This document shows, one piece after another, positions 1-64,000 of a DNA stretch of 64,000 nucleotides. Position 1 is the first letter of the stretch; each line of letters opens with the position of its first letter. The DNA is taken from positions 6,275 to 70,274 of the forward strand of contig JAVBUO010000001.1 in NCBI GenBank assembly GCA_031555315.1, in the 5' to 3' direction. The notes under the pieces were generated by a model. The model was not told the DNA's origin and made no database searches. It worked only from the letters and a program-made list of their open reading frames with translations. Source of the DNA: Acetobacteraceae bacterium. Lineage in GTDB: Bacteria > Pseudomonadota > Alphaproteobacteria > Acetobacterales > Acetobacteraceae. The translations under genes and the position numbers were made by a program.

Positions 1-1104
1 GAAATACGCGCCGGGCAGCGGTTGCCCGGATGCGTCCGAGACCATGGCGATAACGGCCGCCAAATGCCCCTGCGCTCCGGCATTCAGAATCTCCAGAACC
101 GGCAGGATGGTGATGAAAATGGCCGCGAAAAGCTTGGCGACCTCGACGATCGGCGCCCAACTGAAATCGTTCGCCCGCCGGATGCTTTTAGGCGTCCACA
201 GAATCGAAGCCGTGGCCACCGCGCCCAGCAGCAACATGGCCAGCACGCGCTCCAGCCCGATCTTCTGCCCCCAGATTTCCACGTCGCCCGGCTGCCAGAC
301 GCCCTGCATCAGGACGACGCCGACGATCACCGCCAGCAACGCGATATTGCCGTAGCCGCGCATCCGCAGCCGCTTTCTGGCCGGCACGACACTGCCGGCG
401 GCGGCACGCCGATCGACGATGTAGAACAGCGCCAGCAGCAGTGCCACCGTCAGTCCGACGGGGGCCAGCATGTGTACCGTCGGCCAGAAGAACGGCACGC
501 CGCGCAGAAATCCGATATAAAGCGGCGGATCACCGAGCGGTGAAAGGCCGCCACCGACATTGGCGACCAGCAGGATGAAGAACACCACCAGATGCATCTT
601 GGCGGGCCGGTGCGCATTGGCGCGCAGCAACGGATGGATCAGCACCATCGCCGCCCCGGTCGTGCCCATGACGCTGGCGGCAACGGTACCGATCGCCAGC
701 AGCAGCGTGTTGCCCGCCGGCGTTCCCCATGGGCCGCCCGCCACCAATATCCCGCCGCCCACCACGAACAGCGCCAGCAACAGGGTCACGAACGGCAGGT
801 ATTCGATCAGCAGCGCATGCCAGACGGCTTGCATCGCTGTGTCCGCGCCGTAAATGTCCGACATCGGCAGCACCAGTGCGCACACCCACAGCAATGCCAC
901 CTTGCCGTAATGGCGGTGCCAGAACCGGTCGGCAAGCATCGGAAACAGTGCGATCGACAGCAGCAGCCCCACGAACGGTATGCCCCACAGCAGCGACAGC
1001 TCCGCCCCGTTCAGGGAAGCGGCTTCCGCCTGCTCGGGGAGAAAGAACGCGATGATACAAATGCCGATCCCGGCGGAATAACGTGACACGTGGCGTAGTT
1101 GCAT
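1..1104 (-). CDS. Na+/H+ antiporter-like permease (ArsB/NhaD/citrate-transporter superfamily); C-terminus runs off the left edge
   Basis: Absent from the ORF track because it has no stop inside the window. Hand translation of the minus strand from ATG 1104..1102 gives 368 uninterrupted codons: MQLRHVSRYSAGIGICIIAFFLPEQAEAASLNGAELSLLWGIPFVGLLLSIALFPMLADRFWHRHYGKVALLW... It is strongly hydrophobic and multi-pass. The + strand ORFs listed here are Arg/His-rich shadows. Confidence 0.75.
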   Translation of the reverse strand, partial: MQLRHVSRYSAGIGICIIAFFLPEQAEAASLNGAELSLLWGIPFVGLLLSIALFPMLADRFWHRHYGKVALLWVCALVLPMSDIYGADTAMQAVWHALLIEYLPFVTLLLALFVVGGGILVAGGPWGTPAGNTLLLAIGTVAASVMGTTGAAMVLIHPLLRANAHRPAKMHLVVFFILLVANVGGGLSPLGDPPLYIGFLRGVPFFWPTVHMLAPVGLTVALLLALFYIVDRRAAAGSVVPARKRLRMRGYGNIALLAVIVGVVLMQGVWQPGDVEIWGQKIGLERVLAMLLLGAVATASILWTPKSIRRANDFSWAPIVEVAKLFAAIFITILPVLEILNAGAQGHLAAVIAMVSDASGQPLPGAYF

Positions 1105-1161
1105 AGCCCCATAACTGCCCGTAACGTCGGCCAAAACGCAATCCCGGAGGACGACATTTAA

Positions 1162-1731
1162 ATGGAAATGACCGGCGAGCGCCTGATCGGCGCTTCGAAA
1201 CAGGCCGTGTGGGATGCGCTGAACGATCCGGCCATATTGCAGGCCTCAATCCCCGGTTGCGATTCCGTGGAAAAAACGTCCGACACCGACATGAAGGCCA
1301 CCGCGGCCGTGAAAATCGGGCCGATCTCGGCCAGGTTCGCCGGCAAGATGACCCTGACCGATCTCGACCCGCCCCACGGCTATACGATCAGCGGCGAGGG
1401 CCAGGGCGGCGTGGCGGGGTTCGCCAAAGGCAGCGCGCGCGTGCATCTGGAAGACGCCGAGGCCGGCGGCACGCGGATGACCTATGCGGTGAACGCGCAG
1501 GTCGGCGGAAAGATCGCGCAGCTCGGCGCGCGCCTGATCGACGCGACCGCCAAGAACATGGCCGACCAGTTCTTCGAACGCTTCGCCGCACAACTGGAAC
1601 CACAGTCTGCCGCGCAGGAATCTTCTGCTCCGGCCGCGCCCTCGTCTTCCGGCCTGTCGATGACCAGCTGGGTCGTCGTGCTGATCATCTTCACCCTGCT
1701 CGCCCTGTGGATCGGAAGGCTGCTGTCATGA
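1162..1731 (+). CDS. coxG: CoxG-family SRPBCC protein with C-terminal hydrophobic anchor
   Basis: ORF 1162..1731. CoxG-like sequence (KIGPISARFAGKMTLTDLDPPHGYTISGEGQGGVAGFAKG) with C-terminal TM segment WVVVLIIFTLLALWIG. GGAGG lies 11 nt upstream. The stop overlaps the next start (ATGA at 1728-1731). Confidence 0.8.
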   Translation: MEMTGERLIGASKQAVWDALNDPAILQASIPGCDSVEKTSDTDMKATAAVKIGPISARFAGKMTLTDLDPPHGYTISGEGQGGVAGFAKGSARVHLEDAEAGGTRMTYAVNAQVGGKIAQLGARLIDATAKNMADQFFERFAAQLEPQSAAQESSAPAAPSSSGLSMTSWVVVLIIFTLLALWIGRLLS

Positions 1732-2618
1732 TCCCTGCAACGGTCGCCGCCACGACAGAGCTGCTGCGTGCCCAGGGTTATGTCGCCGATACCGAGCTGG
1801 CGACGACGGTGCATCTGGCGCTTGCCATGCAGCGGCCGCTGTTTCTGGAAGGCGAGCCAGGCACCGGCAAGACCGAAATCGCCAGGGTTCTGGCCGCCGG
1901 TTTGGGGCGTCGGCTGCTGCGTCTGCAATGCTACGACGGACTGGATCTCGCCGGCGCTGCCTACGAATGGAATCACGCCCGCCAGCTGATGGCGATCCGT
2001 CTGGCCGAAGCCGCGGGCACCGCCGACGTCGCACGGCTGTCCTCGACGATCTACACCCGCGACTATCTGCTGGAACGCCCGCTTCTCGCCGCAATCGACG
2101 GACCGCCCGCGGTGCTGCTGATCGACGAACTCGATCGCGCCGACGAGCCGTTCGAGGCGTTTTTGCTGGAAGTCCTCGCCGATTTCCAGATCACCATTCC
2201 CGAACTGGGCACGATCAGCGCCGCCACACCCCCGATCGTGATCCTGACCTCGAACCGCACGCGCGAAGTGCACGATGCCGTGCGCCGCCGCTGCCTGTAT
2301 CATTGGATGGAATTTCCCGATGCGGCCCGTGAACGCGCGATCCTCGCGGTCAAGGCGGCGGATCTGCCCGCCAGACTGTCGGCGGAAATCGTTGCGTTCG
2401 TGCAGGGGCTGCGCGCATCGGAAAATCTGTTCAAACCGCCCGGCGTTGCCGAAACCATCGACTGGGCAGCCGCGCTGCGCCACCTCGACACACACGAGCT
2501 CACCCCGGCGCGCGTCGATGAAACATTGGGCGCGCTGCTGAAATACCAGGACGACATCGCGCGCATCCGCGGCGCCGAGGTCGCACGGCTGGTGGCCAAT
2601 GCACAACACGCCGCATGA
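1728..2618 (+). CDS. coxD: MoxR-type AAA+ ATPase (CoxD-like)
   Basis: Internal ATG 1728 of ORF 1209..2618; the upstream part is Arg-rich shadow. Walker A GEPGTGKT, Walker B LLIDELD, and a typical MoxR C-terminal half. Confidence 0.85.
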   Translation: MIPATVAATTELLRAQGYVADTELATTVHLALAMQRPLFLEGEPGTGKTEIARVLAAGLGRRLLRLQCYDGLDLAGAAYEWNHARQLMAIRLAEAAGTADVARLSSTIYTRDYLLERPLLAAIDGPPAVLLIDELDRADEPFEAFLLEVLADFQITIPELGTISAATPPIVILTSNRTREVHDAVRRRCLYHWMEFPDAARERAILAVKAADLPARLSAEIVAFVQGLRASENLFKPPGVAETIDWAAALRHLDTHELTPARVDETLGALLKYQDDIARIRGAEVARLVANAQHAA

Positions 2619-3798
2619 ACAGGGGCATTTCGCCGCCAACGTCATGCAGTTCGCGCATCTGTTGCGCCGCGCCGGGTTGCCGGTAGGGCCGGCGGAAACC
2701 CTAGCGGCGCAGCAGGCGTTGCTGTGCGTCGATATCGCCAGCCGCCGGCAATGCAGGACGGCGCTACTGGCTACCCTCACCCATCGCCATGAACACGCCG
2801 AAGTTTTCACGCAGGCGTTCGACCTGTTCTGGCGCGCCCCCGATGCCGCCCGGCATGCCGGGATCGCCGCCCTGCTCGACGGGTTGCGCGACGATCCCGC
2901 CAAACCGCCGCCGACCGCCCGGCGGGTGGCCGAGGCGCTTTCCGATCGCCCGCATCAGAAACACGACCGTCCGCCCGAACCCGCCGCCGACATGACGATG
3001 ACGGTCAGCGCCGCCGAACGGCTGCAACAGATGGACTTCGAGGCGATGAGCGCTGCAGACATCGCCGCCGCCAAGCGCGAGATCCGCCGTCTGCGCCTGC
3101 CGCTGAACCGCCGCCCGACCCGGCGCTTCCGCCCGGCGACGCGCGGTGCGCGGTTGGATCTCCGTGCGACGATCGGCGCCAGCCTGCACACCGGCGGAGA
3201 GGTTCTGAAAATCCTGCACGCCCGCCGGCGCACGCGCCCGCCCCCACTGGTGGTGTTGTGCGACATTTCCGGGTCGATGGCGCGTTATGCGCAGATCCTG
3301 CTGCATTTTCTGCACGCCGCCGCGAACGACCGCGACCGGGTGCACATCTTTCTGTTCGGCACGCGGCTGACCAACATCACCCGGCAGTTGCGTCAGCGCG
3401 ATCCGGAAACCGCTTTCGAACTGGTCTCGCACATCGTGCCGGACTGGTCCGGCGGCACACGCATCGGCGAGGCGATTTCGACCTTCAACCGGCACTGGGC
3501 GCGGCGCGTTCTGGGTCAGGGTGCGATCGTGCTGCTGATCACCGACGGGCTGGACCGCGAAGGTGCACACGGATTGCCGGAGGCGATGGAACGCCTGCAC
3601 AAATCCTGCCGCTGGTTGATCTGGCTGAATCCGCTGTTGCGCTGGGACGGGTTCGAGCCAAAATCCCAGGGGATCCGCGCCATGCTGCCGCATGTCGACG
3701 ACTTTCGCCCGGTGCACAATCTTTCCAGTCTGCAGACGCTGATCTCGCTGCTGTCGTCGCCGCCGCTACCGCGTGGAACCACCAGGAGGGCCGCATGA
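2599..3798 (+). CDS. coxE: VWA-domain protein, CoxE family
   Basis: ORF 2599..3798. CoxE-like N-terminus FAHLLRRAGLPVGP and a MIDAS-type motif LCDISGSMARY. It overlaps the coxD end by 20 nt; ATG 2644 is an alternative start. Confidence 0.85.
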   Translation: MHNTPHEQGHFAANVMQFAHLLRRAGLPVGPAETLAAQQALLCVDIASRRQCRTALLATLTHRHEHAEVFTQAFDLFWRAPDAARHAGIAALLDGLRDDPAKPPPTARRVAEALSDRPHQKHDRPPEPAADMTMTVSAAERLQQMDFEAMSAADIAAAKREIRRLRLPLNRRPTRRFRPATRGARLDLRATIGASLHTGGEVLKILHARRRTRPPPLVVLCDISGSMARYAQILLHFLHAAANDRDRVHIFLFGTRLTNITRQLRQRDPETAFELVSHIVPDWSGGTRIGEAISTFNRHWARRVLGQGAIVLLITDGLDREGAHGLPEAMERLHKSCRWLIWLNPLLRWDGFEPKSQGIRAMLPHVDDFRPVHNLSSLQTLISLLSSPPLPRGTTRRAA

Positions 3799-4118
3799 GA
3801 ACCGATCCGGAAAATATCCTGACCATTGCCGCGCAATGGCATGCCGAAGGCGAAGACGTGGCGATCGCCACCGTCACCGAAACCTGGGGATCATCCCCAC
3901 GTCCGGCAGGCAGCCAGATGGCGGTCACCAAATCCGGCCGTATGGCGGGATCGGTCTCGGGCGGGTGCATCGAAGGCGCGGTGGCCGACGCAGCGATGAA
4001 AACGATCGCAACCGGCACACCCCAGTTGCTCGATTTCGGGATCACCAACGAACGCGCCTGGGAAGTGGGGCTGGCCTGCGGCGGCAAGCTGAAAGTCTTC
4101 GTGGAGCGCCTGGCATGA
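3795..4118 (+). CDS. XdhC/CoxI-family accessory protein, N-terminal-domain-only (107 aa)
   Basis: Internal ATG 3795 of ORF 3258..4118. XdhC_CoxI-type sequence TETWGSSPRPAGSQMAV...GSVSGGCIEGAV. ATGA overlap with the coxE stop. Confidence 0.75.
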   Translation: MRTDPENILTIAAQWHAEGEDVAIATVTETWGSSPRPAGSQMAVTKSGRMAGSVSGGCIEGAVADAAMKTIATGTPQLLDFGITNERAWEVGLACGGKLKVFVERLA

Positions 4119-4813
4119 CCCCCGATCTGCTCTCCGCACTGCAGGTCGCCAAAGCCATGGGCCGCCCCGTCGTGCTGGCCACCGTACTGAGCGACGGCAC
4201 GCAGCGGCTATTGCCCGACCCGGACGCACCCGCGACCTGGAACGCCGCCGCCGACGCGGCGCTGCATCACGACCGCAGCGCCACGGTGGAACTCGACGGG
4301 CAACCGGTTTTTCTCCACGTGCACAACCCACCGCTGCGGCTGGCGATCGTGGGTGCGGTGCATATCGCACAGGCACTGGTGCCGTTTAGCGCTACGCTCG
4401 GCCTGGCAGTGACGGTGATCGATCCGCGCCGCGCTTTTGCCAGCACCGAACGCTTCCCGGGCCTGAGCGTTTCCACCCAGTGGCCGGACGATGCGATGCG
4501 CGCCTTCGCGCCCGACACGCGCTCGGCAGTCGTCACCTTGACGCACGACCCCAAGCTCGACGATCCAGCGCTGGATCTGGCGCTGCGTTCACCCGCCTTT
4601 TACATCGGCGCGCTCGGGTCGCGGAAAACCCATGCGGCGCGCTGTGCGCGGCTGCGCGCGCTCGGGCACGACGACGCCGCGCTGGCACGTATTCGCGGTC
4701 CCGTTGGGCTGGACATCGCCGCCGTCACCGCACCCGAGATCGCGGTTTCGATCATAGCGGAAATCGTTGCCGCGCATCGCGGTGCGGCGCTTGCCCGAAA
4801 GGGTGCTGCATGA
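4115..4813 (+). CDS. XdhC-family accessory protein with Rossmann-like C-terminal domain
   Basis: Internal ATG 4115 of ORF 3773..4813. Motifs LAIVGAVHIAQAL, THDPKLDDPAL and YIGALGSRKTHAAR. ATGA overlap with the preceding gene. Confidence 0.8.
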   Translation: MTPDLLSALQVAKAMGRPVVLATVLSDGTQRLLPDPDAPATWNAAADAALHHDRSATVELDGQPVFLHVHNPPLRLAIVGAVHIAQALVPFSATLGLAVTVIDPRRAFASTERFPGLSVSTQWPDDAMRAFAPDTRSAVVTLTHDPKLDDPALDLALRSPAFYIGALGSRKTHAARCARLRALGHDDAALARIRGPVGLDIAAVTAPEIAVSIIAEIVAAHRGAALARKGAA

Positions 4814-6459
4814 TCTTCGGCGCATGCGCACTGACCGATGCAGTGGGTGCCATTCTTGCGCATTCGCAGCGCATCGGGGACCGCGTGCTGAAGAAGGGCA
4901 CACTGCTCGACCGCGATGCGCTGGACGCCCTGCAACAGGCCGGCATCAACCAGGTGATCGTCGCGCGCCCCGAAGCCGGCGATGTCGGCGAGAACGTCGC
5001 CGCCGAACGTATCGGTATGGCGCTTGCCACCGCGCATGTCCGCCCCACGCCCGCCTTCACCGGCCGCGTCAACCTGGCGGCCGCGGCGGCGGGACTGCTG
5101 AGTATCGACACGGAATACGTACACCGGCTGAACATGCTGGATCAGGCGATCACGCTGGCCACGCTGGCAGATGCCAGCGTCGTGATGCAGGGCGAGATGA
5201 TCGCCACCATCAAGATCATCCCGTTCGCCGTGTCCGAATCGGTGCTCGCCGCAGCGGACGCGCTGCTCCGGGAAGCCGCGCCGGTCCTGCAGGTGCATTC
5301 TTTTCGCCCGCTGCGCACGGGCCTGGTGCTCTGCACCGCGCCGGGTCTGAAAGACAGCGTGCTGGAAGGCACCGAAGCCGCCACGCAGGCGCGCATCACC
5401 GCACTGGGCGGCACCCTGCTGCCGGCACGCCAGGCCGCGCATACCGAAGCGGCCATTGCCGACGCGTTACGCCAGTTGCTGGACGACGGCGCCGAACTGC
5501 TGCTGGTCGCTGGGGCTGCCGCCGTTGCCGACCGGCACGACATCGCGCCCGCCGCCATCCAGCAGGCCGGCGGCGAGATCCTGCATTTCGGCATGCCGGT
5601 CGACCCCGGCAATCTGCTCTGTCTGGGGTCTCTGCGGACATGCCCGGCCGTCATCCTGCCCGGGTGCGCGCGCAGCCCGAAGCTGAACGGGATCGATTTC
5701 GTGCTGCGCCGGATCTTCGCCGGCCTGCCGGTCTCAAGCGCCGATATCATGCGCATGGGCGTCGGCGGGCTATTGAAGGAAACCGATGCCCGCCCGACGC
5801 CGCGCGCGCAGGTTCGGCATGCGCAAGCGCCCGCACACAAACCGCCGCCGGCCGTCGATGCGCTGGTGCTGGCGGCGGGCCGCTCGCAGCGCATGGCGCC
5901 ATACAACAAGCTGCTGCTTGCCGATCATGAAGGTGTGCCGCTGATCGCCCACACGGTCGGCCGGATGCTGGCCAGCAAGGCACAGCGTGTATGGGTCGTG
6001 GTCGGGCATCAGGAAGACGGCATCCGCCGGGCGCTGACCGGCTACGATGTTCGCTTCGTGCGCGCCTTTGATCATGCACAGGGGCTGTCGGCCAGTCTGC
6101 GCGCCGGCATCGCCGCCCTGCCCGCCGACAGCGATGCCGCGCTGATCTGTCTGGGGGATATGCCGCTGGTTTCGGCGGACGAGGTCGATGCACTGATCGG
6201 GCATTTCGCGCCGGAGGAAAATCGCGCCATCATTCAACCCGTCCGGCTGGGGAAACGCGGTAATCCTGTACTTTTTGCGCGTCGCTTCTATCCGGAGATC
6301 ATGGCGCTTTCCGGCGACACCGGTGCACGGCATCTGCTTGTCGACCACGCCGAATTCGTCGCCGATATCGAAATGAAAACCGACGCCGTGTTACAGGATT
6401 TCGATACGGCACAAACGCTGTCTGCCCTGCCCTGGCCGGTTCAGATGCCCGGATTGTAA
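4810..6459 (+). CDS. Fusion of a molybdopterin-binding (MoeA/CinA-like) domain and a MobA/MocA-like nucleotidyltransferase
   Basis: Internal ATG 4810 of ORF 4480..6459. The C-terminal half carries LVLAAGRSQRM...CLGDMPLV, typical of MocA/MobA NTP-transferases. ATGA overlap with the preceding gene. Confidence 0.8.
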   Translation: MIFGACALTDAVGAILAHSQRIGDRVLKKGTLLDRDALDALQQAGINQVIVARPEAGDVGENVAAERIGMALATAHVRPTPAFTGRVNLAAAAAGLLSIDTEYVHRLNMLDQAITLATLADASVVMQGEMIATIKIIPFAVSESVLAAADALLREAAPVLQVHSFRPLRTGLVLCTAPGLKDSVLEGTEAATQARITALGGTLLPARQAAHTEAAIADALRQLLDDGAELLLVAGAAAVADRHDIAPAAIQQAGGEILHFGMPVDPGNLLCLGSLRTCPAVILPGCARSPKLNGIDFVLRRIFAGLPVSSADIMRMGVGGLLKETDARPTPRAQVRHAQAPAHKPPPAVDALVLAAGRSQRMAPYNKLLLADHEGVPLIAHTVGRMLASKAQRVWVVVGHQEDGIRRALTGYDVRFVRAFDHAQGLSASLRAGIAALPADSDAALICLGDMPLVSADEVDALIGHFAPEENRAIIQPVRLGKRGNPVLFARRFYPEIMALSGDTGARHLLVDHAEFVADIEMKTDAVLQDFDTAQTLSALPWPVQMPGL

Positions 6460-6563
6460 TCTGAAGATGCCTTATATCTCTCTACCAAGAGTTTCCCCTT
6501 TCACCTGAATTGCTTTAGACAGATTACTCTGTTTTCCTTGTCCGCCGGTTTTTGGAGCCACAC

Positions 6564-6917
6564 ATGATTCGCGCCTCTTTCCTCGCCTCGCTGGCCCTGT
6601 TGACGGTTGCCGTCGCCGGGTGCGCGCAGCAGGCACAACCCACGGCAGCGGTCCGCAGCCCGCAGGATGCCGCGTCCCTGACCGCATGCCGCGAACGGGT
6701 CGACGGTGTTCTTGCCCAGCGTGACCGTGCGTTGCTCTACACCGACGACGCCAACGCCCAACGCAACATGAACGGCCGCGGCGACCCGACCGTCGACATC
6801 AATCGTCTGGCGCGCCGTTACGAGCGCGACCGTCAGGTCGACGATTGCATGCGCAGTCCCCAGAGCGTCGATCCCCAGCCTGCGAACGAGCCCGCGCCGG
6901 TCATCATCCGCCGCTGA
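6564..6917 (+). CDS. Hypothetical lipoprotein
   Basis: ATG 6564 inside ORF 6552..6917 (6552 is TTG), with GGAG upstream. Signal peptide with lipobox LTVAVAG-C. Confidence 0.6.
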   Translation: MIRASFLASLALLTVAVAGCAQQAQPTAAVRSPQDAASLTACRERVDGVLAQRDRALLYTDDANAQRNMNGRGDPTVDINRLARRYERDRQVDDCMRSPQSVDPQPANEPAPVIIRR

Positions 6918-6941
6918 TCGCGCGCCAAGCCACCCGTATTC

Positions 6942-8180
6942 GTGGCCAGGCTTTCGGCAATCCGCAGCACGCTTGCGCATCGTAACGCGCAGGTTTTCTT
7001 CGCCACCTCGCTCATCGCGTGGACCGGCATGTGGATGCAGCGGATTGCCGTCATGTGGGTCGCCTGGGAACTGACCGCCTCGCCTTTCTGGGTCGGTCTC
7101 GTCGCATTCAGCGACCTGTTTCCGGCCGTCCTCGCATCGCCCGTCGCCGGCGCGCTGGCCGACCGGGTGGACCGCATGCGTCTGGCCAGTCTTACGCAAC
7201 TTGTCGCCGCAGCGCATGCGGTGGTCATGACGGCGCTGGTCGTCACCGGTCTGATTTCGATCTGGCTGCTGTTGGCATTGACGATCGTCCTGGGAATCAA
7301 CAACTCGGCAGCACAACCGGCGCGCCAGAGCCTGATCCCCAGTCTGGTGCCGCACGCCGATCTGCCGGCGGCGATCGCCCTCAATGCGCTGACCTACAAC
7401 GTGTCGCGTTTCATCGGCCCGGCGCTGGCCGGGGTGTTGCTTGCCTATATGGGCGTGGCGGTGACGATCGCGGTGAACGGTGTGTTCTATCTGGTCGCCT
7501 GCTGGGCGACACAGGCCCTGCGTCCCGCCCCCGTGCCAGCCCGGCAGCAGCAATCCACTGCCAGCGGCCTCATGCAGGAAACCCTGGAAGGCGTCCGTTA
7601 TGCGGCGCGCCATGTCGGCATCGGTCCGCTGTTCGCCTACGCCGCCATGCTGGGCCTGCTGGCGCGGGTGATCCCGGAAGTGCTGCCGCCGTTCGTCGAA
7701 CAGGTGTTCGAACGCGGCGTCGACGGGCTGGCGATCCTGACCAGCGTGATGGGGGTTTGCTCGATCCTCAGCGGCACGGCGATCGCGGCCCGCGGACGTC
7801 TGCAGGGGCTGACGCAGATGTCGATCATGGCCGGCATCGCGATGGCTGCGGCCTGCGCGGGTTTCGTCGCCACCACGTCCTTTGCCGTGGGCATCGTCTG
7901 CGCCGGACTGCTGAGCGGCACCATCACCATCCACGGCATCGCTATACAAACGCTGGCGCAGGCTTCCTGCGACGCACACATGCATGGCCGCGTGGTCAGC
8001 CTGTGGGGAATGATCACCCGCGCCGCGCCGGCACTGGGCGCATTGGGCTTCGGCACGTTTTCCAGCATGTTCGGTCTGCGTGCCCCTGTCTTGGTGCTGT
8101 CCGGCCTGTGTGCCATGATCTGGTTCTGGGGAATGACACGTCTGCCGCACCTGACGGCGGCGCTCGAACAAAAGGACTGA
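6942..8180 (+). CDS. MFS transporter (EntS/MFS_3-like)
   Basis: ORF 6942..8180 (GTG start). About 12 hydrophobic helices and the motif SPVAGALADRVDRMRL after TM2. Confidence 0.8.
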   Translation: MARLSAIRSTLAHRNAQVFFATSLIAWTGMWMQRIAVMWVAWELTASPFWVGLVAFSDLFPAVLASPVAGALADRVDRMRLASLTQLVAAAHAVVMTALVVTGLISIWLLLALTIVLGINNSAAQPARQSLIPSLVPHADLPAAIALNALTYNVSRFIGPALAGVLLAYMGVAVTIAVNGVFYLVACWATQALRPAPVPARQQQSTASGLMQETLEGVRYAARHVGIGPLFAYAAMLGLLARVIPEVLPPFVEQVFERGVDGLAILTSVMGVCSILSGTAIAARGRLQGLTQMSIMAGIAMAAACAGFVATTSFAVGIVCAGLLSGTITIHGIAIQTLAQASCDAHMHGRVVSLWGMITRAAPALGALGFGTFSSMFGLRAPVLVLSGLCAMIWFWGMTRLPHLTAALEQKD

Positions 8181-8182
8181 GC

Positions 8183-9163
8183 ATGCTGGATGCAGCCATC
8201 GTCGGGATCGGCGGCCGTTGGGCGCAGATACTGGTCGACAGCGTACAGAACACACAAGCCGCGGGAATCCGATTCGTCACCGGATGCACGCGCACCCGCG
8301 CCAAGGCGGAGGAATTCGCCAACACCCGCAATATTCGCCTGCTGGACGATTACGATGCGATTTTGCGCGACCCTGCGGTGAAAGCCGTGGTCCTGGCAAC
8401 GCCGCATTCGCAGCATGCCGAACAGGTGATCGCAGCGGCGCGCGCCGGAAAACACGTGTTCGTGGAAAAACCCTTCACGCTCGACAAAGCCTCGGCCGAA
8501 GCCGCGGTGCAGGCCTGCCGCGCTGCCGGCGTGGTGCTGGCGCTCGGCCACAACCGCCGCTTCCTGCCGGCCGTGGCCGAGATGAAGCGGCTGATCGCCG
8601 AAGGGACGCTCGGCACACTCTGCCATGTCGAGGGCCATTTCAGCGGTCCTGGCGCCGCCAACTACAAGCCCGGCATGTGGCGCGCCGACCGTCACGAATC
8701 GCCGCTGGGCGCGATGGGCGGCATGGGCATTCACATGATCGACATGATGATCAACACGGCGGGCCGCTTCGCCGAGGTCACCGTGCACAGCAGCGCGCGC
8801 GTATTGCAGGGCACGATCGACGACACCACCGCCATGCTCTGCCGCTTTGAGAGCGGCGCCAGCGGCACCTTCGCAACACTCGCCGCCACGGCGCGCTGCT
8901 GGCGGCTGGCGCTGTTCGGGTCGCGCGGCTGGCTGGAACTGAACGGCCATGAAACGCTGAACTGGACGCCGGTCGAGGGCGCAGGCTGGAGCCGGCATTT
9001 CCCGCAAGGCAATATCGAATGCGCCGAACTGGCCGCGTTCTCCACGGCGGCGACCGGCGGGCCCGCCTATCCGCTGCCGCCGGAGGATGCCATACACGGG
9101 GCATCCGTGTTCGAGGCGATGATCGTCTCGGCGATGACCGGCACGACCAAACGGGTTCTTTAG
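8183..9163 (+). CDS. Gfo/Idh/MocA-family NAD(P)-dependent oxidoreductase
   Basis: Internal ATG 8183 of ORF 7019..9163, 2 nt after the MFS stop. Rossmann N-terminus AIVGIGGRWA and the family motif KHVFVEKPF. Confidence 0.85.
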   Translation: MLDAAIVGIGGRWAQILVDSVQNTQAAGIRFVTGCTRTRAKAEEFANTRNIRLLDDYDAILRDPAVKAVVLATPHSQHAEQVIAAARAGKHVFVEKPFTLDKASAEAAVQACRAAGVVLALGHNRRFLPAVAEMKRLIAEGTLGTLCHVEGHFSGPGAANYKPGMWRADRHESPLGAMGGMGIHMIDMMINTAGRFAEVTVHSSARVLQGTIDDTTAMLCRFESGASGTFATLAATARCWRLALFGSRGWLELNGHETLNWTPVEGAGWSRHFPQGNIECAELAAFSTAATGGPAYPLPPEDAIHGASVFEAMIVSAMTGTTKRVL

Positions 9164-9186
9164 AAATCTGCAGGACAGGGAAAACC

Positions 9187-9537
9187 ATGAGCAAAATTAT
9201 ACGAACGGACGCAGGCAAGATCCTCTCGAAAGCGGTCGAATACCACGGCTTCGTCTATCTGCCCGGCGTCGTTGCCAGCGATCTGACTCAGGATATCAAG
9301 GGGCAGACCGCTCAGGTTCTCGCCGGCATCGACGAGGCACTGGAAATCCACGGCACCGACAAGACCCGCCTGCTGCAGGCGCAGATCTGGCTGAAGAACA
9401 TGAACGACCGCGCTGCCATGAACGAGTTGTGGGCGGCGTGGCTGCCAGCCGGCGGCGCGCCGGTACGCGCCTGTGTGGAAGCCAATATGGCCGATCCGCG
9501 CATGCTGGTTGAGATCATGATTACCGCCTGCAAGTAA
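9187..9537 (+). CDS. RidA/YjgF-family protein
   Basis: Internal ATG 9187 of ORF 9019..9537. 116 aa with typical family length and C-terminal motif VRACVEA...VEIMITA. Confidence 0.8.
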   Translation: MSKIIRTDAGKILSKAVEYHGFVYLPGVVASDLTQDIKGQTAQVLAGIDEALEIHGTDKTRLLQAQIWLKNMNDRAAMNELWAAWLPAGGAPVRACVEANMADPRMLVEIMITACK

Positions 9538-9571
9538 ACAGATAGTAATCTATCGCTTATGCGGTTATGGT

Positions 9572-9617
9572 GGGAGGTTTCCGGGACCGAGTCCTAAGGA
9601 ATCCTCCCGCCTTTTCT
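9572..9617 (+). terminator. Putative intrinsic terminator after ridA
   Basis: Hairpin GGGAGGTTTCC...GGAATCCTCCC (10 of 11 bp) followed by GCCTTTTCT. The U-tract is weak. Confidence 0.5.
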
Positions 9618-9791
9618 ATGGGGATCGCCTCATTTACGCCCCATTCGGTTTTTTTTCCCATGTAGTTTTTTGTTTCGGTTCCAATTATGGAAAACTTTAC
9701 CCGCAAGAGGGAAAATGAGATTTCCCGTTATTGCGGTACGCTGAACACAGTCGGTATCAGCGTCGAGACATTTTGAGTGAGGAGTAGCTGT

Positions 9792-10577
9792 ATGCTTGTT
9801 CGCAGCACTGGAGCAGTTGCGTTTGTTTTCGGATCTCTGCTGGCCGTCGTGCCCAGCAAGGATGCCGATGCCAACGCGGTTGGACGTGCGCAGGCATCCG
9901 TCCGCAGCCAGAATGCACAGCAGCGCGTTCAGCAGGCACGCGCGCAGCGCGTCCGTCCGCAGCAGGTGAACCGCAACCGCAGCCAGCGCAATGTCCGCCG
10001 TGCTTCCTATCGCGGCGGGCTGCAGTGCGTGCCGTTCGCACGCAATCTGTCCGGCGTTCAGATCCGTGGTAACGCCCATACGTGGTGGGGTCAGGCCGAA
10101 GGCGTCTACCAGCGTGGTGGCCGCCCTGAACTGGGCAGCGTGATGTCGTTCCGCTCGAACGGGACGATGCGGCTCGGCCATGTCGCCGTTGTCACCAGCA
10201 TCATCAGCGCGCGCGAGATTCGCATCGATCACGCCAACTGGTCGCGCGGCGCCGTTACCCGCGGTATGCGGGTGATCGACGTGTCGCCCGATAACAGCTG
10301 GACGTCCGTGCAGGTCGGCAGCTACGGGCCCAACGGGGTTCCCGGACGCACTGTCTATGCGATCAACGGATTTATCTACCCGCGCGCCGAACCGGACATT
10401 TCATACGCGTCGCTCGAGAACCGTCAGACTCGCGGCGCCTCCAGGCGCAATGCGACGCCGGCCGCAGCCGTTCAGGTTGCCGCAACAACGCAGCAGGCTT
10501 CGGCGCCTTGGGTCTTCCGATATGAAGAACTGGCCGAAGCTTCCAGGAATAACGTGGATCTGACTCGCGGACGTTAA
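9792..10577 (+). CDS. Secreted CHAP-domain peptidoglycan hydrolase
   Basis: ATG 9792 inside ORF 9777..10577, with GAGGAG 8 nt upstream. Signal peptide present. CHAP Cys/His motifs LQCVPFAR and RLGHVAVV. Confidence 0.8.
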   Translation: MLVRSTGAVAFVFGSLLAVVPSKDADANAVGRAQASVRSQNAQQRVQQARAQRVRPQQVNRNRSQRNVRRASYRGGLQCVPFARNLSGVQIRGNAHTWWGQAEGVYQRGGRPELGSVMSFRSNGTMRLGHVAVVTSIISAREIRIDHANWSRGAVTRGMRVIDVSPDNSWTSVQVGSYGPNGVPGRTVYAINGFIYPRAEPDISYASLENRQTRGASRRNATPAAAVQVAATTQQASAPWVFRYEELAEASRNNVDLTRGR

Positions 10578-10624
10578 GTCTTCGGGTGCAGATGAAGCCT
10601 GCAAAGGTGGATTGAGGCGAACAG

Positions 10625-10657
10625 AAAAGGCACACGGTGTGTGCCTTTTTTGTTTTT
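10625..10657 (+). terminator. Intrinsic terminator after the CHAP gene
   Basis: GGCACAC-GGT-GTGTGCC stem flanked by AAAA/TTTTTTGTTTTT. Confidence 0.75.
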
Positions 10658-10810
10658 CAGCTTTGGTGCTGGGGCTTCTCCTGGCTGGAATCCGTGCGGG
10701 TGCACATATATCCTTTTCCGGATAGACTGGCCTGTCTTCAAGTTTTCTTCCGTTTGTCCGCCCTCTAACCGGAACCGGAAGGTGCTTTACTGGAAAACGG
10801 GTGAAATCAC

Positions 10811-11545
10811 GTGGCTTCTTGTTTGCACGACCTGACAGCTCTTGGTCCGGGAGGACTGGCGGCCTTGGCACTCAGCCTGTTTCTGGCTGGCCTGGCGGGT
10901 GGATTTACGCATTGCGTCGGCATGTGCGGGCCGTTCGTGCTGGCCCAAGCGGATGCGGCACGCGCCAACGGCATCTGCCTGCGCAGCCTGCGTCAGGCAC
11001 CGCTGGCGCTGCTGGCCCCTTACCATCTGGGGCGGCTGCTGGGATACACGATATTGGGGGCCATCGCCGGGTTCTCGGGCTCCCTGCTGGTGCTGGGCGC
11101 CAATAATTTCCGGCTGCCGTTCGCGCTCCTGCTTCTTCTGGCCGCCCTGCTGCTGACCGCGCAGGCCGTGCCTGCGCTCGCCAGGGTACGCTTGTTCAAG
11201 TTCGGCGGACTTCCTCAGACGCTTGCAACGCGCATCAAGAGTCTGATCGGCGCCCCCGGAGTCGGGCGCGGCGTTCTGCTGGGTTTTCTGCTCAGCGCCC
11301 TGCCCTGCGGCATGATCTATGGCGCGCTGGCAGCGGCCGGCGCATCCGGCAGCGCGCTGGCGGGGGCGATCAGCATGGCGGCCTTTGCCAGCGGCACTAT
11401 CCCCGCGCTGGCATTGCTGGCCGTCATCGGCCGGTTTTTCGGACGCCAGGCAGGGCCGCTGGCGGAACGCCTGCGCCCCTTTCTGTTCGGTCTGAATGCG
11501 ATCATCCTGACTGCTCTGGCGATTCGCATCCTGTCGGGGATGTAG
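10811..11545 (+). CDS. TauE/SafE-DsbD_2-like membrane protein with HCxxMCGP motif
   Basis: ORF 10811..11545 (GTG start). Multi-pass, with GGFTHCVGMCGPF in the first helix. From memory, this family often neighbours cbb3 assembly genes. Confidence 0.7.
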   Translation: MASCLHDLTALGPGGLAALALSLFLAGLAGGFTHCVGMCGPFVLAQADAARANGICLRSLRQAPLALLAPYHLGRLLGYTILGAIAGFSGSLLVLGANNFRLPFALLLLLAALLLTAQAVPALARVRLFKFGGLPQTLATRIKSLIGAPGVGRGVLLGFLLSALPCGMIYGALAAAGASGSALAGAISMAAFASGTIPALALLAVIGRFFGRQAGPLAERLRPFLFGLNAIILTALAIRILSGM

Positions 11546-11560
11546 ATCGGCCGCTCGCCG

Positions 11561-12370
11561 TCAGACCGAACCGGTCCTTGGATACCGGAAAACATCCTTA
11601 TAGGCATGCCATGTTGCGTAACCGATGACTGGAAGAACGATTGCCAGCCCGAACAGCAGCAGTACCAACCCCAATCCGACCGACAAAACGATCAACACCG
11701 CCCAGAAAATCATCGCGGATGGGTTGGTGCGTATGGCGTTCAGACTCGCACGCATGGCATCGGTTACCATTGATTGGGGACGATCCATCAAAAATGGTAT
11801 GGCAAAAGCGCAACATACGAACGTAAACGTAGCAAAAATTCCTCCCACCAGGGTACCGAAAACCAATAAAGGCAGTACCCCGTCACTTTGTAACAAGGAA
11901 GAACCCATATCGGGGAGTGTGCCGCCAAAACCGCTGCCGTAGAAGATAGGCAACATTAACTGAGCAACCCGTACCCATGCGAGATGAACAATAAGAAGAA
12001 AAAAACCCAATAAACCAATCTGAGTCGCATTAATTCGCCAGGCACAGAATGCATTTATCAAGGATATCTTCTCTCCGGCCTCAAGTTTCCGGCTCGTTTC
12101 ATACAGACCAATGGCAATAACCGGGGCAACGATGAAAAATCCGGAGGTAAGTGGAAATATCAACCACAATTGCTCGGTATACAGGGCGAGCCACGCCAAC
12201 AACCATCCGAACACTACAAAAACACCGCCGTATATAATTGATATAAAAGGATTAGCACAAAAGTCCCGCCAACCGGCTTCCAACCATACCCACGGTCTGT
12301 CTACCGGTACCCGCCGGGGAATTGGGACGATCAGCTCCCCGGGGGTGGTGGTTTCTCCGACCATTTTCAT
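11561..12370 (-). CDS. DUF2189-like integral membrane protein
   Basis: ORF 11561..12370 with ATG start. Multi-pass with N-terminal [19 protein letters not shown]. Divergent from ccoN and markedly AT-richer than its neighbours. Confidence 0.75.
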
Positions 12371-12415
12371 TCCCCTCTGATTTAGTAAAAGCTATGCTAT
12401 ATCATGGTGGTGAAG

Positions 12416-12429
12416 TTGATCAGCATCAA
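12416..12429. promoter_or_regulatory. FNR/FixK box TTGAT-CAGC-ATCAA
   Basis: Perfect match to TTGAT-N4-ATCAA. It sits 58 nt upstream of the ccoN ATG, in the 116-bp divergent region shared with the DUF2189 gene. Confidence 0.7.
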
Positions 12430-12486
12430 TGCATAAATGCGGTCAGATATGACCCTTGTTTCGTGATCTTTCCTGAGGCTAGAACC

Positions 12487-13965
12487 ATGTCCGCAACAAC
12501 TGCCGACGCGTTTCATCCTGTAGCTGTGGCACGCGCTACGCCACGCTATGTTGAAGACGCCATCCGCGCTTTCACCATCGCAACCATGTTCTGGGGCGTC
12601 GCCGGGTTCATACTCGGCATTTTCGTTGCCGCAGAACTCGCTTTTCCAGAAACTTTCGCCTGGGGGCTGGAGTGGTTCACATTCGGCCGCGTCCGTCCCG
12701 CACACACCAGCGCGGTGATTTTTGCCTTTGGTGGCAATGCATTGCTGGGAACATCGCTCTACATCGTGCAGCGCACGTGTAAGGCACGCCTGTTCGGTGG
12801 CGCACCCGCCGCCTGGTTCCTGTTCTGGGGCTACAACTTCTTCATCGTAGCGGCCGCGGTCGGCTATCTGCTGGGCGTCACCCAGAGCAAGGAATACGCC
12901 GAACCGGAATGGTTCGTTGACCTGTGGCTGACCGTCGTCTGGGTCGCCTATCTGGTCATCTATGCCGGCACGCTGTTCAAGCGGGAGGAACCCCACATTT
13001 ATGTGGCGAACTGGTTCTACCTCAGCTTCATCATCACCATCGCGATGCTGCATATCGGCAACAATATCTCGATCCCGGTCGGCCTCTCGTCGCGCTCCTA
13101 TGAAGTGGCCTCGGGCGTGCAGTCGGCGATGATCCAGTGGTGGTACGGCCACAATGCGGTGGGCTTCTTCCTGACCGCCGGCTTCCTGGGCATGATGTAC
13201 TACTTCATCCCCAAGCAGGCCAACCGTCCCGTCTATTCGTACCGTCTGTCGATCGTGCACTTCTGGGCGCTGATCTTCCTGTACATCTGGGCCGGCCCGC
13301 ACCATCTGCACTACACCGCGCTGCCGGAATGGGCCCAGACACTGGGCATGGTCTTCAGCATCATGCTGTGGATGCCGTCATGGGGCGGGATGATCAACGG
13401 TCTGATGACCCTGTCGGGCGCCTGGGACAAGCTGCGCACCGATCCGGCGCTGCGCTTCAGCGTGACGGCGGTGGCGTTCTACGCGATGTCCACCTTCGAA
13501 GGCCCGGTCATGTCGATCAAGGCCGTCAACTCGCTGTCGCACTACACCGACTGGACCGTCGGGCATGTGCATGCGGGCGCGCTGGGCTGGAACGGCTTCA
13601 TCATCTTCGGTGCCATCTACTGGCTGGTGCCGGTGCTGTGGAACCGCGAACGCATCTACAGCACACGTCTGATCTCGTGGCACTTCTGGATCGCAACGCT
13701 TGGTATCGTGCTCTACATCACCGCGATGTGGGTGTCGGGTATCATGCAGGGTCTGATGTGGCGCACCTATGACTCGATGAACTTCCTGCAGTATTCGTTC
13801 ATCGAAACCGTGGTTGCCATGCATCCCTTCTATGTCATCCGTTTCCTGGGTGGCGTGCTGTTCCTGCTCGGTTCGCTGATCATGTGCTGGAACCTTTATA
13901 AGACAATCACTTCTGTCGCTCCGCGCACCGTGCGTGACGAAGCTGCAGCGACTGTAGCGGCCTGA
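12487..13965 (+). CDS. ccoN: cbb3-type cytochrome c oxidase subunit I
   Basis: Internal ATG 12487 of ORF 12322..13965, with GAGG upstream. Typical CcoN sequence: [21 protein letters not shown]... and [16 protein letters not shown]. Confidence 0.95.
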
Positions 13966-13978
13966 GGGGTATGGTATC

Positions 13979-14704
13979 ATGGCGTTGAAACACGCAACGA
14001 TCGAAAAGAACGTTATTCTACTGGCCGTGCTGTCACTGATAACCGTCAGCATCGGCGGGATCGTTCAGATCATCCCGCTGTTCTCTCTCGAGAACACCAT
14101 CGAGCCCGTCGAGGGGATGCGTCCGCGCACCCCGCTCGAACAGGCGGGCTTCAACATCTACATTCGTGAAGGATGTTATACCTGCCACAGCCAGCAGATC
14201 CGTCCGTTCCGCGACGAACTGGAACGTTACGGGCACTACTCGCTGGCTGCGGAAAGCCAGTACGACCATCCGTTCCAGTGGGGCTCCAAGCGTAACGGCC
14301 CCGATCTGGCCCGCGTGGGTGGCCGTTACTCCGATGCCTGGCATGTCTCGCATCTGATCAATCCGCGTGAACAGGTGCCGCAGAGCATCATGCCGTCCTA
14401 TCCGTTCCTGAACCGTCCGCTGCAGTACGACGACATTGCCAAGCATCTTGAAGTGCTGGCGATGGTCGGCGTTCCCTATACGGCTGAACAGATCGCCAAT
14501 GCGCGGGCCGATCTGGAAGCCCAGGCGGGGGCGGATGCCGACTGGACCGCTGGCGGAACCCGCTATCCGAATTCACGTCAGGTGAACTGGGACGGCAGAC
14601 AGTCTGGCACCGTCACGGAAATGGACGCTCTGGTGGCCTATCTGCAGATGCTGGGCACGCTCGTCCAGTTCCGCGATGTCACACCGCGCGAGCATCTCCG
14701 GTAA
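13979..14704 (+). CDS. ccoO: cbb3 oxidase mono-heme subunit II
   Basis: ORF 13979..14704. Heme motif CYTCHSQ and [17 protein letters not shown]. Confidence 0.95.
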
Positions 14705-14722
14705 CTTACGGGTATTCATCAC

Positions 14723-14875
14723 ATGGACACGCTCATTCAACATTACCCAGTCCTGAAGCAGATATGGATCATCTGGTCCGTGCTACTTTTCATCGGGATC
14801 GTCGCTTGGGCGTTGTGGCCCAGCAGAAGCAAGGAAATGGAACGCCTTGCCAAGCTGCCACTCGAAAAGGATTGA
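14723..14875 (+). CDS. ccoQ: cbb3 oxidase small subunit CcoQ (50 aa)
   Basis: Below the ORF-track cutoff; hand translated as MDTLIQHYPVLKQIWIIWSVLLFIGIVAWALWPSRSKEMERLAKLPLEKD. Single TM, correct position between ccoO and ccoP. Confidence 0.7.
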   Translation: MDTLIQHYPVLKQIWIIWSVLLFIGIVAWALWPSRSKEMERLAKLPLEKD

Positions 14876-14884
14876 GGCATCGTC

Positions 14885-15772
14885 ATGCCAGCTAAAATCG
14901 AAAAAGACGCCGTCACCGGCACACCGACGACCGGCCACGAATGGGACGGGATCAAGGAGCTCAACACGCCCCTTCCCAAGTGGTGGGTCTGGACCTTCTA
15001 CGCGACCATTGTTTTCTCGGTCCTGTGGGTGATCCTGTATCCGGCCATCCCCTTGCCCGGCGGTCCCACGCGCGGGGTTCTGGGCTGGTCGGCGCGCGAG
15101 GCCGTCGAGCAGGAAGTCAAACTGGTCGAGGCCAGCCGACAGACCATGCTCGAGCGGATCAGCGCCACCACCCCGCAGGCGATCATGGCCACCCCCGAGC
15201 TGCGCGAGTTTGCGCTGGCCGGCGGCAAGGTTCTGTTCGCCAACACCTGTCAGGGCTGTCATGGGGCCGGTGGCCAGGGCGCTCCCGGCGGCTTCCCCAG
15301 TCTGGCGGACGACGACTGGATCTGGGGCGGCTCGTTCGACGCCATCGAAACCACGATTACCCACGGTATTCGTGCGCCCGATGACGACATGACCCGCCAG
15401 AGCCAGATGTCGCGCTTCGGAGCGGACGGCATTCTGACAGCAGCCCAGATCAACGACGTGGCCGAATATGTGCTGAGCCTGTCCACCCCCAGCCGGGCGA
15501 CCGATGCGGCTGCGGCTCAGCGCGGGGCGTCTATCTTCTCCGAGAACTGCGCGACGTGCCACTCGGAGAACGGCCGCGGCGACCCGAATTTCGGTGCGCC
15601 TAATCTGGCCGATCAGATCTGGCTGTATGGCGGCGACAAGGCCTCGATCGTACAGACGATCACTTATGCGCGCTCGGGTGTGATGCCCGCATGGGGACAC
15701 AACAACCGCCTGACCCCTGCTCAGATCCGCATGTTGACCGTTTATGTTCACAGCCTCGGAGGGGGCCAATAA
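14885..15772 (+). CDS. ccoP: cbb3 oxidase di-heme subunit III
   Basis: ORF 14885..15772. Two CxxCH motifs (CQGCHG, CATCHS) and N-terminal GHEWDGIKELNTPLPKWW. Confidence 0.95.
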   Translation: MPAKIEKDAVTGTPTTGHEWDGIKELNTPLPKWWVWTFYATIVFSVLWVILYPAIPLPGGPTRGVLGWSAREAVEQEVKLVEASRQTMLERISATTPQAIMATPELREFALAGGKVLFANTCQGCHGAGGQGAPGGFPSLADDDWIWGGSFDAIETTITHGIRAPDDDMTRQSQMSRFGADGILTAAQINDVAEYVLSLSTPSRATDAAAAQRGASIFSENCATCHSENGRGDPNFGAPNLADQIWLYGGDKASIVQTITYARSGVMPAWGHNNRLTPAQIRMLTVYVHSLGGGQ

Positions 15773-15781
15773 AGGTCTGAT

Positions 15782-17281
15782 ATGAACGCTATTAACACCA
15801 AACCAGAGGAGGCCGACGCACAGTCGGCCTCCCTTTATGCCTCCAGAGTTCGGGTTTATCCCGCACGCGTAAGTGGGCTGGTCCGCACGGTCAAATGGGC
15901 TGTGCTGATCACGATCCTGGTACTTTATTACATTGTCCCGTGGTTCCGTTGGGATCGCGGCCCGGGGGTTCCCAATCAGGCGATCCTGATGGATCTCCGC
16001 GGCACCCGCGCCTATCTGCTGAATATCGAAATTTATCCACAGGAAATTTATTTTCTCACCGGATTGCTGATTCTTGGTGCCGTCGGCCTGTTCGCCGCGA
16101 CCTCGCTCTTTGGCCGTCTATGGTGCGGATTCACCTGCCCGCAAACCATCTGGACGGATCTGTTCATGTGGGTCGAACGGCTGATCCAGGGTGATCGCAA
16201 CGCGCGCATGCGTCTGGATCGCGGACCTTGGACCGCCAATAGAATCGTCAAGAAGGTCGCGACACATGCGGCCTGGATCCTGATCGCCCTGCTGACAGGG
16301 GGCGCATGGATCTCGTACTTCATCGATGCTCCCACCCTCGCCCGCACCCTTTTCACCGGGCAGGCCAGCGGCGCAACCTACTTCTTCCTTCTGCTGTTCA
16401 CGACGACGACCTATCTGCTGGCCGGATGGGCACGCGAGCAGGTCTGCACCTATATGTGCCCGTGGCCGCGTTTCCAGGCCGCCATGCTGGACGAACAGAC
16501 CTATGTCGTCAGCTATCGCGGTTGGCGTGGCGAGCCGCGTGGCTCGCACAAAGCGAACACCAGTTGGGACGGTCATGGCGATTGCATCGACTGCATGCAG
16601 TGCGTCAACGTCTGCCCGACCGGCATCGACATCCGTGACGGCATTCAGTTGGAGTGCATCGCATGCGGTCTGTGCATCGATGCCTGCAACAATATCATGG
16701 ACAAGGTCGGCCGGCCGCGCGGGTTGATCGCGTTCGAAACCCTGTCGAACCTGAACGCCTCGGAAGCCACCACCCAGACGATGCCGATCGGCCCCGATCG
16801 CGTTGCGGCCGGTATGGCTTCGCGCAAGGTGGCCAAATGGGTCCGTCCGCGCACGGTGCTTTACGCCACTCTGCTGAGCGCCGTCTCGGCCCTGATGATT
16901 GTTGCATTCAATCTGCGTTCACATACCAACCTGACCATCCTGCGCGATCGCGCGCCGGTGTTCGTGCAGCTTTCGGACGGCGGCATCCGCAACAGCTTCA
17001 CCGTCAAGGTGGAAAACCGTACACGCACCCCTGAAACCTACGTGCTGAGCGTGAGCGGCCTGCCGGATATCGAGATGACGGTCATCGGCTTGGAAACCAA
17101 TGCCGCTGGACAGGTCGAGCTGCCGATCCGGCCCGATCACATCGAAAGCTGGCGTGTCCTGCTGTCGGTGCCGCCCGGACAGGTTCCGCACGGATCGGTT
17201 CCTGTCGAATTCCAACTGAGAACCCAACAGGGGCAACCCGTTATCAGCCAGGGGAGCGTTTTCATTGGCCCATCCCGCTGA
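15782..17281 (+). CDS. ccoG: cbb3 assembly ferredoxin-type protein CcoG/FixG
   Basis: ORF 15782..17281. Motifs LWCGFTCPQT, CTYMCPWPRFQ and the 4Fe-4S motifs CIDCMQCVNVCP / CIACGLCIDAC. Confidence 0.9.
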   Translation: MNAINTKPEEADAQSASLYASRVRVYPARVSGLVRTVKWAVLITILVLYYIVPWFRWDRGPGVPNQAILMDLRGTRAYLLNIEIYPQEIYFLTGLLILGAVGLFAATSLFGRLWCGFTCPQTIWTDLFMWVERLIQGDRNARMRLDRGPWTANRIVKKVATHAAWILIALLTGGAWISYFIDAPTLARTLFTGQASGATYFFLLLFTTTTYLLAGWAREQVCTYMCPWPRFQAAMLDEQTYVVSYRGWRGEPRGSHKANTSWDGHGDCIDCMQCVNVCPTGIDIRDGIQLECIACGLCIDACNNIMDKVGRPRGLIAFETLSNLNASEATTQTMPIGPDRVAAGMASRKVAKWVRPRTVLYATLLSAVSALMIVAFNLRSHTNLTILRDRAPVFVQLSDGGIRNSFTVKVENRTRTPETYVLSVSGLPDIEMTVIGLETNAAGQVELPIRPDHIESWRVLLSVPPGQVPHGSVPVEFQLRTQQGQPVISQGSVFIGPSR

Positions 17282-17756
17282 CTTCGCGAACGCGCGTCCG
17301 GCGCGCCGTTCCCTCTGGATCCCGTTTGTTTACGTCGGCTGCATGATGGTGGTCTTCGTGACCAACGGGGTCCTGATCTGGAAAGCTCTGTCCACTTTCC
17401 CGGGCCTGACGACAGATCACGCCTATGAACAGGGCCGTCTCTACAATCAGGTTCTCGAGGAAGCGGCCCTGCAGGATGCCATCGGACTGAGGGTCGCCAT
17501 CACATATGAAGGCGACCGGATCCAGCTGGCGATCGTGCAGAAAGACGGGACTCCTCTGGAAGAGGCGCGCATCGAAGGCAGGCTTGCACGTCCGCTGACC
17601 GACGAGTTCATCCCGTTGGAGTTCGTTGCCGCCGGTAATGGCCATTGGTACGCAATATCTGCCGCCCCGATTCCGCCCGGGCAGTGGAACGCACAAATCA
17701 CCACCCATGTTTCGGCCGGTAAGGTCGAGACCGTTCAAAGACTGGTCCTGCGATGA
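17265..17756 (+). CDS. ccoH: FixH/CcoH-family protein
   Basis: ORF 17265..17756. The start is TTG with GGGGAG 8 nt upstream; the only in-frame ATGs lie inside the TM helix. It overlaps the ccoG end. Confidence 0.8.
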   Translation: MAHPADFANARPARRSLWIPFVYVGCMMVVFVTNGVLIWKALSTFPGLTTDHAYEQGRLYNQVLEEAALQDAIGLRVAITYEGDRIQLAIVQKDGTPLEEARIEGRLARPLTDEFIPLEFVAAGNGHWYAISAAPIPPGQWNAQITTHVSAGKVETVQRLVLR

Positions 17757-20107
17757 ACATCTCTCGTCCTGTACGCACGGCAACGAGCGGGGTTTCGACC
17801 CTGACTCGCTGTCTGCATTGCGGGGCGGAGAACAAGGATGCCGCCTCGAACTTCTGCTGTACGGGATGCGAGGCCGCCTATGCACTGATCTCGGGCCTCG
17901 GGCTCGACACTTTCTATGCGCGGCGCGAAGGTCAGACCGAAGGAACTTTGCGCCCGCAGATGGAAGACCTGCCGCAGGGGTTTTCCACGCGCGCGGAATC
18001 GCTCTCCGACGGCAGATATTCGATCGACCTGATGGTGATGGGCCTGACATGCGGTGCATGTGTCTGGCTGATCGAGCAGACCCTGGCCACAGACCCCGTC
18101 ATCCGCAAGGCGCGCGTGTCGCTTTCCACGCGGCGGTTGACCGTGGAATGGACCGGCACACCTGAACATGCCGATGTCATCGCCGCCAACGTGGCAAGGC
18201 TGGGCTTCAGGGTCGCCCCGTGGACGCCGGCCTGCCTGGCCGCCGGGGACGACGCCGAACGGCGTTCGCTGATCTGGGCGCTGGGGATCGCGGCCTTCGG
18301 GTCGATGAACGTGATGCTGGTCTCGGTCGCGGTCTGGGCCGGCACGGACATGGGCGATGCGACGCGCAGTCTGATGCACTGGCTGTCGGCGCTGTTCGGC
18401 ATGCCGGTGATCCTGATCTCGGGCATGCCGTTCTATCGTTCGGCATGGCGCGCGCTGCGGGCCGGACGCGCCAACATGGACACCGCGATCTCGCTCGCCG
18501 TGCTGCTGACCGGCGCGATGAGCCTGAGCGAGACGCTGCGCAACGGCACCTACACCTGGTTCGACGGCGCGACGCTGCTGCTGTTTCTGTTGCTGGTCGG
18601 CCGCGTGCTGGATCGTGGCGCGCGCAGCCGCGCCCGCCGCGCCGCCGCTGATCTGCTGGCGCTGCAACAGGGTAGCGTCACGCGCCTGGATGCCGACAAT
18701 GTCGCCCGTCTGATCACCGTCGATGCGGTGCGCCGTGGCGACGTGCTGCTGGTCGCTACCGGCGAACGTCTGGCCGTCGATGCCAGCACGAATGCCGATG
18801 CCATTCTGGATATGGCGGTGATCACCGGCGAAAGCCTGCCGCAGAATTTCGCCGCCCATGCGGTCCTGCCGGCCGGCGCCCTGAATATCGGTGCACCTAT
18901 CCGGGTGACGGCGCTGTCGACCAACGCCGATTCCTCGCTGTCCACCATGGTGCGGATGATGGACCGCGCCAGCGAGGCACGCGGGCGATTCGTGACGCTG
19001 GCCGACCAGATGGCCGGATATTATGTGCCGGTCGTGCATGCGTTGGCCTTGCTGACGTTTCTGGGCTGGTGGCTCGGTTTCGGCGCCGACTGGCAGACCG
19101 CGCTGGTGATCGGTGTGTCGGTGCTGATCATCACCTGCCCGTGCGGGTTTGCCATCGCGGTACCATCGGTACAGGTGGTCACCGTCGGCAGCCTGTTCCG
19201 CAAGGGTATTCTGGTGACGTCCGGCACCGCACTCGAACGTCTGGCCCAGGCTGATTACGTGATGTTCGACAAAACCGGCACGCTGACCGCCGGGCACCCC
19301 ACCCTGCTGCCCGATCCTGTGCGCACACCGGAAGACGAGCATCTGGCGGCATCGATCGCGCTCGCTTCGCGCCATCCGCTGGCCCGTGCGCTGGTGCGCG
19401 CCGTTCCCGATATCGCCAGCGTCTCCGGCGATGTGCAGGAAGTGCCCGGCGGCGGTCTGATGATGGGAAATGTCCGGCTGGGCAGTCCGCAGTTCTGCGG
19501 CCTTGCCGACACCGACATGGGCATGGCGCTGGTGCTGGCGCAACCGGAACGCGAACCGGTGGTGTTCCGTTTCTCGGACCGTCTGCGCGCCGATGCCGCA
19601 CAGACCGTGCGTGACCTGCGCGCGCTGGGGATCGAGGCCGAGTTGATGTCCGGCGATGCCGCCGGCGCGGTGGCAGACGCTGCGTGCGCGGTCGGTATAG
19701 AACGCCATACCGCGCGCGCCACGCCCGCCGACAAAGCGGCCCGGCTCGAAACGTTGCGCGCCGAAGGCCGCAAGGTGCTGATGGTCGGCGACGGCGTGAA
19801 CGACGGCCCTGCCCTCGCCGCCGCGCATGTGTCGGCAAGCCCGGCGGGTGCCACCGATCTGGCTCAGGCTGCGTCTGATTTCGTGCTTCAGTCGGGAAAT
19901 CTGCATATACTGGTCGATGCAGTGCATGCTGCACGGCAGGCCCAGACGATCGCCAAGCAGAACATCGGCTTTTCGCTGCTCTACAATGTCGTCGCGGTGC
20001 CGCTGGCCATCTTCGGGCTGGTCATTCCGCCGATCGCCGCCCTGGTGATGACCAGTTCCGGGCTTGTCGTCATTTGTAACTCTTTACGTGCAGGATCAAA
20101 CCGATGA
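17753..20107 (+). CDS. ccoI: Copper-translocating P1B-type ATPase CcoI/FixI
   Basis: ORF 17753..20107. CPC transmembrane motif (ITCPCG), DKTGTLT and VGDGVNDGPALAAA. ATGA overlap with ccoH. Confidence 0.9.
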   Translation: MNISRPVRTATSGVSTLTRCLHCGAENKDAASNFCCTGCEAAYALISGLGLDTFYARREGQTEGTLRPQMEDLPQGFSTRAESLSDGRYSIDLMVMGLTCGACVWLIEQTLATDPVIRKARVSLSTRRLTVEWTGTPEHADVIAANVARLGFRVAPWTPACLAAGDDAERRSLIWALGIAAFGSMNVMLVSVAVWAGTDMGDATRSLMHWLSALFGMPVILISGMPFYRSAWRALRAGRANMDTAISLAVLLTGAMSLSETLRNGTYTWFDGATLLLFLLLVGRVLDRGARSRARRAAADLLALQQGSVTRLDADNVARLITVDAVRRGDVLLVATGERLAVDASTNADAILDMAVITGESLPQNFAAHAVLPAGALNIGAPIRVTALSTNADSSLSTMVRMMDRASEARGRFVTLADQMAGYYVPVVHALALLTFLGWWLGFGADWQTALVIGVSVLIITCPCGFAIAVPSVQVVTVGSLFRKGILVTSGTALERLAQADYVMFDKTGTLTAGHPTLLPDPVRTPEDEHLAASIALASRHPLARALVRAVPDIASVSGDVQEVPGGGLMMGNVRLGSPQFCGLADTDMGMALVLAQPEREPVVFRFSDRLRADAAQTVRDLRALGIEAELMSGDAAGAVADAACAVGIERHTARATPADKAARLETLRAEGRKVLMVGDGVNDGPALAAAHVSASPAGATDLAQAASDFVLQSGNLHILVDAVHAARQAQTIAKQNIGFSLLYNVVAVPLAIFGLVIPPIAALVMTSSGLVVICNSLRAGSNR

Positions 20108-20286
20108 CCGCTTTGCTCCTCCTCGTTCCCCTTACGGCCTTCCTTGCGGTAGTCGGCCTGCTGCTGTTCATCTGGACGGTCCGTACCGGCCAGTACGAAG
20201 ACATGGACGGCGCTGCCAGCCGCATTCTGTTCGATACACCTCCACAATCCTCAACGACCTCTGAAAAGGACAATCAGAATGGTTAG
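20104..20286 (+). CDS. ccoS: cbb3 maturation protein CcoS/FixS
   Basis: ORF 20104..20286. 60 aa, single TM, with GQYEDMDGAASRILFD. ATGA overlap with ccoI. Confidence 0.85.
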   Translation: MTALLLLVPLTAFLAVVGLLLFIWTVRTGQYEDMDGAASRILFDTPPQSSTTSEKDNQNG

Positions 20287-20458
20287 CTATGTAATTTTCG
20301 GTGCCCTGGCGGTTATTTCCGCACTGGTGGGCGTTCTGACCGCCGCCATGGCGGCCGATAGCAAGCTTATGGCCTTCGGGATCGGCCTGCTTATTTTTGG
20401 TGTGGCCTTCACGCTGTTCCTGATCAGGAAGCGCAGCGAGGAAGCGGCCGGGCACTAA
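20279..20458 (+). CDS. Unannotated small two-TM membrane protein (59 aa) overlapping the ccoS stop
   Basis: Hand translated as MVSYVIFGALAVISALVGVLTAAMAADSKLMAFGIGLLIFGVAFTLFLIRKRSEEAAGH. ATG 20279 overlaps the last 8 nt of ccoS. It ends 25 nt before the operon terminator. One codon below the track cutoff. Confidence 0.4.
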   Translation: MVSYVIFGALAVISALVGVLTAAMAADSKLMAFGIGLLIFGVAFTLFLIRKRSEEAAGH

Positions 20459-20694
20459 GCCGCCCGATCGAGCCAGATCAAGGAACGTCCGGGCAATGTC
20501 CCGGACGTTCTTTTTTCAGGATTTGCGCGACAGTCAGGCCGCCTGCCCTGAAGCCGAACAGAGATACAGGGCCAGTCCTCGGGACCGCCATATGGTTCGC
20601 CGACCGAAACCCGGTCCCCTTTTCTTAAGACCAAAGGTTCTGAAAACTCGCTGACATGCTGCCGAGTGACGATATAACCCTGGCCGGACTTCAT
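20455..20694 (-). CDS. Small hypothetical protein downstream of pxpC, possibly SH3-like and possibly frameshifted
   Basis: ATG 20694 (AAGGA upstream) inside ORF 20455..20877, giving MKSGQGYIVTRQHVSEFSEPLVLRKGDRVSVGEPYGGPEDWP... The tail of this frame reads through the convergent terminator hairpin and looks non-native. Confidence 0.3.
   Translation of the reverse strand: MKSGQGYIVTRQHVSEFSEPLVLRKGDRVSVGEPYGGPEDWPCISVRLQGRRPDCRANPEKRTSGTLPGRSLIWLDRAA
20483..20516 (+). terminator. Intrinsic terminator of the cco operon
   Basis: Perfect 11-bp stem GAACGTCCGGG-CAATGT-CCCGGACGTTC followed by TTTTTT. Confidence 0.85.
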
Positions 20695-20737
20695 GGATAT
20701 CCTTCGCCAGCCTGGTAATGGACAACCACCTGAAAGC

Positions 20738-21691
20738 TTACTTCCAGCCATTGCGCGACAAGGCCGCCAGGTACCCTTCCAGAGCCGCCCGGCGCGACCG
20801 CGCCGCCAGTACCGCCTGTTCGGCGCTGACTGCGCGGAAGCTGACATGCTCGCGGCTGCGTAACTGCGCGAATCCATCCTGATCGACGGACAACAGCGTG
20901 GCGATCTTCGGGTAGCCGCCGGTCGGCTGATGATCGGCCAGCAGGACGATCGGATCGCCGTGCCCGGGCACCTGCACCGACCCGCGCGACAGGGCTTCCG
21001 ATGGGATATCGAGCGCCTGCACGGACAGCCGCGGCCCTTTCAGGCGCACGCCCATGCGGTCGTAATCGCTGCTCAGCATGTAAGAACGCGACAGAAACAG
21101 CGACAGCGTCTCCGCGTCGAAATACCGCTCCTGCGGCCCGAGCACCACGCGCACATGCCGGTTCGGATAGCCGAACGCCGGCAGCGGCAGATCGGCTTCG
21201 CGCGCCGGGCGCAGTTCGGCATCCTCGACGACGATCTGCCGGCCCTCGAACAGACTGCCGCCGCCGAAGTCCGACATGTAATGCGTGGCGGCGCTGCCCA
21301 GCCACGACCGCGCCGCCAGCCGTCCGGCAAACGCCAGATAGGTCCAACTGCCCCAGAAGCCGGGCTTGACGCTGACGGTCTGTCCCGCGCGCACGCTGAA
21401 GACGCTCCAGGCGCCGACTTGCGCGCCGTCGACGTCGACGCGAAACCCACCGCCGGTCGACGCCAGCGTGACGGCGCCCTGCTCGCAGCGCAGCGACATG
21501 CCGCCGATCGTCGTCTCGATCGCCGCCATACCGGGGGGATTACCAAGCGCCGCCTGTCCGATGGCAAAGGCAGTGCGATCCATCGGTCCCGATTCCGTCA
21601 CCCCATAGCGCAGCATGCCGAAGCGGCCGGCATCCTGCACCGTGGTCAACGGGCCGGCGTGGACGATCGTGAAAACCGCCTGTCCGCTCAT
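20738..21691 (-). CDS. pxpC: 5-oxoprolinase subunit C (KipA/allophanate hydrolase subunit 2 family)
   Basis: Internal ATG 21691 of ORF 20738..21805. Starts MSGQAVFTIVHAGPLTTVQDAGRFGMLRYGV... and contains HQPTGGYPKIA. ATGA overlap with pxpB. Confidence 0.9.
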   Translation of the reverse strand: MSGQAVFTIVHAGPLTTVQDAGRFGMLRYGVTESGPMDRTAFAIGQAALGNPPGMAAIETTIGGMSLRCEQGAVTLASTGGGFRVDVDGAQVGAWSVFSVRAGQTVSVKPGFWGSWTYLAFAGRLAARSWLGSAATHYMSDFGGGSLFEGRQIVVEDAELRPAREADLPLPAFGYPNRHVRVVLGPQERYFDAETLSLFLSRSYMLSSDYDRMGVRLKGPRLSVQALDIPSEALSRGSVQVPGHGDPIVLLADHQPTGGYPKIATLLSVDQDGFAQLRSREHVSFRAVSAEQAVLAARSRRAALEGYLAALSRNGWK

Positions 21692-22353
21692 GACATAAGG
21701 TCCGCGGAAATACGGCGGAACCGCACACGGTCTCCGACCTCGAACAGGAACGGATGCCCGGCCTCGGGGCGCAGGATCTGGGTCGGCGAACGGCCGATCA
21801 CCCACCAGCCGGTGGGCGCGATCATCGTCGTCACCAGCGCCATCGCGCCGGCGATCATCACGCTGCCGGCCGGCAGGCCGCGCACCGGTTCGGTCTTGCG
21901 CGGAATCCGGATCGTCTGCGGCACACCGCCCAGATACGCGTATCCGGGCGCAAACCCGTACATGTAGACACGGTACTCTCCGGCCAGATGCGCCGCGATC
22001 AGCGCCTCCTCGCTCATCCCGACACGTTTCGCCGCCTCGTGCAGGTCCGGTGCGAAGGGGGGCTCGTAACAGACCAGCACTTCGCGCTGTGTGCCCGCGA
22101 CCGGCACATTCTGCATCACAGCCAGAAGGCGTTCGATATGGGCCAACACCTCGCGCAGCTCGATGCGCAACGGATCGTAGCCGATCAGGATCGAGGTGAA
22201 GGCCGGCACGCTTTCGGTAAATCCCGTGAAAGGTTCGGCGAGCAGCGCCGCATCCAGCGCCAGCACGCGCGCATGTACAGCCTCGTCGATGCGATCACCG
22301 AACTCGACCAGCACCCCCGTATCGGCGACGGGCCGCAGACACGGGGTGTTCAT
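21688..22353 (-). CDS. pxpB: 5-oxoprolinase subunit B (KipI family)
   Basis: ORF 21688..22353. Motifs VPAFTSILIGYDP and MYGFAPGYAYLGG. ATGA overlap with pxpA. Confidence 0.9.
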   Translation of the reverse strand: MNTPCLRPVADTGVLVEFGDRIDEAVHARVLALDAALLAEPFTGFTESVPAFTSILIGYDPLRIELREVLAHIERLLAVMQNVPVAGTQREVLVCYEPPFAPDLHEAAKRVGMSEEALIAAHLAGEYRVYMYGFAPGYAYLGGVPQTIRIPRKTEPVRGLPAGSVMIAGAMALVTTMIAPTGWWVIGRSPTQILRPEAGHPFLFEVGDRVRFRRISADLMS

Positions 22354-23114
22354 GCGGGCACGAATGCTTTGATGGCAACGCCTGCCGCTTCCAGCGCGCG
22401 GCGGATCTGCCCTGCGACATCGACCGCGTGCGCATTGTCGCCATGAACGCAGATCGAATGCGCGGGCAGAGCAACCTCGCCGCCATCTACCGTCGGCATT
22501 CGACCGGTTTCCAGGAATTTCAACAGGCGCTGCGCGGCAAAATCCGCATCCTCGATCAGTGCGTCCGGGCGGCTGCGCGACACCAGGTGACCGCTGGGCA
22601 TATAGGCACGATCGGCAAATACCTCGCTGAATACCGCCAGCCCGGCGCCGCGCCCGGCGTCTTCAAGCTGTGTGCCCGCAATGGCGAGCAGCGGCATATC
22701 CCGGTCGATCGCCCGCACGGCGCGCGCTATGGCATCGGCGACGTCGCGCTCCTCGGACGCCAGATTGGCCAGCGCGCCATGCGCCTTCACGTAACGCACT
22801 TTCACGCCCGCCAGCGCGCCGACCCCGATCAGCGCACCGATCTGTGCCGCGACGAAGCGTTCGATCTCGGCGAGCGTGCACGGCAGACGGCGGCGGCCGA
22901 ACCCTTCCTTGTCGGGATAGCCGGGATGTGCGCCCACCGTTACCCCATTCTCTTTCGCGAGCGAGAGGGTCAGAAACATCGTCTCGGGATCGCTGGCATG
23001 GCCGCCGCATGCCACGTTGGCGCTGCTGAGCAGCTTCAGCAGCGCCGCATCGTTTCCCTTGGTCCAGGGGCCATAGCCCTCGCCAAGATCCGCGTTCAGA
23101 TCGATCGACTGCAT
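22350..23114 (-). CDS. pxpA: 5-oxoprolinase subunit A (LamB/YcsF family)
   Basis: ORF 22350..23138, with the start moved to the canonical N-terminus MQSIDLNADLGEG (ATG 23114). Confidence 0.9.
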   Translation of the reverse strand: MQSIDLNADLGEGYGPWTKGNDAALLKLLSSANVACGGHASDPETMFLTLSLAKENGVTVGAHPGYPDKEGFGRRRLPCTLAEIERFVAAQIGALIGVGALAGVKVRYVKAHGALANLASEERDVADAIARAVRAIDRDMPLLAIAGTQLEDAGRGAGLAVFSEVFADRAYMPSGHLVSRSRPDALIEDADFAAQRLLKFLETGRMPTVDGGEVALPAHSICVHGDNAHAVDVAGQIRRALEAAGVAIKAFVPA

Positions 23115-23234
23115 ACGGCTCCCTTCATGTCCGGACAAGCAACGATACTAATCGCAAAGCGCGCGGCTTGCGAAGCCTTCCCCTGCACCCGGTTGGCGGC
23201 TAAATGAGCGGTGCGCTTTCCCCAGGAGAATAAA

Positions 23235-23624
23235 ATGAATGTGTGGCTGCTGGCAGCAGGTATTCTGTCGCTCGTCACCGCGCTGGTTCATATCTTCGCC
23301 GGCGGACCGGAAATCCACGACGTCGTTCAGGCAGCCCCCCTGCCCCTCGTGCCGCTGGCCGCGATGGCCGTGATCTGGCATGCGGTATCGGCCCTGCTGG
23401 TCATCAACAGCATCGTGTTGCTGTATGTGGCCCGCCATCGTCGCGCCTCTGCCGCCCTCGTGCCGGTTCTCGCGCAGTATCTGGCGTTCGCCGTACTGTT
23501 CGTGGTCTACGATCTGTGGCGCCTCGATTCCCTGCTAGCCATGCCGCAATGGACGGTTTTCCTGGTAATCCCGGTGCTGGCCGCGATCGGGCTGCGCCAG
23601 CGCGGAAAAACCGCCGGACGGTAG
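23235..23624 (+). CDS. Hypothetical four-helix membrane protein
   Basis: ATG 23235 (AGGAGA upstream) inside ORF 23211..23624. Hydrophobic throughout, with no recognisable family. Confidence 0.6.
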   Translation: MNVWLLAAGILSLVTALVHIFAGGPEIHDVVQAAPLPLVPLAAMAVIWHAVSALLVINSIVLLYVARHRRASAALVPVLAQYLAFAVLFVVYDLWRLDSLLAMPQWTVFLVIPVLAAIGLRQRGKTAGR

Positions 23625-23629
23625 AGCGG

Positions 23630-24028
23630 TTACCGCGCCAGCACGATCCGCCCGACAACCCGACCGTCCTGCGGGTCGACCAGCAGGACACGCGCCGCAC
23701 CGCCGCCGGTGACGTGCACGGCCAGCCGTTCGCCCGCCGTCGCAATGCCGGCGATCTGGCTGCCGGCCGGCTCGTCCAGAGCACGCACGAACGGCTCGCC
23801 CGCCGTAACCGGCGCCGAAGATTCCACCCGGGCCGGCGTCCGCCCGCCGCTCATGCGCCCGGCCATCATCACGCCGAGCGCGATCACGCCGACAACCAGC
23901 ATGATGCCCATCACGACGATGGCGATCAGCAGTATCTTGTAACCGCGCGTGCCGGGGGCCAGCGCGGAAAGCGGCGGTCTGGCGTCTGTATCCGTTGCGG
24001 TCTGTTCTGGTATAGTCGTCGCGCCCAT
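23630..24028 (-). CDS. Small single-pass membrane protein, hypothetical
   Basis: The last 132 codons of ORF 23630..24433 form the only coding-like part: MGATTIPEQ...YKILLIAIVVMGIMLVVGVIALGVMMAG...VLLVDPQDGRVVGRIVLAR. The remainder is antisense to rluD. Confidence 0.6.
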   Translation of the reverse strand: MGATTIPEQTATDTDARPPLSALAPGTRGYKILLIAIVVMGIMLVVGVIALGVMMAGRMSGGRTPARVESSAPVTAGEPFVRALDEPAGSQIAGIATAGERLAVHVTGGGAARVLLVDPQDGRVVGRIVLAR

Positions 24029-24995
24029 GTCCAAACTCCGTGAAGTCCGCGCCGCCCCGCTTGCCACGGGCGAACGCACAGACCGTTTCCTTGCCACCGC
24101 CTTAGGCGACCTTTCACGCTCGCGCGTCAAGTCGCTGATCGAGGCCGGCGCCATCCTGTGTAACGGACGGCCGGTGACCGATCCATCCGCTTCCGTCAAG
24201 GCCGACGCGCTGTATACACTGTTGATCCCCGATCCACGCCCGGCAGAGCCCGAACCGCAAGACATCCCCTTTCCGATTCTGTACGAGGACGCCGATCTGA
24301 TCGTGCTCGACAAGCCGGCCGGACTGGTGGTGCATCCGGCCCCGGGAAACGAGGACCGCACGCTGGTCAATGCGCTGCTCGCCCATTGCGGTCCGGATCT
24401 GCCCGGCATCGGCGGCGAAAAACGCCCCGGCATCGTTCATCGGTTGGACAAGGACACATCGGGCGTCATGGTGGTCGCCAAGACCGAGATCGCCCTCGCC
24501 ACACTGTCGGCCGCGTTTGCCGCCCGCGATCTGGACCGCAGCTATCTCGCGCTGTGCTGGGGTGTGCCAGCTTCGGCAGCGGGGGAAATCGAAAGCCAGA
24601 TCGGCCGCGACCCGCGCGACCGCAAGCGCATGGCGGTACTGCCGCGCGGCGGCAAATATGCGCTGACCGGATACCGCACTCTGCGGGTCTGGCAGATGGC
24701 TGCCGCATTGCTGGAATGCAGACTGGCGACAGGTCGCACGCATCAGATCCGCGTGCACATGGCGCATCTGGGGCATCCGCTGATCGGCGATCCGGTGTAT
24801 CTGCGCCGCGTACCCGCCGCCGCCCGCCGCCTGTCGGGCGAGGAAATACGCCGCCTTCTGCTGGATTTCCCACGTCAGGCGCTGCACGCCAACCGGCTGG
24901 CCTTCGCACATCCACGCACCGGCGCGGCGCTGTCGTTCGAGACCCCGGCTCCCCCTGATATGACATCTCTGATTACCGCTTTGGATACAATATAA
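24027..24995 (+). CDS. rluD: RluA-family 23S rRNA pseudouridine synthase (RluD-like)
   Basis: Internal ATG 24027 of ORF 23949..24995. S4-like N-terminus RTDRFLATALGDLSRSRVKSLI and catalytic motif HRLDKDTSG. Confidence 0.9.
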   Translation: MSKLREVRAAPLATGERTDRFLATALGDLSRSRVKSLIEAGAILCNGRPVTDPSASVKADALYTLLIPDPRPAEPEPQDIPFPILYEDADLIVLDKPAGLVVHPAPGNEDRTLVNALLAHCGPDLPGIGGEKRPGIVHRLDKDTSGVMVVAKTEIALATLSAAFAARDLDRSYLALCWGVPASAAGEIESQIGRDPRDRKRMAVLPRGGKYALTGYRTLRVWQMAAALLECRLATGRTHQIRVHMAHLGHPLIGDPVYLRRVPAAARRLSGEEIRRLLLDFPRQALHANRLAFAHPRTGAALSFETPAPPDMTSLITALDTI

Positions 24996-25018
24996 AGGAC
25001 TTATTTAGTCCTGTTTTC

Positions 25019-25047
25019 TTGACGAAAGCCGAAACACTCTGTATAAG
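25019..25047 (+). promoter_or_regulatory. Putative sigma-70-type promoter of rpoH
   Basis: TTGACG - 17 nt - TATAAG, about 170 nt upstream of the rpoH ATG. It overlaps a weak rluD terminator hairpin (AGGACT-TATTT-AGTCCT, 24996-25012). Confidence 0.45.
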
Positions 25048-25220
25048 AATCAGACTGCACGCAGAGGGTGATATGCGTACAGTGCGGAATGACCTTTCGG
25101 TTGCCTAGATCGGGACCGGGAAGTTTAGGGAAATCCGCCCGGCTCACCCGGCTTTACGCCAACCGGTAGATGCACTGCGCCGACTGGGCAGACCGCAGAC
25201 GCCGTATGAAAGGAAACTTG

Positions 25221-26129
25221 ATGGCCACCGCAGTCGCTACACTGACGCCAGAAGGGAGCCTCACGCGTTATCTTCAGCAGATCCGGAAATTCCCGGTTCT
25301 GAGCGCGGAAGAAGAGCTCCGTCTTGCCCAGTCCTGGCGGGATAAGGCAGACACCAGGGCCGCCCACAAACTGGTCACTTCGCACCTTCGGCTGGTGGTG
25401 AAGATCGCCATGGGCTATCGCGGCTACGGCCTGCCCGTGGGCGAGCTGATCAGCGAAGGCAATGTCGGCATGATGCAGGCCGTGAAACGGTTCGATCCGG
25501 ATCGCGGTTTCCGGCTGGCCACCTATGCCATGTGGTGGATCCGCGCCTCGATCCAGGAATACATCCTGCATTCGTGGTCGCTGGTCAAAATGGGCACCAC
25601 GGCGGCCCAGAAGAAGCTGTTCTTCAACCTGCGTCGCCTGAAGGGACAGATGCAGGCGATCGAGGACGGCGATCTGCGCCCCGAACACGTCAGCAAGATC
25701 GCCCACACGCTGGGTGTGCCGGAACAGGACGTGGTGTCGATGAACCGGCGTCTGTCGGCGCCGGACAACAGCCTGAACGCACCGCTGCGCGCCGATGGCG
25801 ACAGCCTCGACGAATGGCAGGACTTTCTGGTCGATCACACCGACAGCCAGGAAACCCAACTGGCGGAACATCAGGAACAGACCGGACGTCAGACGCTGCT
25901 GAATCAGGCGCTGGACACGCTCAATGCGCGTGAACGCCATATCCTGATCGAGCGCCGGCTGAAGGAAGAGCCGACCACCCTGGAAGAGCTTTCGACGCAG
26001 TACGGCATCTCGCGCGAACGGGTGCGTCAGATTGAAGTGCGCGCGTTCGAGAAGATCCAGAAGTCGATCAAGGCACAGGTCAGCGCGCAGCGTCAGAAGG
26101 AAATCGCTGCCAGCGCGGTGCGCACATAA
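25221..26129 (+). CDS. rpoH: RNA polymerase sigma-32 (heat-shock sigma factor)
   Basis: ATG 25221 (AAGGAA upstream) inside ORF 25170..26129. RpoH box AQKKLFFNLRRLK and region 2 LISEGNVGMMQAVKRFDP. Confidence 0.95.
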   Translation: MATAVATLTPEGSLTRYLQQIRKFPVLSAEEELRLAQSWRDKADTRAAHKLVTSHLRLVVKIAMGYRGYGLPVGELISEGNVGMMQAVKRFDPDRGFRLATYAMWWIRASIQEYILHSWSLVKMGTTAAQKKLFFNLRRLKGQMQAIEDGDLRPEHVSKIAHTLGVPEQDVVSMNRRLSAPDNSLNAPLRADGDSLDEWQDFLVDHTDSQETQLAEHQEQTGRQTLLNQALDTLNARERHILIERRLKEEPTTLEELSTQYGISRERVRQIEVRAFEKIQKSIKAQVSAQRQKEIAASAVRT

Positions 26130-26141
26130 GCATCCTCATAG

Positions 26142-26190
26142 AACGGACTTCTATCCAGGCTGGGTTGGATGGAAGTCCGTTTTATTTAAA
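26142..26190 (+). terminator. Intrinsic terminator of rpoH
   Basis: 10-bp stem AACGGACTTC...GAAGTCCGTT followed by the T-rich tract TTTATTTAAATATTTTATTTT. Confidence 0.8.
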
Positions 26191-26208
26191 TATTTTATTT
26201 TCAATAGA

Positions 26209-26634
26209 TTAAATGTGTTCTTTGAGGGATCCCCATTCCATCAGGATCTTGTCGCGCTGTTCTTCCAGAAGTTTGCGGCGCTGACGAACGTTGATTTCCA
26301 GAATGACCCGCGCCAGCCCGGTCACCGCCTCGACCAGCAGCCAGCCGAAACCGGCGGCCCCCCAGCTCAGGGCGATCGTGCCGGGATCTCCCAGCACGAT
26401 CAGCGCACTGACCGACCCTCCCCCCATGCGGACGACGTTGTAAAGCGGCCCCAACGACGCTGCCATGCAGGGAAACAGAACCGAACGCCCGAGCAGACGG
26501 TTTTCCGTGTTGTCCAGCATCATGGCCATGACGCCCGGCAACATCAGCACGATCGCCACCACCACCAGCCCGACGGAATAAGCCGCGCCGATGCCCAAGG
26601 CGGCTCCGACCAGAATTCCTTTCATATTGCGCAT
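26209..26634 (-). CDS. Small multi-pass membrane protein with C-terminal charged helix, hypothetical
   Basis: ORF 26209..26634. Its ATG overlaps the stop of the upstream pseudokinase gene by 1 nt (TGATG). Confidence 0.65.
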   Translation of the reverse strand: MRNMKGILVGAALGIGAAYSVGLVVVAIVLMLPGVMAMMLDNTENRLLGRSVLFPCMAASLGPLYNVVRMGGGSVSALIVLGDPGTIALSWGAAGFGWLLVEAVTGLARVILEINVRQRRKLLEEQRDKILMEWGSLKEHI

Positions 26635-28571
26635 CAGAGCACCACGGTCAGAATGATCGCCAGCCCCAGCATCACGATGCCGCAGGACGAGGCCACATCC
26701 AGACCAAGCATCCGTGCGGCATGGGCGCGTTTGGCAGACCCGGCTTCCATACCGGCCAGTTCCCGTTCAATCGCGGCATGCAGCGCATCGGCCGCCAGCG
26801 CACCGCGCCGGTCGGCCTGCTGCTCTTCCGTGGCTTCCAGCACTGCCGCGATCGGGTTGATCCGCCCGCCCGCCAGCATCGTTTTGATCTGCACAGTCAT
26901 CCGTTCGCGCCGCGATTTGCTGCGCAACGTTCCCAGTGCCGCGAACGCGCTGCGTTCCAGCCATGCGGTCAGGCCGGGCAACAGCCCGACATTGCAGCGC
27001 GCTTCAACGCGCGCCAGCAGCCGGATTCGTGCCCGCCCCGCATTGGCCGGATCATTCCCCGCCGCCACGATCTCGCTGACCTCGGCCGCTATGCTGCCGG
27101 GCAGTTGCATCGCCAGAAACGGCAGCATTTCAGGGGTCAGCGGTTCCAGTCTCAGCAGGTCGGAACGCTTCGACGCCGCTTCCAGCGCCAATAACAGTTC
27201 GTCGAGCGATGTGACGCATGCCCCCCCCAGCGGAGCTCCTTCGGCCGGCAGAAGCGGGTTCAGCGCATAGGCCAGACGGTCGAGCCCGCCTGTCGATTGC
27301 AGCATCGAACGCAGTGTGCGCGCATGCTGCTGCAAGGCGGCGAAATCACAGAATTCGGCGCGCTGCAGGGCCCAGCCGGCAATTGCCTCCTGCGTGATCA
27401 GCCCGGCAAGCAGCGTAGGATCGGCTCCGGTTCCGGCGCGCGCCCGTGCAATGGCCGGGCCGACGCCATCCGGCCAGACCCCGATACCGTGCCACATCAA
27501 CGGTGCCAACGGATCCAGCGCCGCGACGCAGCGGGCCACCAGCGAACCGTCGTCACCAGCGGCGCGCAGAATCTCGTCGATGATGCCGGCTGTCTGACTG
27601 TCGCCCAGATTTCTGCGCAGCCAGAGCGACACTTCTCCCTTGCGCAGCAGATTCGCTGCCGGCCCTGGATGGACAGCCAGTGCATGCGCCAATGTGCGCG
27701 TGTCGCGGCTGTACAGCCCGCAGATTTCCATCGGCTGCGCGGCACGGCGCGCCGGCGTGGTCACCAGACGTTGTACCCGCCCTTCCACTGCCTTGATCAG
27801 TTGGCTGGCCTTGGGGCGCTGCGCGGGATTGTCGGCCAGCATCGACCGCAACAGCTCGGCCAGATTGGCACTGATCCGGGTATCCCCCAGCAGCGCTGAA
27901 AAACTGCCATGTTCCAGCTTGCGCCGGATTGCAGTATCCTCGTCCAGCCCGGCCATCGGCAGATGGCCGATCGCCAGCGCCAGCATCGTCGCCCCCAGCG
28001 CATAAACATCGTCAGCGGGCGAACCCATGCCACGGGCCTCGGGGCGGCACATCGCCGAATACGGGGGTTCGAAGACTGCCGGCTGAAAGGTTCCGGCCGG
28101 CGCGGACCAGGCTTCGCCCAGCACCACCGGCCCGCCATGTTCGGCACGAAACAGATTGTCGGGATGGATACAGCGGTGTGTTTTGCCCTGTTCGGCCAGC
28201 ATGGCCAGCACGCGCGCACAGGGCGCCAGCACAAAAATCAGCAGCTCATTTTCAGACCAGCGGCGCGTAACGCCGATCGCCGGTCCTGGCGGCGCCGGGC
28301 AGATCACGAAACGCCCGGCCTTGCCGTCCGGCAGCGGCGCGACCCCATGCGCCAGCGGATACAGCAGCGACGGCATTGTCGCGATGCTTCCATCCAGTAC
28401 GCCGGCCCGGGCCGGTAGTTCCGGCTGCACCGCCACCGCCATCAGCAGCGAGGATGGGTCCATGATGTCGTGCGCAGCATAGGCGGTCAGCCCGACCGCC
28501 GCGCCTGGCAGTTGCTGTCCGAGGACCGGCCGGTAACGGCCGCCGATCAGATTTTCCGCTGTCTGTTCCAT
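26634..28571 (-). CDS. Tail-anchored protein with degenerate Hanks-type kinase domain (predicted pseudokinase)
   Basis: ORF 26634..28571. Kinase landmarks are GGRYR, HRCIHPDNL, DVYALGATMLALAIG and LADNPAQRP. The Lys, HRD-Asp and DFG positions appear substituted. A long helical middle region is followed by a C-terminal TM segment, CGIVMLGLAIILTVVL. Confidence 0.7.
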   Translation of the reverse strand: MEQTAENLIGGRYRPVLGQQLPGAAVGLTAYAAHDIMDPSSLLMAVAVQPELPARAGVLDGSIATMPSLLYPLAHGVAPLPDGKAGRFVICPAPPGPAIGVTRRWSENELLIFVLAPCARVLAMLAEQGKTHRCIHPDNLFRAEHGGPVVLGEAWSAPAGTFQPAVFEPPYSAMCRPEARGMGSPADDVYALGATMLALAIGHLPMAGLDEDTAIRRKLEHGSFSALLGDTRISANLAELLRSMLADNPAQRPKASQLIKAVEGRVQRLVTTPARRAAQPMEICGLYSRDTRTLAHALAVHPGPAANLLRKGEVSLWLRRNLGDSQTAGIIDEILRAAGDDGSLVARCVAALDPLAPLMWHGIGVWPDGVGPAIARARAGTGADPTLLAGLITQEAIAGWALQRAEFCDFAALQQHARTLRSMLQSTGGLDRLAYALNPLLPAEGAPLGGACVTSLDELLLALEAASKRSDLLRLEPLTPEMLPFLAMQLPGSIAAEVSEIVAAGNDPANAGRARIRLLARVEARCNVGLLPGLTAWLERSAFAALGTLRSKSRRERMTVQIKTMLAGGRINPIAAVLEATEEQQADRRGALAADALHAAIERELAGMEAGSAKRAHAARMLGLDVASSCGIVMLGLAIILTVVL

Positions 28572-28670
28572 CCTGGCACTCCGACACGCCAGGTATCTAA
28601 CCCCGAAAAGGTTTAGAAATTTGTAACAGTCCGCAGTTTCACCCGATTACGGCCGCTTACCCTTAGCGGG

Positions 28671-29960
28671 TTACCCCTCAAACGGATCCTTCACCAGAAT
28701 CGTATCGTCGCGTTCGGGGCTGGTGGACAGAATCTGCACCGGCGCTTCGACAAGCTCCTCGATCCGGCGCACATACTTGATCGCCTGCGCCGGTAGTTCG
28801 CCCCACGACCGTGCGCCGCGCGTCGAGCCCGACCAGCCCTCTACCACTTCGTAAACCGGCTGCGCCTTGGCCTGCGCACGCTGCGCCGCCGGCAGATGAC
28901 CGACGGCCTGACCGTCGATCGTGTAACCGGTGCAGATCTTCAGTTCCTTCAGCCCGTCCAGCACGTCGAGCTTGGTCAGCACCAGCCCTTGCACGCCGCC
29001 GACTTTCACGGCCTGACGCACCAGCGCGGCGTCGAACCAGCCGCACCGGCGGCGCCGGCCGGTGACCGTGCCGAATTCATGGCCGCGATCGCCCAGCAGC
29101 GTGCCGATCTCGTCCTGCAGTTCGGTCGGAAACGGGCCCGAGCCGACACGTGTCGCATAGGCCTTGGCGATGCCCAGCACGGTGCCGATCGCCGACGGCG
29201 CGATCCCTGCCCCGCCCGCCGCATTGCCCGCCACGGTGTTCGACGAGGTGACGAACGGATACGTACCGTGATCGACGTCGAGCATCACCGCCTGCGCGCC
29301 TTCGAACAGGATGCGCTTGCCTTCCTTGCGCGCTGCATCCAGCCGTTCCCATACCGGCTCGGCGAACGGCAACAGCTTCGGTGCCAATGCCAGCAGATCG
29401 GCCAGCAGGTCGGCCTTGGTGAAGGTGTCCGCGCCCAGGCCCTTCAGCAGCGTGTTGTGATGCAGCAGCAGTTCGTCGAGCTTCGCCGACAGGGTTTCCG
29501 GCTCCGCCAGGTCGCACAGGCGGATCGCCCGACGCGCCACCTTGTCCTCGTAAGCCGGGCCGATGCCGCGGCCGGTCGTGCCGATCTTGGCGTCACCGCG
29601 CGCCACTTCACGCGCCCGGTCCAGCGCCGGATGCAGTTTGAGAATCAGCGGTGTGTTTTCGGCGATACGCAGATTTTCGGGGGTGACCGTCAATCCCTGC
29701 GCCTGCACCTTGGCGATCTCGGCCAGCAACGCCTCGGGGTCGAGCACCACGCCGTTGCCGATGATCCCCAGCTTGCCGCGCACCACGCCCGACGGCAGCA
29801 GCGACAGCTTGTAGGTCTGATCGCCGACCACCAGCGTGTGGCCCGCGTTGTGCCCGCCCTGAAAGCGCACCACGATATCGGCGCGCGACGCCAGCCAGTC
29901 GACAACCTTGCCCTTGCCTTCGTCGCCCCACTGGGCGCCGATTACTGCGACATTCGCCAT
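28671..29960 (-). CDS. purA: Adenylosuccinate synthase
   Basis: Internal ATG 29960 of ORF 28671..30014. N-terminus [21 protein letters not shown]. Confidence 0.95.
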
Positions 29961-29968
29961 AGTGCTGT

Positions 29969-31114
29969 TTACTCCACGGGGACGGCTGCGCCGTCTTTCA
30001 GAATATGCGTGCAACCCAGGCGTTTCGCCTCGGCCACATCATCGGTCAGCGGCATCAGCGCCGCGATGGTTGCAAAACCCGCCGCGCGTTGCGCCGCCGC
30101 ATCGCACCCGAACGGGATGAAGCAGCGCGGCCGCACCGGCCGCGGCGCAGTGGCGCGCAGGATCGCATCGGGGAACAGGGTCAGCCCGGTTGCCGGCGCG
30201 CCTTCGTTCGAGACGTAACGTCCGCCGCGCCCGAGTTCCTCGTTGCGGCCCGGCGCATAGATCGTCAACGCCACGCCGGTGTGGTAGCGGAAGCCGCGGA
30301 ACTCCACCGGGTCGACCGTCAGGCGCAGCGCGGGCAGACGCCGATGCACGGCGGCGACGGTTTCCGTCAGACGGTCGGCATGCGCGCGCACCGCCTGCGG
30401 CAACGGCGCGTTGGCCAGCGCCTTCAGCGCACGATCCGCCGGTCCCGCCGCCAGCAGCAGGTCGGTCAGCATCCGTGCCAGCGCGCCGCCATGCCGCGCC
30501 ACCGACGCTGCGTCCTTACGGTCCAGCGCGCGGGCCAGCGCCCGGCGGGCAGCGTCATCGGTAATCTCGGCGTCGATCAGTGCCGGAATTAGCAGCGGCA
30601 TGGTCAGATCAACACTGATCGCCGCCAGCCCGACAGCGGCCAGCGCCTCGACGCCCACCGCGATGATTTCCGCGTCGGCCTCGGCCACGTCGCTGCCGAT
30701 CAGTTCGATTCCGGCCTGGGCGACCTGGCGGTCCGGTGCCAGTTGGCTGCCGCGCACGCGCAGGCATTGCCCGGCATAGGACAGCCGCAGCGGTCGCGGC
30801 ACGCCCGCCAGCCGCGTGGCGGCAATGCGCGCCACCTGCGGCGTGGTATCGGCGCGCAGCCCCATCATGCGCTGAGAAACGGGGTCCATCAGCCGGAACA
30901 TCTGTTCGGCCACGGCCTCGCCCGCGCCCAGCAACAGGCTCTCCTCGAATTCCAGCAACGGGGGTTTCACGCGCTGATAACCATGCGCGCCGAACACCGA
31001 CATTACACACTCCACCGTCCCGGCCTCGATTTCGGCATCGGGGGGCAGAAGATCGCGTAGCCCGGCGGGTAAGAGCGCCGGATGATTGGGGGCTTCGTCT
31101 GTCACAACGTGCAT
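29969..31114 (-). CDS. hisZ: ATP phosphoribosyltransferase regulatory subunit
   Basis: ORF 29969..31144. 31144 is a TTG overlapping the cheR stop, so ATG 31114 is preferred. HisZ-like sequence [14 protein letters not shown]...[14 protein letters not shown]. Confidence 0.85.
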
Positions 31115-31140
31115 CTGTGTGACAGGTGCGCCGCCCCTGT

Positions 31141-32067
31141 TCAAGCCCGAACGGGCATCCGGCCGTAATTGGGCGGTTTTGCCGCCCCTTTTGCCGCCGC
31201 CGGCACGGTTGCCGCGGCGGGTGGCACTGCATTTGCCGCCGCCGGCGCGGGTGCACCGCCAACCGGTATGTAAACCCCTCGCCCGCCCGTTTCCGGCGCG
31301 AAGCGGTCGCTGACCCCCACCACGGTCTCGGCCGCCCCGAGATACAGCACGCCGTCGTCCGGCATGATCTTGCGGATCGCCGCCAGGGTCCGGGATTTTG
31401 TCTGATAGTCGAAATAAATAAGCACGTTACGGCAGAACACAATATCGAACCGCCCCAGTCCGCTCAGGTCGGCCAGCAGATTCCATTCGCGGAACTGCAC
31501 CATGTTGCGGATCTTCTCGGACAGCAACCAGTTCTGCCCGACGCGCTGGAAATACTTGACCAGCATTTGCACGGGCAGGCCGCGCTGTACTTCGAACTGG
31601 GTGTATATTCCCTCTCGCGCCCGCGACAGCTGGTCGCGGGCGATATCCGTCCCGATGATCTCGATCCGCCGCCCCTGCGCCAGAGCCGGATTATCCGCCA
31701 GCATCATCGCGATGGAATACGCTTCCTGCCCCGACGACGAAGCGGCCGACCAGACCCGGATCGTCCCCCCGGGCGGGCGGGCGGCGCACAGTTTCGGAAA
31801 CGCCTGCAGACGCAAATGCTCGAACGGGCGTCCGTCGCGGAAAAAAAGCGATTCGTTGGTGGTCATCGCCTCGACGACACGTGCCGCGATGGCCTCGGCG
31901 CCGGGCTGGCGCAAGCGTGTCGCCAGCGCATCCAGATCGGCCAGTTTCTCGGTCTGGGCGATCGGCGTCAGCCGCGCATTCAGCAGGTAATCCTTGTCCC
32001 GGCCGATCACCAGCCCCGAGCGGGTTTTCAGCAGCGCCGCCAGGAAATCGAAATTCGCTGGTGTCAT
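31141..32067 (-). CDS. cheR: Chemotaxis protein methyltransferase
   Basis: ORF 31141..32067. Motifs TTNESLFFRD, RVWSAASSSGQEAYS and FCRNVLIYFD. Confidence 0.95.
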   Translation of the reverse strand: MTPANFDFLAALLKTRSGLVIGRDKDYLLNARLTPIAQTEKLADLDALATRLRQPGAEAIAARVVEAMTTNESLFFRDGRPFEHLRLQAFPKLCAARPPGGTIRVWSAASSSGQEAYSIAMMLADNPALAQGRRIEIIGTDIARDQLSRAREGIYTQFEVQRGLPVQMLVKYFQRVGQNWLLSEKIRNMVQFREWNLLADLSGLGRFDIVFCRNVLIYFDYQTKSRTLAAIRKIMPDDGVLYLGAAETVVGVSDRFAPETGGRGVYIPVGGAPAPAAANAVPPAAATVPAAAKGAAKPPNYGRMPVRA

Positions 32068-33182
32068 GCGCGCGCTCCCATTTTTGTACTGTTGCCAACC
32101 AGGCTCAGGATCTTTCGGGAAATTTCAGGCAACGGCAGAATCGAGAAACAGAGACCCGCCTGCGCCACAGCGCCGGGCATGCCCCAGACGACGCTCGTCG
32201 CCTCGTCCTGCGCAATGATGCCGCCCGATGCCGCAATCAACTTTTCGCCGCCGCGCAAACCGTCACTGCCCATGCCGGTCAGGATGACAGCCAGGGTCCG
32301 GTCGCCTGCCGCCACGGCAAGGCTGCGCAACAGCGGATCGACCGCGGGACGGCAGAAGTTTTCGGGCGGGTCGTCGTTCAGCCGTATGGAAAGCGATGTG
32401 CCGCTGCCCGCGACCACCATATGCCGCCCGCCGGGCGCGAGATGGACATGGCCGGGACGCAGCGCCTCGCCATCGATGGCTTCCGCGCATGTGGGACCGT
32501 TCAGGCGGTTGATATGCTCGGCCAGCATGCCGGTAAACGCCGCCGGCATATGCTGGGTCAGCAAAATGGGAAGCGGGAAGTTTCGGCCCAGTGCCGGGAT
32601 CAGCGACAACAGCGCCTGCGGCCCGCCGGTCGAACTGCCGATCGCCAGAACACGCGGCGGCAACGGCGGCGCCGATCGCAAGGTCGGTTTTTTTGCCCCG
32701 GCCGGCGCCGGTGTTATCGCCTGTCTGCCGCGACGCGCCCCCAGCGCGCGCACCTTGGAAATCAGATCCCGGCGGAAAAGGTCGTCACCGCTGACATTGG
32801 CCAGACTGGTCGGTTTCGGCACATAGTCCGCCGCCCCCAGTTGCAGGGCGCGCATGGTGACATCGGCGCCGCGGGTCGTCAGCGTGGACACCATGATGAC
32901 CCGTACATCCGGCGCGGCTTTGAGGATCAGCGGCAGAGCCGTCAGCCCGTCCATCACCGGCATTTCGATATCGAGGACGACGACATCGACGCGGGCCGAA
33001 CGCAACTGATCCAGCAGTTCGCGCCCATTACCGGCCCGCAGGACGACGTTGATCTGTGGCGACGATTCCAGCGCACGTCCGATGATGCCGCGGATCAGTG
33101 GCGAATCGTCGCATATCGCAACGCGAACCGCACTGTCCGCAGCAGCAGGCGCCGCGGATCTGGCTGACACGGGAGGCAGCAT
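32064..33182 (-). CDS. cheB: Chemotaxis response regulator protein-glutamate methylesterase
   Basis: ORF 32064..33182. REC domain (DVVVLDIEMPVMDG) plus methylesterase domain (IGSSTGGPQAL). ATGA overlap with cheR. Confidence 0.95.
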   Translation of the reverse strand: MLPPVSARSAAPAAADSAVRVAICDDSPLIRGIIGRALESSPQINVVLRAGNGRELLDQLRSARVDVVVLDIEMPVMDGLTALPLILKAAPDVRVIMVSTLTTRGADVTMRALQLGAADYVPKPTSLANVSGDDLFRRDLISKVRALGARRGRQAITPAPAGAKKPTLRSAPPLPPRVLAIGSSTGGPQALLSLIPALGRNFPLPILLTQHMPAAFTGMLAEHINRLNGPTCAEAIDGEALRPGHVHLAPGGRHMVVAGSGTSLSIRLNDDPPENFCRPAVDPLLRSLAVAAGDRTLAVILTGMGSDGLRGGEKLIAASGGIIAQDEATSVVWGMPGAVAQAGLCFSILPLPEISRKILSLVGNSTKMGARA

Positions 33183-33184
33183 GA

Positions 33185-33562
33185 TTACATCGCCCCGATC
33201 TGAGTCAATTTACCGAGCAGAATATCTTCATCGAAAGGCTTCATGATATACTCGCACGCACCGGCTTCCAGCGCGGCGCAGATGCGGGACATCTCGCTCT
33301 CGGTGGTACAGAACACGACATGCGGCAAATGCTCCGCGTCCTCAGCGGCCAGCGTGCGCAGCATGGTGATGCCATCCATCACCGGCATGTTCCAGTCCAA
33401 AAGGACCACGTCCGGTTTCACCGCACGACAGGCTTCCAGACCTTCCTGTCCGTTCACGGCTTCCGTCACCTCGAAACCGTGTTTTTCAAGCATTCGGCGT
33501 GACAGTTTTCGGACGACAGCACTGTCATCGACGACAAGGCACACCTTTGCGGACATGATCAT
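33185..33562 (-). CDS. cheY: CheY-like single-domain response regulator
   Basis: Internal ATG 33562 of ORF 33185..33706. Starts MIMSAKVCLVVDDS and contains VVLLDWNMPVMDG. ATGA overlap with the cheW stop. Confidence 0.9.
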   Translation of the reverse strand: MIMSAKVCLVVDDSAVVRKLSRRMLEKHGFEVTEAVNGQEGLEACRAVKPDVVLLDWNMPVMDGITMLRTLAAEDAEHLPHVVFCTTESEMSRICAALEAGACEYIMKPFDEDILLGKLTQIGAM

Positions 33563-34062
33563 GCTTCTCCGACTGTCGCTGAACCTGCCGTAATAGCCGT
33601 CAGCGCCGATACATCGAGGATCGACAGCAGAACGCCATCCAGCTGGTACACCGATGTTGCGAACGTACGCAGCGGCGCCGGCAAGGTCGACGGCAGTGCT
33701 TCGCACTTGTCTTTGCCCAGCGTCAGCACATCGCCGACCGTATCCACCATCAGACTGTAAAACTCGCCGCGGCTTTCGACCACGATGCTGGTCTGCTTGA
33801 TGTTTGTCGCCTCACCGCCCAGACCGATCCGCCGGCGCAGATCGATCGCCGTGACGATACGGCCGCGTAAATTGAGGCTGCCGGATATTTCTCCCGGCGC
33901 CAGCGGGATCTTTGCGATCGCCGGCGCGATCAGCACATCCTGGACACTCAGGACCGGAATGCCGCACAGCATGTCCGCAACCGTCAGCGTCACGAAAGTG
34001 TCTTCCTCGCGCACCGTTTTTCCTGAACGATCGCGCTCGATGACGTTTGCCTGGCTTTTCAT
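33559..34062 (-). CDS. cheW: Chemotaxis coupling protein CheW
   Basis: ORF 33559..34062. A CheW-like domain spans the whole protein. ATGA overlap with cheA. Confidence 0.9.
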   Translation of the reverse strand: MKSQANVIERDRSGKTVREEDTFVTLTVADMLCGIPVLSVQDVLIAPAIAKIPLAPGEISGSLNLRGRIVTAIDLRRRIGLGGEATNIKQTSIVVESRGEFYSLMVDTVGDVLTLGKDKCEALPSTLPAPLRTFATSVYQLDGVLLSILDVSALTAITAGSATVGEA

Positions 34063-36659
34063 GCTGTCGCTCCTTCATGCACCAGTGCGCCGGCAGGAGA
34101 GAGCCTGAACGCAATGGCCTGCATCAATCCTTCGCGGTCCATTTTCTGGACATGTTCGGTGAACCCGGCCTGACGGCCACGTTCCAGGTGCTCGGGTTCG
34201 GCAAGGCTGGACAGCGCGATGACCGGCAGGTCCATCCAGATACCATCCCGACGTATTTCTTTCGCGAAAGTAAAACCATCCATGCCCGGCATTTCTATGT
34301 CGGTGACGATCGCATCGAACATGGATCCTGCTTCACGCAGACGCAGCGCCTCGGCCGGGTTCAGAACCGCGGTCACTTCATAACCGGCGGACGACAGGAC
34401 CGGCACCAGCATCTGGCTGAAGAACGCACTGTCCTCCACCACCAGAAGACGCCTTTTGTCCACTTTCTGCGCCTGCTTCGTGAACCAGTTGTCCGAAGCG
34501 CGCGACAGCCAGTATGCCGTGTCGATCACATCGGTGGCTTTTCCGTTGATGACCGCCGAGCCAAGCGTTCCGTCCTGGCCTTTGCCGAGCTCGATCTTTA
34601 TCACGTCCTCAACGATGTCGATGATTTCGTCGACCAGAAGTCCCATCGCGCAGTCGCCGTCCGTGAAGACCAGTATCGGCTGACGCGGGCTGCTCGTGTC
34701 CACACCCATCCGCACCAGCGGCAGAAGATGGTCGCGATACTGAAGAACTTCGTCGCCCGCCGATGTATGCTCGATGCTTTCGCGCGGCATGTCCTCGATG
34801 CGCGAAACCAGAGTCAGCGGCACGGCTTTCGGCTCTGCGCCGCCGGCGCGGAACAGGAGCAGCGCCACCTTTTCGCCCGTGGTCGCATGGACCCCGCTCT
34901 GTTCGATGTCTTTGCCGGCGGTGGCGGATTCACGGCCCAGGCTGACGTCCGCGGCGCGGGCGATACCGTTCGGGTCCAGGATCATGATCACCGAACCGTC
35001 ACCCAGGATCGTGTTGCCGCTGAAGACGCTGAGGTGCCGCAAAATCGGCGCCAACGGCTTCACGACGATATCTTCGGTGTCGAACACGCGATCGACGATG
35101 ATCCCGAACGTATTGGCCCCGACCTGGGTCACGACGACATAATCGCTCTCGCGGCCGGTATTGTCACTTTCACCGAGCCCCAGCAGTTCCGACAAACGCA
35201 CCAGCGGTAACAGACGGTTGCGCAGGCGCAGCACCGGTGTGCGGCTGATCCGTTCGATCGGTGCGTCCACACCCGCGCGCACCAGCTCCACGACGCTGAT
35301 CTGCGGAATGGCGAAACGTTCGCCGCCGGCCGCCACGACCAGCGCCGACACGATGGCCAAGGTGATCGGAATTTTAATGCTGAAGGTGCTGCCCTGACCT
35401 TCGGTCGACTGCACGTCGATCGTGCCGCCGATGCGTTCGATGTTGGTGCGGACGACGTCCATACCGACACCGCGCCCCGAAACCGCCGTCACCTTTTCCG
35501 CGGTCGAAAAACCTGCATGGAAGACCAGGTTACGGATCTGCGAGTCCGGCATCTGGGCCAGTTCGGCTTCCGTGCAAACGCCGCTGCTGATTGCCTTGGC
35601 GCGGATCTTGTCCATCGGCAGGCCGCGGCCGTCGTCGGCGATCTCGATGATGATGTGACCGCCTTCATGATAGGCGTTCAGGGTCAGGCGGCCGGTTTCC
35701 GGCTTGCCGGCCGCGCGCCGCGTCATGGGGTCTTCGATCCCGTGGTCGGCGCTGTTGCGCACCATGTGCGTCAGCGGGTCTTTGATCAGCTCCAGCACCT
35801 GCCGGTCGAGCTCGGTTTCGGCCCCCAGCATGACCAGCTCGATCTTCTTGTTCAGGTCGCGCGCCAGATCGCGCACCAGACGCGGCACCTTGTTCCATGC
35901 ATGCCCGATCGGCTGCATGCGCGCCTTCATCACGCCTTCCTGCAGATCCGATGTGATATGCGACAAACGCTGCAGCGGCACATTGAACGGGCTGTCTTCG
36001 ACCGAACGCGACAACTGCAGCAGCTGGTTGCGCGACAGTACCAGTTCGCTGACCAGCGTCATCAGGTTTTCCAGCACTTCCACACCGACGCGAATGGTCT
36101 GCCCGGCCACCGATGAGGCATGCTGATCAGCCTCTGGTGCCGCCGCGACCGCAGTGGCCTTGTGGGCGACGATTTCCGCCTCAACCGGCGCCGGCGCCGG
36201 CGTTTCCAGGGCCGGATTCGGGGCAGGCTCGGCCGGCGCGTTGAATATTTCTTCGAGTTCCGCTTCGGTCGCGGGCGGCGGGTCACCCGCGATGATCGCA
36301 TCCAGTGCGGCGATCAACTGGCCGTCGTCACCCGAAGGTTCGCTCTGCGTCGTTTCAAGACCGCTCAGAATCAGGCGGATCCGGTCGATCGCCGCCAGAA
36401 TGGTGGTAATCGATTCCGGTGTCGGCACCAGAACACCATCGCGGCACTTGCCCAGCACGTTCTCGGCGGCATGCGCTACGGCCTCCAGGCGCTGCAGGCC
36501 AAGGAAGCCGCAGGTTCCCTTGATCGTGTGCATCAGCCGGAAGATCAGCGACACGGTCTGCGCGTCGGCTGGATCCTGTTCGAGTTTCAGGATCGCCTCG
36601 TCCAGCGCCCCCAGGTTTTCGTTCGTCTCCACAAGGAAGTCCGCGATCAGGTCGTCCAT
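34059..36659 (-). CDS. cheA: Hybrid chemotaxis histidine kinase CheA with two CheW-like domains and a C-terminal receiver
   Basis: ORF 34059..36677 (TTG), with the start moved to the MDDLIADFLVETNENL N-terminus (ATG 36659, GGGCAGGGA upstream). Domains by eye are listed below.
- Hpt: LMHTIKG.
- HATPase: RNSADHGIE, GRGVGMDVV.
- Two CheW-like segments.
- REC: IVTDIEMPGMDG. Confidence 0.9.
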   Translation of the reverse strand: MDDLIADFLVETNENLGALDEAILKLEQDPADAQTVSLIFRLMHTIKGTCGFLGLQRLEAVAHAAENVLGKCRDGVLVPTPESITTILAAIDRIRLILSGLETTQSEPSGDDGQLIAALDAIIAGDPPPATEAELEEIFNAPAEPAPNPALETPAPAPVEAEIVAHKATAVAAAPEADQHASSVAGQTIRVGVEVLENLMTLVSELVLSRNQLLQLSRSVEDSPFNVPLQRLSHITSDLQEGVMKARMQPIGHAWNKVPRLVRDLARDLNKKIELVMLGAETELDRQVLELIKDPLTHMVRNSADHGIEDPMTRRAAGKPETGRLTLNAYHEGGHIIIEIADDGRGLPMDKIRAKAISSGVCTEAELAQMPDSQIRNLVFHAGFSTAEKVTAVSGRGVGMDVVRTNIERIGGTIDVQSTEGQGSTFSIKIPITLAIVSALVVAAGGERFAIPQISVVELVRAGVDAPIERISRTPVLRLRNRLLPLVRLSELLGLGESDNTGRESDYVVVTQVGANTFGIIVDRVFDTEDIVVKPLAPILRHLSVFSGNTILGDGSVIMILDPNGIARAADVSLGRESATAGKDIEQSGVHATTGEKVALLLFRAGGAEPKAVPLTLVSRIEDMPRESIEHTSAGDEVLQYRDHLLPLVRMGVDTSSPRQPILVFTDGDCAMGLLVDEIIDIVEDVIKIELGKGQDGTLGSAVINGKATDVIDTAYWLSRASDNWFTKQAQKVDKRRLLVVEDSAFFSQMLVPVLSSAGYEVTAVLNPAEALRLREAGSMFDAIVTDIEMPGMDGFTFAKEIRRDGIWMDLPVIALSSLAEPEHLERGRQAGFTEHVQKMDREGLMQAIAFRLSPAGALVHEGATA

Positions 36660-36760
36660 ATCCCTGCCCATCTGCAAATCTGTACAGTGGGAAAGCTACA
36701 GGGATATTCTTGCGCGAAACTTAAGAGCCGGCTTTTTAGTAAGCCATTAACGGCTGGACT

Positions 36761-36892
36761 TCAGAACCCGCGCGAGAGCGCACATCCGCCGGCCGCCGAA
36801 GAACCACCGCCGCCGCCCGCACAGTTCAACCCGGAACACGCCGACAGTCCCAGCAGAACCGCCAGGCCCAGCATAGGAAGTATTGTTTTCAT
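36761..36892 (-). CDS. Tiny Gly/Cys-rich lipoprotein (43 aa), unannotated candidate
   Basis: Hand translated as MKTILPMLGLAVLLGLSACSGLNCAGGGGGSSAAGGCALSRGF. Lipobox LGLSA-C. GAGAG lies 5 nt upstream of the ATG. It starts 8 nt after the stop of the upstream peptidase gene. Confidence 0.45.
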   Translation of the reverse strand: MKTILPMLGLAVLLGLSACSGLNCAGGGGGSSAAGGCALSRGF

Positions 36893-36900
36893 CGAAACTC

Positions 36901-37845
36901 TCATGCCCTTAATTCTTCTTGATAAATCCCGATCAACGCAACACCGTCCGCCCCGATCCGGCCCCGGTACATACCGGCCGAATTGAACGGCAACGCGACA
37001 TTCCCCGCGCCATCCACGGCGATAACGCCACCCGATCCGCCGATCCGGCCAAGCTCGGCCACCACATCCTCTGCCGCACGATCGATATCCTGCTTCAGAT
37101 ACCGCATCCGCGCCGCGATTTCATGCCCTACGGCATAACGGATAAAATACTCGCCATGCCCGGTCGCGGAAACCGCGCAGGTTGCGTTGTCGGCCCAGGT
37201 GCCCGCCCCGATCACCGGACTGTCGCCGACGCGGCCCGGCAGCTTCGCCGTCATCCCGCCGGTCGAGGTTGCCGCGGCCACATTCCCATACGCATCACGC
37301 GCCACTGCGCCGACCGTACCGTGCTTCGCCGCATCGTCACGCGTATCGGCCGCGTCCAAACGGCGGCGTTCCAGTTCGTCGTGCAGCGCTTTCAGGCGGC
37401 GGTCGCTGGCGAAGTAGGCCGGATCGGCGAACGCCACGCCGTTCAAACGGCAGAACTCCAGCGCGCCGCGCCCGATCAGCAGCACGTGCTCGGATTTTTC
37501 CATCACCGCCCGCGCCGCCAGTACTGGATGGCGCGGCCCGAAGATCCCCGCCACCGCACCGGCACGCCGGTCGATGCCATCCATCACCGCCGCATCCATT
37601 TCCTGTGTGCCGTCAGCAGCATAGACCGCGCCGCGCCCGGCGTTGAACAGAATATCGTCTTCGAGCACCATCACCGCGGCAGAAGCCGCATCCAGCGCGC
37701 TGCCCCCCTTGGACAGCACGGCATATCCTGCCTTCAGCGACGCACGCAGCCCGGCGCGATAGGCGTTTTCGGCCTCTTGCGTCATATTTTCCCGACGTAT
37801 GGTCCCAGCACCACCATGGACGGCCAGGGCGAATTTCTGGTCCAT
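36901..37845 (-). CDS. Isoaspartyl peptidase / L-asparaginase (Ntn hydrolase)
   Basis: ORF 36901..37845. N-terminus LAVHGGAGT and the autoprocessing site HGTVGAVA. Confidence 0.9.
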   Translation of the reverse strand: MDQKFALAVHGGAGTIRRENMTQEAENAYRAGLRASLKAGYAVLSKGGSALDAASAAVMVLEDDILFNAGRGAVYAADGTQEMDAAVMDGIDRRAGAVAGIFGPRHPVLAARAVMEKSEHVLLIGRGALEFCRLNGVAFADPAYFASDRRLKALHDELERRRLDAADTRDDAAKHGTVGAVARDAYGNVAAATSTGGMTAKLPGRVGDSPVIGAGTWADNATCAVSATGHGEYFIRYAVGHEIAARMRYLKQDIDRAAEDVVAELGRIGGSGGVIAVDGAGNVALPFNSAGMYRGRIGADGVALIGIYQEELRA

Positions 37846-37949
37846 CGGCTCTGCAATCTCCCGGATTGGTCACCGCGATTTTTCCTGCGCTTACGATTGC
37901 CGCGCAATCCCTCTTGACGCAAGGCTGATCCTCTGGCCCCTGCTGCGGT

Positions 37950-39764
37950 ATGGCACCTGCTCCGCTTCTTCTGCTCCAGGATATCCGCGTCACGCTGGGA
38001 ACGACCGCACTGCTGCACAACGCCGCCCTGGGCATTGCGCCTGGCGAGCGACTGGCGCTGGTCGGGCGCAACGGGTCCGGCAAGTCGACGCTGCTGAAGA
38101 TCGCCGCCGGGTTGATCCCGGCCGATGGCGGCACGCGCTTCGTGCAGCCGGGCACCACCGTGCGCTATCTGCCGCAGGAGCCGGATCTGTCGGGTTATCC
38201 GGATACGCTCGCCTATGTGGAGGCCGGCCTCGGCCCCAGCGACGATCCATACCGCGCACGCTACCTGCTGGAACAGCTCGGCATGACCGGCACGGAAGAC
38301 CCGAAAGTGCTGTCGGGCGGCGAGGCGCGGCGCGCGGCGCTGGCGCGTATTCTGGCCCCCTCGCCCGATGTGCTGCTGCTCGACGAACCGACCAACCACC
38401 TGGACCTGCCGGCCATCGAATGGCTCGAGTCCGAGCTGAGATCGATGCGCTCGGCCATGGTCATCATCAGTCACGACCGCCGCTTTCTGCAGAACCTGTC
38501 GCGCGCCATGGTCTGGCTGGACCGCGGGATGGCGCGGCGCGTCGAGCGCGGCTTCGCCGACTTCGAGATCTGGCGTGACGAAGTGCTGGAACAGGAGGAA
38601 CGCGACGCCCACAAGCTCGATCGCCAGATCGTGCGCGAGGAAGACTGGCTGCGTTATGGCGTGACGGCGCGGCGCAAACGCAATGTGCGCCGTCTGGCCG
38701 ACCTGCATGCGCTGCGCCAGAAGCGCCGCGACCGGGTGATGGCGCAGGGCCGCGTCAAGGCCACGGCGATGGAGGGCGACGGTTCTGGTTCGCTGGTCAT
38801 CGCGGCCGAGAACATTTCCAAGGCGTTCGACGGTAAAACGCCGGTGGTGCGGGACTTCACCACCAACATCATGCGCGGCGACCGCGTGGGCATCGTCGGT
38901 CCCAACGGCGCGGGGAAAAGTGTGCTGCTGTCGATGCTGACCGGATCGCTTACGCCCGATACCGGCACCGTCACGCTGGGTACCGCGCTCAACATGGTGG
39001 TGCTCGACCAGAAGCGCGAAAGCCTCGACCCGGGCATGACATTGGCCGACGCGCTGACCAGCGGGCACGGCGATATCGTGCAGGTAGGCAACAGCACCAA
39101 GCACGTCATCGGCTATATGAAGGACTTCCTGTTTCTGCCCGAACAGGCGCGCGCGCCCGTGCATGTGCTGTCGGGTGGCGAACGCGGGCGGCTGATGCTG
39201 GCGCGTGCATTGGCCACACCGTCGAACCTGCTGGTGCTCGACGAGCCGACCAACGATCTGGATATGGAAACGCTGGACCTGCTGCAGGAAGTGCTGGCCG
39301 ATTACAGTGGCACGGTGCTGATCGTCAGCCACGACCGCGACTTTCTGGACCGGGTGACGACATCGGTGATCGCCGCGGAAGGCGATGGCGTGTGGCAGGA
39401 ATACGCAGGCGGCTATTCCGACCTGATCGCCCAGCGCGGCTTTGGTGTGCAGGCACGCGCGGCGGCTGTAGCGGAAAAGAAAATCGCCTCCGATACACCG
39501 CGCGCCGAGAAAGCCGCGCCCGCCAGGAAACGTATGAGCTTCAAGGACAAGCACGCCCTGGAACGCCTGCCGGCCGAAATGGAGAAATTGCAGACCGAAA
39601 TAACCCGTCTGCATGCGCTGCTGGCCGATCCGCAGTTGTACCAGCGCGACCCGAAAGCCTTCGCCAGCCACAGTACCGCCATGACAGAGGCCGAGGCAAA
39701 ACTGCACGTCATGGAGGAAGAATGGCTGCGGCTGGAAATGCTGCGCGAGGAAACCGGGGAATAA
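37950..39764 (+). CDS. ABC-F family ATPase (Uup-like)
   Basis: ORF 37950..39764. Two ABC cassettes (GRNGSGKST, GPNGAGKS; LSGGE twice) and no TM domain. Confidence 0.9.
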   Translation: MAPAPLLLLQDIRVTLGTTALLHNAALGIAPGERLALVGRNGSGKSTLLKIAAGLIPADGGTRFVQPGTTVRYLPQEPDLSGYPDTLAYVEAGLGPSDDPYRARYLLEQLGMTGTEDPKVLSGGEARRAALARILAPSPDVLLLDEPTNHLDLPAIEWLESELRSMRSAMVIISHDRRFLQNLSRAMVWLDRGMARRVERGFADFEIWRDEVLEQEERDAHKLDRQIVREEDWLRYGVTARRKRNVRRLADLHALRQKRRDRVMAQGRVKATAMEGDGSGSLVIAAENISKAFDGKTPVVRDFTTNIMRGDRVGIVGPNGAGKSVLLSMLTGSLTPDTGTVTLGTALNMVVLDQKRESLDPGMTLADALTSGHGDIVQVGNSTKHVIGYMKDFLFLPEQARAPVHVLSGGERGRLMLARALATPSNLLVLDEPTNDLDMETLDLLQEVLADYSGTVLIVSHDRDFLDRVTTSVIAAEGDGVWQEYAGGYSDLIAQRGFGVQARAAAVAEKKIASDTPRAEKAAPARKRMSFKDKHALERLPAEMEKLQTEITRLHALLADPQLYQRDPKAFASHSTAMTEAEAKLHVMEEEWLRLEMLREETGE

Positions 39765-39855
39765 CCTTCAGACGCTCTGCAATCAGCGGGGTATTTTATA
39801 CGGCAGGCGATACAGGCTGGCTGTTCGATGGCGAAGCACGCAGCGCCATGGTCGA

Positions 39856-40458
39856 TCAGGATCCGAACGGCAGAAAGAACTGCTGTTTGGAGTCCGCTTT
39901 TGCCTCTGTGCTTTCCAAGGCGACGCCATCGGCGGGCGGATTTTGCGCGATCTGGGCGCGTCCGGCATCCGTATTGCGCCAGATCTTACCCAGCAGCGCC
40001 GACAGCGTGTCGCGTTCGCTCGCCGACAGTCCTTGCAGTAAACCTGCGATCCAGGCCGCATGCTCGCGAAAGAGACGCGTCGTCAGCACGGCGCCTTTCT
40101 TGGTCAACGCAACGCTGATGCTGCGCCGGTCCACCCTGCTCGGTATGCGGCGCACCAGCGCATCGCGTTCCAGCCCGTCGAGCAGCCCGGTCACCGTCGC
40201 CCGCGTCACGCCCGCCCGCTCGGCCAGCACATGCGGTGCCAACCCCTGCCCGGTGTGCTCGGCACGGTCCAGCAGAAACAGCAGCACGAAACGCCCTTCG
40301 CTAAGATCGTATACCGACAGACGGCGCGCGCAATCCCGGTCGATTGCAGCTGCAAGCGCCAATACCTCGAAACACGATCGTAGCGGCACGGCCAGAACCG
40401 GCTCGTTCTGCCCGAACGCTTCGATGAATGCCGTGTGCTTGCGCGCCAGGAACTCCAT
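39856..40458 (-). CDS. MarR-family transcriptional regulator
   Basis: ORF 39856..40458. Winged-HTH region LAERAGVTRATVTGLLDGLERDALVRRIPSRVDRRSISVALT. Confidence 0.85.
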   Translation of the reverse strand: MEFLARKHTAFIEAFGQNEPVLAVPLRSCFEVLALAAAIDRDCARRLSVYDLSEGRFVLLFLLDRAEHTGQGLAPHVLAERAGVTRATVTGLLDGLERDALVRRIPSRVDRRSISVALTKKGAVLTTRLFREHAAWIAGLLQGLSASERDTLSALLGKIWRNTDAGRAQIAQNPPADGVALESTEAKADSKQQFFLPFGS

Positions 40459-40495
40459 ATGGATTAAATCAATACGAAATTGAATTATTTACAAC

Positions 40496-40861
40496 CTAGC
40501 AACCGTTGCCGCGGACCGTTACGCCCAGCACACGGTGTTCACGCAGCTCGAAGGTTGCCTCGCAGGTGTTCTGGATCACCTCGGGCGCGGTACCCCAGCC
40601 GCCGTAATACGGCCCGCGCCAGCCCCAGCCGCCATACCCGCCGTAATAACCGGGATAAACCACGGTGGACGTCGACGCATAGGCCAGGAACCGCGCCCCG
40701 CCCGTTTCATAGGTGCGCGAAGGCACCCCCATCTCGCGGACCAGATCGGCCTCGCCCCGCCCGACGAAAACGGACAGACGGTTGGCCAGTTCCTGCCGCT
40801 GCGAGGCCGGCGTGCAGGCCGCCAGTACTGTGACGAGAACAAGCAGCAGATAGCGTGACAT
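40496..40861 (-). CDS. Lipoprotein with Gly/Tyr/Trp-rich segment
   Basis: Internal ATG 40861 of ORF 40496..40891. Signal peptide with lipobox MSRYLLLVLVTVLAAC and low-complexity segment PGYYGGYGGWGWRGPYYGGWG. Confidence 0.7.
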   Translation of the reverse strand: MSRYLLLVLVTVLAACTPASQRQELANRLSVFVGRGEADLVREMGVPSRTYETGGARFLAYASTSTVVYPGYYGGYGGWGWRGPYYGGWGTAPEVIQNTCEATFELREHRVLGVTVRGNGC

Positions 40862-40918
40862 GCCGATCTTCCCTCTCTGGTTCCGTTGCATGGACTCTAG
40901 CAGAAACCGAGGACTAAA

Positions 40919-41914
40919 TCACACTTGTAACCACAGCACGTCACCGATCCTGTTTGCTCCCGCCGCCACCATCGCCAGCCGGTCGAACCCCAGCGCGATC
41001 CCGGCCGCTTCCGGCATGCCGTGTTCAAGGGCGGCCAGAAAATCCTCGTCCGTGCCCCAGCCGGGGCCGTACAGCGCCTCGCGCCGCGCACGGTCTTCGG
41101 CGAAGCGGCGGCGCTGTTCCACCGGGTCGGTCAGTTCGACGAACGCATTGGCCAGTTCCATGCCGCACAGGAACAGTTCGAACCGTTCCGCCACGCGCGG
41201 ATCGTCCGGGCAGCGCCGCGCCAGGGCCGCCTGGCTGGCGGGGAAATACGTCAGAAACGTCGGGTGTTCACGCCCCAGATTGGGCTCCACCTTGGCCAGC
41301 AGCAGGCGAAAGAACAGGTCCTCCCAGCTTTCACCATCGCGCAGCGATACCCCCGCCTGCCTGGCAAGTGCCGCCGCATCGCCCTCGGTCGCCAGCACGT
41401 CGGCACCGGCGTAGCGCGTGAACGCCTCGGCCACCGACAGGCGCTCGAACCGCGCCAGATCGGCGGTCACGCCGCGGCACGTTACCACCGGCGGCAGAAC
41501 CGCACGTAACAGAGCTTCCACCTCGTCCATCAGGTCGGCCATCGTCGCGCCGGGACGGTACCATTCCAACATGGTGAATTCGCTCGCGTGGGTGTCGCCG
41601 CCCTCGGCATTGCGCCACACCCGCGCCAACTGGAAGATCCGCCCGGCCCCGCCGGCCAGCAGCTTCTTCATCGCGAATTCGGGGCTGGTGTTCAGCCAGA
41701 GCGGGGTGATCGCGCCCAGATGATCCTCGCGTTCGGTGCGAAAGGCGCGCAGATGCACCTCCTCGCCCGGAACCGGCACGGCGTAGGGGGTTTCCACCTC
41801 GGTATAACCGCGCGCGGTAAAGAAAGCCCGTGTGCCGGCGGTCAGCAAAGACCGCCGCCGCAGGTATGGCAGGCGTGCGGCCAGCCGTTCGGGATGCCAG
41901 AGCTGTTGCGACAT
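40919..41914 (-). CDS. epmA: EF-P lysine-lysyltransferase (truncated LysRS paralog)
   Basis: ATG 41914 inside ORF 40919..41926 (41926 is GTG). Class II aaRS core FFTARGYTEVETP...SPEFAMKKLL...EFTMLEWY...GIALGFDRL. Confidence 0.9.
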   Translation of the reverse strand: MSQQLWHPERLAARLPYLRRRSLLTAGTRAFFTARGYTEVETPYAVPVPGEEVHLRAFRTEREDHLGAITPLWLNTSPEFAMKKLLAGGAGRIFQLARVWRNAEGGDTHASEFTMLEWYRPGATMADLMDEVEALLRAVLPPVVTCRGVTADLARFERLSVAEAFTRYAGADVLATEGDAAALARQAGVSLRDGESWEDLFFRLLLAKVEPNLGREHPTFLTYFPASQAALARRCPDDPRVAERFELFLCGMELANAFVELTDPVEQRRRFAEDRARREALYGPGWGTDEDFLAALEHGMPEAAGIALGFDRLAMVAAGANRIGDVLWLQV

Positions 41915-41946
41915 GATGCCGCGCACATTAAACGTTGCGCCCTCAA

Positions 41947-42984
41947 ATGCCAGACACCCTGCCCCCCGACCGGACCTTGCGCACCCCTGCCGACATCGAA
42001 GCGGCGGGCCTGGCGGCGCGCGCCGATGCCGAGGCGGTGGGCGCGCGCTACGCCATCGCCATCACGCCGGCGATCCGCGCGCTGATCGAGGCGCCCGACG
42101 ATCCGATCGGCATGCAGTTCGTGCCGCACATCGATGAACTGACGCTCGCCCCGCACGAAAGCACCGACCCGATCGCCGATGATGCGCTCTCGCCGGTCAA
42201 GGGCATCGTGCATCGCTATGCGGATCGCGCGCTGCTGAAGCCACTGCTGGTCTGCCCCGTCTATTGCCGGTTCTGCTTCCGGCGCGAACATGTCGGCCCC
42301 GATGGCGGACTGCTGAGCGACGCCGAACTTGAAGCCGCATTCGACTGGATTCGCGTGCATCCGCAGATCAGCGAAATCATCATGACCGGCGGCGACCCAT
42401 TGATGCTGTCGCCGCGGCGGCTGGCGCACATCATGTCGGCGCTGTCGGCAATTCCGCATGTCGAGACGATCCGCATCCATTCACGCGTGCCCATCGCCGA
42501 TCCGGCGCGCATCACGCCGGACCTGCTGGCCGCGCTGGAGACAGATCGTGCGCTGTGGGTTGCCGTGCATGCCAACCACGCGCGCGAATTCGGCGACGAC
42601 GCCCGCGCCGCACTGCGCCGCATGAACCGCGCGGGCATACCGCTGCTGGGTCAGTCGGTGCTGCTGCGCGGCGTGAACGACAGCACCGCAGCACTAGAAG
42701 CCCTGTTCCGCACCATGCTCGCCAACCGGGTCAAACCGTATTACCTGCACCAGCTCGACAGCGCCCCCGGCACCGCGCGCTTTCACGTGCCGATCGCCGA
42801 GGGCCGCCGCCTGCTGGCCGGACTGCGCGGACGGGTAAGCGGCCTGGCATGGCCGACTTACGTGCTGGATATCCCCGGCGGGTACGGAAAAGTGCCTCTG
42901 GGGCCGGATTTTCTGGAAAAAGATGCCGTTCGCGACCCGAATGGCGGCTGCCACCGGCTTGCCGGGCCGGACCTGGCGGTTTAG
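41947..42984 (+). CDS. epmB: Lysine 2,3-aminomutase-like radical SAM enzyme
   Basis: ATG 41947 inside ORF 41935..42984 (41935 is TTG). Radical SAM cluster motif CPVYCRFCFRR and KamA-family sequence. Confidence 0.9.
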   Translation: MPDTLPPDRTLRTPADIEAAGLAARADAEAVGARYAIAITPAIRALIEAPDDPIGMQFVPHIDELTLAPHESTDPIADDALSPVKGIVHRYADRALLKPLLVCPVYCRFCFRREHVGPDGGLLSDAELEAAFDWIRVHPQISEIIMTGGDPLMLSPRRLAHIMSALSAIPHVETIRIHSRVPIADPARITPDLLAALETDRALWVAVHANHAREFGDDARAALRRMNRAGIPLLGQSVLLRGVNDSTAALEALFRTMLANRVKPYYLHQLDSAPGTARFHVPIAEGRRLLAGLRGRVSGLAWPTYVLDIPGGYGKVPLGPDFLEKDAVRDPNGGCHRLAGPDLAV

Positions 42985-43035
42985 ACCACCCACCAACCCA
43001 ATACATCGCCCCAATACATCGCACTGAGAGATAAC

Positions 43036-43599
43036 ATGAAACAGCAGGCGAACCTCATTCGTGCAGGCCAGGTCATCGAACACGGAGGCCGCCGCTGGAC
43101 GGTACTGAAGCAGCAGATCATTACCCCCGGCAAAGGCGGCGCCTTCATCCAGGTGGAAATGCGCGACCTAAAAACCGGCAACAAGACCAACGAGCGCTGG
43201 CGCACCGCCGATACCGTCGAACGGCTGATGACGGAAGACAAGGAATTCACCTATTCCTATACCGATGGCGACAACCTGGTGTTCATGGATCCGGAAACCT
43301 TCGAACAGACGATGATCCCCGCCTCGCTGCTGGGCGATGGCGTCGCGTTCCTGCAGGACAACATGACGGTCAACGTCAATCTGGTGGAAGGCGAACCGGT
43401 CGCCATCCAGTTGCCGCCGAACGTGGTGCTGGAGATCGTCGAGGCCGACCCGGTGGTGAAGGGGCAGACGGCGTCGTCGTCTTACAAGCCCGCCATGCTG
43501 TCGAACGGGGTGAAGACCATGGTGCCGCCGTTCATCGAGGCCGGCGAGAAAGTGGTGATCCGCACGGAAGACTCATCCTACGTCGAACGCGCGAAGTAA
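43036..43599 (+). CDS. efp: Translation elongation factor P
   Basis: ORF 43036..43599. Loop ITPGKGGAFIQVEMRD carries the Lys expected for beta-lysylation. Confidence 0.95.
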   Translation: MKQQANLIRAGQVIEHGGRRWTVLKQQIITPGKGGAFIQVEMRDLKTGNKTNERWRTADTVERLMTEDKEFTYSYTDGDNLVFMDPETFEQTMIPASLLGDGVAFLQDNMTVNVNLVEGEPVAIQLPPNVVLEIVEADPVVKGQTASSSYKPAMLSNGVKTMVPPFIEAGEKVVIRTEDSSYVERAK

Positions 43600-43605
43600 T
43601 CCGCC

Positions 43606-44442
43606 GTGATCCGTCTGTCGCCGCATCTGTCGGTCATGCACGCAGCCGTCCGCGCGGCGGCAAAGCGTCTGCTGCGTGATTTCTCGGAAGTCGAGAAGCT
43701 GCAGGTCAGCATGAAGGGCCCGTCCGACTTCGTCAGTCAGGCCGACCTGCGGGCCGAGGAAACGCTGAAGACCGAGCTCGACCGCGCCCGCCCCGGCTAT
43801 GCTTTCCTGATGGAGGAAAGCGGCGCGTCCGGGTCCGACAACTGGGCGTGGCGCTGGATCGTCGATCCGCTGGACGGCACCACCAACTTCCTGCACGGCA
43901 TTCCGCACTGGGCGATCAGTCTGGGGCTGGAACGCCGCCTGCCGGAAGGCGGCTCGGAAATCGCCGCGGGCGTCGTATATTCGCCGGTCAACGACGAGAT
44001 GTTCTGGGCGGAGAAAGGCGGCGGCGCGTTTCTGAACGACCGGCGCATCCGTGTCTCTTCGCGCAAGGACTTGCGCGAGGCAGTGTTCGCCACCGGTATT
44101 CCGTTCGGCGCAGCACCCCGCAAGGCGGAGTTTCTGCGCATCCTGAACCGTGTGATGCCACAGGTGGCGGGCGTGCGGCGCATGGGGGCGGCGGCGCTCG
44201 ACCTCGCCTGGGTCGCGGCGGGGCGTTACGAAGGCTACTGGGAACTGGGGCTGAAACCGTGGGACATGGCGGCGGGTCTGCTGATCGTCCAGGAAGCCGG
44301 CGGTTTCGTGACCGGACCGGACGACCGCGCACCGCTGGACAGCGGCGACGTGGTGGCCGGTGTGCCTGTCCTGCACCCCAGATTGCGCGAGATCGTCAAT
44401 GACGGGATCGCCGCCCAGGCCAGGCAGAAAACAGAAACATAA
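43606..44442 (+). CDS. suhB: Inositol monophosphatase family protein (SuhB-like)
   Basis: ORF 43606..44442 (GTG start). Motifs WIVDPLDGTTNF and WDMAAG. Confidence 0.9.
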   Translation: MIRLSPHLSVMHAAVRAAAKRLLRDFSEVEKLQVSMKGPSDFVSQADLRAEETLKTELDRARPGYAFLMEESGASGSDNWAWRWIVDPLDGTTNFLHGIPHWAISLGLERRLPEGGSEIAAGVVYSPVNDEMFWAEKGGGAFLNDRRIRVSSRKDLREAVFATGIPFGAAPRKAEFLRILNRVMPQVAGVRRMGAAALDLAWVAAGRYEGYWELGLKPWDMAAGLLIVQEAGGFVTGPDDRAPLDSGDVVAGVPVLHPRLREIVNDGIAAQARQKTET

Positions 44443-44540
44443 AATTCAACAAAAACAGTTCAATGAAACGTTTTTTTAGAGTAACAAAATCGCTGCGCTT
44501 AACCGTTGCCGTCGAATATAAAACTGCACAATCCGTGAAT

Positions 44541-44572
44541 CTGACCTATAAGATTATCAATCTTTAGGTCAG
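44541..44572. promoter_or_regulatory. AT-rich 32-nt imperfect palindrome just upstream of the stator-like operon
   Basis: CTGACCTATAAGATTATCAATCTTTAGGTCAG pairs as 14 bp with one bulge around a 3-nt loop. It ends 12 nt before ATG 44585. Confidence 0.4.
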
Positions 44573-44584
44573 GCACTTCGTGGA

Positions 44585-45247
44585 ATGCTCGGGAAACAGT
44601 TGAACATTCAGGCTGCCATTCTGTCTTCTGGCATACTGTTCTGTGCCATGGCATACGCACAGACCATATCGGCCCCCGAACACAGTCTACGCATTCCAGA
44701 AATGAGCGACATTCCCGCCGCCCCGGTGCTGGACCCGCTGCAGACGCCGCAGGCCGTGCATGTGGACCGCTCGCCTGCCTCGCCTCCTTCCTTGGCCGCC
44801 AGCCCTGTCTCCACAGTTCCCGCCCCCCAGCGCCAGGCAGAAGACCAGACCGTTAGGCCGACGCCTGCAGGTACTGCCGCATCTCGGGCTGGGGCAGCGG
44901 CCTCGGCCTATGCCCGACAGATCGTCAACGGCATTCGCATCATCCTGCCGTCCAAGGAAGCCAGCGCCCCGCCGGGCGGCGCAATCCCGGCATTGCAGGC
45001 TTTTCTGCGCGCCATTCCGGACGGCAACACTAGCCGTATCACCGTTTCCGCCTATGCCAGCGGGACAACCGAAGATGTCTCGACACCGCGCCGTCTGTCG
45101 TTGCAACGTGCGCGGGCGGTACAGGAAATCCTGGTCGGGGCCGGCGCCGATCCCCGGCGAATCGACCTTCGGCCGATGGGAATCGCCACGACCGATGCCA
45201 ACATACCGGACCGCATCGACATAACGCTTGGGGTAACACCACGATGA
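44585..45247 (+). CDS. Secreted Pro-rich protein with C-terminal OmpA-like segment
   Basis: ORF 44585..45247. Signal peptide ...FCAMAYA-Q, and C-terminus RITVSAYASG...RRLSLQRARAVQEILVGAGADPRRIDLRPMG. Confidence 0.7.
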   Translation: MLGKQLNIQAAILSSGILFCAMAYAQTISAPEHSLRIPEMSDIPAAPVLDPLQTPQAVHVDRSPASPPSLAASPVSTVPAPQRQAEDQTVRPTPAGTAASRAGAAASAYARQIVNGIRIILPSKEASAPPGGAIPALQAFLRAIPDGNTSRITVSAYASGTTEDVSTPRRLSLQRARAVQEILVGAGADPRRIDLRPMGIATTDANIPDRIDITLGVTPR

Positions 45248-46389
45248 CCAACCCGATACACTACCTCTGGCGGATGCTGATCTTTCTGGCCATCGTCGCC
45301 GGGGTGGCGTTCCTGCTGCATAAAACCCTGATGATGGCGTTCGCGGCCAATCCGGTTCTGGATGCGGTCATCCTTCTGGTGCTGTTCCTGGGCATTCTGT
45401 GGAATTTCCGCCAGGTGCTGCGGCTGCGGCGTGAAGTGAACTGGGTAAAGACCTTTCAGACCAGCCGGACGGCATTGTCGGCCATCCCCGCCCCGCGCCT
45501 GCTGGCGCCGATGGCGTCGATGCTGGCGACACGCATGAAGAAGGCACCGGACGGCGACGAGCGTGTCACCTTGTCGCCGCCTGCCATGCGCAGCATGCTG
45601 GATTCCATCCAGAGCCGCCTGGACGAAAGCCGCGAGCTGTCGCGCTATATGACCGGGCTGATGATCTTCCTCGGCCTGCTGGGAACGTTCTGGGGCCTGC
45701 TGCTGACGGTGGGCAGCGTAGGCGACGTGATCGCCGGCATGTCGGTGGGCTCCGGTGACGTCAGCGCCATGTTCGACCAGTTGAAGAATGGCCTGGCGCA
45801 GCCGCTGCGGGGCATGGGCACGGCGTTCAGCGTCTCGATGCTCGGCCTGTCGGGCGCACTGGTGCTCGGCTTTCTCGATCTCACGGCAGGACAGGCGCAG
45901 AACCGCTTCTTCAACGAGCTCGAGGAATGGCTGGCCGGGCTGACCCGCCTGTCGTCCGGCGCGCTGAGCGATGGCGATGCCAATGTGCCGTTCTATGTGC
46001 AGTCACTGCTGGAACAGACTGCCGAGAACATGGAAAGCCTGCAACGTATTCTGGCGCGCGGCGAGGACAGCCGGCGCGAAAGCAGCCATGCGGTGCTGGC
46101 GCTGGCTGAACGGCTCGGCGTGATGACGGAATCGATGCGCGCCAACCAGCAATTGATGCTGCACATCGCCGAAAGCCAGCAGGCGTTGGCGCCGCTGTTC
46201 CAGCGCCTCGCCCAGCAGGGCTCCGCCGACGACGGCGTCCGTCAGCATCTGCGCAATATCGAAACCACACTGGCCCGTCTGTTGAGCAGCATGGAACAGG
46301 GCCGCGGCGAAATGACCGGCGAGATCCGCAACGAGATCCGCCTGCTGACCCGCACCATCGAACACATTTCCCAAGAAACGTCGCAGTAA
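45244..46389 (+). CDS. MotA/TolQ/ExbB-family proton-channel protein with long helical C-terminal tail
   Basis: ORF 45244..46389. Four predicted TM helices, with signature helices LGLLGTFWGLLLTV and GMGTAFSVSMLGLSGALVLGF. ATGA overlap with the preceding gene. Confidence 0.8.
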   Translation: MTNPIHYLWRMLIFLAIVAGVAFLLHKTLMMAFAANPVLDAVILLVLFLGILWNFRQVLRLRREVNWVKTFQTSRTALSAIPAPRLLAPMASMLATRMKKAPDGDERVTLSPPAMRSMLDSIQSRLDESRELSRYMTGLMIFLGLLGTFWGLLLTVGSVGDVIAGMSVGSGDVSAMFDQLKNGLAQPLRGMGTAFSVSMLGLSGALVLGFLDLTAGQAQNRFFNELEEWLAGLTRLSSGALSDGDANVPFYVQSLLEQTAENMESLQRILARGEDSRRESSHAVLALAERLGVMTESMRANQQLMLHIAESQQALAPLFQRLAQQGSADDGVRQHLRNIETTLARLLSSMEQGRGEMTGEIRNEIRLLTRTIEHISQETSQ

Positions 46390-46392
46390 GAC

Positions 46393-47673
46393 ATGGCATC
46401 CGGTTTTTCCCGCAGGTCGCGTGGCAACGGGCTGGATGCCTGGCCCGGTTACGTGGATGCACTGTCGGTCCTGCTGATGGTGATCGTCTTCGTGCTGCTG
46501 GTGTTCGTCAGTGCACAGGGTTTTCTGACCGCCGCTCTGTCGGGGCGCGATCGCGCGCTCGACCGTCTGAACCAGCAGATCTCGGAACTGACCGAGGTAC
46601 TGGCACTCGAACGCGGCCAGTCCGAAGAACTGCGCCTGTCGCTCGCCCAGTTGACGCGTGACCTGCAAAGCGTAACCGACGCCCGCGACACGCTGAACCG
46701 GCAGATCGCGGCCTTGCGCGCCGAGCAGGCCGCCACAGCGAGCGAACGCGACACATTGCGCAGCGAACGCGATACCCTGCACGGGCAGCTCTCGGACGCC
46801 ACCACACAGATGCAGGCGGCCAGCGAGCGCGCGGCACAGTTGGAAGAAACCCTGACCACGACGCGCGAACAGGCCGAATCCCAGGCGCGCGAGGCCGCCA
46901 GCCTGGCCGAGCAGGTGCGCGCCCTGACCGCCCTGCGCGACGAGCTTGAACGCGCAGCGCAGGATGCTGCCGCCCGCGACATGACCGACGAGGACCGTCA
47001 GGCCGCCCTCAACGCACAGCTCGCCGAGGAACGCCGTCTGTCGGAAAGCGCGCGCGCCCAGGTCGCGTTGCTGAACCGGCAGATGGACGAGCTGCGCGCC
47101 CAACTGGTGCAGATATCGGCGGCGCTCGAAGCCGCGGAAAACGCCGACCGGGAAAAGGAAGTCCAGATCGCCAATCTCGGCAGCCGCCTGAACGCGGCGC
47201 TGGCCCAACGTGTCGAGGAACTGCAGCGTTACCGGTCCGACTTTTTCGGCCGGCTGCGCGACGTGCTCGGCAACCGTCCGGGCGTGCAGATCGTCGGCGA
47301 CCGTTTCGTGTTCCAGAGCGAGGTACTGTTCCCGTCCGGCAGCGCCGAACTCAGCGAGGCCGGTCAGGAACAGATCCGCCAACTGGCCGCCACGCTGAAA
47401 GAACTGATCACCCAACTGCCAGCTGATCTGCCCTGGGTGCTGCGCGTCGACGGGCACGCCGACCGCACACCGGTGTCGCGGGGTTTTGCCTCGAACTGGG
47501 AACTGTCCACCCAGCGCGCGATCAATGTCGTGAAGCTGCTGGTCGCCGAGGGGATTCCCGCCAACCGCCTGGCCGCCGCCGGGTTCGGCGAATTCCAGCC
47601 GGTCGATGCTGCCAACACGCTGGAAGCCTTCGCGCGCAACCGCCGTATCGAACTGCGGCTGACGGATCGCTGA
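46393..47673 (+). CDS. MotB-like protein: TM helix with conserved Asp, about 250-aa coiled coil, OmpA/MotB peptidoglycan-binding domain
   Basis: ORF 46393..47673. N-terminus WPGYVDALSVLLMVIVFVLLVF, followed by heptad-rich Q/E/R/A/L sequence. C-terminus FQSEVLFPSGSAEL...NWELSTQRAINVVKLL...NRRIELRL. Confidence 0.8.
   Translation: MASGFSRRSRGNGLDAWPGYVDALSVLLMVIVFVLLVFVSAQGFLTAALSGRDRALDRLNQQISELTEVLALERGQSEELRLSLAQLTRDLQSVTDARDTLNRQIAALRAEQAATASERDTLRSERDTLHGQLSDATTQMQAASERAAQLEETLTTTREQAESQAREAASLAEQVRALTALRDELERAAQDAAARDMTDEDRQAALNAQLAEERRLSESARAQVALLNRQMDELRAQLVQISAALEAAENADREKEVQIANLGSRLNAALAQRVEELQRYRSDFFGRLRDVLGNRPGVQIVGDRFVFQSEVLFPSGSAELSEAGQEQIRQLAATLKELITQLPADLPWVLRVDGHADRTPVSRGFASNWELSTQRAINVVKLLVAEGIPANRLAAAGFGEFQPVDAANTLEAFARNRRIELRLTDR
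46741..46782 (+). repeat. In-frame 21-bp tandem duplication (one heptad) inside the coiled-coil region
   Basis: AGCGAACGCGACACATTGCGC / AGCGAACGCGATACCCTGCAC, 17 of 21 identical. Encodes SERDTLR / SERDTLH. Confidence 0.8.
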
Positions 47674-48297
47674 ATGGTGCACATCGTCGACCATCCCCTC
47701 GCCCAGGCGAAACTCACCCGGTTGCGCCGGATCGACACGACGACACCGGCATTCCGGCATACGCTGCGTGAACTCGCCACATTTCTGGCCATCGAAGTGA
47801 CCCGCGATCTGCCGATCACCCATACGCCGGTCACCACCCCCGTCGCGCCGATGATGGCGCCGGTGCTGGCCGCGCCGATCCCGTGTCTGGTGTCGATCCT
47901 GCGCGCCGGCGAAGGGCTGCTGGAAGGGTTCCTCGACGTTCTCGACGATGCACCGGTCGCGCATATCGGTGCATACCGCGACCATGCCACGCTGGAAGCC
48001 GTCGAGTATTACTTCAAGGCTCCTTCCGATATCGCCCAGCGCGGCGCCATCGTGATCGACCCGATGCTGGCGACCGGCAATACCGCGGTGGCCGCCGTCG
48101 CCCGCCTGAAAAAGGCCGGTGTTCACAACATCCGCTTCGCCTCGGTGCTGGCCGCACCCGAGGGCGTGCGCGCTCTGGCCGCAACACACCCGGATGTTGA
48201 AATCTGGACCATATCGCTCGACGAGCGCCTGAACGAGAACGGCTATATCGTCCCCGGCCTCGGCGACGCGGGCGACCGCGCGTTCGGAACCCTCTGA
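47674..48297 (+). CDS. upp: Uracil phosphoribosyltransferase
   Basis: ORF 47674..48297. Motifs ILRAGEG, VIDPMLATGNT and YIVPGLGDAGDR. The ATG directly abuts the preceding stop. Confidence 0.95.
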   Translation: MVHIVDHPLAQAKLTRLRRIDTTTPAFRHTLRELATFLAIEVTRDLPITHTPVTTPVAPMMAPVLAAPIPCLVSILRAGEGLLEGFLDVLDDAPVAHIGAYRDHATLEAVEYYFKAPSDIAQRGAIVIDPMLATGNTAVAAVARLKKAGVHNIRFASVLAAPEGVRALAATHPDVEIWTISLDERLNENGYIVPGLGDAGDRAFGTL

Positions 48298-48339
48298 CGC
48301 ACAGCAATGCTGCGGGTCGCCCATATCTGGAAAACGCCT

Positions 48340-48635
48340 TCTGCGCTTTTGCAGCATGCAGATGGCGGCAAGAAAACCGTGAACTCCCTCAAGGAAATAG
48401 CCGCAGCCAGGGGCTGTACACCGGCGCAACCCGCCGTTTCCTGGCTCCCTCCCGCGGCGATGATATCGTCCCGTTGCTCGGTATGAGCCGACGCACCCGC
48501 GTGCCTGAAAACCTCCAGGTTCTTGACATCGTTCTTACTGCCAGGGAACTAGATGCACTGGACCGAGCCTTCGCACCGGGCGCCATCAAGGGAGACCGCT
48601 ATCCCGAGATGGTCATAAACCTCGCGGCGCGCTGA
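48340..48635 (+). pseudogene. 3' remnant of an aldo/keto reductase gene (N-terminal two thirds missing, at least one frameshift)
   Basis: Hand translation in one frame gives ...SLKEIAAARGCTPAQ. After a shift the next frame gives RGDDIVPLLGMSRRTRVPENLQVLDIVLTARELDALDRAFAPGAIKGDRYPEMVINLAAR*. This is the classic AKR C-terminus. There is no start and no catalytic N-terminal part. The left boundary is approximate. Confidence 0.65.
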
Positions 48636-48676
48636 GAAGACGAACCACCCATGAACCTTTGCAGGAAACATCCCTT

Positions 48677-49201
48677 ATGCCTCTGAAACCCATTTCTCCG
48701 CAGGCCGCGCAGACGCTTCTCGATCAGGGTGCGATTCTGATCGATATCCGCACCGCCGACGAACACGCCCGCGAACGGATCGCCCAGGCCCGGCGCGTAT
48801 CGGTCGATCAGGCGGCCGGCGGTGCGTTATCCGCCGAGGTTGCGTCGGCCGTCATCTTCCACTGCCGCTCCGGCAACCGCACGCAGATCAACGCCCAGAT
48901 ACTCGGCACCTGCACGGTCCGCGACGCCTATATGCTCGAAGGCGGGCTGGATGCCTGGAAGAAGGCCGGGCTGCCGGTGATAACCGACGCCTCCCAACCG
49001 CTGGAGCTGCAGCGCCAGGTACAGATTGCCGCAGGTTCGATCATCCTGCTCGGTGTGATTCTGGGGGCGACGGTTTCGCCATGGTTTTACGCCCTGTCGG
49101 GTTTCGTCGGGGCAGGTCTGATATTTGCCGGTATCTCGGGCTTCTGCGGTCTGGCCCGCGTGCTCGCGAAGATGCCGTGGAACCGCAGGGCCGCGGCGTG
49201 A
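48677..49201 (+). CDS. Rhodanese-domain protein with C-terminal DUF2892-like membrane domain (YgaP-like)
   Basis: ATG 48677 inside ORF 48659..49201 (48659 is TTG). Active-site loop FHCRSGNRT and two C-terminal TM helices. Confidence 0.8.
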   Translation: MPLKPISPQAAQTLLDQGAILIDIRTADEHARERIAQARRVSVDQAAGGALSAEVASAVIFHCRSGNRTQINAQILGTCTVRDAYMLEGGLDAWKKAGLPVITDASQPLELQRQVQIAAGSIILLGVILGATVSPWFYALSGFVGAGLIFAGISGFCGLARVLAKMPWNRRAAA

Positions 49202-49208
49202 AGCCGGG

Positions 49209-49754
49209 TTACAGCGCCTGCCCGTGCACCTTGCGGCGCAGTTCCTCGACACGTGATCGGCCGTTCTCCATGCGCGGATAAATCTCCAGCGCCGCTTCCA
49301 GCGCCCGCAATGCCGCAGGCAGGTCGTGCCGCTCCTCGTTCAAGCGGGAAAGCAGATCCAGTGCCGCGAAATGCCGGGCATCGCGGCGTAATACCTGCTG
49401 AATGTCGAGCATCGCGTTGTCGATCTCGCCCAGCCCGGCATAGGCCTGCGCGCGTCTGTACCAGGCATCCACACAATCGGGCGACAAATCGACCGCCGCC
49501 GTGAAATCCGCTGCGGCATCGCCCCACGCCTCTGCTTCCATGTTACGCAGACCGCGCTGGATCAGCAGCGCCGCCGCCGGGGACGCCGCACTCTGCCATG
49601 CCGTCCAGATGCGTTCGGCGACCAGACTGGCCGCATCGTCGGTTTCAGCCGCCTTCAGCGTGGCGTACAACTGCGTCAGATCCGCGGCGCGTCCCTGCGC
49701 CTGCACCAGCACCGGCGCGCAAAGCGCGGCCCCAAAAGCGATCCACGTCTTCAT
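49209..49754 (-). CDS. Secreted TPR-repeat protein
   Basis: ORF 49209..49754. Signal peptide MKTWIAFGAALCAPVLVQAQG and TPR-like AWYRRAQAYAGLGEIDNAMLDIQQVL. ATGA overlap with the glcF stop. Confidence 0.75.
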   Translation of the reverse strand: MKTWIAFGAALCAPVLVQAQGRAADLTQLYATLKAAETDDAASLVAERIWTAWQSAASPAAALLIQRGLRNMEAEAWGDAAADFTAAVDLSPDCVDAWYRRAQAYAGLGEIDNAMLDIQQVLRRDARHFAALDLLSRLNEERHDLPAALRALEAALEIYPRMENGRSRVEELRRKVHGQAL

Positions 49755-51046
49755 GCGGCCTTGTTTCGCACCCCCGCAAGGGCCTCGGGCTCCGGCCCGC
49801 CTGCCATCCAGTCCAGCAGTTCCACCGTGTGTACGACCGGTATGCCGTCTCCGGAAAGTTGCATCATGCAGCCGATGTTACCGGCGGCGATCAGGTCCGG
49901 ATTTTTGCGCTTCAGCGTTTCCAGCTTGCGAGCCCGCAACTGGCCGGACAGTTCGGGTTGCAACATATTGTAAGTTCCGGCCGAGCCGCAGCACAGATGC
50001 GGATCCACCGGTTCCACCACCTCGAAACCGGCGGCCTTCAGCAGCGCCTTCGGTTCCACCGTTACCTTCTGTCCGTGTTGCAGACTGCATGCGGCATGGT
50101 ACGCCACCGTCAACCCTGGTACTTCACGGCTGGGCGTGTAGTTGCTGCGCGCCAGGAATTCGCTGATGTCCATCGCCAGTGCCGATACCTTCTCGGCCTT
50201 CTCGCGAATGGCTTCGTCTTCGGTGCGGAACATGAAACCATAATCCTTCACCGTGGTGCCGCAGCCCGACGTGTTGATGATCACCGCGTCCAGCCCGGCA
50301 CCCTCGATCTCGCGCGACCAGGCCTCGATGTTGTGGCGCGCGAACGCCATCGCGGAATCATGCTTGCCCATATGATGGGTCAGAGCGCCGCAGCAGCCGG
50401 CTTCCGCCGGCACCACCACCTCGACCCCCATGCGCGCCAGCAGCCGGTGTGTGGCGGCGTTGATCCCGGGGTCCAGCACGGTCTGCGCACAACCGGCCAG
50501 CAGCGCCACGCGTGCGCGCGGTTTCTCGACCGGCACGATATCCGGCACGGCCTGCGCCGGCAGCGTTGCGGGCATCAGCTCCATCATCGCACGCAGACGC
50601 CGCGGCATCAGCGCGCGGAACGGCCGCGCCAGCCGCCCCAGCCGCAACGCCCGGCGAAAACGCTGCGGATACGGCAATATCCACGCCAGCAGCGCGCGTA
50701 TCATCCGGTCCGTCAAAGGGCGCTTGTAGGTTTCCTCGATATGCCGGCGCGCATGATCGACCAGATGCATGTAGTTCACACCAGACGGGCACGTCGTCAT
50801 GCAAGCCAGACACGACAGGCAGCGATCGACATGCCGCACCACCTGCTCGGTGGCCGGTTCGCCGCGCTCCAGCATGTTCTTGATCAGATAGATGCGCCCG
50901 CGCGGAGAATCCAGCTCGTCGCCCAGCAGCACAAAGGTCGGGCACGTCGCCGTGCAGAATCCGCAATGCACGCAGGTGCGCAGAATGTTGTTGGCGACCG
51001 CGATCGCCGGATCCTTGAGCTGTTCAGAGGTGAAGCTGGTCTGCAT
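49751..51046 (-). CDS. glcF: Glycolate oxidase iron-sulfur subunit
   Basis: Internal ATG 51046 of ORF 49751..51199. Motifs CVHCGFCTATCP and CLSCLACMTTCP plus CCG domains. 1-nt TGATG overlap with glcE. Confidence 0.9.
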   Translation of the reverse strand: MQTSFTSEQLKDPAIAVANNILRTCVHCGFCTATCPTFVLLGDELDSPRGRIYLIKNMLERGEPATEQVVRHVDRCLSCLACMTTCPSGVNYMHLVDHARRHIEETYKRPLTDRMIRALLAWILPYPQRFRRALRLGRLARPFRALMPRRLRAMMELMPATLPAQAVPDIVPVEKPRARVALLAGCAQTVLDPGINAATHRLLARMGVEVVVPAEAGCCGALTHHMGKHDSAMAFARHNIEAWSREIEGAGLDAVIINTSGCGTTVKDYGFMFRTEDEAIREKAEKVSALAMDISEFLARSNYTPSREVPGLTVAYHAACSLQHGQKVTVEPKALLKAAGFEVVEPVDPHLCCGSAGTYNMLQPELSGQLRARKLETLKRKNPDLIAAGNIGCMMQLSGDGIPVVHTVELLDWMAGGPEPEALAGVRNKAA

Positions 51047-52251
51047 CAGTCGCTTCCCTTCACGGCCGGGCGTGCAAATACATTGTCCGGGTCCAGCGCC
51101 GCCTGTACGCGCGCTGCGATCCGCGCCAGCGGTTCCGGTTCCGGCGGGATCACCGCCACAGCCCCGCGCAGCGTATCCGGAGCACGCCACAGCGCCCACG
51201 TGCCGCCCGCCAGCGCCGCCGCCGCCGAGATCGCCGTGTGCACCGCGACCGTCGCCGGCCCGGCGATCCAGACCAGCCCGCCGCCCCAGTCCATAAAGCC
51301 GCGCGCCCCCAGCGCGGGTAGCGCCGCCATGACATCCGGCCCCGAAGACGGCCGCACCGAGACACGCCAGATCGCCTCGTCACCGTCCGGCGCCAGCGGC
51401 AACGCATCGCGCACCGCATGCCAGATCGCCTGGTTCTTCTGCGGGTCGGTCAGCAGCGTCGCCTCGCCGAAATGCCTCAGGCCGTCCTGCAGACGCGCGC
51501 TGCGATAGGCGACGGATTCCGTAAAATCCTCAAGACGCAGCAGAGTGACGGAAGTGCCCAGCCCGATATGCGCGGCCGCCTCGACGGGCAGATACGCCGC
51601 CCCGCTCACGCCGTACGGCGAGCCCAGCCCGGCCGACAATGCCGCCACCGCCGATGCCGCATCCTGGCGGGGAATCATCACCGTCGCGCTCGCCTGCGCA
51701 GCGGGCAGCACCTTCAGCGTGATCTCGCTCAGCACCGCCAGCGTGCCGTAACTGCCGGTCAGCAGCTTGCACAGATCGAGCCCGGTGACATTCTTCAGCA
51801 CGCGCCCGCCGGAACGGATCACCTCGCCCAGACCGTTGACGGCGCGGATGCCGAGCACGTGATCGCGCGTCGCGCCCAGCGCGATGCGGCGCGGGCCGGA
51901 CAGATTGCACGCGACGATCCCACCCAGCGTCTGCGCACCGCCACGGAACATCCAGGAAAAATCCGGCGGCTCCGAAATCAGCTGCTGGCCCTTTTCCGCC
52001 AGTGCCGCCTCGATCGTGCGCAATTCGGTTCCCGCATGCGCCGACAGCACCAGCTCCTGCGGCGAATACAGCGAGATTCCCGCATGGTTTCGCGTCGACA
52101 GGATACGCGCTGCGGTCTTCGCATACAGCATGCCGCGCTTGCTGCCATTGCCTTCAATCGCCAGCGTGGACCCGGCGGCGCGCGCATCGCGCACCCGCGC
52201 GGCAATCGCGGCTTCGTCGGCGGGCGTTTCGATCTGCATCGTACCGGTCAT
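51046..52251 (-). CDS. glcE: Glycolate oxidase FAD-binding subunit
   Basis: Internal ATG 52251 of ORF 51046..52419. FAD_binding_4-like sequence. ATGA overlap with the glcD stop. Confidence 0.85.
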   Translation of the reverse strand: MTGTMQIETPADEAAIAARVRDARAAGSTLAIEGNGSKRGMLYAKTAARILSTRNHAGISLYSPQELVLSAHAGTELRTIEAALAEKGQQLISEPPDFSWMFRGGAQTLGGIVACNLSGPRRIALGATRDHVLGIRAVNGLGEVIRSGGRVLKNVTGLDLCKLLTGSYGTLAVLSEITLKVLPAAQASATVMIPRQDAASAVAALSAGLGSPYGVSGAAYLPVEAAAHIGLGTSVTLLRLEDFTESVAYRSARLQDGLRHFGEATLLTDPQKNQAIWHAVRDALPLAPDGDEAIWRVSVRPSSGPDVMAALPALGARGFMDWGGGLVWIAGPATVAVHTAISAAAALAGGTWALWRAPDTLRGAVAVIPPEPEPLARIAARVQAALDPDNVFARPAVKGSD

Positions 52252-53666
52252 GACAGCGGAAACACCTTGGCCGGATTCAAAAGCCAATCGGGGTCGAACG
52301 CCGATTTGATACGCTTCTGCTGCGCCAGTTCGACGGCATTGAACTGCACCGGCATCAGATCGCGTTTCTCGACGCCCACCCCGTGTTCGCCGGTCAGGCA
52401 GCCGCCGACCTCGACACACAGTTTCAGGATATCGGCGCCGAAGGCTTCCGCCTTGCGGAAACTCTCGGGGTCGTTGGCGTCGAACATGATCAGCGGATGC
52501 AGATTGCCATCACCCGCATGAAAGACGTTGGCGACTTTCAGCCCGTACTGATCGCTCATCTCGCCGATGCGCTTCAATGTATCGGGCAGGCGCGAGGTCG
52601 GGATGGTGCCATCCATGCACAGATAATCGGGGCTGATCCGCCCGACCGCACCGAACGCACCCTTGCGCCCTTTCCAGATCGCCGCCGACTGTTCCGCCGT
52701 TTCGGCCACTTTCATGCTGGTCGGGTTGAATTGCGCGCAGATCGCACGGATGCGGTCCAACAGCATGTCCTGTTCGGCAATCGATCCTTCAACCTCGATG
52801 ATCAGCAGCGCCTCGGCGTCCATCGGATAACCGGCATGGGCGAACGCCTCGCAGGCGTGGATACATGGCTTGTCCATGAATTCCAGCGCCACCGGGATAA
52901 TACCCGAACCGATGATCGCATCGACCGCGCGCCCCGCCGTTTCGATCGCGTCGAACGCCGCCAGCATGGCGCGCGCTCCCTCGGCGGCGCGCAGGATGCG
53001 CACCGTTACCTCGGTGACGATCGCCAGTTGCCCTTCGCTGCCGGTCAGCAGGCCCAGCCAGTCGTAGCCCGGCGTGTCGAGATGCTCGCCGCCGATCTGC
53101 ACCACGTCGCCCTCGACGGTGACGATCCTCAGCCCCAGAAGATTGTTCGCGGTGACGCCGTATTTCAGACAGTGCGCGCCGCCCGAATTCATCGCCACGT
53201 TGCCGCCGATCATGCAGGCCAGCTGGCTGGACGGGTCGGGCGCGTAGAAGAAATTGTCGGCCTCCATCGCCTTGGTGATGCCGATATTGGTGACGCCGGC
53301 TTCCACCGTCGCGCAGCGGTTCCCGTAATCGATCTTGATGATGTGGTTCATCTTCATCAGGCCGATCACCACCGCATCTTCCAGCGGCAGTGCGCCGCCG
53401 CACAGGCTGGTGCCTGCGCCGCGCGGGATCACCCGCACACCCATCCGATGACAATAACGCATCACCGATGCCACCTGTTCGGTGTTTTCCGGCAGCACCA
53501 CCGCCAGCGGGATCTGCCGGTAGGCCGACAGGCCATCGGTCTCGTACGGACGCAGGCGGGTTTCCTCGTTGATGACGTTGGCGGCCGGCAGCAGTGCGCG
53601 CAATCCCGCCAGGATTTCGTCGCGCCGGGTCAGCACGTCCTGTTTGGGTTCAGGTAAGGCGAGCAT
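52248..53666 (-). CDS. glcD: Glycolate oxidase subunit GlcD (FAD-linked oxidase)
   Basis: ORF 52248..53666. Motifs VIPRGAGTSLCGGALP and GTIPTSRLP. Strong SD GGAGAGGAAG upstream. Confidence 0.9.
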   Translation of the reverse strand: MLALPEPKQDVLTRRDEILAGLRALLPAANVINEETRLRPYETDGLSAYRQIPLAVVLPENTEQVASVMRYCHRMGVRVIPRGAGTSLCGGALPLEDAVVIGLMKMNHIIKIDYGNRCATVEAGVTNIGITKAMEADNFFYAPDPSSQLACMIGGNVAMNSGGAHCLKYGVTANNLLGLRIVTVEGDVVQIGGEHLDTPGYDWLGLLTGSEGQLAIVTEVTVRILRAAEGARAMLAAFDAIETAGRAVDAIIGSGIIPVALEFMDKPCIHACEAFAHAGYPMDAEALLIIEVEGSIAEQDMLLDRIRAICAQFNPTSMKVAETAEQSAAIWKGRKGAFGAVGRISPDYLCMDGTIPTSRLPDTLKRIGEMSDQYGLKVANVFHAGDGNLHPLIMFDANDPESFRKAEAFGADILKLCVEVGGCLTGEHGVGVEKRDLMPVQFNAVELAQQKRIKSAFDPDWLLNPAKVFPLS

Positions 53667-53740
53667 CTTCCTCTCCCCCCCTTCATGTTATTTCAATATA
53701 CAGGCTTAGGATGAGCACCGGTTTTTGCCAAGAGCAAGCA

Positions 53741-53780
53741 CAACAAAACAGAAAACCACGCCCCGGCGAACGGAGCGTGG
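53741..53780 (-). terminator. Intrinsic terminator of rpmJ
   Basis: On the minus strand: CCACGCUCC-GUUCGCC-GGGGCGUGG (9 bp including one G-U) followed by UUUUCUGUUUUGUUG. Confidence 0.8.
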
Positions 53781-53819
53781 CTTAAATGCCGGAAAAACAA
53801 GCGTTAAAGGCGCGGACGA

Positions 53820-53945
53820 TCAGCCCTGACGCACCTTCATACGCGGGTTCTTCTTGTTAATCACGTAGACACGGCCATGGCGACGCACCACACGATTGTC
53901 CTTGTCGCGAATCTTGGCCGATTTCAGGCTGTTTCTGATCTTCAT
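53820..53945 (-). CDS. rpmJ: 50S ribosomal protein L36 (Cys-less type)
   Basis: Last 41 codons of ORF 53820..54185: [41 protein letters not shown]. Confidence 0.9.
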
Positions 53946-54026
53946 CACACGCACTCTGAATTTGAAGGGCCGGTTATTAAGGATCGGGGCTGGCGCTGTC
54001 AACAGAAAGAGCCGTAAAACCATACC

Positions 54027-54437
54027 ATGAACGAACGGAATTCCTCGGGTTTCGGCATCTGGGCCGGCTTTCTGGTGGCCTGTTTTGCCGTCGTCGCCCT
54101 GATCGGGGCCTTCGCCACCTATGCCGTGGCCCTGCCGCACGAGCGTTGGGCAATCCGCGAGCAAGCGCTGCAAACGGCGGAACACCTGATCCGGACCAAT
54201 GCCCCGGCCACCGAACTGGCGGCCCTGCGCCCCGGGCTCGCGACCGCCGCCGCCGCGCTCGATGCCCCCGACCCGCTGGCGGCGCTGCAGGTTGCCCGCG
54301 CTGAAAGCAGGACGCTTTCTCTGCGCGAAGTGGCAGCCATTCAGACCCGAATACGAATCCTGCTGGCCATCGCCACGCTGATGGCCGCCGGATTCGGGAT
54401 CGTCATCCTACGCATTGCCGGATCCGGACGGCGCTAG
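54027..54437 (+). CDS. Hypothetical two-TM membrane protein
   Basis: ORF 54027..54437. N- and C-terminal TM helices flank an Ala-rich helical region. No family recognised. Confidence 0.5.
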
Positions 54438-55088
54438 CCGCGCTTCGATCGCCGCCACCGCCGGCGCTTCCAGCCGCAGCCGCGCCGCCAGCCGGTTCAG
54501 CCAGTCGCGTTCCATCGCCTCCGCAACGCCTATTGTGGCAAAAGCTGCCGCATAGACCTGCGCCGCCAGCATCGGGTCGCGTACCGCACGGCCGATCTCG
54601 TCGATCGAGATCGGGTTTTGCAGCTCGTTCAGTACGAAATCACGCTCATTCTCGCCCAGCCCCGCGGCATCGAGCTGCGTGGTAACATGGGCACGTTCTG
54701 TGGCATCCAACACCCCATCGGCCTTGGCTGCCGCGATCGCGACGCGCAGCAGCAGCATCGATTCGCTCGAATCGGACGATCCCGCCGGAGCCGATGGGAC
54801 CGGTGCCTCTGCCTGCGTCCAGGGGGAATGGCCGGTCTGTGGCACGCTGCGCGCCGGGCCTGGAACGGGGCGCGCGCCCTGCGGCGGGCGCTGCGGTCCT
54901 GGAGACGATTCTGACGAGCGTGTCATGTAATCTACCAGCGCCTTGGCGCCGACGCTCAAAACGGTGCCCAGAATGGAACTGGCCCCCCGCGAGGTGCCGT
55001 AGCCAATTGATCGAGTCGTCCGCCTTTGGGAACGCGCCCTGCCCCCCAGCACGGCCCCTAGCATTCGCTCGATTTCCCGTTTGTCCAT
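54408..55088 (-). CDS. DUF533 / TerB-like protein
   Basis: ORF 54408..55088. C-terminal half LLLRVAIAAAKADGVLDATERAHV...QVYAAAFATIGV...ERDWLNRLAARLRL is typical of DUF533 (YebE-like). Confidence 0.75.
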   Translation of the reverse strand: MDKREIERMLGAVLGGRARSQRRTTRSIGYGTSRGASSILGTVLSVGAKALVDYMTRSSESSPGPQRPPQGARPVPGPARSVPQTGHSPWTQAEAPVPSAPAGSSDSSESMLLLRVAIAAAKADGVLDATERAHVTTQLDAAGLGENERDFVLNELQNPISIDEIGRAVRDPMLAAQVYAAAFATIGVAEAMERDWLNRLAARLRLEAPAVAAIEARLAPSGSGNA

Positions 55089-55154
55089 CAGCTGTGTCTC
55101 CGTTCTGCCCCAAAATCCTGATCTGGGGCCGGGTCCATCTACTCAAAAAAAGGG

Positions 55155-55182
55155 GTGACAAATTTAAAAAAACATACATAAT
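55155..55182 (+). promoter_or_regulatory. Putative sigma-70-type promoter of the first RGYY lipoprotein gene
   Basis: GTGACA - 16 nt - CATAAT in an AT-rich tract about 70 nt upstream of ATG 55250. Confidence 0.35.
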
Positions 55183-55249
55183 GTCTCCATACTTTATATA
55201 CTCATGGTTTAACGGTGCGCAGCCACTGATCCAGACAGGAGGTTTTGAA

Positions 55250-55522
55250 ATGCGTGTTTTATCCTTCGGCGTCCTCGCCGCCACATTGCTGCTTGCCGCG
55301 TGTCAGCATCCGGACGGTTCGACCGATTATGCCGGTTCCGCCCTGCTGGGGGCCGGTATCGGCGCCGCCGGGGGGCTGGTTGCCGCCGGCATTCACGACA
55401 ACAACAACTACAACCGGGGATATTACCGTAACGGTTACTACCACAACGGTTATTACCGCTCGCCCAGGTACTATCGCGGCGGCGGATATTACGGGCCGCC
55501 GCGCGGCTATTACCGTTACTGA
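55250..55522 (+). CDS. Glycine-zipper lipoprotein with Arg/Gly/Tyr-rich tail (paralog 1)
   Basis: Last 90 codons of ORF 54794..55522. Signal peptide with lipobox MRVLSFGVLAATLLLAAC, zipper SALLGAGIGAAGGLVAAG and tail RGYYRNGYYHNGYYRSPRYYRGGGYYGPPRGYYRY. AGGAGG upstream. Confidence 0.8.
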   Translation: MRVLSFGVLAATLLLAACQHPDGSTDYAGSALLGAGIGAAGGLVAAGIHDNNNYNRGYYRNGYYHNGYYRSPRYYRGGGYYGPPRGYYRY

Positions 55523-55530
55523 ACATGGCA

Positions 55531-55558
55531 AGGGGCCTTCACCGGGCCCCTTCTTTTA
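55531..55558 (+). terminator. Intrinsic terminator after paralog 1
   Basis: AGGGGCC-TTCACCG-GGCCCCT followed by TCTTTTAT. Confidence 0.65.
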
Positions 55559-55664
55559 TGCCGGTAACATTCTGTCACCTAACATAGAAAAAAAGCCACA
55601 TTCCGACCACCGTTTTACCGCCCGGTGCCTGCAAGCTCCACGCATAGCTTCAAGGAGACACACC

Positions 55665-55919
55665 ATGCGCCTCAAACCTCTGCTAGCCCTGTCCGCCCTG
55701 CTGCTGGTTGCGGCGTGTCAGAACCCCGATGGTTCGGTCAACTATGCGAATTCGGCCCTGTTGGGTGCGGGCATCGGTGCGGCCGGCGGGCTCGTCGCCG
55801 CCGGAGCCTCGGACAACGGACGGTATTACGACCGCGGTTATTATCGTTCCCCGCCGCCGCGGTATTATGGCGGTGGTGGTTATGGCCGCGGATATTACGG
55901 GCGTGGATATTACCGCTGA
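55665..55919 (+). CDS. Glycine-zipper lipoprotein with Arg/Gly/Tyr-rich tail (paralog 2)
   Basis: Last 84 codons of ORF 55245..55919. Signal peptide with lipobox MRLKPLLALSALLLVAAC, an identical zipper SALLGAGIGAAGGLVAAG and tail YYDRGYYRSPPPRYYGGGGYGRGYYGRGYYR. AAGGAG upstream. Confidence 0.8.
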   Translation: MRLKPLLALSALLLVAACQNPDGSVNYANSALLGAGIGAAGGLVAAGASDNGRYYDRGYYRSPPPRYYGGGGYGRGYYGRGYYR

Positions 55920-55925
55920 TCCGAC

Positions 55926-55951
55926 AAGGGGGCCGAAAGGCCCCCTTTTTT
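55926..55951 (+). terminator. Intrinsic terminator after paralog 2, shared end point with the convergent amidase gene
   Basis: AAGGGGGCC-GAAA-GGCCCCCTT followed by TTTT. The amidase stop codon (55950-55952) lies in the T-tract. Confidence 0.8.
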
Positions 55952-57443
55952 AACCGAAACCGAAAAACCCCGGCATGTCGCGAATCAGCGGGGCTTTTTT
56001 CAGCGCCGCGATATCGGGCTGCGGCCGCGCCAGAGCGGCATCGTCCGCGAACGCCTGTTCCAGCGCCAGCGCGACGTTGAGCACAAAGGCATCGCCACCG
56101 CGTGGCCCCACGATCTGCAGCCCGAACGGCATACCTGCGTGGTCCTTGCCGCACGGAATGCAGATGGCCGGGTGTCCGGTCAGCGTGATGCCGTAAGACA
56201 GTGCCAACCAATGGAAGTAGGTGCGTGTCGGTTCGCCGTCGATCTCGGCCGGGTACAATTCCGCCCAGTCGCGCGGGCTGATGGTGATGCCGGGCGTGAT
56301 CAGCACGTCGTAACGGTCGAAGAAATTCTGGAATTCGTGGTAGATGCGTGTCTGTTCGATATGCGCCGCCGCGAAATCCTCCAGCGTGTAGCCCAGACCT
56401 TCCTCGATGTTCGCATGCAGGTTCGGCCCCAGATCGTCCGGCCGCGTGCGGTACCATTGCAGATACTTGCCCAGAAACCCCACGGCGCGCCCCACTTCGA
56501 AGGCGCGGTCGGCACCTTTCATATCGGGGTTTTCGTCGACCGCTTCACCGAACCGGGTGCGGAATTTTTCCGTTTTCTCGGCAAACACGGCGCGGATGTG
56601 TTTTTCGGTCGGCGCAAAACCAAGGTCAGGGCTGAACGCCACACGCAGGCTGGACAGATCCAGCGCCCTGGCCGGATAGAAATGCGCCGGCCGCTGCACG
56701 CGCCGCCCGTGAATGGTGGTGGCCAGCGGGTCGCCCTTGTGATTCCCGGCCATCACCGACATCAGCAGCGCCGTGTCGGCCACATCGCGCCCCATCGGGC
56801 CGAGCGTGCCGTTTGTCGTCCAGCCCAGCGCGCGTTTGGGATTCGGCACCAGCCCCTGGGTGGGGCGAAACCCGACGATGCCGTTGAACGCCGCCGGGTT
56901 ACGCAGCGACCCGCCGGTATCGCTGCCCGTGCACAGCGCCGCCATGCCCGTCGCCAGCGCCACCGCCGACCCGCCCGACGACCCCGCCGCGGATTTACGG
57001 GTATCGAACGGATTACCCGTCACACCGTAGACCTTGTTGCGCGAATTCGCCCCTGCCCCCCATTCAGGCACATTGGTCTTGCCGATGATGATGCCGCCCG
57101 CCTTGCGAATCTTCATCACATGCAGATCGTCGGTCTTCGGCACGTGATCGGCGAAAATCGGGCTGCCGAACGTGGTGCGCAGCCCGGCGGTTTCCTCGAG
57201 GTCCTTCACCCCGACCGGCAGGCCGTGCAGCGCGCCCAGTTTTTCGCCCTTCATCACTGCATGTTCGGCGACGCGTGCCGCTTCACGCGCACGGTCGAAA
57301 TCGCGCGCCACCATGCAGTTTACCGCCGGGTCCACCTGTTCGATGCGTTCGATGCAGCTGTCCACCAGTTCCACGGGAGAAAGTTTCTTCGCGCCGATCA
57401 GCGCGCGCGCCGCAACCGCGGACAGATCACAAGGTTCGCTCAT
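55950..57443 (-). CDS. Amidase-signature family amidase
   Basis: ORF 55950..57443. Motifs GKTNVPEWG, AAGSSGGSAVALATG and GSDTGGSLRNPA. Confidence 0.9.
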   Translation of the reverse strand: MSEPCDLSAVAARALIGAKKLSPVELVDSCIERIEQVDPAVNCMVARDFDRAREAARVAEHAVMKGEKLGALHGLPVGVKDLEETAGLRTTFGSPIFADHVPKTDDLHVMKIRKAGGIIIGKTNVPEWGAGANSRNKVYGVTGNPFDTRKSAAGSSGGSAVALATGMAALCTGSDTGGSLRNPAAFNGIVGFRPTQGLVPNPKRALGWTTNGTLGPMGRDVADTALLMSVMAGNHKGDPLATTIHGRRVQRPAHFYPARALDLSSLRVAFSPDLGFAPTEKHIRAVFAEKTEKFRTRFGEAVDENPDMKGADRAFEVGRAVGFLGKYLQWYRTRPDDLGPNLHANIEEGLGYTLEDFAAAHIEQTRIYHEFQNFFDRYDVLITPGITISPRDWAELYPAEIDGEPTRTYFHWLALSYGITLTGHPAICIPCGKDHAGMPFGLQIVGPRGGDAFVLNVALALEQAFADDAALARPQPDIAALKKAPLIRDMPGFFGFG

Positions 57444-57446
57444 GCT

Positions 57447-59045
57447 TCAATACCCCATTGCACAGCCATCTTTGCGCGGATCGGACCCGGCACACAGTAT
57501 GCCGCGCGCATGGTCGATCAAAATCGCCTGGGCACCGCCGTGCGGCTTGTCGATCACGTCGCACCGATGGCCCAGATTGTTCAGCCCTACGATCAGATCG
57601 CTCGAGAAACCGCGCTCCACCTGCACCTTGCCGTCGGCCGGCATCAGGCGCGGGAAATCCATCGCTTCCTGAATGTCCATGCCGAATTCCAGCATGTTGG
57701 TCAGGAACAGCGAATGGCCCATCGGCTGGAAATGCCCGCCCATCACGCCGTACGGCATCATGCAGCGTCCGTCCTTCATCACCATGCCGGGGATGATCGT
57801 GTGCATCGGCCGCTTGCCCGGCGCGATGCAGTTCAGATGCCCGCGTTCCAGACGGAACCCGAAGCCGCGGTTCTGCAGCATCACGCCCGATTTCTGCGCC
57901 AGAATGCCCGACCCGAACCCTTCGAACAGCGAATTGATGAACGAACACGCATTGCCGTCGCGGTCCACCACCGTCAGATACACCGTGTCGCGGTGCGGTG
58001 GCAGAATCGCTTCGCCGGGGTTCGGCAGATCCTGCATCGCGCGGTCGTCACGGATCAGCGCGCGCAGTGCGCCGAGATATTCCGGCGACGTCAGATGCTT
58101 CAGCGGCACGTCCACGTGCTCAGGATCGGCCAGAAACGCGTTACGGTCGCGATAGCACAGCCGCGCCGCTTCGATATGCCGGTGCAGACGGACAAGCGAC
58201 ATCGGGCCGTCGGCCGGCGTTTCCATCCGGCCCAGAATGCCCATCAGCATCAGCGCGATCATGCCCGAACCGTTCGGCGGGCACTGGAACACCTCGTGCC
58301 CGCGCCAGCCGATCGAGATCGGGTCGACGAACTGCGCGGCATCGCGGCCCGCGGCAAAGTCGGCTTCGGTCTGCCCGCCACCGCGCGCCTTCAGGGTCGC
58401 CACCATGTCGGCGGCGACAGGGCCTTCGTAGAAACCCTTCGCGCCGTGCCGGGCAATGGCGCGCAACGTCGCGCCCAGTTCCTTCTGCACGAACATATGC
58501 CCGGGCTGCGGCGCCTGTCCGCCCGGCAGAAACTGATCGGCGCCGCCCTTTTTCAGTTTGGCGACCGTGCCTGCCCAGTCGAACGCCACGCGCGGATGCA
58601 CGGGAAAGCCTTCTTCCGCCAAACGGATGGCCGGTTGCAGCAATTCGTCGAAGCCTTTGCGGCCATGCGCGGCCAGCAGTTTTTCCCACGCGCCGACCGC
58701 CCCCGGCACCGTGACCGCATGGGCCGAGGTGTTTTCGATCGCGGCGATCCCGTTCGACTCGAAATACTCCATCGACGCATAACCCGCCGCCCGGCCCGAG
58801 CCGTTGATGGCAACCGGGCGCGATGCTCCGGCGGGCGCATACAGACAGAAACAGTCGCCGCCGATCCCGGTGCTCTGCGGTTCCACCACCGCCAGCACGG
58901 CGGCGGCGGCCACCGCGGCATCCAGCGCGTTTCCACCCGCCCGCAGTACATCCAGCGCCGTCAGGGTCGCAATCGGCATCGAGGTGGCCGCCATCGCGTT
59001 GGCGGCATAAACGGGGCTGCGGCCCGGCAGTTGAAAATCGCGCAT
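57447..59045 (-). CDS. ggt: Gamma-glutamyltransferase-family protein without signal peptide
   Basis: Internal ATG 59045 of ORF 57447..59294. Motifs EPQSTGIGGD, the nucleophile region PHRDTVYLTVVD, and GSDPRKDG. Confidence 0.85.
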   Translation of the reverse strand: MRDFQLPGRSPVYAANAMAATSMPIATLTALDVLRAGGNALDAAVAAAAVLAVVEPQSTGIGGDCFCLYAPAGASRPVAINGSGRAAGYASMEYFESNGIAAIENTSAHAVTVPGAVGAWEKLLAAHGRKGFDELLQPAIRLAEEGFPVHPRVAFDWAGTVAKLKKGGADQFLPGGQAPQPGHMFVQKELGATLRAIARHGAKGFYEGPVAADMVATLKARGGGQTEADFAAGRDAAQFVDPISIGWRGHEVFQCPPNGSGMIALMLMGILGRMETPADGPMSLVRLHRHIEAARLCYRDRNAFLADPEHVDVPLKHLTSPEYLGALRALIRDDRAMQDLPNPGEAILPPHRDTVYLTVVDRDGNACSFINSLFEGFGSGILAQKSGVMLQNRGFGFRLERGHLNCIAPGKRPMHTIIPGMVMKDGRCMMPYGVMGGHFQPMGHSLFLTNMLEFGMDIQEAMDFPRLMPADGKVQVERGFSSDLIVGLNNLGHRCDVIDKPHGGAQAILIDHARGILCAGSDPRKDGCAMGY

Positions 59046-59187
59046 ACTTTGGTGTTTCCTGGACTTGTATCGAAGGATTCGAGCGATAGCCGGAATTAAA
59101 CCCGCCCATGCGTATGCCGTCCAGACCCACGCCCGGCTTGGCAGGCGCCCCCGCCATGCGCCATGCTGCGCGGCAAGGAGCCACATC

Positions 59188-59544
59188 ATGAGCAGTACAT
59201 CGGTTCGCGAACCGGTCACCTTCGACGATTTCGACCGTGTGGATATCCGGGTCGGCACCATCGTCGACGTCCGCCCCTTCCCCGAGGCGCGCAAGCCGTC
59301 GTTTCAGATCTGGGTCGATTTCGGGGCCGCGTTCGGGGTGAAGAAATCCTCGGCCCAGATTACCGTACATTACAAACCCGACCAGCTGATCGGCCGGCAG
59401 GTCGCCGCGGTGGTCAACTTTCCGCCACGCCAGATCGGCCCGTTCATGAGCGAGGTCCTCTGCCTCGGCTTTCCTGACAAGGACGGCAATGTCGTGCTGG
59501 TCCGCCCGGACCATAAGGTGCCGGATGGCGGGAAACTGTTCTAA
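59188..59544 (+). CDS. csaA: tRNA-binding protein CsaA (EMAP/OB-fold)
   Basis: Internal ATG 59188 of ORF 59065..59544. Sequence DFDRVDIRVGTIVDVRPFPEARKPSFQIWVDFG...SSAQIT...NFPPRQIGPFMSEVLCLG. Confidence 0.85.
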   Translation: MSSTSVREPVTFDDFDRVDIRVGTIVDVRPFPEARKPSFQIWVDFGAAFGVKKSSAQITVHYKPDQLIGRQVAAVVNFPPRQIGPFMSEVLCLGFPDKDGNVVLVRPDHKVPDGGKLF

Positions 59545-59566
59545 TACCCCCTCCCGCAGGGTTTAT

Positions 59567-59650
59567 TGCCTCGGCTTTCCTGACAAGGACGGCAAGTCTG
59601 TGCTAATCCGCCCGGACCACAGAATGCTGGAGGACGGAAGACCGTTCTGA
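59567..59650 (+). pseudogene. Diverged duplicate of the last 28 codons of csaA
   Basis: 84 nt align without gaps to 59461..59544; by hand count 67 of 84 are identical, including the first 29. The frame and stop are preserved ([27 protein letters not shown]). Its TGA overlaps the gpt ATG (TGATG). Confidence 0.8.
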
Positions 59651-60135
59651 TGTCGGCAAACAGATACTATATGGTGACCTGGGACCAGTTGCACCGCGAC
59701 GCGCGCGCCCTCGCCTGGCGGCTGCTGGAGCGCGGCCCGTGGAAAGGCGTGGTGGCGGTGACGCGCGGCGGGCTGATCCCGGCGGCGATCATCGCGCGCG
59801 AGCTGGAAACCCGCATGGTCGATTGCGTATCGGTCGTCACCTACGACGAGGAAAAACTCGGCAAGCCCGAGATCATCAAGATGCCAACCGCAGCAGGCGA
59901 TGGCGAAGGCTGGCTGGTGATCGACGATCTGGTCGATACCGGCACAACGTCGCGCATCGTGCGCGGCGTGCTGCCGAAAGCGCATTTCGCCACGGTGTAT
60001 GCGAAGCCGCAGGGCCGGCCACTGGTCGACACCTACGTGACCGAAGTGTCGCAGGACACCTGGATCATGTTCCCGTGGGATACCGAACCGCAGTTCGCCC
60101 CCCCGATCGCCAAACGCACCGGCGGTGGCGGCTGA
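59650..60135 (+). CDS. gpt: Xanthine-guanine phosphoribosyltransferase
   Basis: ORF 59650..60135. Sequence [16 protein letters not shown]...[11 protein letters not shown]...[18 protein letters not shown] upstream. Confidence 0.9.
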
Positions 60136-60136
60136 G

Positions 60137-60592
60137 ATGTCCGCACGCCCTTCCCGCAAACTGCCGCCGCCTGCCCTGATGCCCGAGGAACCGTGCCAGG
60201 CGCTGCGGCACGCACAGGCGCGCAGCGCCCGCGCCTCGGCGCTGATGGAAGATTACGTGGAGCTGATCGACGACCTGCTGGCCACCGAGGGCGAGGCGCG
60301 ACCGACCGACATCGCGCGCCGGCTGGGCGTATCGCACGCCACCGCAATCAAGACGATCGGGCGGCTGAAGACATTGGGGTTGGTGCACTCCAAACCCTAT
60401 CGCAGCATTTTTCTGACCGACATCGGCAAGGCACTGGCCGACCGGGTGCGGGCGCGCCACCGGCTGGTGGTGGACGTACTGGCTGCCCTCGGCGTGCCGC
60501 AGGAAATCGCCGAGACCGACGCTGAAGGCATCGAGCATCATGTCAGCGAGGCGACGCTGACCGCGTTCGAGACGTTCTTACGCGAGCGCTAG
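60137..60592 (+). CDS. mntR: DtxR/MntR-family metal-dependent transcriptional regulator
   Basis: ATG 60137 inside ORF 60125..60592 (60125 is GTG). Sequence EDYVELIDDL...ARPTDIARRLGVSHATAIKTIGRLK...DAEGIEHHVS. Confidence 0.85.
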   Translation: MSARPSRKLPPPALMPEEPCQALRHAQARSARASALMEDYVELIDDLLATEGEARPTDIARRLGVSHATAIKTIGRLKTLGLVHSKPYRSIFLTDIGKALADRVRARHRLVVDVLAALGVPQEIAETDAEGIEHHVSEATLTAFETFLRER

Positions 60593-61426
60593 AAACGCAG
60601 CGACCGCCGCGATGCTCGCCGCATCGTTCAGCATCGGCGCATGGCCCGCACCGGGCACGACCAGCCCCTCGGCGCCCGAGGCCAGCATGCGGTCGTATGT
60701 TTCCGCCAGCAGCAGATCGCTCTCGGCGCCGCGCACCACCAATCTGGGAATGGCGGTACGGTCCCAGAACATCGACAGATCGACATCGGCCAGCGGTCCG
60801 GTTTTCACCATCTTGGCGATCGCCGGGTCATAGTGAAACATGTAGCGGCCGTCCGGCAGCCGCCGCGCCGAATACTTCGCCATATCGGCCCATTCGGCCT
60901 CGCTCAGCGCGCCGAACGGGGCATGTACCTTGCGCAGATTGGCCTCCAGCGCCGCCAGATCGGCGAACACCGGCTGCCAGCCGATGTAATCGCGAATACG
61001 CGCCATCGCCTCTTTCGGGATGAACGGGCCGACATCGTTGATCACCATACGCCGCACCGGCACGTTCGCGCACGCCGCGGTCAGCATGCCACAAATGCCG
61101 CCCAGGCTGGTGCCGATCCAGTCCACCTCACGCCCGAGCGCTGCCAGCAGGTGCGCAAGCGCGGTCACATAGCTGGGATAGACATATTCCTCGGGCGCGG
61201 ACAGCCAGTCCGAGCGGCCGCGCCCCGGCAGGTCGACGGCGATCACCCGCCGCCCCTGCCCGGCCAGCGCCTGCGCGATCACGTCGAAATCGCGGCCCTG
61301 ACGGGTCAGCCCATGCACGCACAAAACTGGCGGCGCGGCGCCGTCCGCCGGCCCCCATTCGGTCCAGCACAGGCGATGGAAGGTGCCGTTCAGCAGATAG
61401 CGGATCTCGCCTTCGCGCGGGGTCAT
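60578..61426 (-). CDS. Alpha/beta-fold hydrolase
   Basis: ORF 60578..61426. Motifs VLCVHGLTRQGRDFD, nucleophile elbow GTSLGG and C-terminal GAGHAPML. ATGA overlap with the upstream gene. Confidence 0.85.
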   Translation of the reverse strand: MTPREGEIRYLLNGTFHRLCWTEWGPADGAAPPVLCVHGLTRQGRDFDVIAQALAGQGRRVIAVDLPGRGRSDWLSAPEEYVYPSYVTALAHLLAALGREVDWIGTSLGGICGMLTAACANVPVRRMVINDVGPFIPKEAMARIRDYIGWQPVFADLAALEANLRKVHAPFGALSEAEWADMAKYSARRLPDGRYMFHYDPAIAKMVKTGPLADVDLSMFWDRTAIPRLVVRGAESDLLLAETYDRMLASGAEGLVVPGAGHAPMLNDAASIAAVAAFLALA

Positions 61427-62640
61427 GCGATGCCCTTTTCCTTCAGTGCGGCGATCTCGGCCGCGTTCATACCCAGCAGGCCGGTCAACACATCTTCCGT
61501 GTGTTCACCGAGCAGCGGCGGTGCATGGCGGTAATCGGCCGGCGTCGCCGACAAACGCACCGGGTTGGCGATCACTTTCACCGTGGCGCCACTTGCGTGT
61601 GCCAGTTCCTTCACCATGCCGCGCGCCACGACGTGCGGATCGGCGAACACGTCTTTCAGCGTATTGATCGGGCCGCAGCCGATCGACAGGGATTCCAGCT
61701 TTTCCACCCATTCCTTGGTGGTGCGCACCTGCATCACCGGCGTCAGCGTCTCCGTCACCAGTTGCCGGTTCTGCACGCGCGCGGCATTGGTGGCGAAGCG
61801 GTCATCGGTCAGCAGATGTTCCAGCCCGAACGCCTTGCAAAACTTCTGAAAGGTCGGGTCGTTGCCGATCGACAGCACCATGTGCCCGTCTTTGGTTGGA
61901 AAGACCTGATACGGTACGATGTTCGGATGCTGGTTGCCCAGGCGCGGCGGGTTTTCGCCGCTCGCCAGATAATTCATGCCCTGATTGGCGAGCCACGCGA
62001 CCGACGTGTCGAGCATGCCGATATCGATCTGCTGCCCCTGCCCGGTCTTTTCCTTGTGCCGCAGCGCCGCCAGCACGCCGATGCAACCGTACAGCCCGGC
62101 GAACAGATCGGCGACCGGCACGCCGACTTTCTGCGGCAGGCCATCGGGTTCGCCGGTAATGCTCATCACGCCGCCCATCGCCTGAATCAGGCTGTCGTAA
62201 CCGGGGCGCGGCGCATAGGGGCCGCTCTGGCCGAAACCGGTGATCGAGCAATAGATCAACCCGGGGAATTCGCCCTTTAACGATGCATAATCAAGACCGT
62301 ACTTGGCCAAGCCGCCGGTCTTGAAATTCTCGACCAGAATATCGCAGCTGGCCAGCAGCTTCTTGATGATCGCCTGGCCCTCGGGCTGCGCGATATCCAG
62401 CGTCACACTGCGCTTGTTGCGGTTCACGCCGACGAAATACGCGCTCTCGTTCGTGCCCGGCATAACGGGTGGTGCAAAGCCGCGCGTGTCGTCGCCCGCG
62501 CCGGGTTTTTCGATCTTGATCACATCCGCCCCAAGATCACCCAGCATCTGCGCGCAGGTCGGCCCCGCCAGCACGCGGGTCAGGTCCAGCACGCGCAGTC
62601 CGGCCAGCGGCCCCGTCGGCTGCTTCTCGCCCATTGTCAT
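61423..62640 (-). CDS. CaiB/BaiF-family (class III) CoA-transferase
   Basis: ORF 61423..62640. Sequence LAGLRVLDLTRVLAGPTCAQMLGDLGADVIKIE...NRNKRSV...PGYDSLIQAMGG. Confidence 0.9.
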   Translation of the reverse strand: MTMGEKQPTGPLAGLRVLDLTRVLAGPTCAQMLGDLGADVIKIEKPGAGDDTRGFAPPVMPGTNESAYFVGVNRNKRSVTLDIAQPEGQAIIKKLLASCDILVENFKTGGLAKYGLDYASLKGEFPGLIYCSITGFGQSGPYAPRPGYDSLIQAMGGVMSITGEPDGLPQKVGVPVADLFAGLYGCIGVLAALRHKEKTGQGQQIDIGMLDTSVAWLANQGMNYLASGENPPRLGNQHPNIVPYQVFPTKDGHMVLSIGNDPTFQKFCKAFGLEHLLTDDRFATNAARVQNRQLVTETLTPVMQVRTTKEWVEKLESLSIGCGPINTLKDVFADPHVVARGMVKELAHASGATVKVIANPVRLSATPADYRHAPPLLGEHTEDVLTGLLGMNAAEIAALKEKGIA

Positions 62641-62694
62641 CCCCCGGATTATGGTGTGACGTTATATAAAGCCGCGTCCAAAGAGAGGAAACCC

Positions 62695-64000
62695 ATGCCC
62701 GACCGTCAGCACCCGACGCCTGCCCAACCGACTCTGGATGAAAAATTCCTCGCGCGCGCATTGTCGGGGTTGCATTTCATCGGCGGGCGGTACGTGCCTG
62801 CAATCAGCGGCAAGACCTTCGCCGTCGTCAATCCCGCCACCGGCGACGAGATCGCGCGCGCCGCCGAGGGCGATGCGGAGGATGTGGAAAGTGCGGTCAG
62901 CAGTGCCGCCGCCGCGCAAAAAGACTGGGCGCGCACGCCCGCGCGCAAGCGCGGCGCGCTGGTATACCAATGCGCGGAGATCATTCGCGATCATGCCGAA
63001 GAACTCGCCCGGCTGATCGCGCTGGAAACCGGCAAGGCGCTGCGCACCGAAAGCCGCGTCGAGGCCAGCGTCGTTGCCGATATTTTCGAATTCTTCGGTG
63101 GTCTGGGCGGCGAACTGAAGGGCGAGAGCGTGCCCTTCGCGCCCGATGTGCTGTCCGTCACCGTGCGCGAACCGCTGGGCGTTGTGGGCGCGATCATCCC
63201 GTGGAACGTGCCGATGCTGCTGATGGCGTTGAAAGTTGCGCCCGCGCTGGTGGCCGGCAACACGGTGGTGGTGAAGTCGGCCGAGGAAGCGCCGCTCGCC
63301 GTGCTGCGCATCTGCGAACTGCTGAATCGCGTGCTGCCGGCAGGCTGCTTCAACATCCTGTCCGGCTTCGGCCCCGACTGCGGCGGGCCGCTGGTGGCGC
63401 ACAAACAGATCCGCAAGGTCACCTTCACCGGTTCGGTCGAGGTTGGCAAGATCGTCAGCAAGGCGGCGGCGGAAAAGCTGGTGCCGGTGACACTGGAGCT
63501 CGGCGGTAAGTCGCCGATGATCGTGTTCGCCGATTGCGACTTCGACAAGACCATCGCGGGGGCGCTCACCTCGATGCGGTTCACGCGACAGGGACAGTCC
63601 TGCACCGCCGCCAGCCGCATCTATGTCGAGCGCCCGATTTTCGACCGCTTCGTCGCGGCGATGGAAGCGCAGGTCAACGCGATGGTGATGGGCGACCCAT
63701 TGGACGAGCGAACCGATATCGGCACCATCATCAGTCCCGACCAGTTCGCCAAAGTGAAGGGTTTCATTGAAGACGGGCTGAAGACCGCAGGCGCCACGGG
63801 TCGCGCGTGCAGCGCCATGCCGAGCGATCCCGCCCTGAAAAAAGGCCTGTTCATCCAGCCGCACATCTTCACCGGCCTGACCAGGGACAGCCGCCTGGTG
63901 CGCGAGGAAATCTTCGGCCCCGTCACCTGCATCTTCCCGTTCGACAGTGCCGAGGACGTGCTGGCCGAGGCGAACGATAGCGAATACGGCCTCGCCGCCA
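62695..64000 (+). CDS. NAD(P)-dependent aldehyde dehydrogenase; 3' end runs off the right edge
   Basis: Absent from the ORF track because it has no stop in the window. Hand translation from ATG 62695 (AGAGAGGAA upstream) gives MPDRQHPT...IIPWNVPMLLMALKVAPALVAGNTVVVK...VTLELGGKSP...GQSCTAASR...EEIFGPV. The antisense ORF 62662..63864 is a shadow. Confidence 0.9.
   Translation, partial: MPDRQHPTPAQPTLDEKFLARALSGLHFIGGRYVPAISGKTFAVVNPATGDEIARAAEGDAEDVESAVSSAAAAQKDWARTPARKRGALVYQCAEIIRDHAEELARLIALETGKALRTESRVEASVVADIFEFFGGLGGELKGESVPFAPDVLSVTVREPLGVVGAIIPWNVPMLLMALKVAPALVAGNTVVVKSAEEAPLAVLRICELLNRVLPAGCFNILSGFGPDCGGPLVAHKQIRKVTFTGSVEVGKIVSKAAAEKLVPVTLELGGKSPMIVFADCDFDKTIAGALTSMRFTRQGQSCTAASRIYVERPIFDRFVAAMEAQVNAMVMGDPLDERTDIGTIISPDQFAKVKGFIEDGLKTAGATGRACSAMPSDPALKKGLFIQPHIFTGLTRDSRLVREEIFGPVTCIFPFDSAEDVLAEANDSEYGLAA

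What the first reader, a model, noticed from the sequence alone, without database searches (positions are those of the whole stretch)
44585..47673. Three-gene OmpA-like / MotA-like / coiled-coil MotB-like operon: a functionally unassigned ion-driven stator module
Seen in sequence:
- Three co-directional ORFs are packed tightly (ATGA overlap at 45244-45247, 3-nt gap at 46390-46392). upp follows with no spacer.
- Gene 1 (220 aa) has a signal peptide, a Pro-rich linker and an OmpA-like C-terminal segment.
- Gene 2 (381 aa) has four predicted TM helices, including the family signature helices LGLLGTFWGL and GMGTAFSVSMLGLSGALVLGF. It also has a ~170-aa helical, heptad-like cytoplasmic tail.
- Gene 3 (426 aa) starts with a MotB/ExbD/TolR-type helix carrying the conserved acidic residue (WPGYVDALSVLL, Asp codon 46456-46458). 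About 250 residues of uninterrupted coiled-coil-type sequence follow, then an OmpA/MotB peptidoglycan-binding domain.

Established knowledge: MotAB, ExbBD, TolQR, AglRQS, GldLM and ZorAB are related 5:2 ion-powered rotary motors, each coupled to a different output.

Inference:
- This looks like a further member whose output is unknown.
- No flagellar, tol-pal, tonB, gliding or Zorya effector gene lies in the 64 kb.
- If straight and periplasmic, a 250-residue coiled coil would be about 35 nm long, longer than a typical periplasm is wide. Its geometry must therefore differ from MotB.
- A second, separate OmpA-like protein suggests a dedicated cell-wall anchoring arrangement.
Basis: partly seen in the sequence, partly recalled or inferred. 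Interest (0 to 1): 0.7.

Follow-up and report, generated by a model that had tools for sequence, protein, structure and literature searches.

The report
Conserved non-flagellar stator-like motor operon
Three tightly packed genes encode what looks like a proton-driven membrane motor related to flagellar stators, Ton/Tol motors and the Zorya phage-defence motor; it sits in the core genome of many Alphaproteobacteria, is routinely mislabelled "flagellar MotA/MotB", and its cellular job is still unknown.

Summary
Three co-directional ORFs lie at 44585-47673: g1 (a secreted OmpA-like protein), g2 (a four-helix membrane A subunit with a helical cytoplasmic tail) and g3 (a MotB-type helix with an aspartate, about 240 residues of coiled coil, then a MotB-type wall-binding domain).

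This is not the flagellar stator, Ton/Tol or Zorya. It is a separate, very large alphaproteobacterial family:
- At least 551 species genomes carry it, and g2 and g3 are adjacent in 80 of 80 loci examined.
- The order efp-suhB-[g1]-A-B is kept from Acetobacteraceae to Rhodospirillaceae and Hyphomicrobiales.
- No copy was found in phage or viral collections.

The nearest sequence and structure matches of g2 are ZorA, then ExbB and TolQ, never flagellar MotA. g3 belongs to NCBIfam PRK09039.

The family is not untouched. The "motA/motB" genes of flagellum-less Komagataeibacter hansenii are orthologues (54% identity). They localise to cell poles and alter cell length and cellulose texture.

New here: the periplasmic coiled coil varies from 179 to 480 residues, almost always in whole heptads, and stays in one register from the membrane helix onward.

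Function remains unassigned. The best reading is a wall-anchored 5:2 ion motor whose rotating tail is the output.

The parts
44443..44584 (.). AT-rich intergenic region upstream of g1 (142 bp, 37% GC in a ~64% GC window). Probable promoter or regulatory region of the operon (inferred).
   Evidence: Composition and sequence. The sigma-70 consensus scan found nothing, so the promoter is not demonstrated.
44585..45247 (+). g1: secreted accessory protein of 220 aa. Signal peptide is residues 1-26 (44585-44662, cleavage AYA|Q). Pro/Ala-rich spacer is residues 27-115 (44663-44929). Divergent OmpA-like peptidoglycan-binding domain is residues 116-220 (44930-45244).
   Evidence: ORF. Pfam OmpA 23.9 bits, below the 27.2 cutoff. 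Orthologue profile A2 against the PDB: YiaD 2e-11, OmpA, YfiB. D84, R89, R90 and R95 of the trimmed domain are conserved or invariant. An orthologue sits at the same position in most Acetobacteraceae loci and in Rhodospirillaceae and Hyphomicrobiales MAGs. Signal-peptide pattern.
45244..46389 (+). g2: A subunit of 381 aa. TM1-TM2 hairpin is residues 5-58 (45256-45417). Short cytoplasmic domain is residues 59-135 (45418-45648). TM3 is residues 136-160 with invariant G147-T148 (45649-45723). Conserved periplasmic loop is residues 161-188 (45724-45807). TM4 is residues 189-213 with GMGTAFS (45808-45882).
   Evidence: AF2 model pLDDT 86.7. Invariant columns. PADLOC ZorA1 1.4e-13. Pfam MotA_ExbB 20.4 bits against a 22.9 cutoff, with 28 of 65 relatives matching at E<=1e-3. 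Foldseek best hits are ZorA 8vvn, ExbB 5sv0 and TolQ 9ddm.
45883..46386 (+). Cytoplasmic tail of g2 (residues 214-381). The helix continues from TM4 to residue 239, followed by a disordered linker (240-249) and a helical hairpin (250-324 and 330-380). Strongly conserved motifs are LLEQTAENM, HLRNIE and EIRNEIRLLTRTI.
   Evidence: Secondary structure. Conservation. The ZorA1 profile alignment extends to residue 358. The K. hansenii orthologue lacks 33 residues exactly at the hairpin tip. The tail module is tandemly multiplied in relatives P0122 and P0151.
46393..47673 (+). g3: B subunit of 426 aa. Basic N-terminus is residues 1-16. Membrane helix with WPGYVD is residues 17-44 (46441-46524), with the Asp22 codon at 46456-46458. 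Periplasmic coiled coil is residues 45-282 (46525-47238). YRSDFF linker plus MotB-type peptidoglycan-binding domain is residues 283-426 (47239-47670).
   Evidence: NCBIfam NF006543 (PRK09039.1-2) 495 bits against a 305 cutoff. Pfam OmpA 3e-17. PDB MotB and PomB C-terminal domains 4e-13. hhalign against E. coli MotB gives 97% with the SNWELSxxRA motif. Asp motif in 67 of 67. Continuous heptad register. Heptad-quantised length. Single-sequence AF2 gives helices 21-194 and 200-292 followed by an alpha/beta domain.
47674..48297 (+). upp (uracil phosphoribosyltransferase). It abuts g3 with no spacer and is probably co-transcribed here, but it is not part of the module.
   Evidence: Pfam UPRTase 1.5e-70. 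upp directly follows g3 in only 2 of the 80 related loci, L003 and L054.

Best explanation
g2 and g3 encode the A and B subunits of a non-flagellar member of the 5:2 ion-driven motor superfamily. The family is conserved in the core genome of Alphaproteobacteria. g1 is an accessory secreted wall-binding protein.

Proposed mechanism, with shown and inferred steps marked:
1. Inferred by homology: five g2 chains surround two g3 membrane helices. Proton flow via the invariant g3 Asp22 and polar residues of g2 TM3/TM4 (invariant T148; the GMGTAFS motif) drives rotation of A5 relative to B2.
2. Shown from sequence: each g3 helix runs without a register break from inside the membrane into a long two-stranded coiled coil. 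The coil ends in a MotB-type peptidoglycan-binding domain with intact binding motifs.
3. Inferred: the coil (~35 nm here, 23-68 nm across the family) is far longer than the membrane-to-wall gap. It must therefore lie obliquely or nearly parallel to the membrane, anchoring the motor to a wall site some distance away.
4. Inferred: with B2 fixed to the wall, the g2 pentamer is the rotor. Its five conserved cytoplasmic tails form a short ZorA-like bundle that is the output or signalling element.
5. Inferred: g1 is translationally coupled to g2. It carries a Pro-rich spacer and its own OmpA-like domain, and adds a second wall attachment or regulates anchoring.
6. From the literature on orthologues: the complex sits at cell poles, and its dosage changes cell length, colony spreading and cellulose architecture. 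The likely output is therefore a cell-pole, envelope or growth process rather than flagellar rotation.
For: Superfamily membership:
- PADLOC ZorA1 1.4e-13 and ZorB3 1.9e-24.
- Pfam MotA_ExbB E=4.7e-4, and 28 of 65 relatives match.
- Foldseek top hits are ZorA, ExbB and TolQ at probability 1.00.
- The only stator-type sequence hit in the PDB is ZorA 8vvn.

B subunit:
- NCBIfam PRK09039 at 495 bits, above cutoff.
- Asp motif in 67 of 67.
- MotB-type wall-binding domain, 97% by hhalign.

Coiled coil:
- A single heptad phase from residue ~24 to ~275.
- The Asp-to-YRSDFF distance is 179-480 residues but equals 4 mod 7 in 56 of 66 distinct sequences, at 20 distinct lengths.
- Indels map to two hot spots. 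Two of the four gappy stretches span 7 alignment columns and one spans 56; the largest spans 66.

Conservation and context:
- At least 551 species genomes.
- g2 and g3 adjacent in 80 of 80 loci, with efp-suhB upstream.
- The same efp-suhB-OmpA-A-B order in Hyphomicrobiales and Rhodospirillaceae MAGs, and suhB-A-B in S. meliloti.
- Nothing in viral or phage collections.

Not flagellar:
- hhalign against E. coli MotA gives 11.7%.
- No flagellar MotA in the Foldseek top 50.
- The orthologue P0493 (EFG85642.1, 54% identity) is the 'MotA' of flagellum-less K. hansenii. Its GFP fusions are polar, and overexpression elongates cells. Disruption gives denser cellulose.
Against: - No direct evidence here for complex formation, 5:2 stoichiometry, ion conduction or wall binding.
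- The Pfam matches of g2 and g1 fall below their gathering cutoffs. NCBIfam ZorA scores are far below cutoff (15 vs 100 bits).
- The geometry of the coiled coil is unresolved. The single-sequence AF2 model breaks the helix at 195-199.
- The identity of the rotor and the output partner are pure inference.
- The K. hansenii phenotypes come mostly from overexpression and could be indirect membrane stress.
- g1 is missing in S. meliloti, so it cannot be essential to the core mechanism.
- The heptad statistic is not corrected for shared ancestry.
Confidence: 0.65

Rival explanations
1. It is simply the flagellar stator MotAB, as NCBI's product names say.
For: - Sources name homologues 'flagellar motor protein MotA'.
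- g3 has a MotB-type helix and wall-binding domain.
- A che cluster lies in the same window.
- Overexpression in K. hansenii tripled colony spreading.
Against: - The A profile against E. coli MotA gives 11.7% probability over one helix only.
- No flagellar MotA or PomA appears among the top 50 structural matches.
- No NCBIfam MotA model is hit.
- E. coli MotA finds 249 plasmid or chromid records, while g2 finds only 5.
- The neighbours are efp-suhB, not flagellar genes, in every lineage examined.
- K. hansenii has no flagellum and no other motility genes.
- By established knowledge, S. meliloti has separate flagellar motA/motB/motC genes.
- g3 has no MotB plug, and its ~240-residue coiled coil is not seen in flagellar stators.
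Confidence: 0.03
2. It is a Zorya-type anti-phage system, or a degenerate remnant of one. ZorAB would sense envelope perturbation and signal through the tail.
For: - The best profile hits are ZorA1 and ZorB3.
- The best structural hit is ZorA 8vvn.
- The A subunit has a C-terminal cytoplasmic helical tail like ZorA.
Against: - No ZorC, D, E, F or G, or any nuclease or helicase, lies nearby. The neighbours are housekeeping genes.
- The locus is syntenic across orders of Alphaproteobacteria and present in 80 of 80 Acetobacteraceae loci, unlike sporadic defence islands.
- It is absent from viral contigs and phage genomes.
- NCBIfam ZorA scores are 15 and 13 bits against cutoffs of 100 and 500.
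- The tail is ~165 aa rather than ~500 aa.
- The ZorB wall-binding domain is fused to its helix without a linker, whereas g3 has a 150-450-residue coil.
Confidence: 0.05
3. It is a Ton/Tol-like energy-transduction system. g2/g3 would be the ExbBD/TolQR-like motor and g1 the TonB/TolA-like transducer reaching the wall or outer membrane.
For: - The A-subunit fold matches ExbB and TolQ.
- The gene order accessory-A-B resembles tonB-exbB-exbD.
- g1 has a long Pro-rich spacer like TonB.
- In most orthologues, g1 carries a conserved short strand-like motif (QVTVDxxALxxLP) at the mature N-terminus. This recalls TonB-box or TolB N-terminal motifs (the resemblance is from memory).
Against: - g1 has a conserved cleavable signal peptide (AxA|Q) rather than a membrane anchor with an SHLS motif.
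- Its C-terminal domain is OmpA-like, not a TonB or TolA C-terminal domain.
- g3 carries a MotB-type wall-binding domain, unlike ExbD or TolR.
- g1 is absent in S. meliloti.
Confidence: 0.1
4. It is a passive envelope tether rather than a motor. Two wall-binding modules and a long coiled-coil strut would link the inner membrane to peptidoglycan, and the channel-like features would be vestigial.
For: - Two OmpA-like domains.
- A very long rod whose length is free to vary.
- The Pfam match of g2 is below cutoff.
Against: - The Asp in the B helix is invariant in 67 of 67.
- G147, T148, G151, P187, M191 and F195 in the A helices are invariant across relatives down to 33% identity. This argues for a maintained ion pathway.
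- The cytoplasmic tail is as conserved as the membrane core, which a passive tether would not need.
Confidence: 0.12

Closest known systems
ZorAB, the motor core of the Zorya anti-phage system (PDB 8vvn, 8qyd; Hu et al. 2024, PMC11946911)
   Same: - It is the best sequence-profile and structure match for g2.
- The A subunit has an ExbB-like membrane core plus a C-terminal cytoplasmic helical tail.
- The B subunit has one helix with an essential Asp and an OmpA/MotB-type wall-binding domain.
- g3 matches ZorB3 at 1.9e-24.
   Different: - There are no effector genes.
- The locus is core-genome and syntenic rather than a defence island, and it is absent from phage and viral data.
- The tail is ~165 aa, not ~500.
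- g2 has four membrane helices against three in ZorA.
- The ZorB wall-binding domain is fused directly to the helix, whereas g3 inserts 150-450 residues of coiled coil.
- Scores are far below the NCBIfam ZorA cutoffs.
'MotA/MotB' of Komagataeibacter (Novacetimonas) hansenii ATCC 23769 and 53582 (Jacek et al. 2018-2019; PMC6570709, reviewed in PMC7347698)
   Same: - It is the same family. P0493 (EFG85642.1, 348 aa) is 54% identical to g2 over its full length.
- It has an adjacent B gene with one membrane helix and an OmpA-like domain.
- It belongs to the same bacterial family, Acetobacteraceae.
   Different: - The K. hansenii proteins are shorter: the tail-tip hairpin lacks 33 residues, and the B subunit is 321 aa against 426.
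- The authors treated them as motility genes. They did not recognise the ZorA/ExbB affinity, the coiled coil or g1, and they state that the partner is unknown.
Flagellar stator MotAB/PomAB
   Same: - The B subunit has a MotB-type helix motif with Asp and a wall-binding domain with SNWELSxxRA.
- The gene order is A then B.
- The A subunit has four predicted membrane helices.
   Different: - The A subunit lacks the large torque-generating cytoplasmic domain. hhalign gives 11.7%, and flagellar MotA is absent from the Foldseek top 50.
- There is no plug.
- There is no flagellar gene context.
- The family is present in a flagellum-less genus.
ExbBD-TonB and TolQRA
   Same: The A-subunit fold is shared: Foldseek 5sv0, 9ddm and 8odt at probability ~1.0. 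The GxxGT motif of the channel helix aligns with ExbB.
   Different: - The B subunit has an OmpA/MotB domain instead of the ExbD/TolR periplasmic domain.
- There is no TonB or TolA homologue.
- g1 is secreted, not membrane-anchored.

Membership tests
MotA/TolQ/ExbB superfamily (Pfam PF01618) | The protein reaches the Pfam gathering score for MotA_ExbB. | tested here: not met
   g2 scores 20.4 bits against a 22.9 cutoff, E=4.7e-4, aligned over residues 90-162 only. Of 65 relatives, 28 match at E<=1e-3, best 1.4e-5. This is remote homology at the model's limit.
MotA/TolQ/ExbB superfamily (fold) | The A-subunit fold has two channel-lining helices carrying a conserved Thr/Ser and a GxxGT motif. 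| tested here: met
   The AF2 model has pLDDT 86.7. Foldseek matches ZorA, ExbB and TolQ at probability 0.99-1.00. G144, G147, T148 and G151 are invariant in 65 sequences.
5:2 ion-driven motors | The B subunit has a single membrane helix with a conserved acidic residue. | tested here: met
   WPG[YF]VD is present in 67 of 67 orthologues, including S. meliloti. The Asp22 codon is at 46456-46458.
5:2 ion-driven motors | A5B2 stoichiometry and ion-driven rotation. | not testable with these tools
   No multimer prediction or experiment was available. These properties are inferred from homology only.
NCBIfam PRK09039 'peptidoglycan-binding protein' (NF006543) | The score is above the curated equivalog cutoff. 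| tested here: met
   g3 scores 495.2 bits against a 305 cutoff. The sister model NF006544 is also passed, at 371 against 362.
OmpA-like peptidoglycan-binding domain (PF00691) | A domain match with the conserved Asp and Arg of the binding site. | tested here: met
   g3 scores 63.1 bits against 27.2, and GHxD and NWELSxxRA are invariant. g1 alone scores 23.9, below 27.2, but its orthologue profile matches YiaD at 2e-11 and the D/RR/R residues are conserved.
Flagellar stator MotAB | The A subunit is homologous to MotA, including the cytoplasmic torque-generating domain. | tested here: not met
   hhalign against E. coli MotA gives 11.7% over 55 columns. No NCBIfam MotA hit. No flagellar MotA or PomA in the Foldseek top 50.
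Flagellar stator MotAB | Co-occurrence and genomic association with flagellar genes. | tested here: not met
   The neighbours are efp, suhB, an MFS transporter gene and rpmE in all lineages seen. An orthologue is present in flagellum-less K. hansenii, which has no other motility genes. A genome-wide co-occurrence survey could not be run.
Zorya defence system | ZorA and ZorB pass the curated models. | tested here: not met
   NCBIfam ZorA_2 gives 15.4 bits against 100, and ZorA_4 gives 13.4 against 500. The PADLOC ZorA1 and ZorB3 hits are significant (1.4e-13 and 1.9e-24) but partial.
Zorya defence system | Adjacent effector genes (ZorC/ZorD, ZorE or ZorF/ZorG) and a sporadic, island-like distribution. 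| tested here: not met
   No such genes were found in the ORFs scanned across the window. The syntenic core locus is conserved. No viral or phage copies were found.
Ton/Tol systems | A membrane-anchored TonB/TolA transducer and an ExbD/TolR-type B subunit. | tested here: not met
   g1 has a cleavable signal peptide and an OmpA-like C-terminus. g3 has a MotB-type domain.

The most novel reading that the evidence does not exclude
This is a housekeeping sister of the Zorya motor that has been part of the alphaproteobacterial core genome since before the orders diverged. In this reading, a wall-anchored rotary engine has a rotating cytoplasmic tail that drives or reports a still unknown process at the cell pole or envelope. 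Its stator arm is a periplasmic coiled-coil rod of freely variable but heptad-quantised length. That rod is assisted by a dedicated secreted wall-binding partner (g1). This would be a new output class for 5:2 motors, and possibly the cellular machine from which Zorya was recruited.
Probability: 0.35. Interest if true: 0.8.

Novelty: new variant of a known kind. Interest (0 to 1): 0.6.

Why it matters
Each known branch of the 5:2 motor superfamily couples membrane energy to a different task: flagellar rotation, Ton import, Tol-Pal constriction, gliding and Zorya defence. This branch is present in at least hundreds of species, including rhizobia, acetic acid bacteria and rhodospirilla. It is fixed at one core-genome locus and mislabelled as flagellar in public annotation, and it has no assigned output.

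It combines the two most unusual appendages seen in the superfamily: a ZorA-like cytoplasmic tail and a very long periplasmic stalk. Working out its role would add a new function to the superfamily and would correct thousands of annotations. It could also explain the cell-length and cellulose-texture phenotypes already exploited in Komagataeibacter strain engineering.

The heptad-quantised stalk gives a clean handle for structure-function tests, such as adding or removing non-heptad segments.

Tried and rejected
1. Rgs polar-growth proteins of S. meliloti. I suspected from memory that some were MotA- or OmpA-like. The paper mentions no ExbB, OmpA or proton-channel domain, so this was rejected.
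2. Literature searches for 'PRK09039', 'MotAB-like' and 'stator-like' with Alphaproteobacteria found nothing relevant beyond the Komagataeibacter work. The stator-evolution papers note unnamed non-flagellar clades but do not describe this family.
3. Single-sequence PDB search with g2 gave only marginal coiled-coil or chemoreceptor hits (E>=0.11). The resemblance of LLEQTAENME to the chemoreceptor motif LEETAASMEE is not significant, and no Pfam MCPsignal hit appeared, so I dropped it.
4. Hairpin model of the g3 coil. The AF2 monomer breaks the helix at residues 195-199. That site is an indel hot spot where orthologues carry up to 56 extra residues. The arm lengths would also place the wall-binding domain anywhere from below the membrane to more than 40 nm away. 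The break is therefore not a conserved turn.
5. Co-variation of the g1 spacer length with the g3 coil length: none found (Spearman -0.27, p=0.12, n=33).
Only a single-sequence model was obtained.
7. Tandem DNA repeats in the coil-coding region: none found.
8. The genome-contig scan was saturated by Acetobacteraceae. Breadth beyond that family rests on a handful of loci and on source names.

Full report
OBSERVATION. The junctions are as described. g1 and g2 overlap by ATGA, a 3-nt gap (GAC) separates g2 from g3, and upp starts immediately after the g3 stop. Third-position GC is 0.84 for g2 and 0.80 for g3, typical of genes in this ~64% GC window. An 808-aa antisense ORF over g2, g3 and upp (46003-48429) has lower GC3 (0.72) and is overlain by genes with strong homology, so it is spurious. 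The 142 bp upstream of g1 are only 37% GC and probably hold the promoter. No sigma-70 consensus or terminator was detected.

g1. g1 has a signal peptide ending AYA|Q, a Pro/Ala-rich spacer and a C-terminal domain. That domain alone scores just below the Pfam OmpA cutoff (23.9 vs 27.2 bits). I extracted the ORF that ends at the start of the g2 homologue in each related locus. In most loci it overlaps g2 by 4 nt, as it does here. A profile of 45 such C-termini (A2) matches solved OmpA-like domains clearly: YiaD 2e-11, then OmpA, YfiB, ArfA and MotY. The Asp and Arg residues of the ...DPSxxRRLSLxRA... motif are conserved. g1 is therefore a divergent but genuine OmpA-like wall-binding protein. In most orthologues the mature N-terminus begins with a conserved motif, QVTVDxxALxxLP, followed by a spacer with 20-35% proline. 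The copy in this window has a different N-terminal segment.

g2. With a 65-sequence alignment reaching down to 33% identity (A3), AlphaFold gives a confident model (pLDDT 86.7).
- A TM1-TM2 hairpin spans residues 5-58, followed by an ~80-residue cytoplasmic domain.
- TM3 lies within a long helix (residues 112-165), followed by a conserved 28-residue periplasmic loop.
- TM4 continues as a helix into the cytoplasm to residue 239, then comes a short disordered linker and a helical hairpin (250-324 and 330-380).
- Invariant positions cluster in TM3 and TM4: L143, G144, G147, T148, G151, L152, P187, M191, F195, G201 and L202.

The tail is as conserved as the membrane core within Acetobacteraceae, with the motifs LLEQTAENM, HLRNIE and EIRNEIRLLTRTI.

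Relationships of g2 are remote but consistent:
- Pfam MotA_ExbB gives E=4.7e-4, below cutoff, and 28 of 65 relatives match at E<=1e-3.
- PADLOC ZorA1 gives 1.4e-13 over residues 130-358.
- NCBIfam returns only weak ZorA hits and no MotA model.
- The profile search of PDB sequences finds ZorA 8vvn as the only stator-type hit.
- Foldseek ranks ZorA 8vvn first (21% identity), then ExbB and TolQ, with no flagellar MotA or PomA in the top 50.
- hhalign against E. coli MotA gives 11.7% probability.

The A subunit is therefore of the ZorA/ExbB/TolQ class, not the flagellar class.

g3. g3 passes the NCBIfam equivalog PRK09039.1-2 'peptidoglycan-binding protein' (495 bits against a 305 cutoff). Its C-terminus is a MotB-type wall-binding domain. 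Pfam OmpA gives 3e-17, and PDB MotB and PomB give 4e-13. hhalign against E. coli MotB gives 97% with the GHxD...SNWELSxxRA signature. Its N-terminus has a basic stretch followed by WPGYVDALSVLLMV (46441-46482). The Asp-containing motif is present in all 67 orthologues examined, including S. meliloti.

The coiled coil of g3. A single heptad phase runs from about residue 24, inside the membrane helix, to about residue 275. This holds both here and in the S. meliloti homologue. Across 66 distinct orthologues, the distance from the Asp motif to the conserved YRSDFF motif ranges from 179 to 480 residues. Yet it equals 4 mod 7 in 56 of them, at 20 different lengths. Five more equal 1 mod 7, an offset of 3-4 residues. 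The C-terminal part is constant at 147-149 residues (chi-square p~2e-55, not corrected for ancestry). Indels fall in two hot spots, window residues ~121-151 and ~193-209. Two of the four gappy stretches are exactly 7 alignment columns long and one is 56; the largest spans 66 columns.

The coil is therefore a genuine, uninterrupted heptad coiled coil whose register, but not length, is under selection. At 0.148 nm per residue it would be ~35 nm here and ~23-68 nm across the family. The Zorya paper quotes ~9 nm between inner membrane and wall in E. coli. The rod therefore cannot stand perpendicular between membrane and wall; it must lie obliquely or along the membrane (inference). A single-sequence AlphaFold model (pLDDT 72) shows helices 21-194 and 200-292 and then an alpha/beta domain. 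The break coincides with an indel hot spot rather than a conserved turn, so I do not accept a hairpin.

DISTRIBUTION AND CONTEXT. The family is very large.
- There are 2687 clusters at 50% identity with E<=1e-3 and 538 with E<=1e-30, many of them full length at 35-50% identity.
- At least 551 species-representative genomes carry it.
- In all 80 retrieved loci, all Acetobacteraceae, g2 and g3 are adjacent. Most have a g1 homologue, and most have efp-suhB just upstream.

The same pattern appears outside that family. S. meliloti has thiE-sel1-suhB-A-B-ABC-rpmE without g1. Skermanella also carries the A subunit. No copy was found in 2.9 million viral contigs or 50,697 phage genomes.

A Pfam scan of 40 further ORFs in the window found housekeeping genes and no flagellar structural, tol-pal, tonB, gliding or Zorya effector domain. 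They include ccoNOP-ccoG-ccoI, purA, a hisS-like gene, an rpoH-like sigma factor, epmA-like and epmB-like genes, suhB, upp and glcDF. efp was assigned from its ORF and its conservation in related loci. The window does hold a cheR-cheB-cheY-cheW-cheA cluster at 31141-36677 on the minus strand.

PRIOR KNOWLEDGE. The family is not unknown. [quoted passage not shown]

Jacek et al. (PMC6570709) studied the only 'motA' (348 aa) and 'motB' (321 aa) genes of flagellum-less Komagataeibacter hansenii ATCC 23769. Cluster member P0493 (EFG85642.1, Novacetimonas hansenii, 348 aa) is 54% identical to g2 over its whole length. It has a 33-residue deletion at the tip of the tail hairpin. Their findings were:
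- Overexpression elongated cells, tripled colony spreading on soft agar and loosened the cellulose network.
- GFP fusions were polar, unipolar in short cells and bipolar in long ones.
- Disruption in strain ATCC 53582 gave denser cellulose.
- The authors note that the partner of these proteins is unknown.

The stator-evolution papers mention large unnamed non-flagellar clades but do not describe this one.

MECHANISM. The best-supported reading is a non-flagellar 5:2 ion-driven motor.
- Shown: the domain architecture; conservation of the Asp and the channel-helix residues; the continuous coiled coil; intact wall-binding motifs; operon coupling; and the core-genome distribution.
- Inferred by homology: A5B2 assembly and proton-driven rotation.
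- Inferred from anatomy: B2 is fixed to the wall through a long oblique rod, so A5 is the rotor. Its five conserved tails form a short ZorA-like bundle that is the output or signal. g1 supplies a second wall attachment or regulates anchoring.
- From the orthologue literature: action at the cell pole, with effects on cell length.

In some relatives the tail module containing the HLRxIE motif is tandemly multiplied, to three copies in P0122 and about seven in P0151. This suggests it is a modular binding unit.

Rivals are listed separately: flagellar stator, Zorya defence, Ton/Tol-like transduction and passive tether. Each fails at least one tested defining feature.

VERDICT. This is a distinct, widely conserved and functionally unassigned branch of a known superfamily. 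It has two unusual appendages and a striking heptad-quantised stalk. It has already been annotated (wrongly) and lightly studied under the name motAB. I rate it a new variant of a known kind, with interest 0.6.

Noticed in passing
window 31141-36677 (- strand): A chemosensory gene cluster: cheR (31141-32067), cheB (32064-33182), a cheY-like receiver (~33185-33560), cheW (33559-34062) and a CheA-receiver hybrid (34059-36677). No chemoreceptor gene was found next to it. It is flanked by a hisS-like gene and an asparaginase gene. It lies 8-13 kb from the operon, and no link to the operon is shown.
   Followed up: partly
window 46003-48429 (- strand): An 808-aa antisense ORF spans g2, g3 and upp. 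Its GC3 (0.72) is lower than that of the sense genes (0.80-0.84), and those genes have strong homologues. It is a spurious long ORF of the kind that high-GC, coiled-coil-coding DNA produces, and it fooled a simple GC3-based gene filter.
   Followed up: partly
P0122 (581 aa) and P0151 (614 aa), relatives of g2: In some relatives the cytoplasmic tail is lengthened by tandem copies of the module that carries the D-x-x-x-R-x-HLR-x-(I/L)-(E/D) motif. There are three copies in P0122 and about seven in P0151. P0124 instead carries a ~170-residue Pro-rich C-terminal extension.
   Followed up: partly
g1 orthologues in L005-L082, L085, L086 (for example L008:3964-4767): Immediately after a conserved AxA|Q signal-peptidase site, most g1 orthologues start with QVTVDxxALxxLP (VTVDLSV/VSVDLSV in other orders). 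A spacer with 20-35% proline follows. The window's own g1 and its closest relative L003 have a different N-terminal segment (RIPEMxDxPA). The position and strand-like character recall TonB-box or TolB N-terminal motifs. That resemblance is from memory and was not tested.
   Followed up: partly
window 40919-43599: efp is flanked by a class II lysyl-tRNA-synthetase-like gene (epmA/genX-like, 40919-41926, - strand) and a lysine-2,3-aminomutase-like radical SAM gene (epmB-like, 41935-42984). This is an EF-P beta-lysylation set in an alphaproteobacterium. The arrangement is conserved in many of the Acetobacteraceae loci.
   Followed up: no
window 12322-20107: A cbb3-type cytochrome oxidase cluster: ccoN, ccoO and ccoP, followed by ccoG-like and ccoI-like (P-type ATPase) genes.
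   Followed up: no
L083 = CP090106.1 3079130-3092092: The PLSDB record titled 'S. meliloti Ak57 plasmid pSymB' is 3.72 Mb long and carries purE, rpmE, suhB and thiE. It therefore looks like the chromosome under a plasmid label. Only for this reason did a plasmid search find the S. meliloti homologue.
   Followed up: no
window 26634-28571 (- strand): A 644-aa ORF with only a weak, sub-threshold protein-kinase match (Pfam Pkinase 26 bits against a 31.7 cutoff). It is otherwise unassigned.
   Followed up: no
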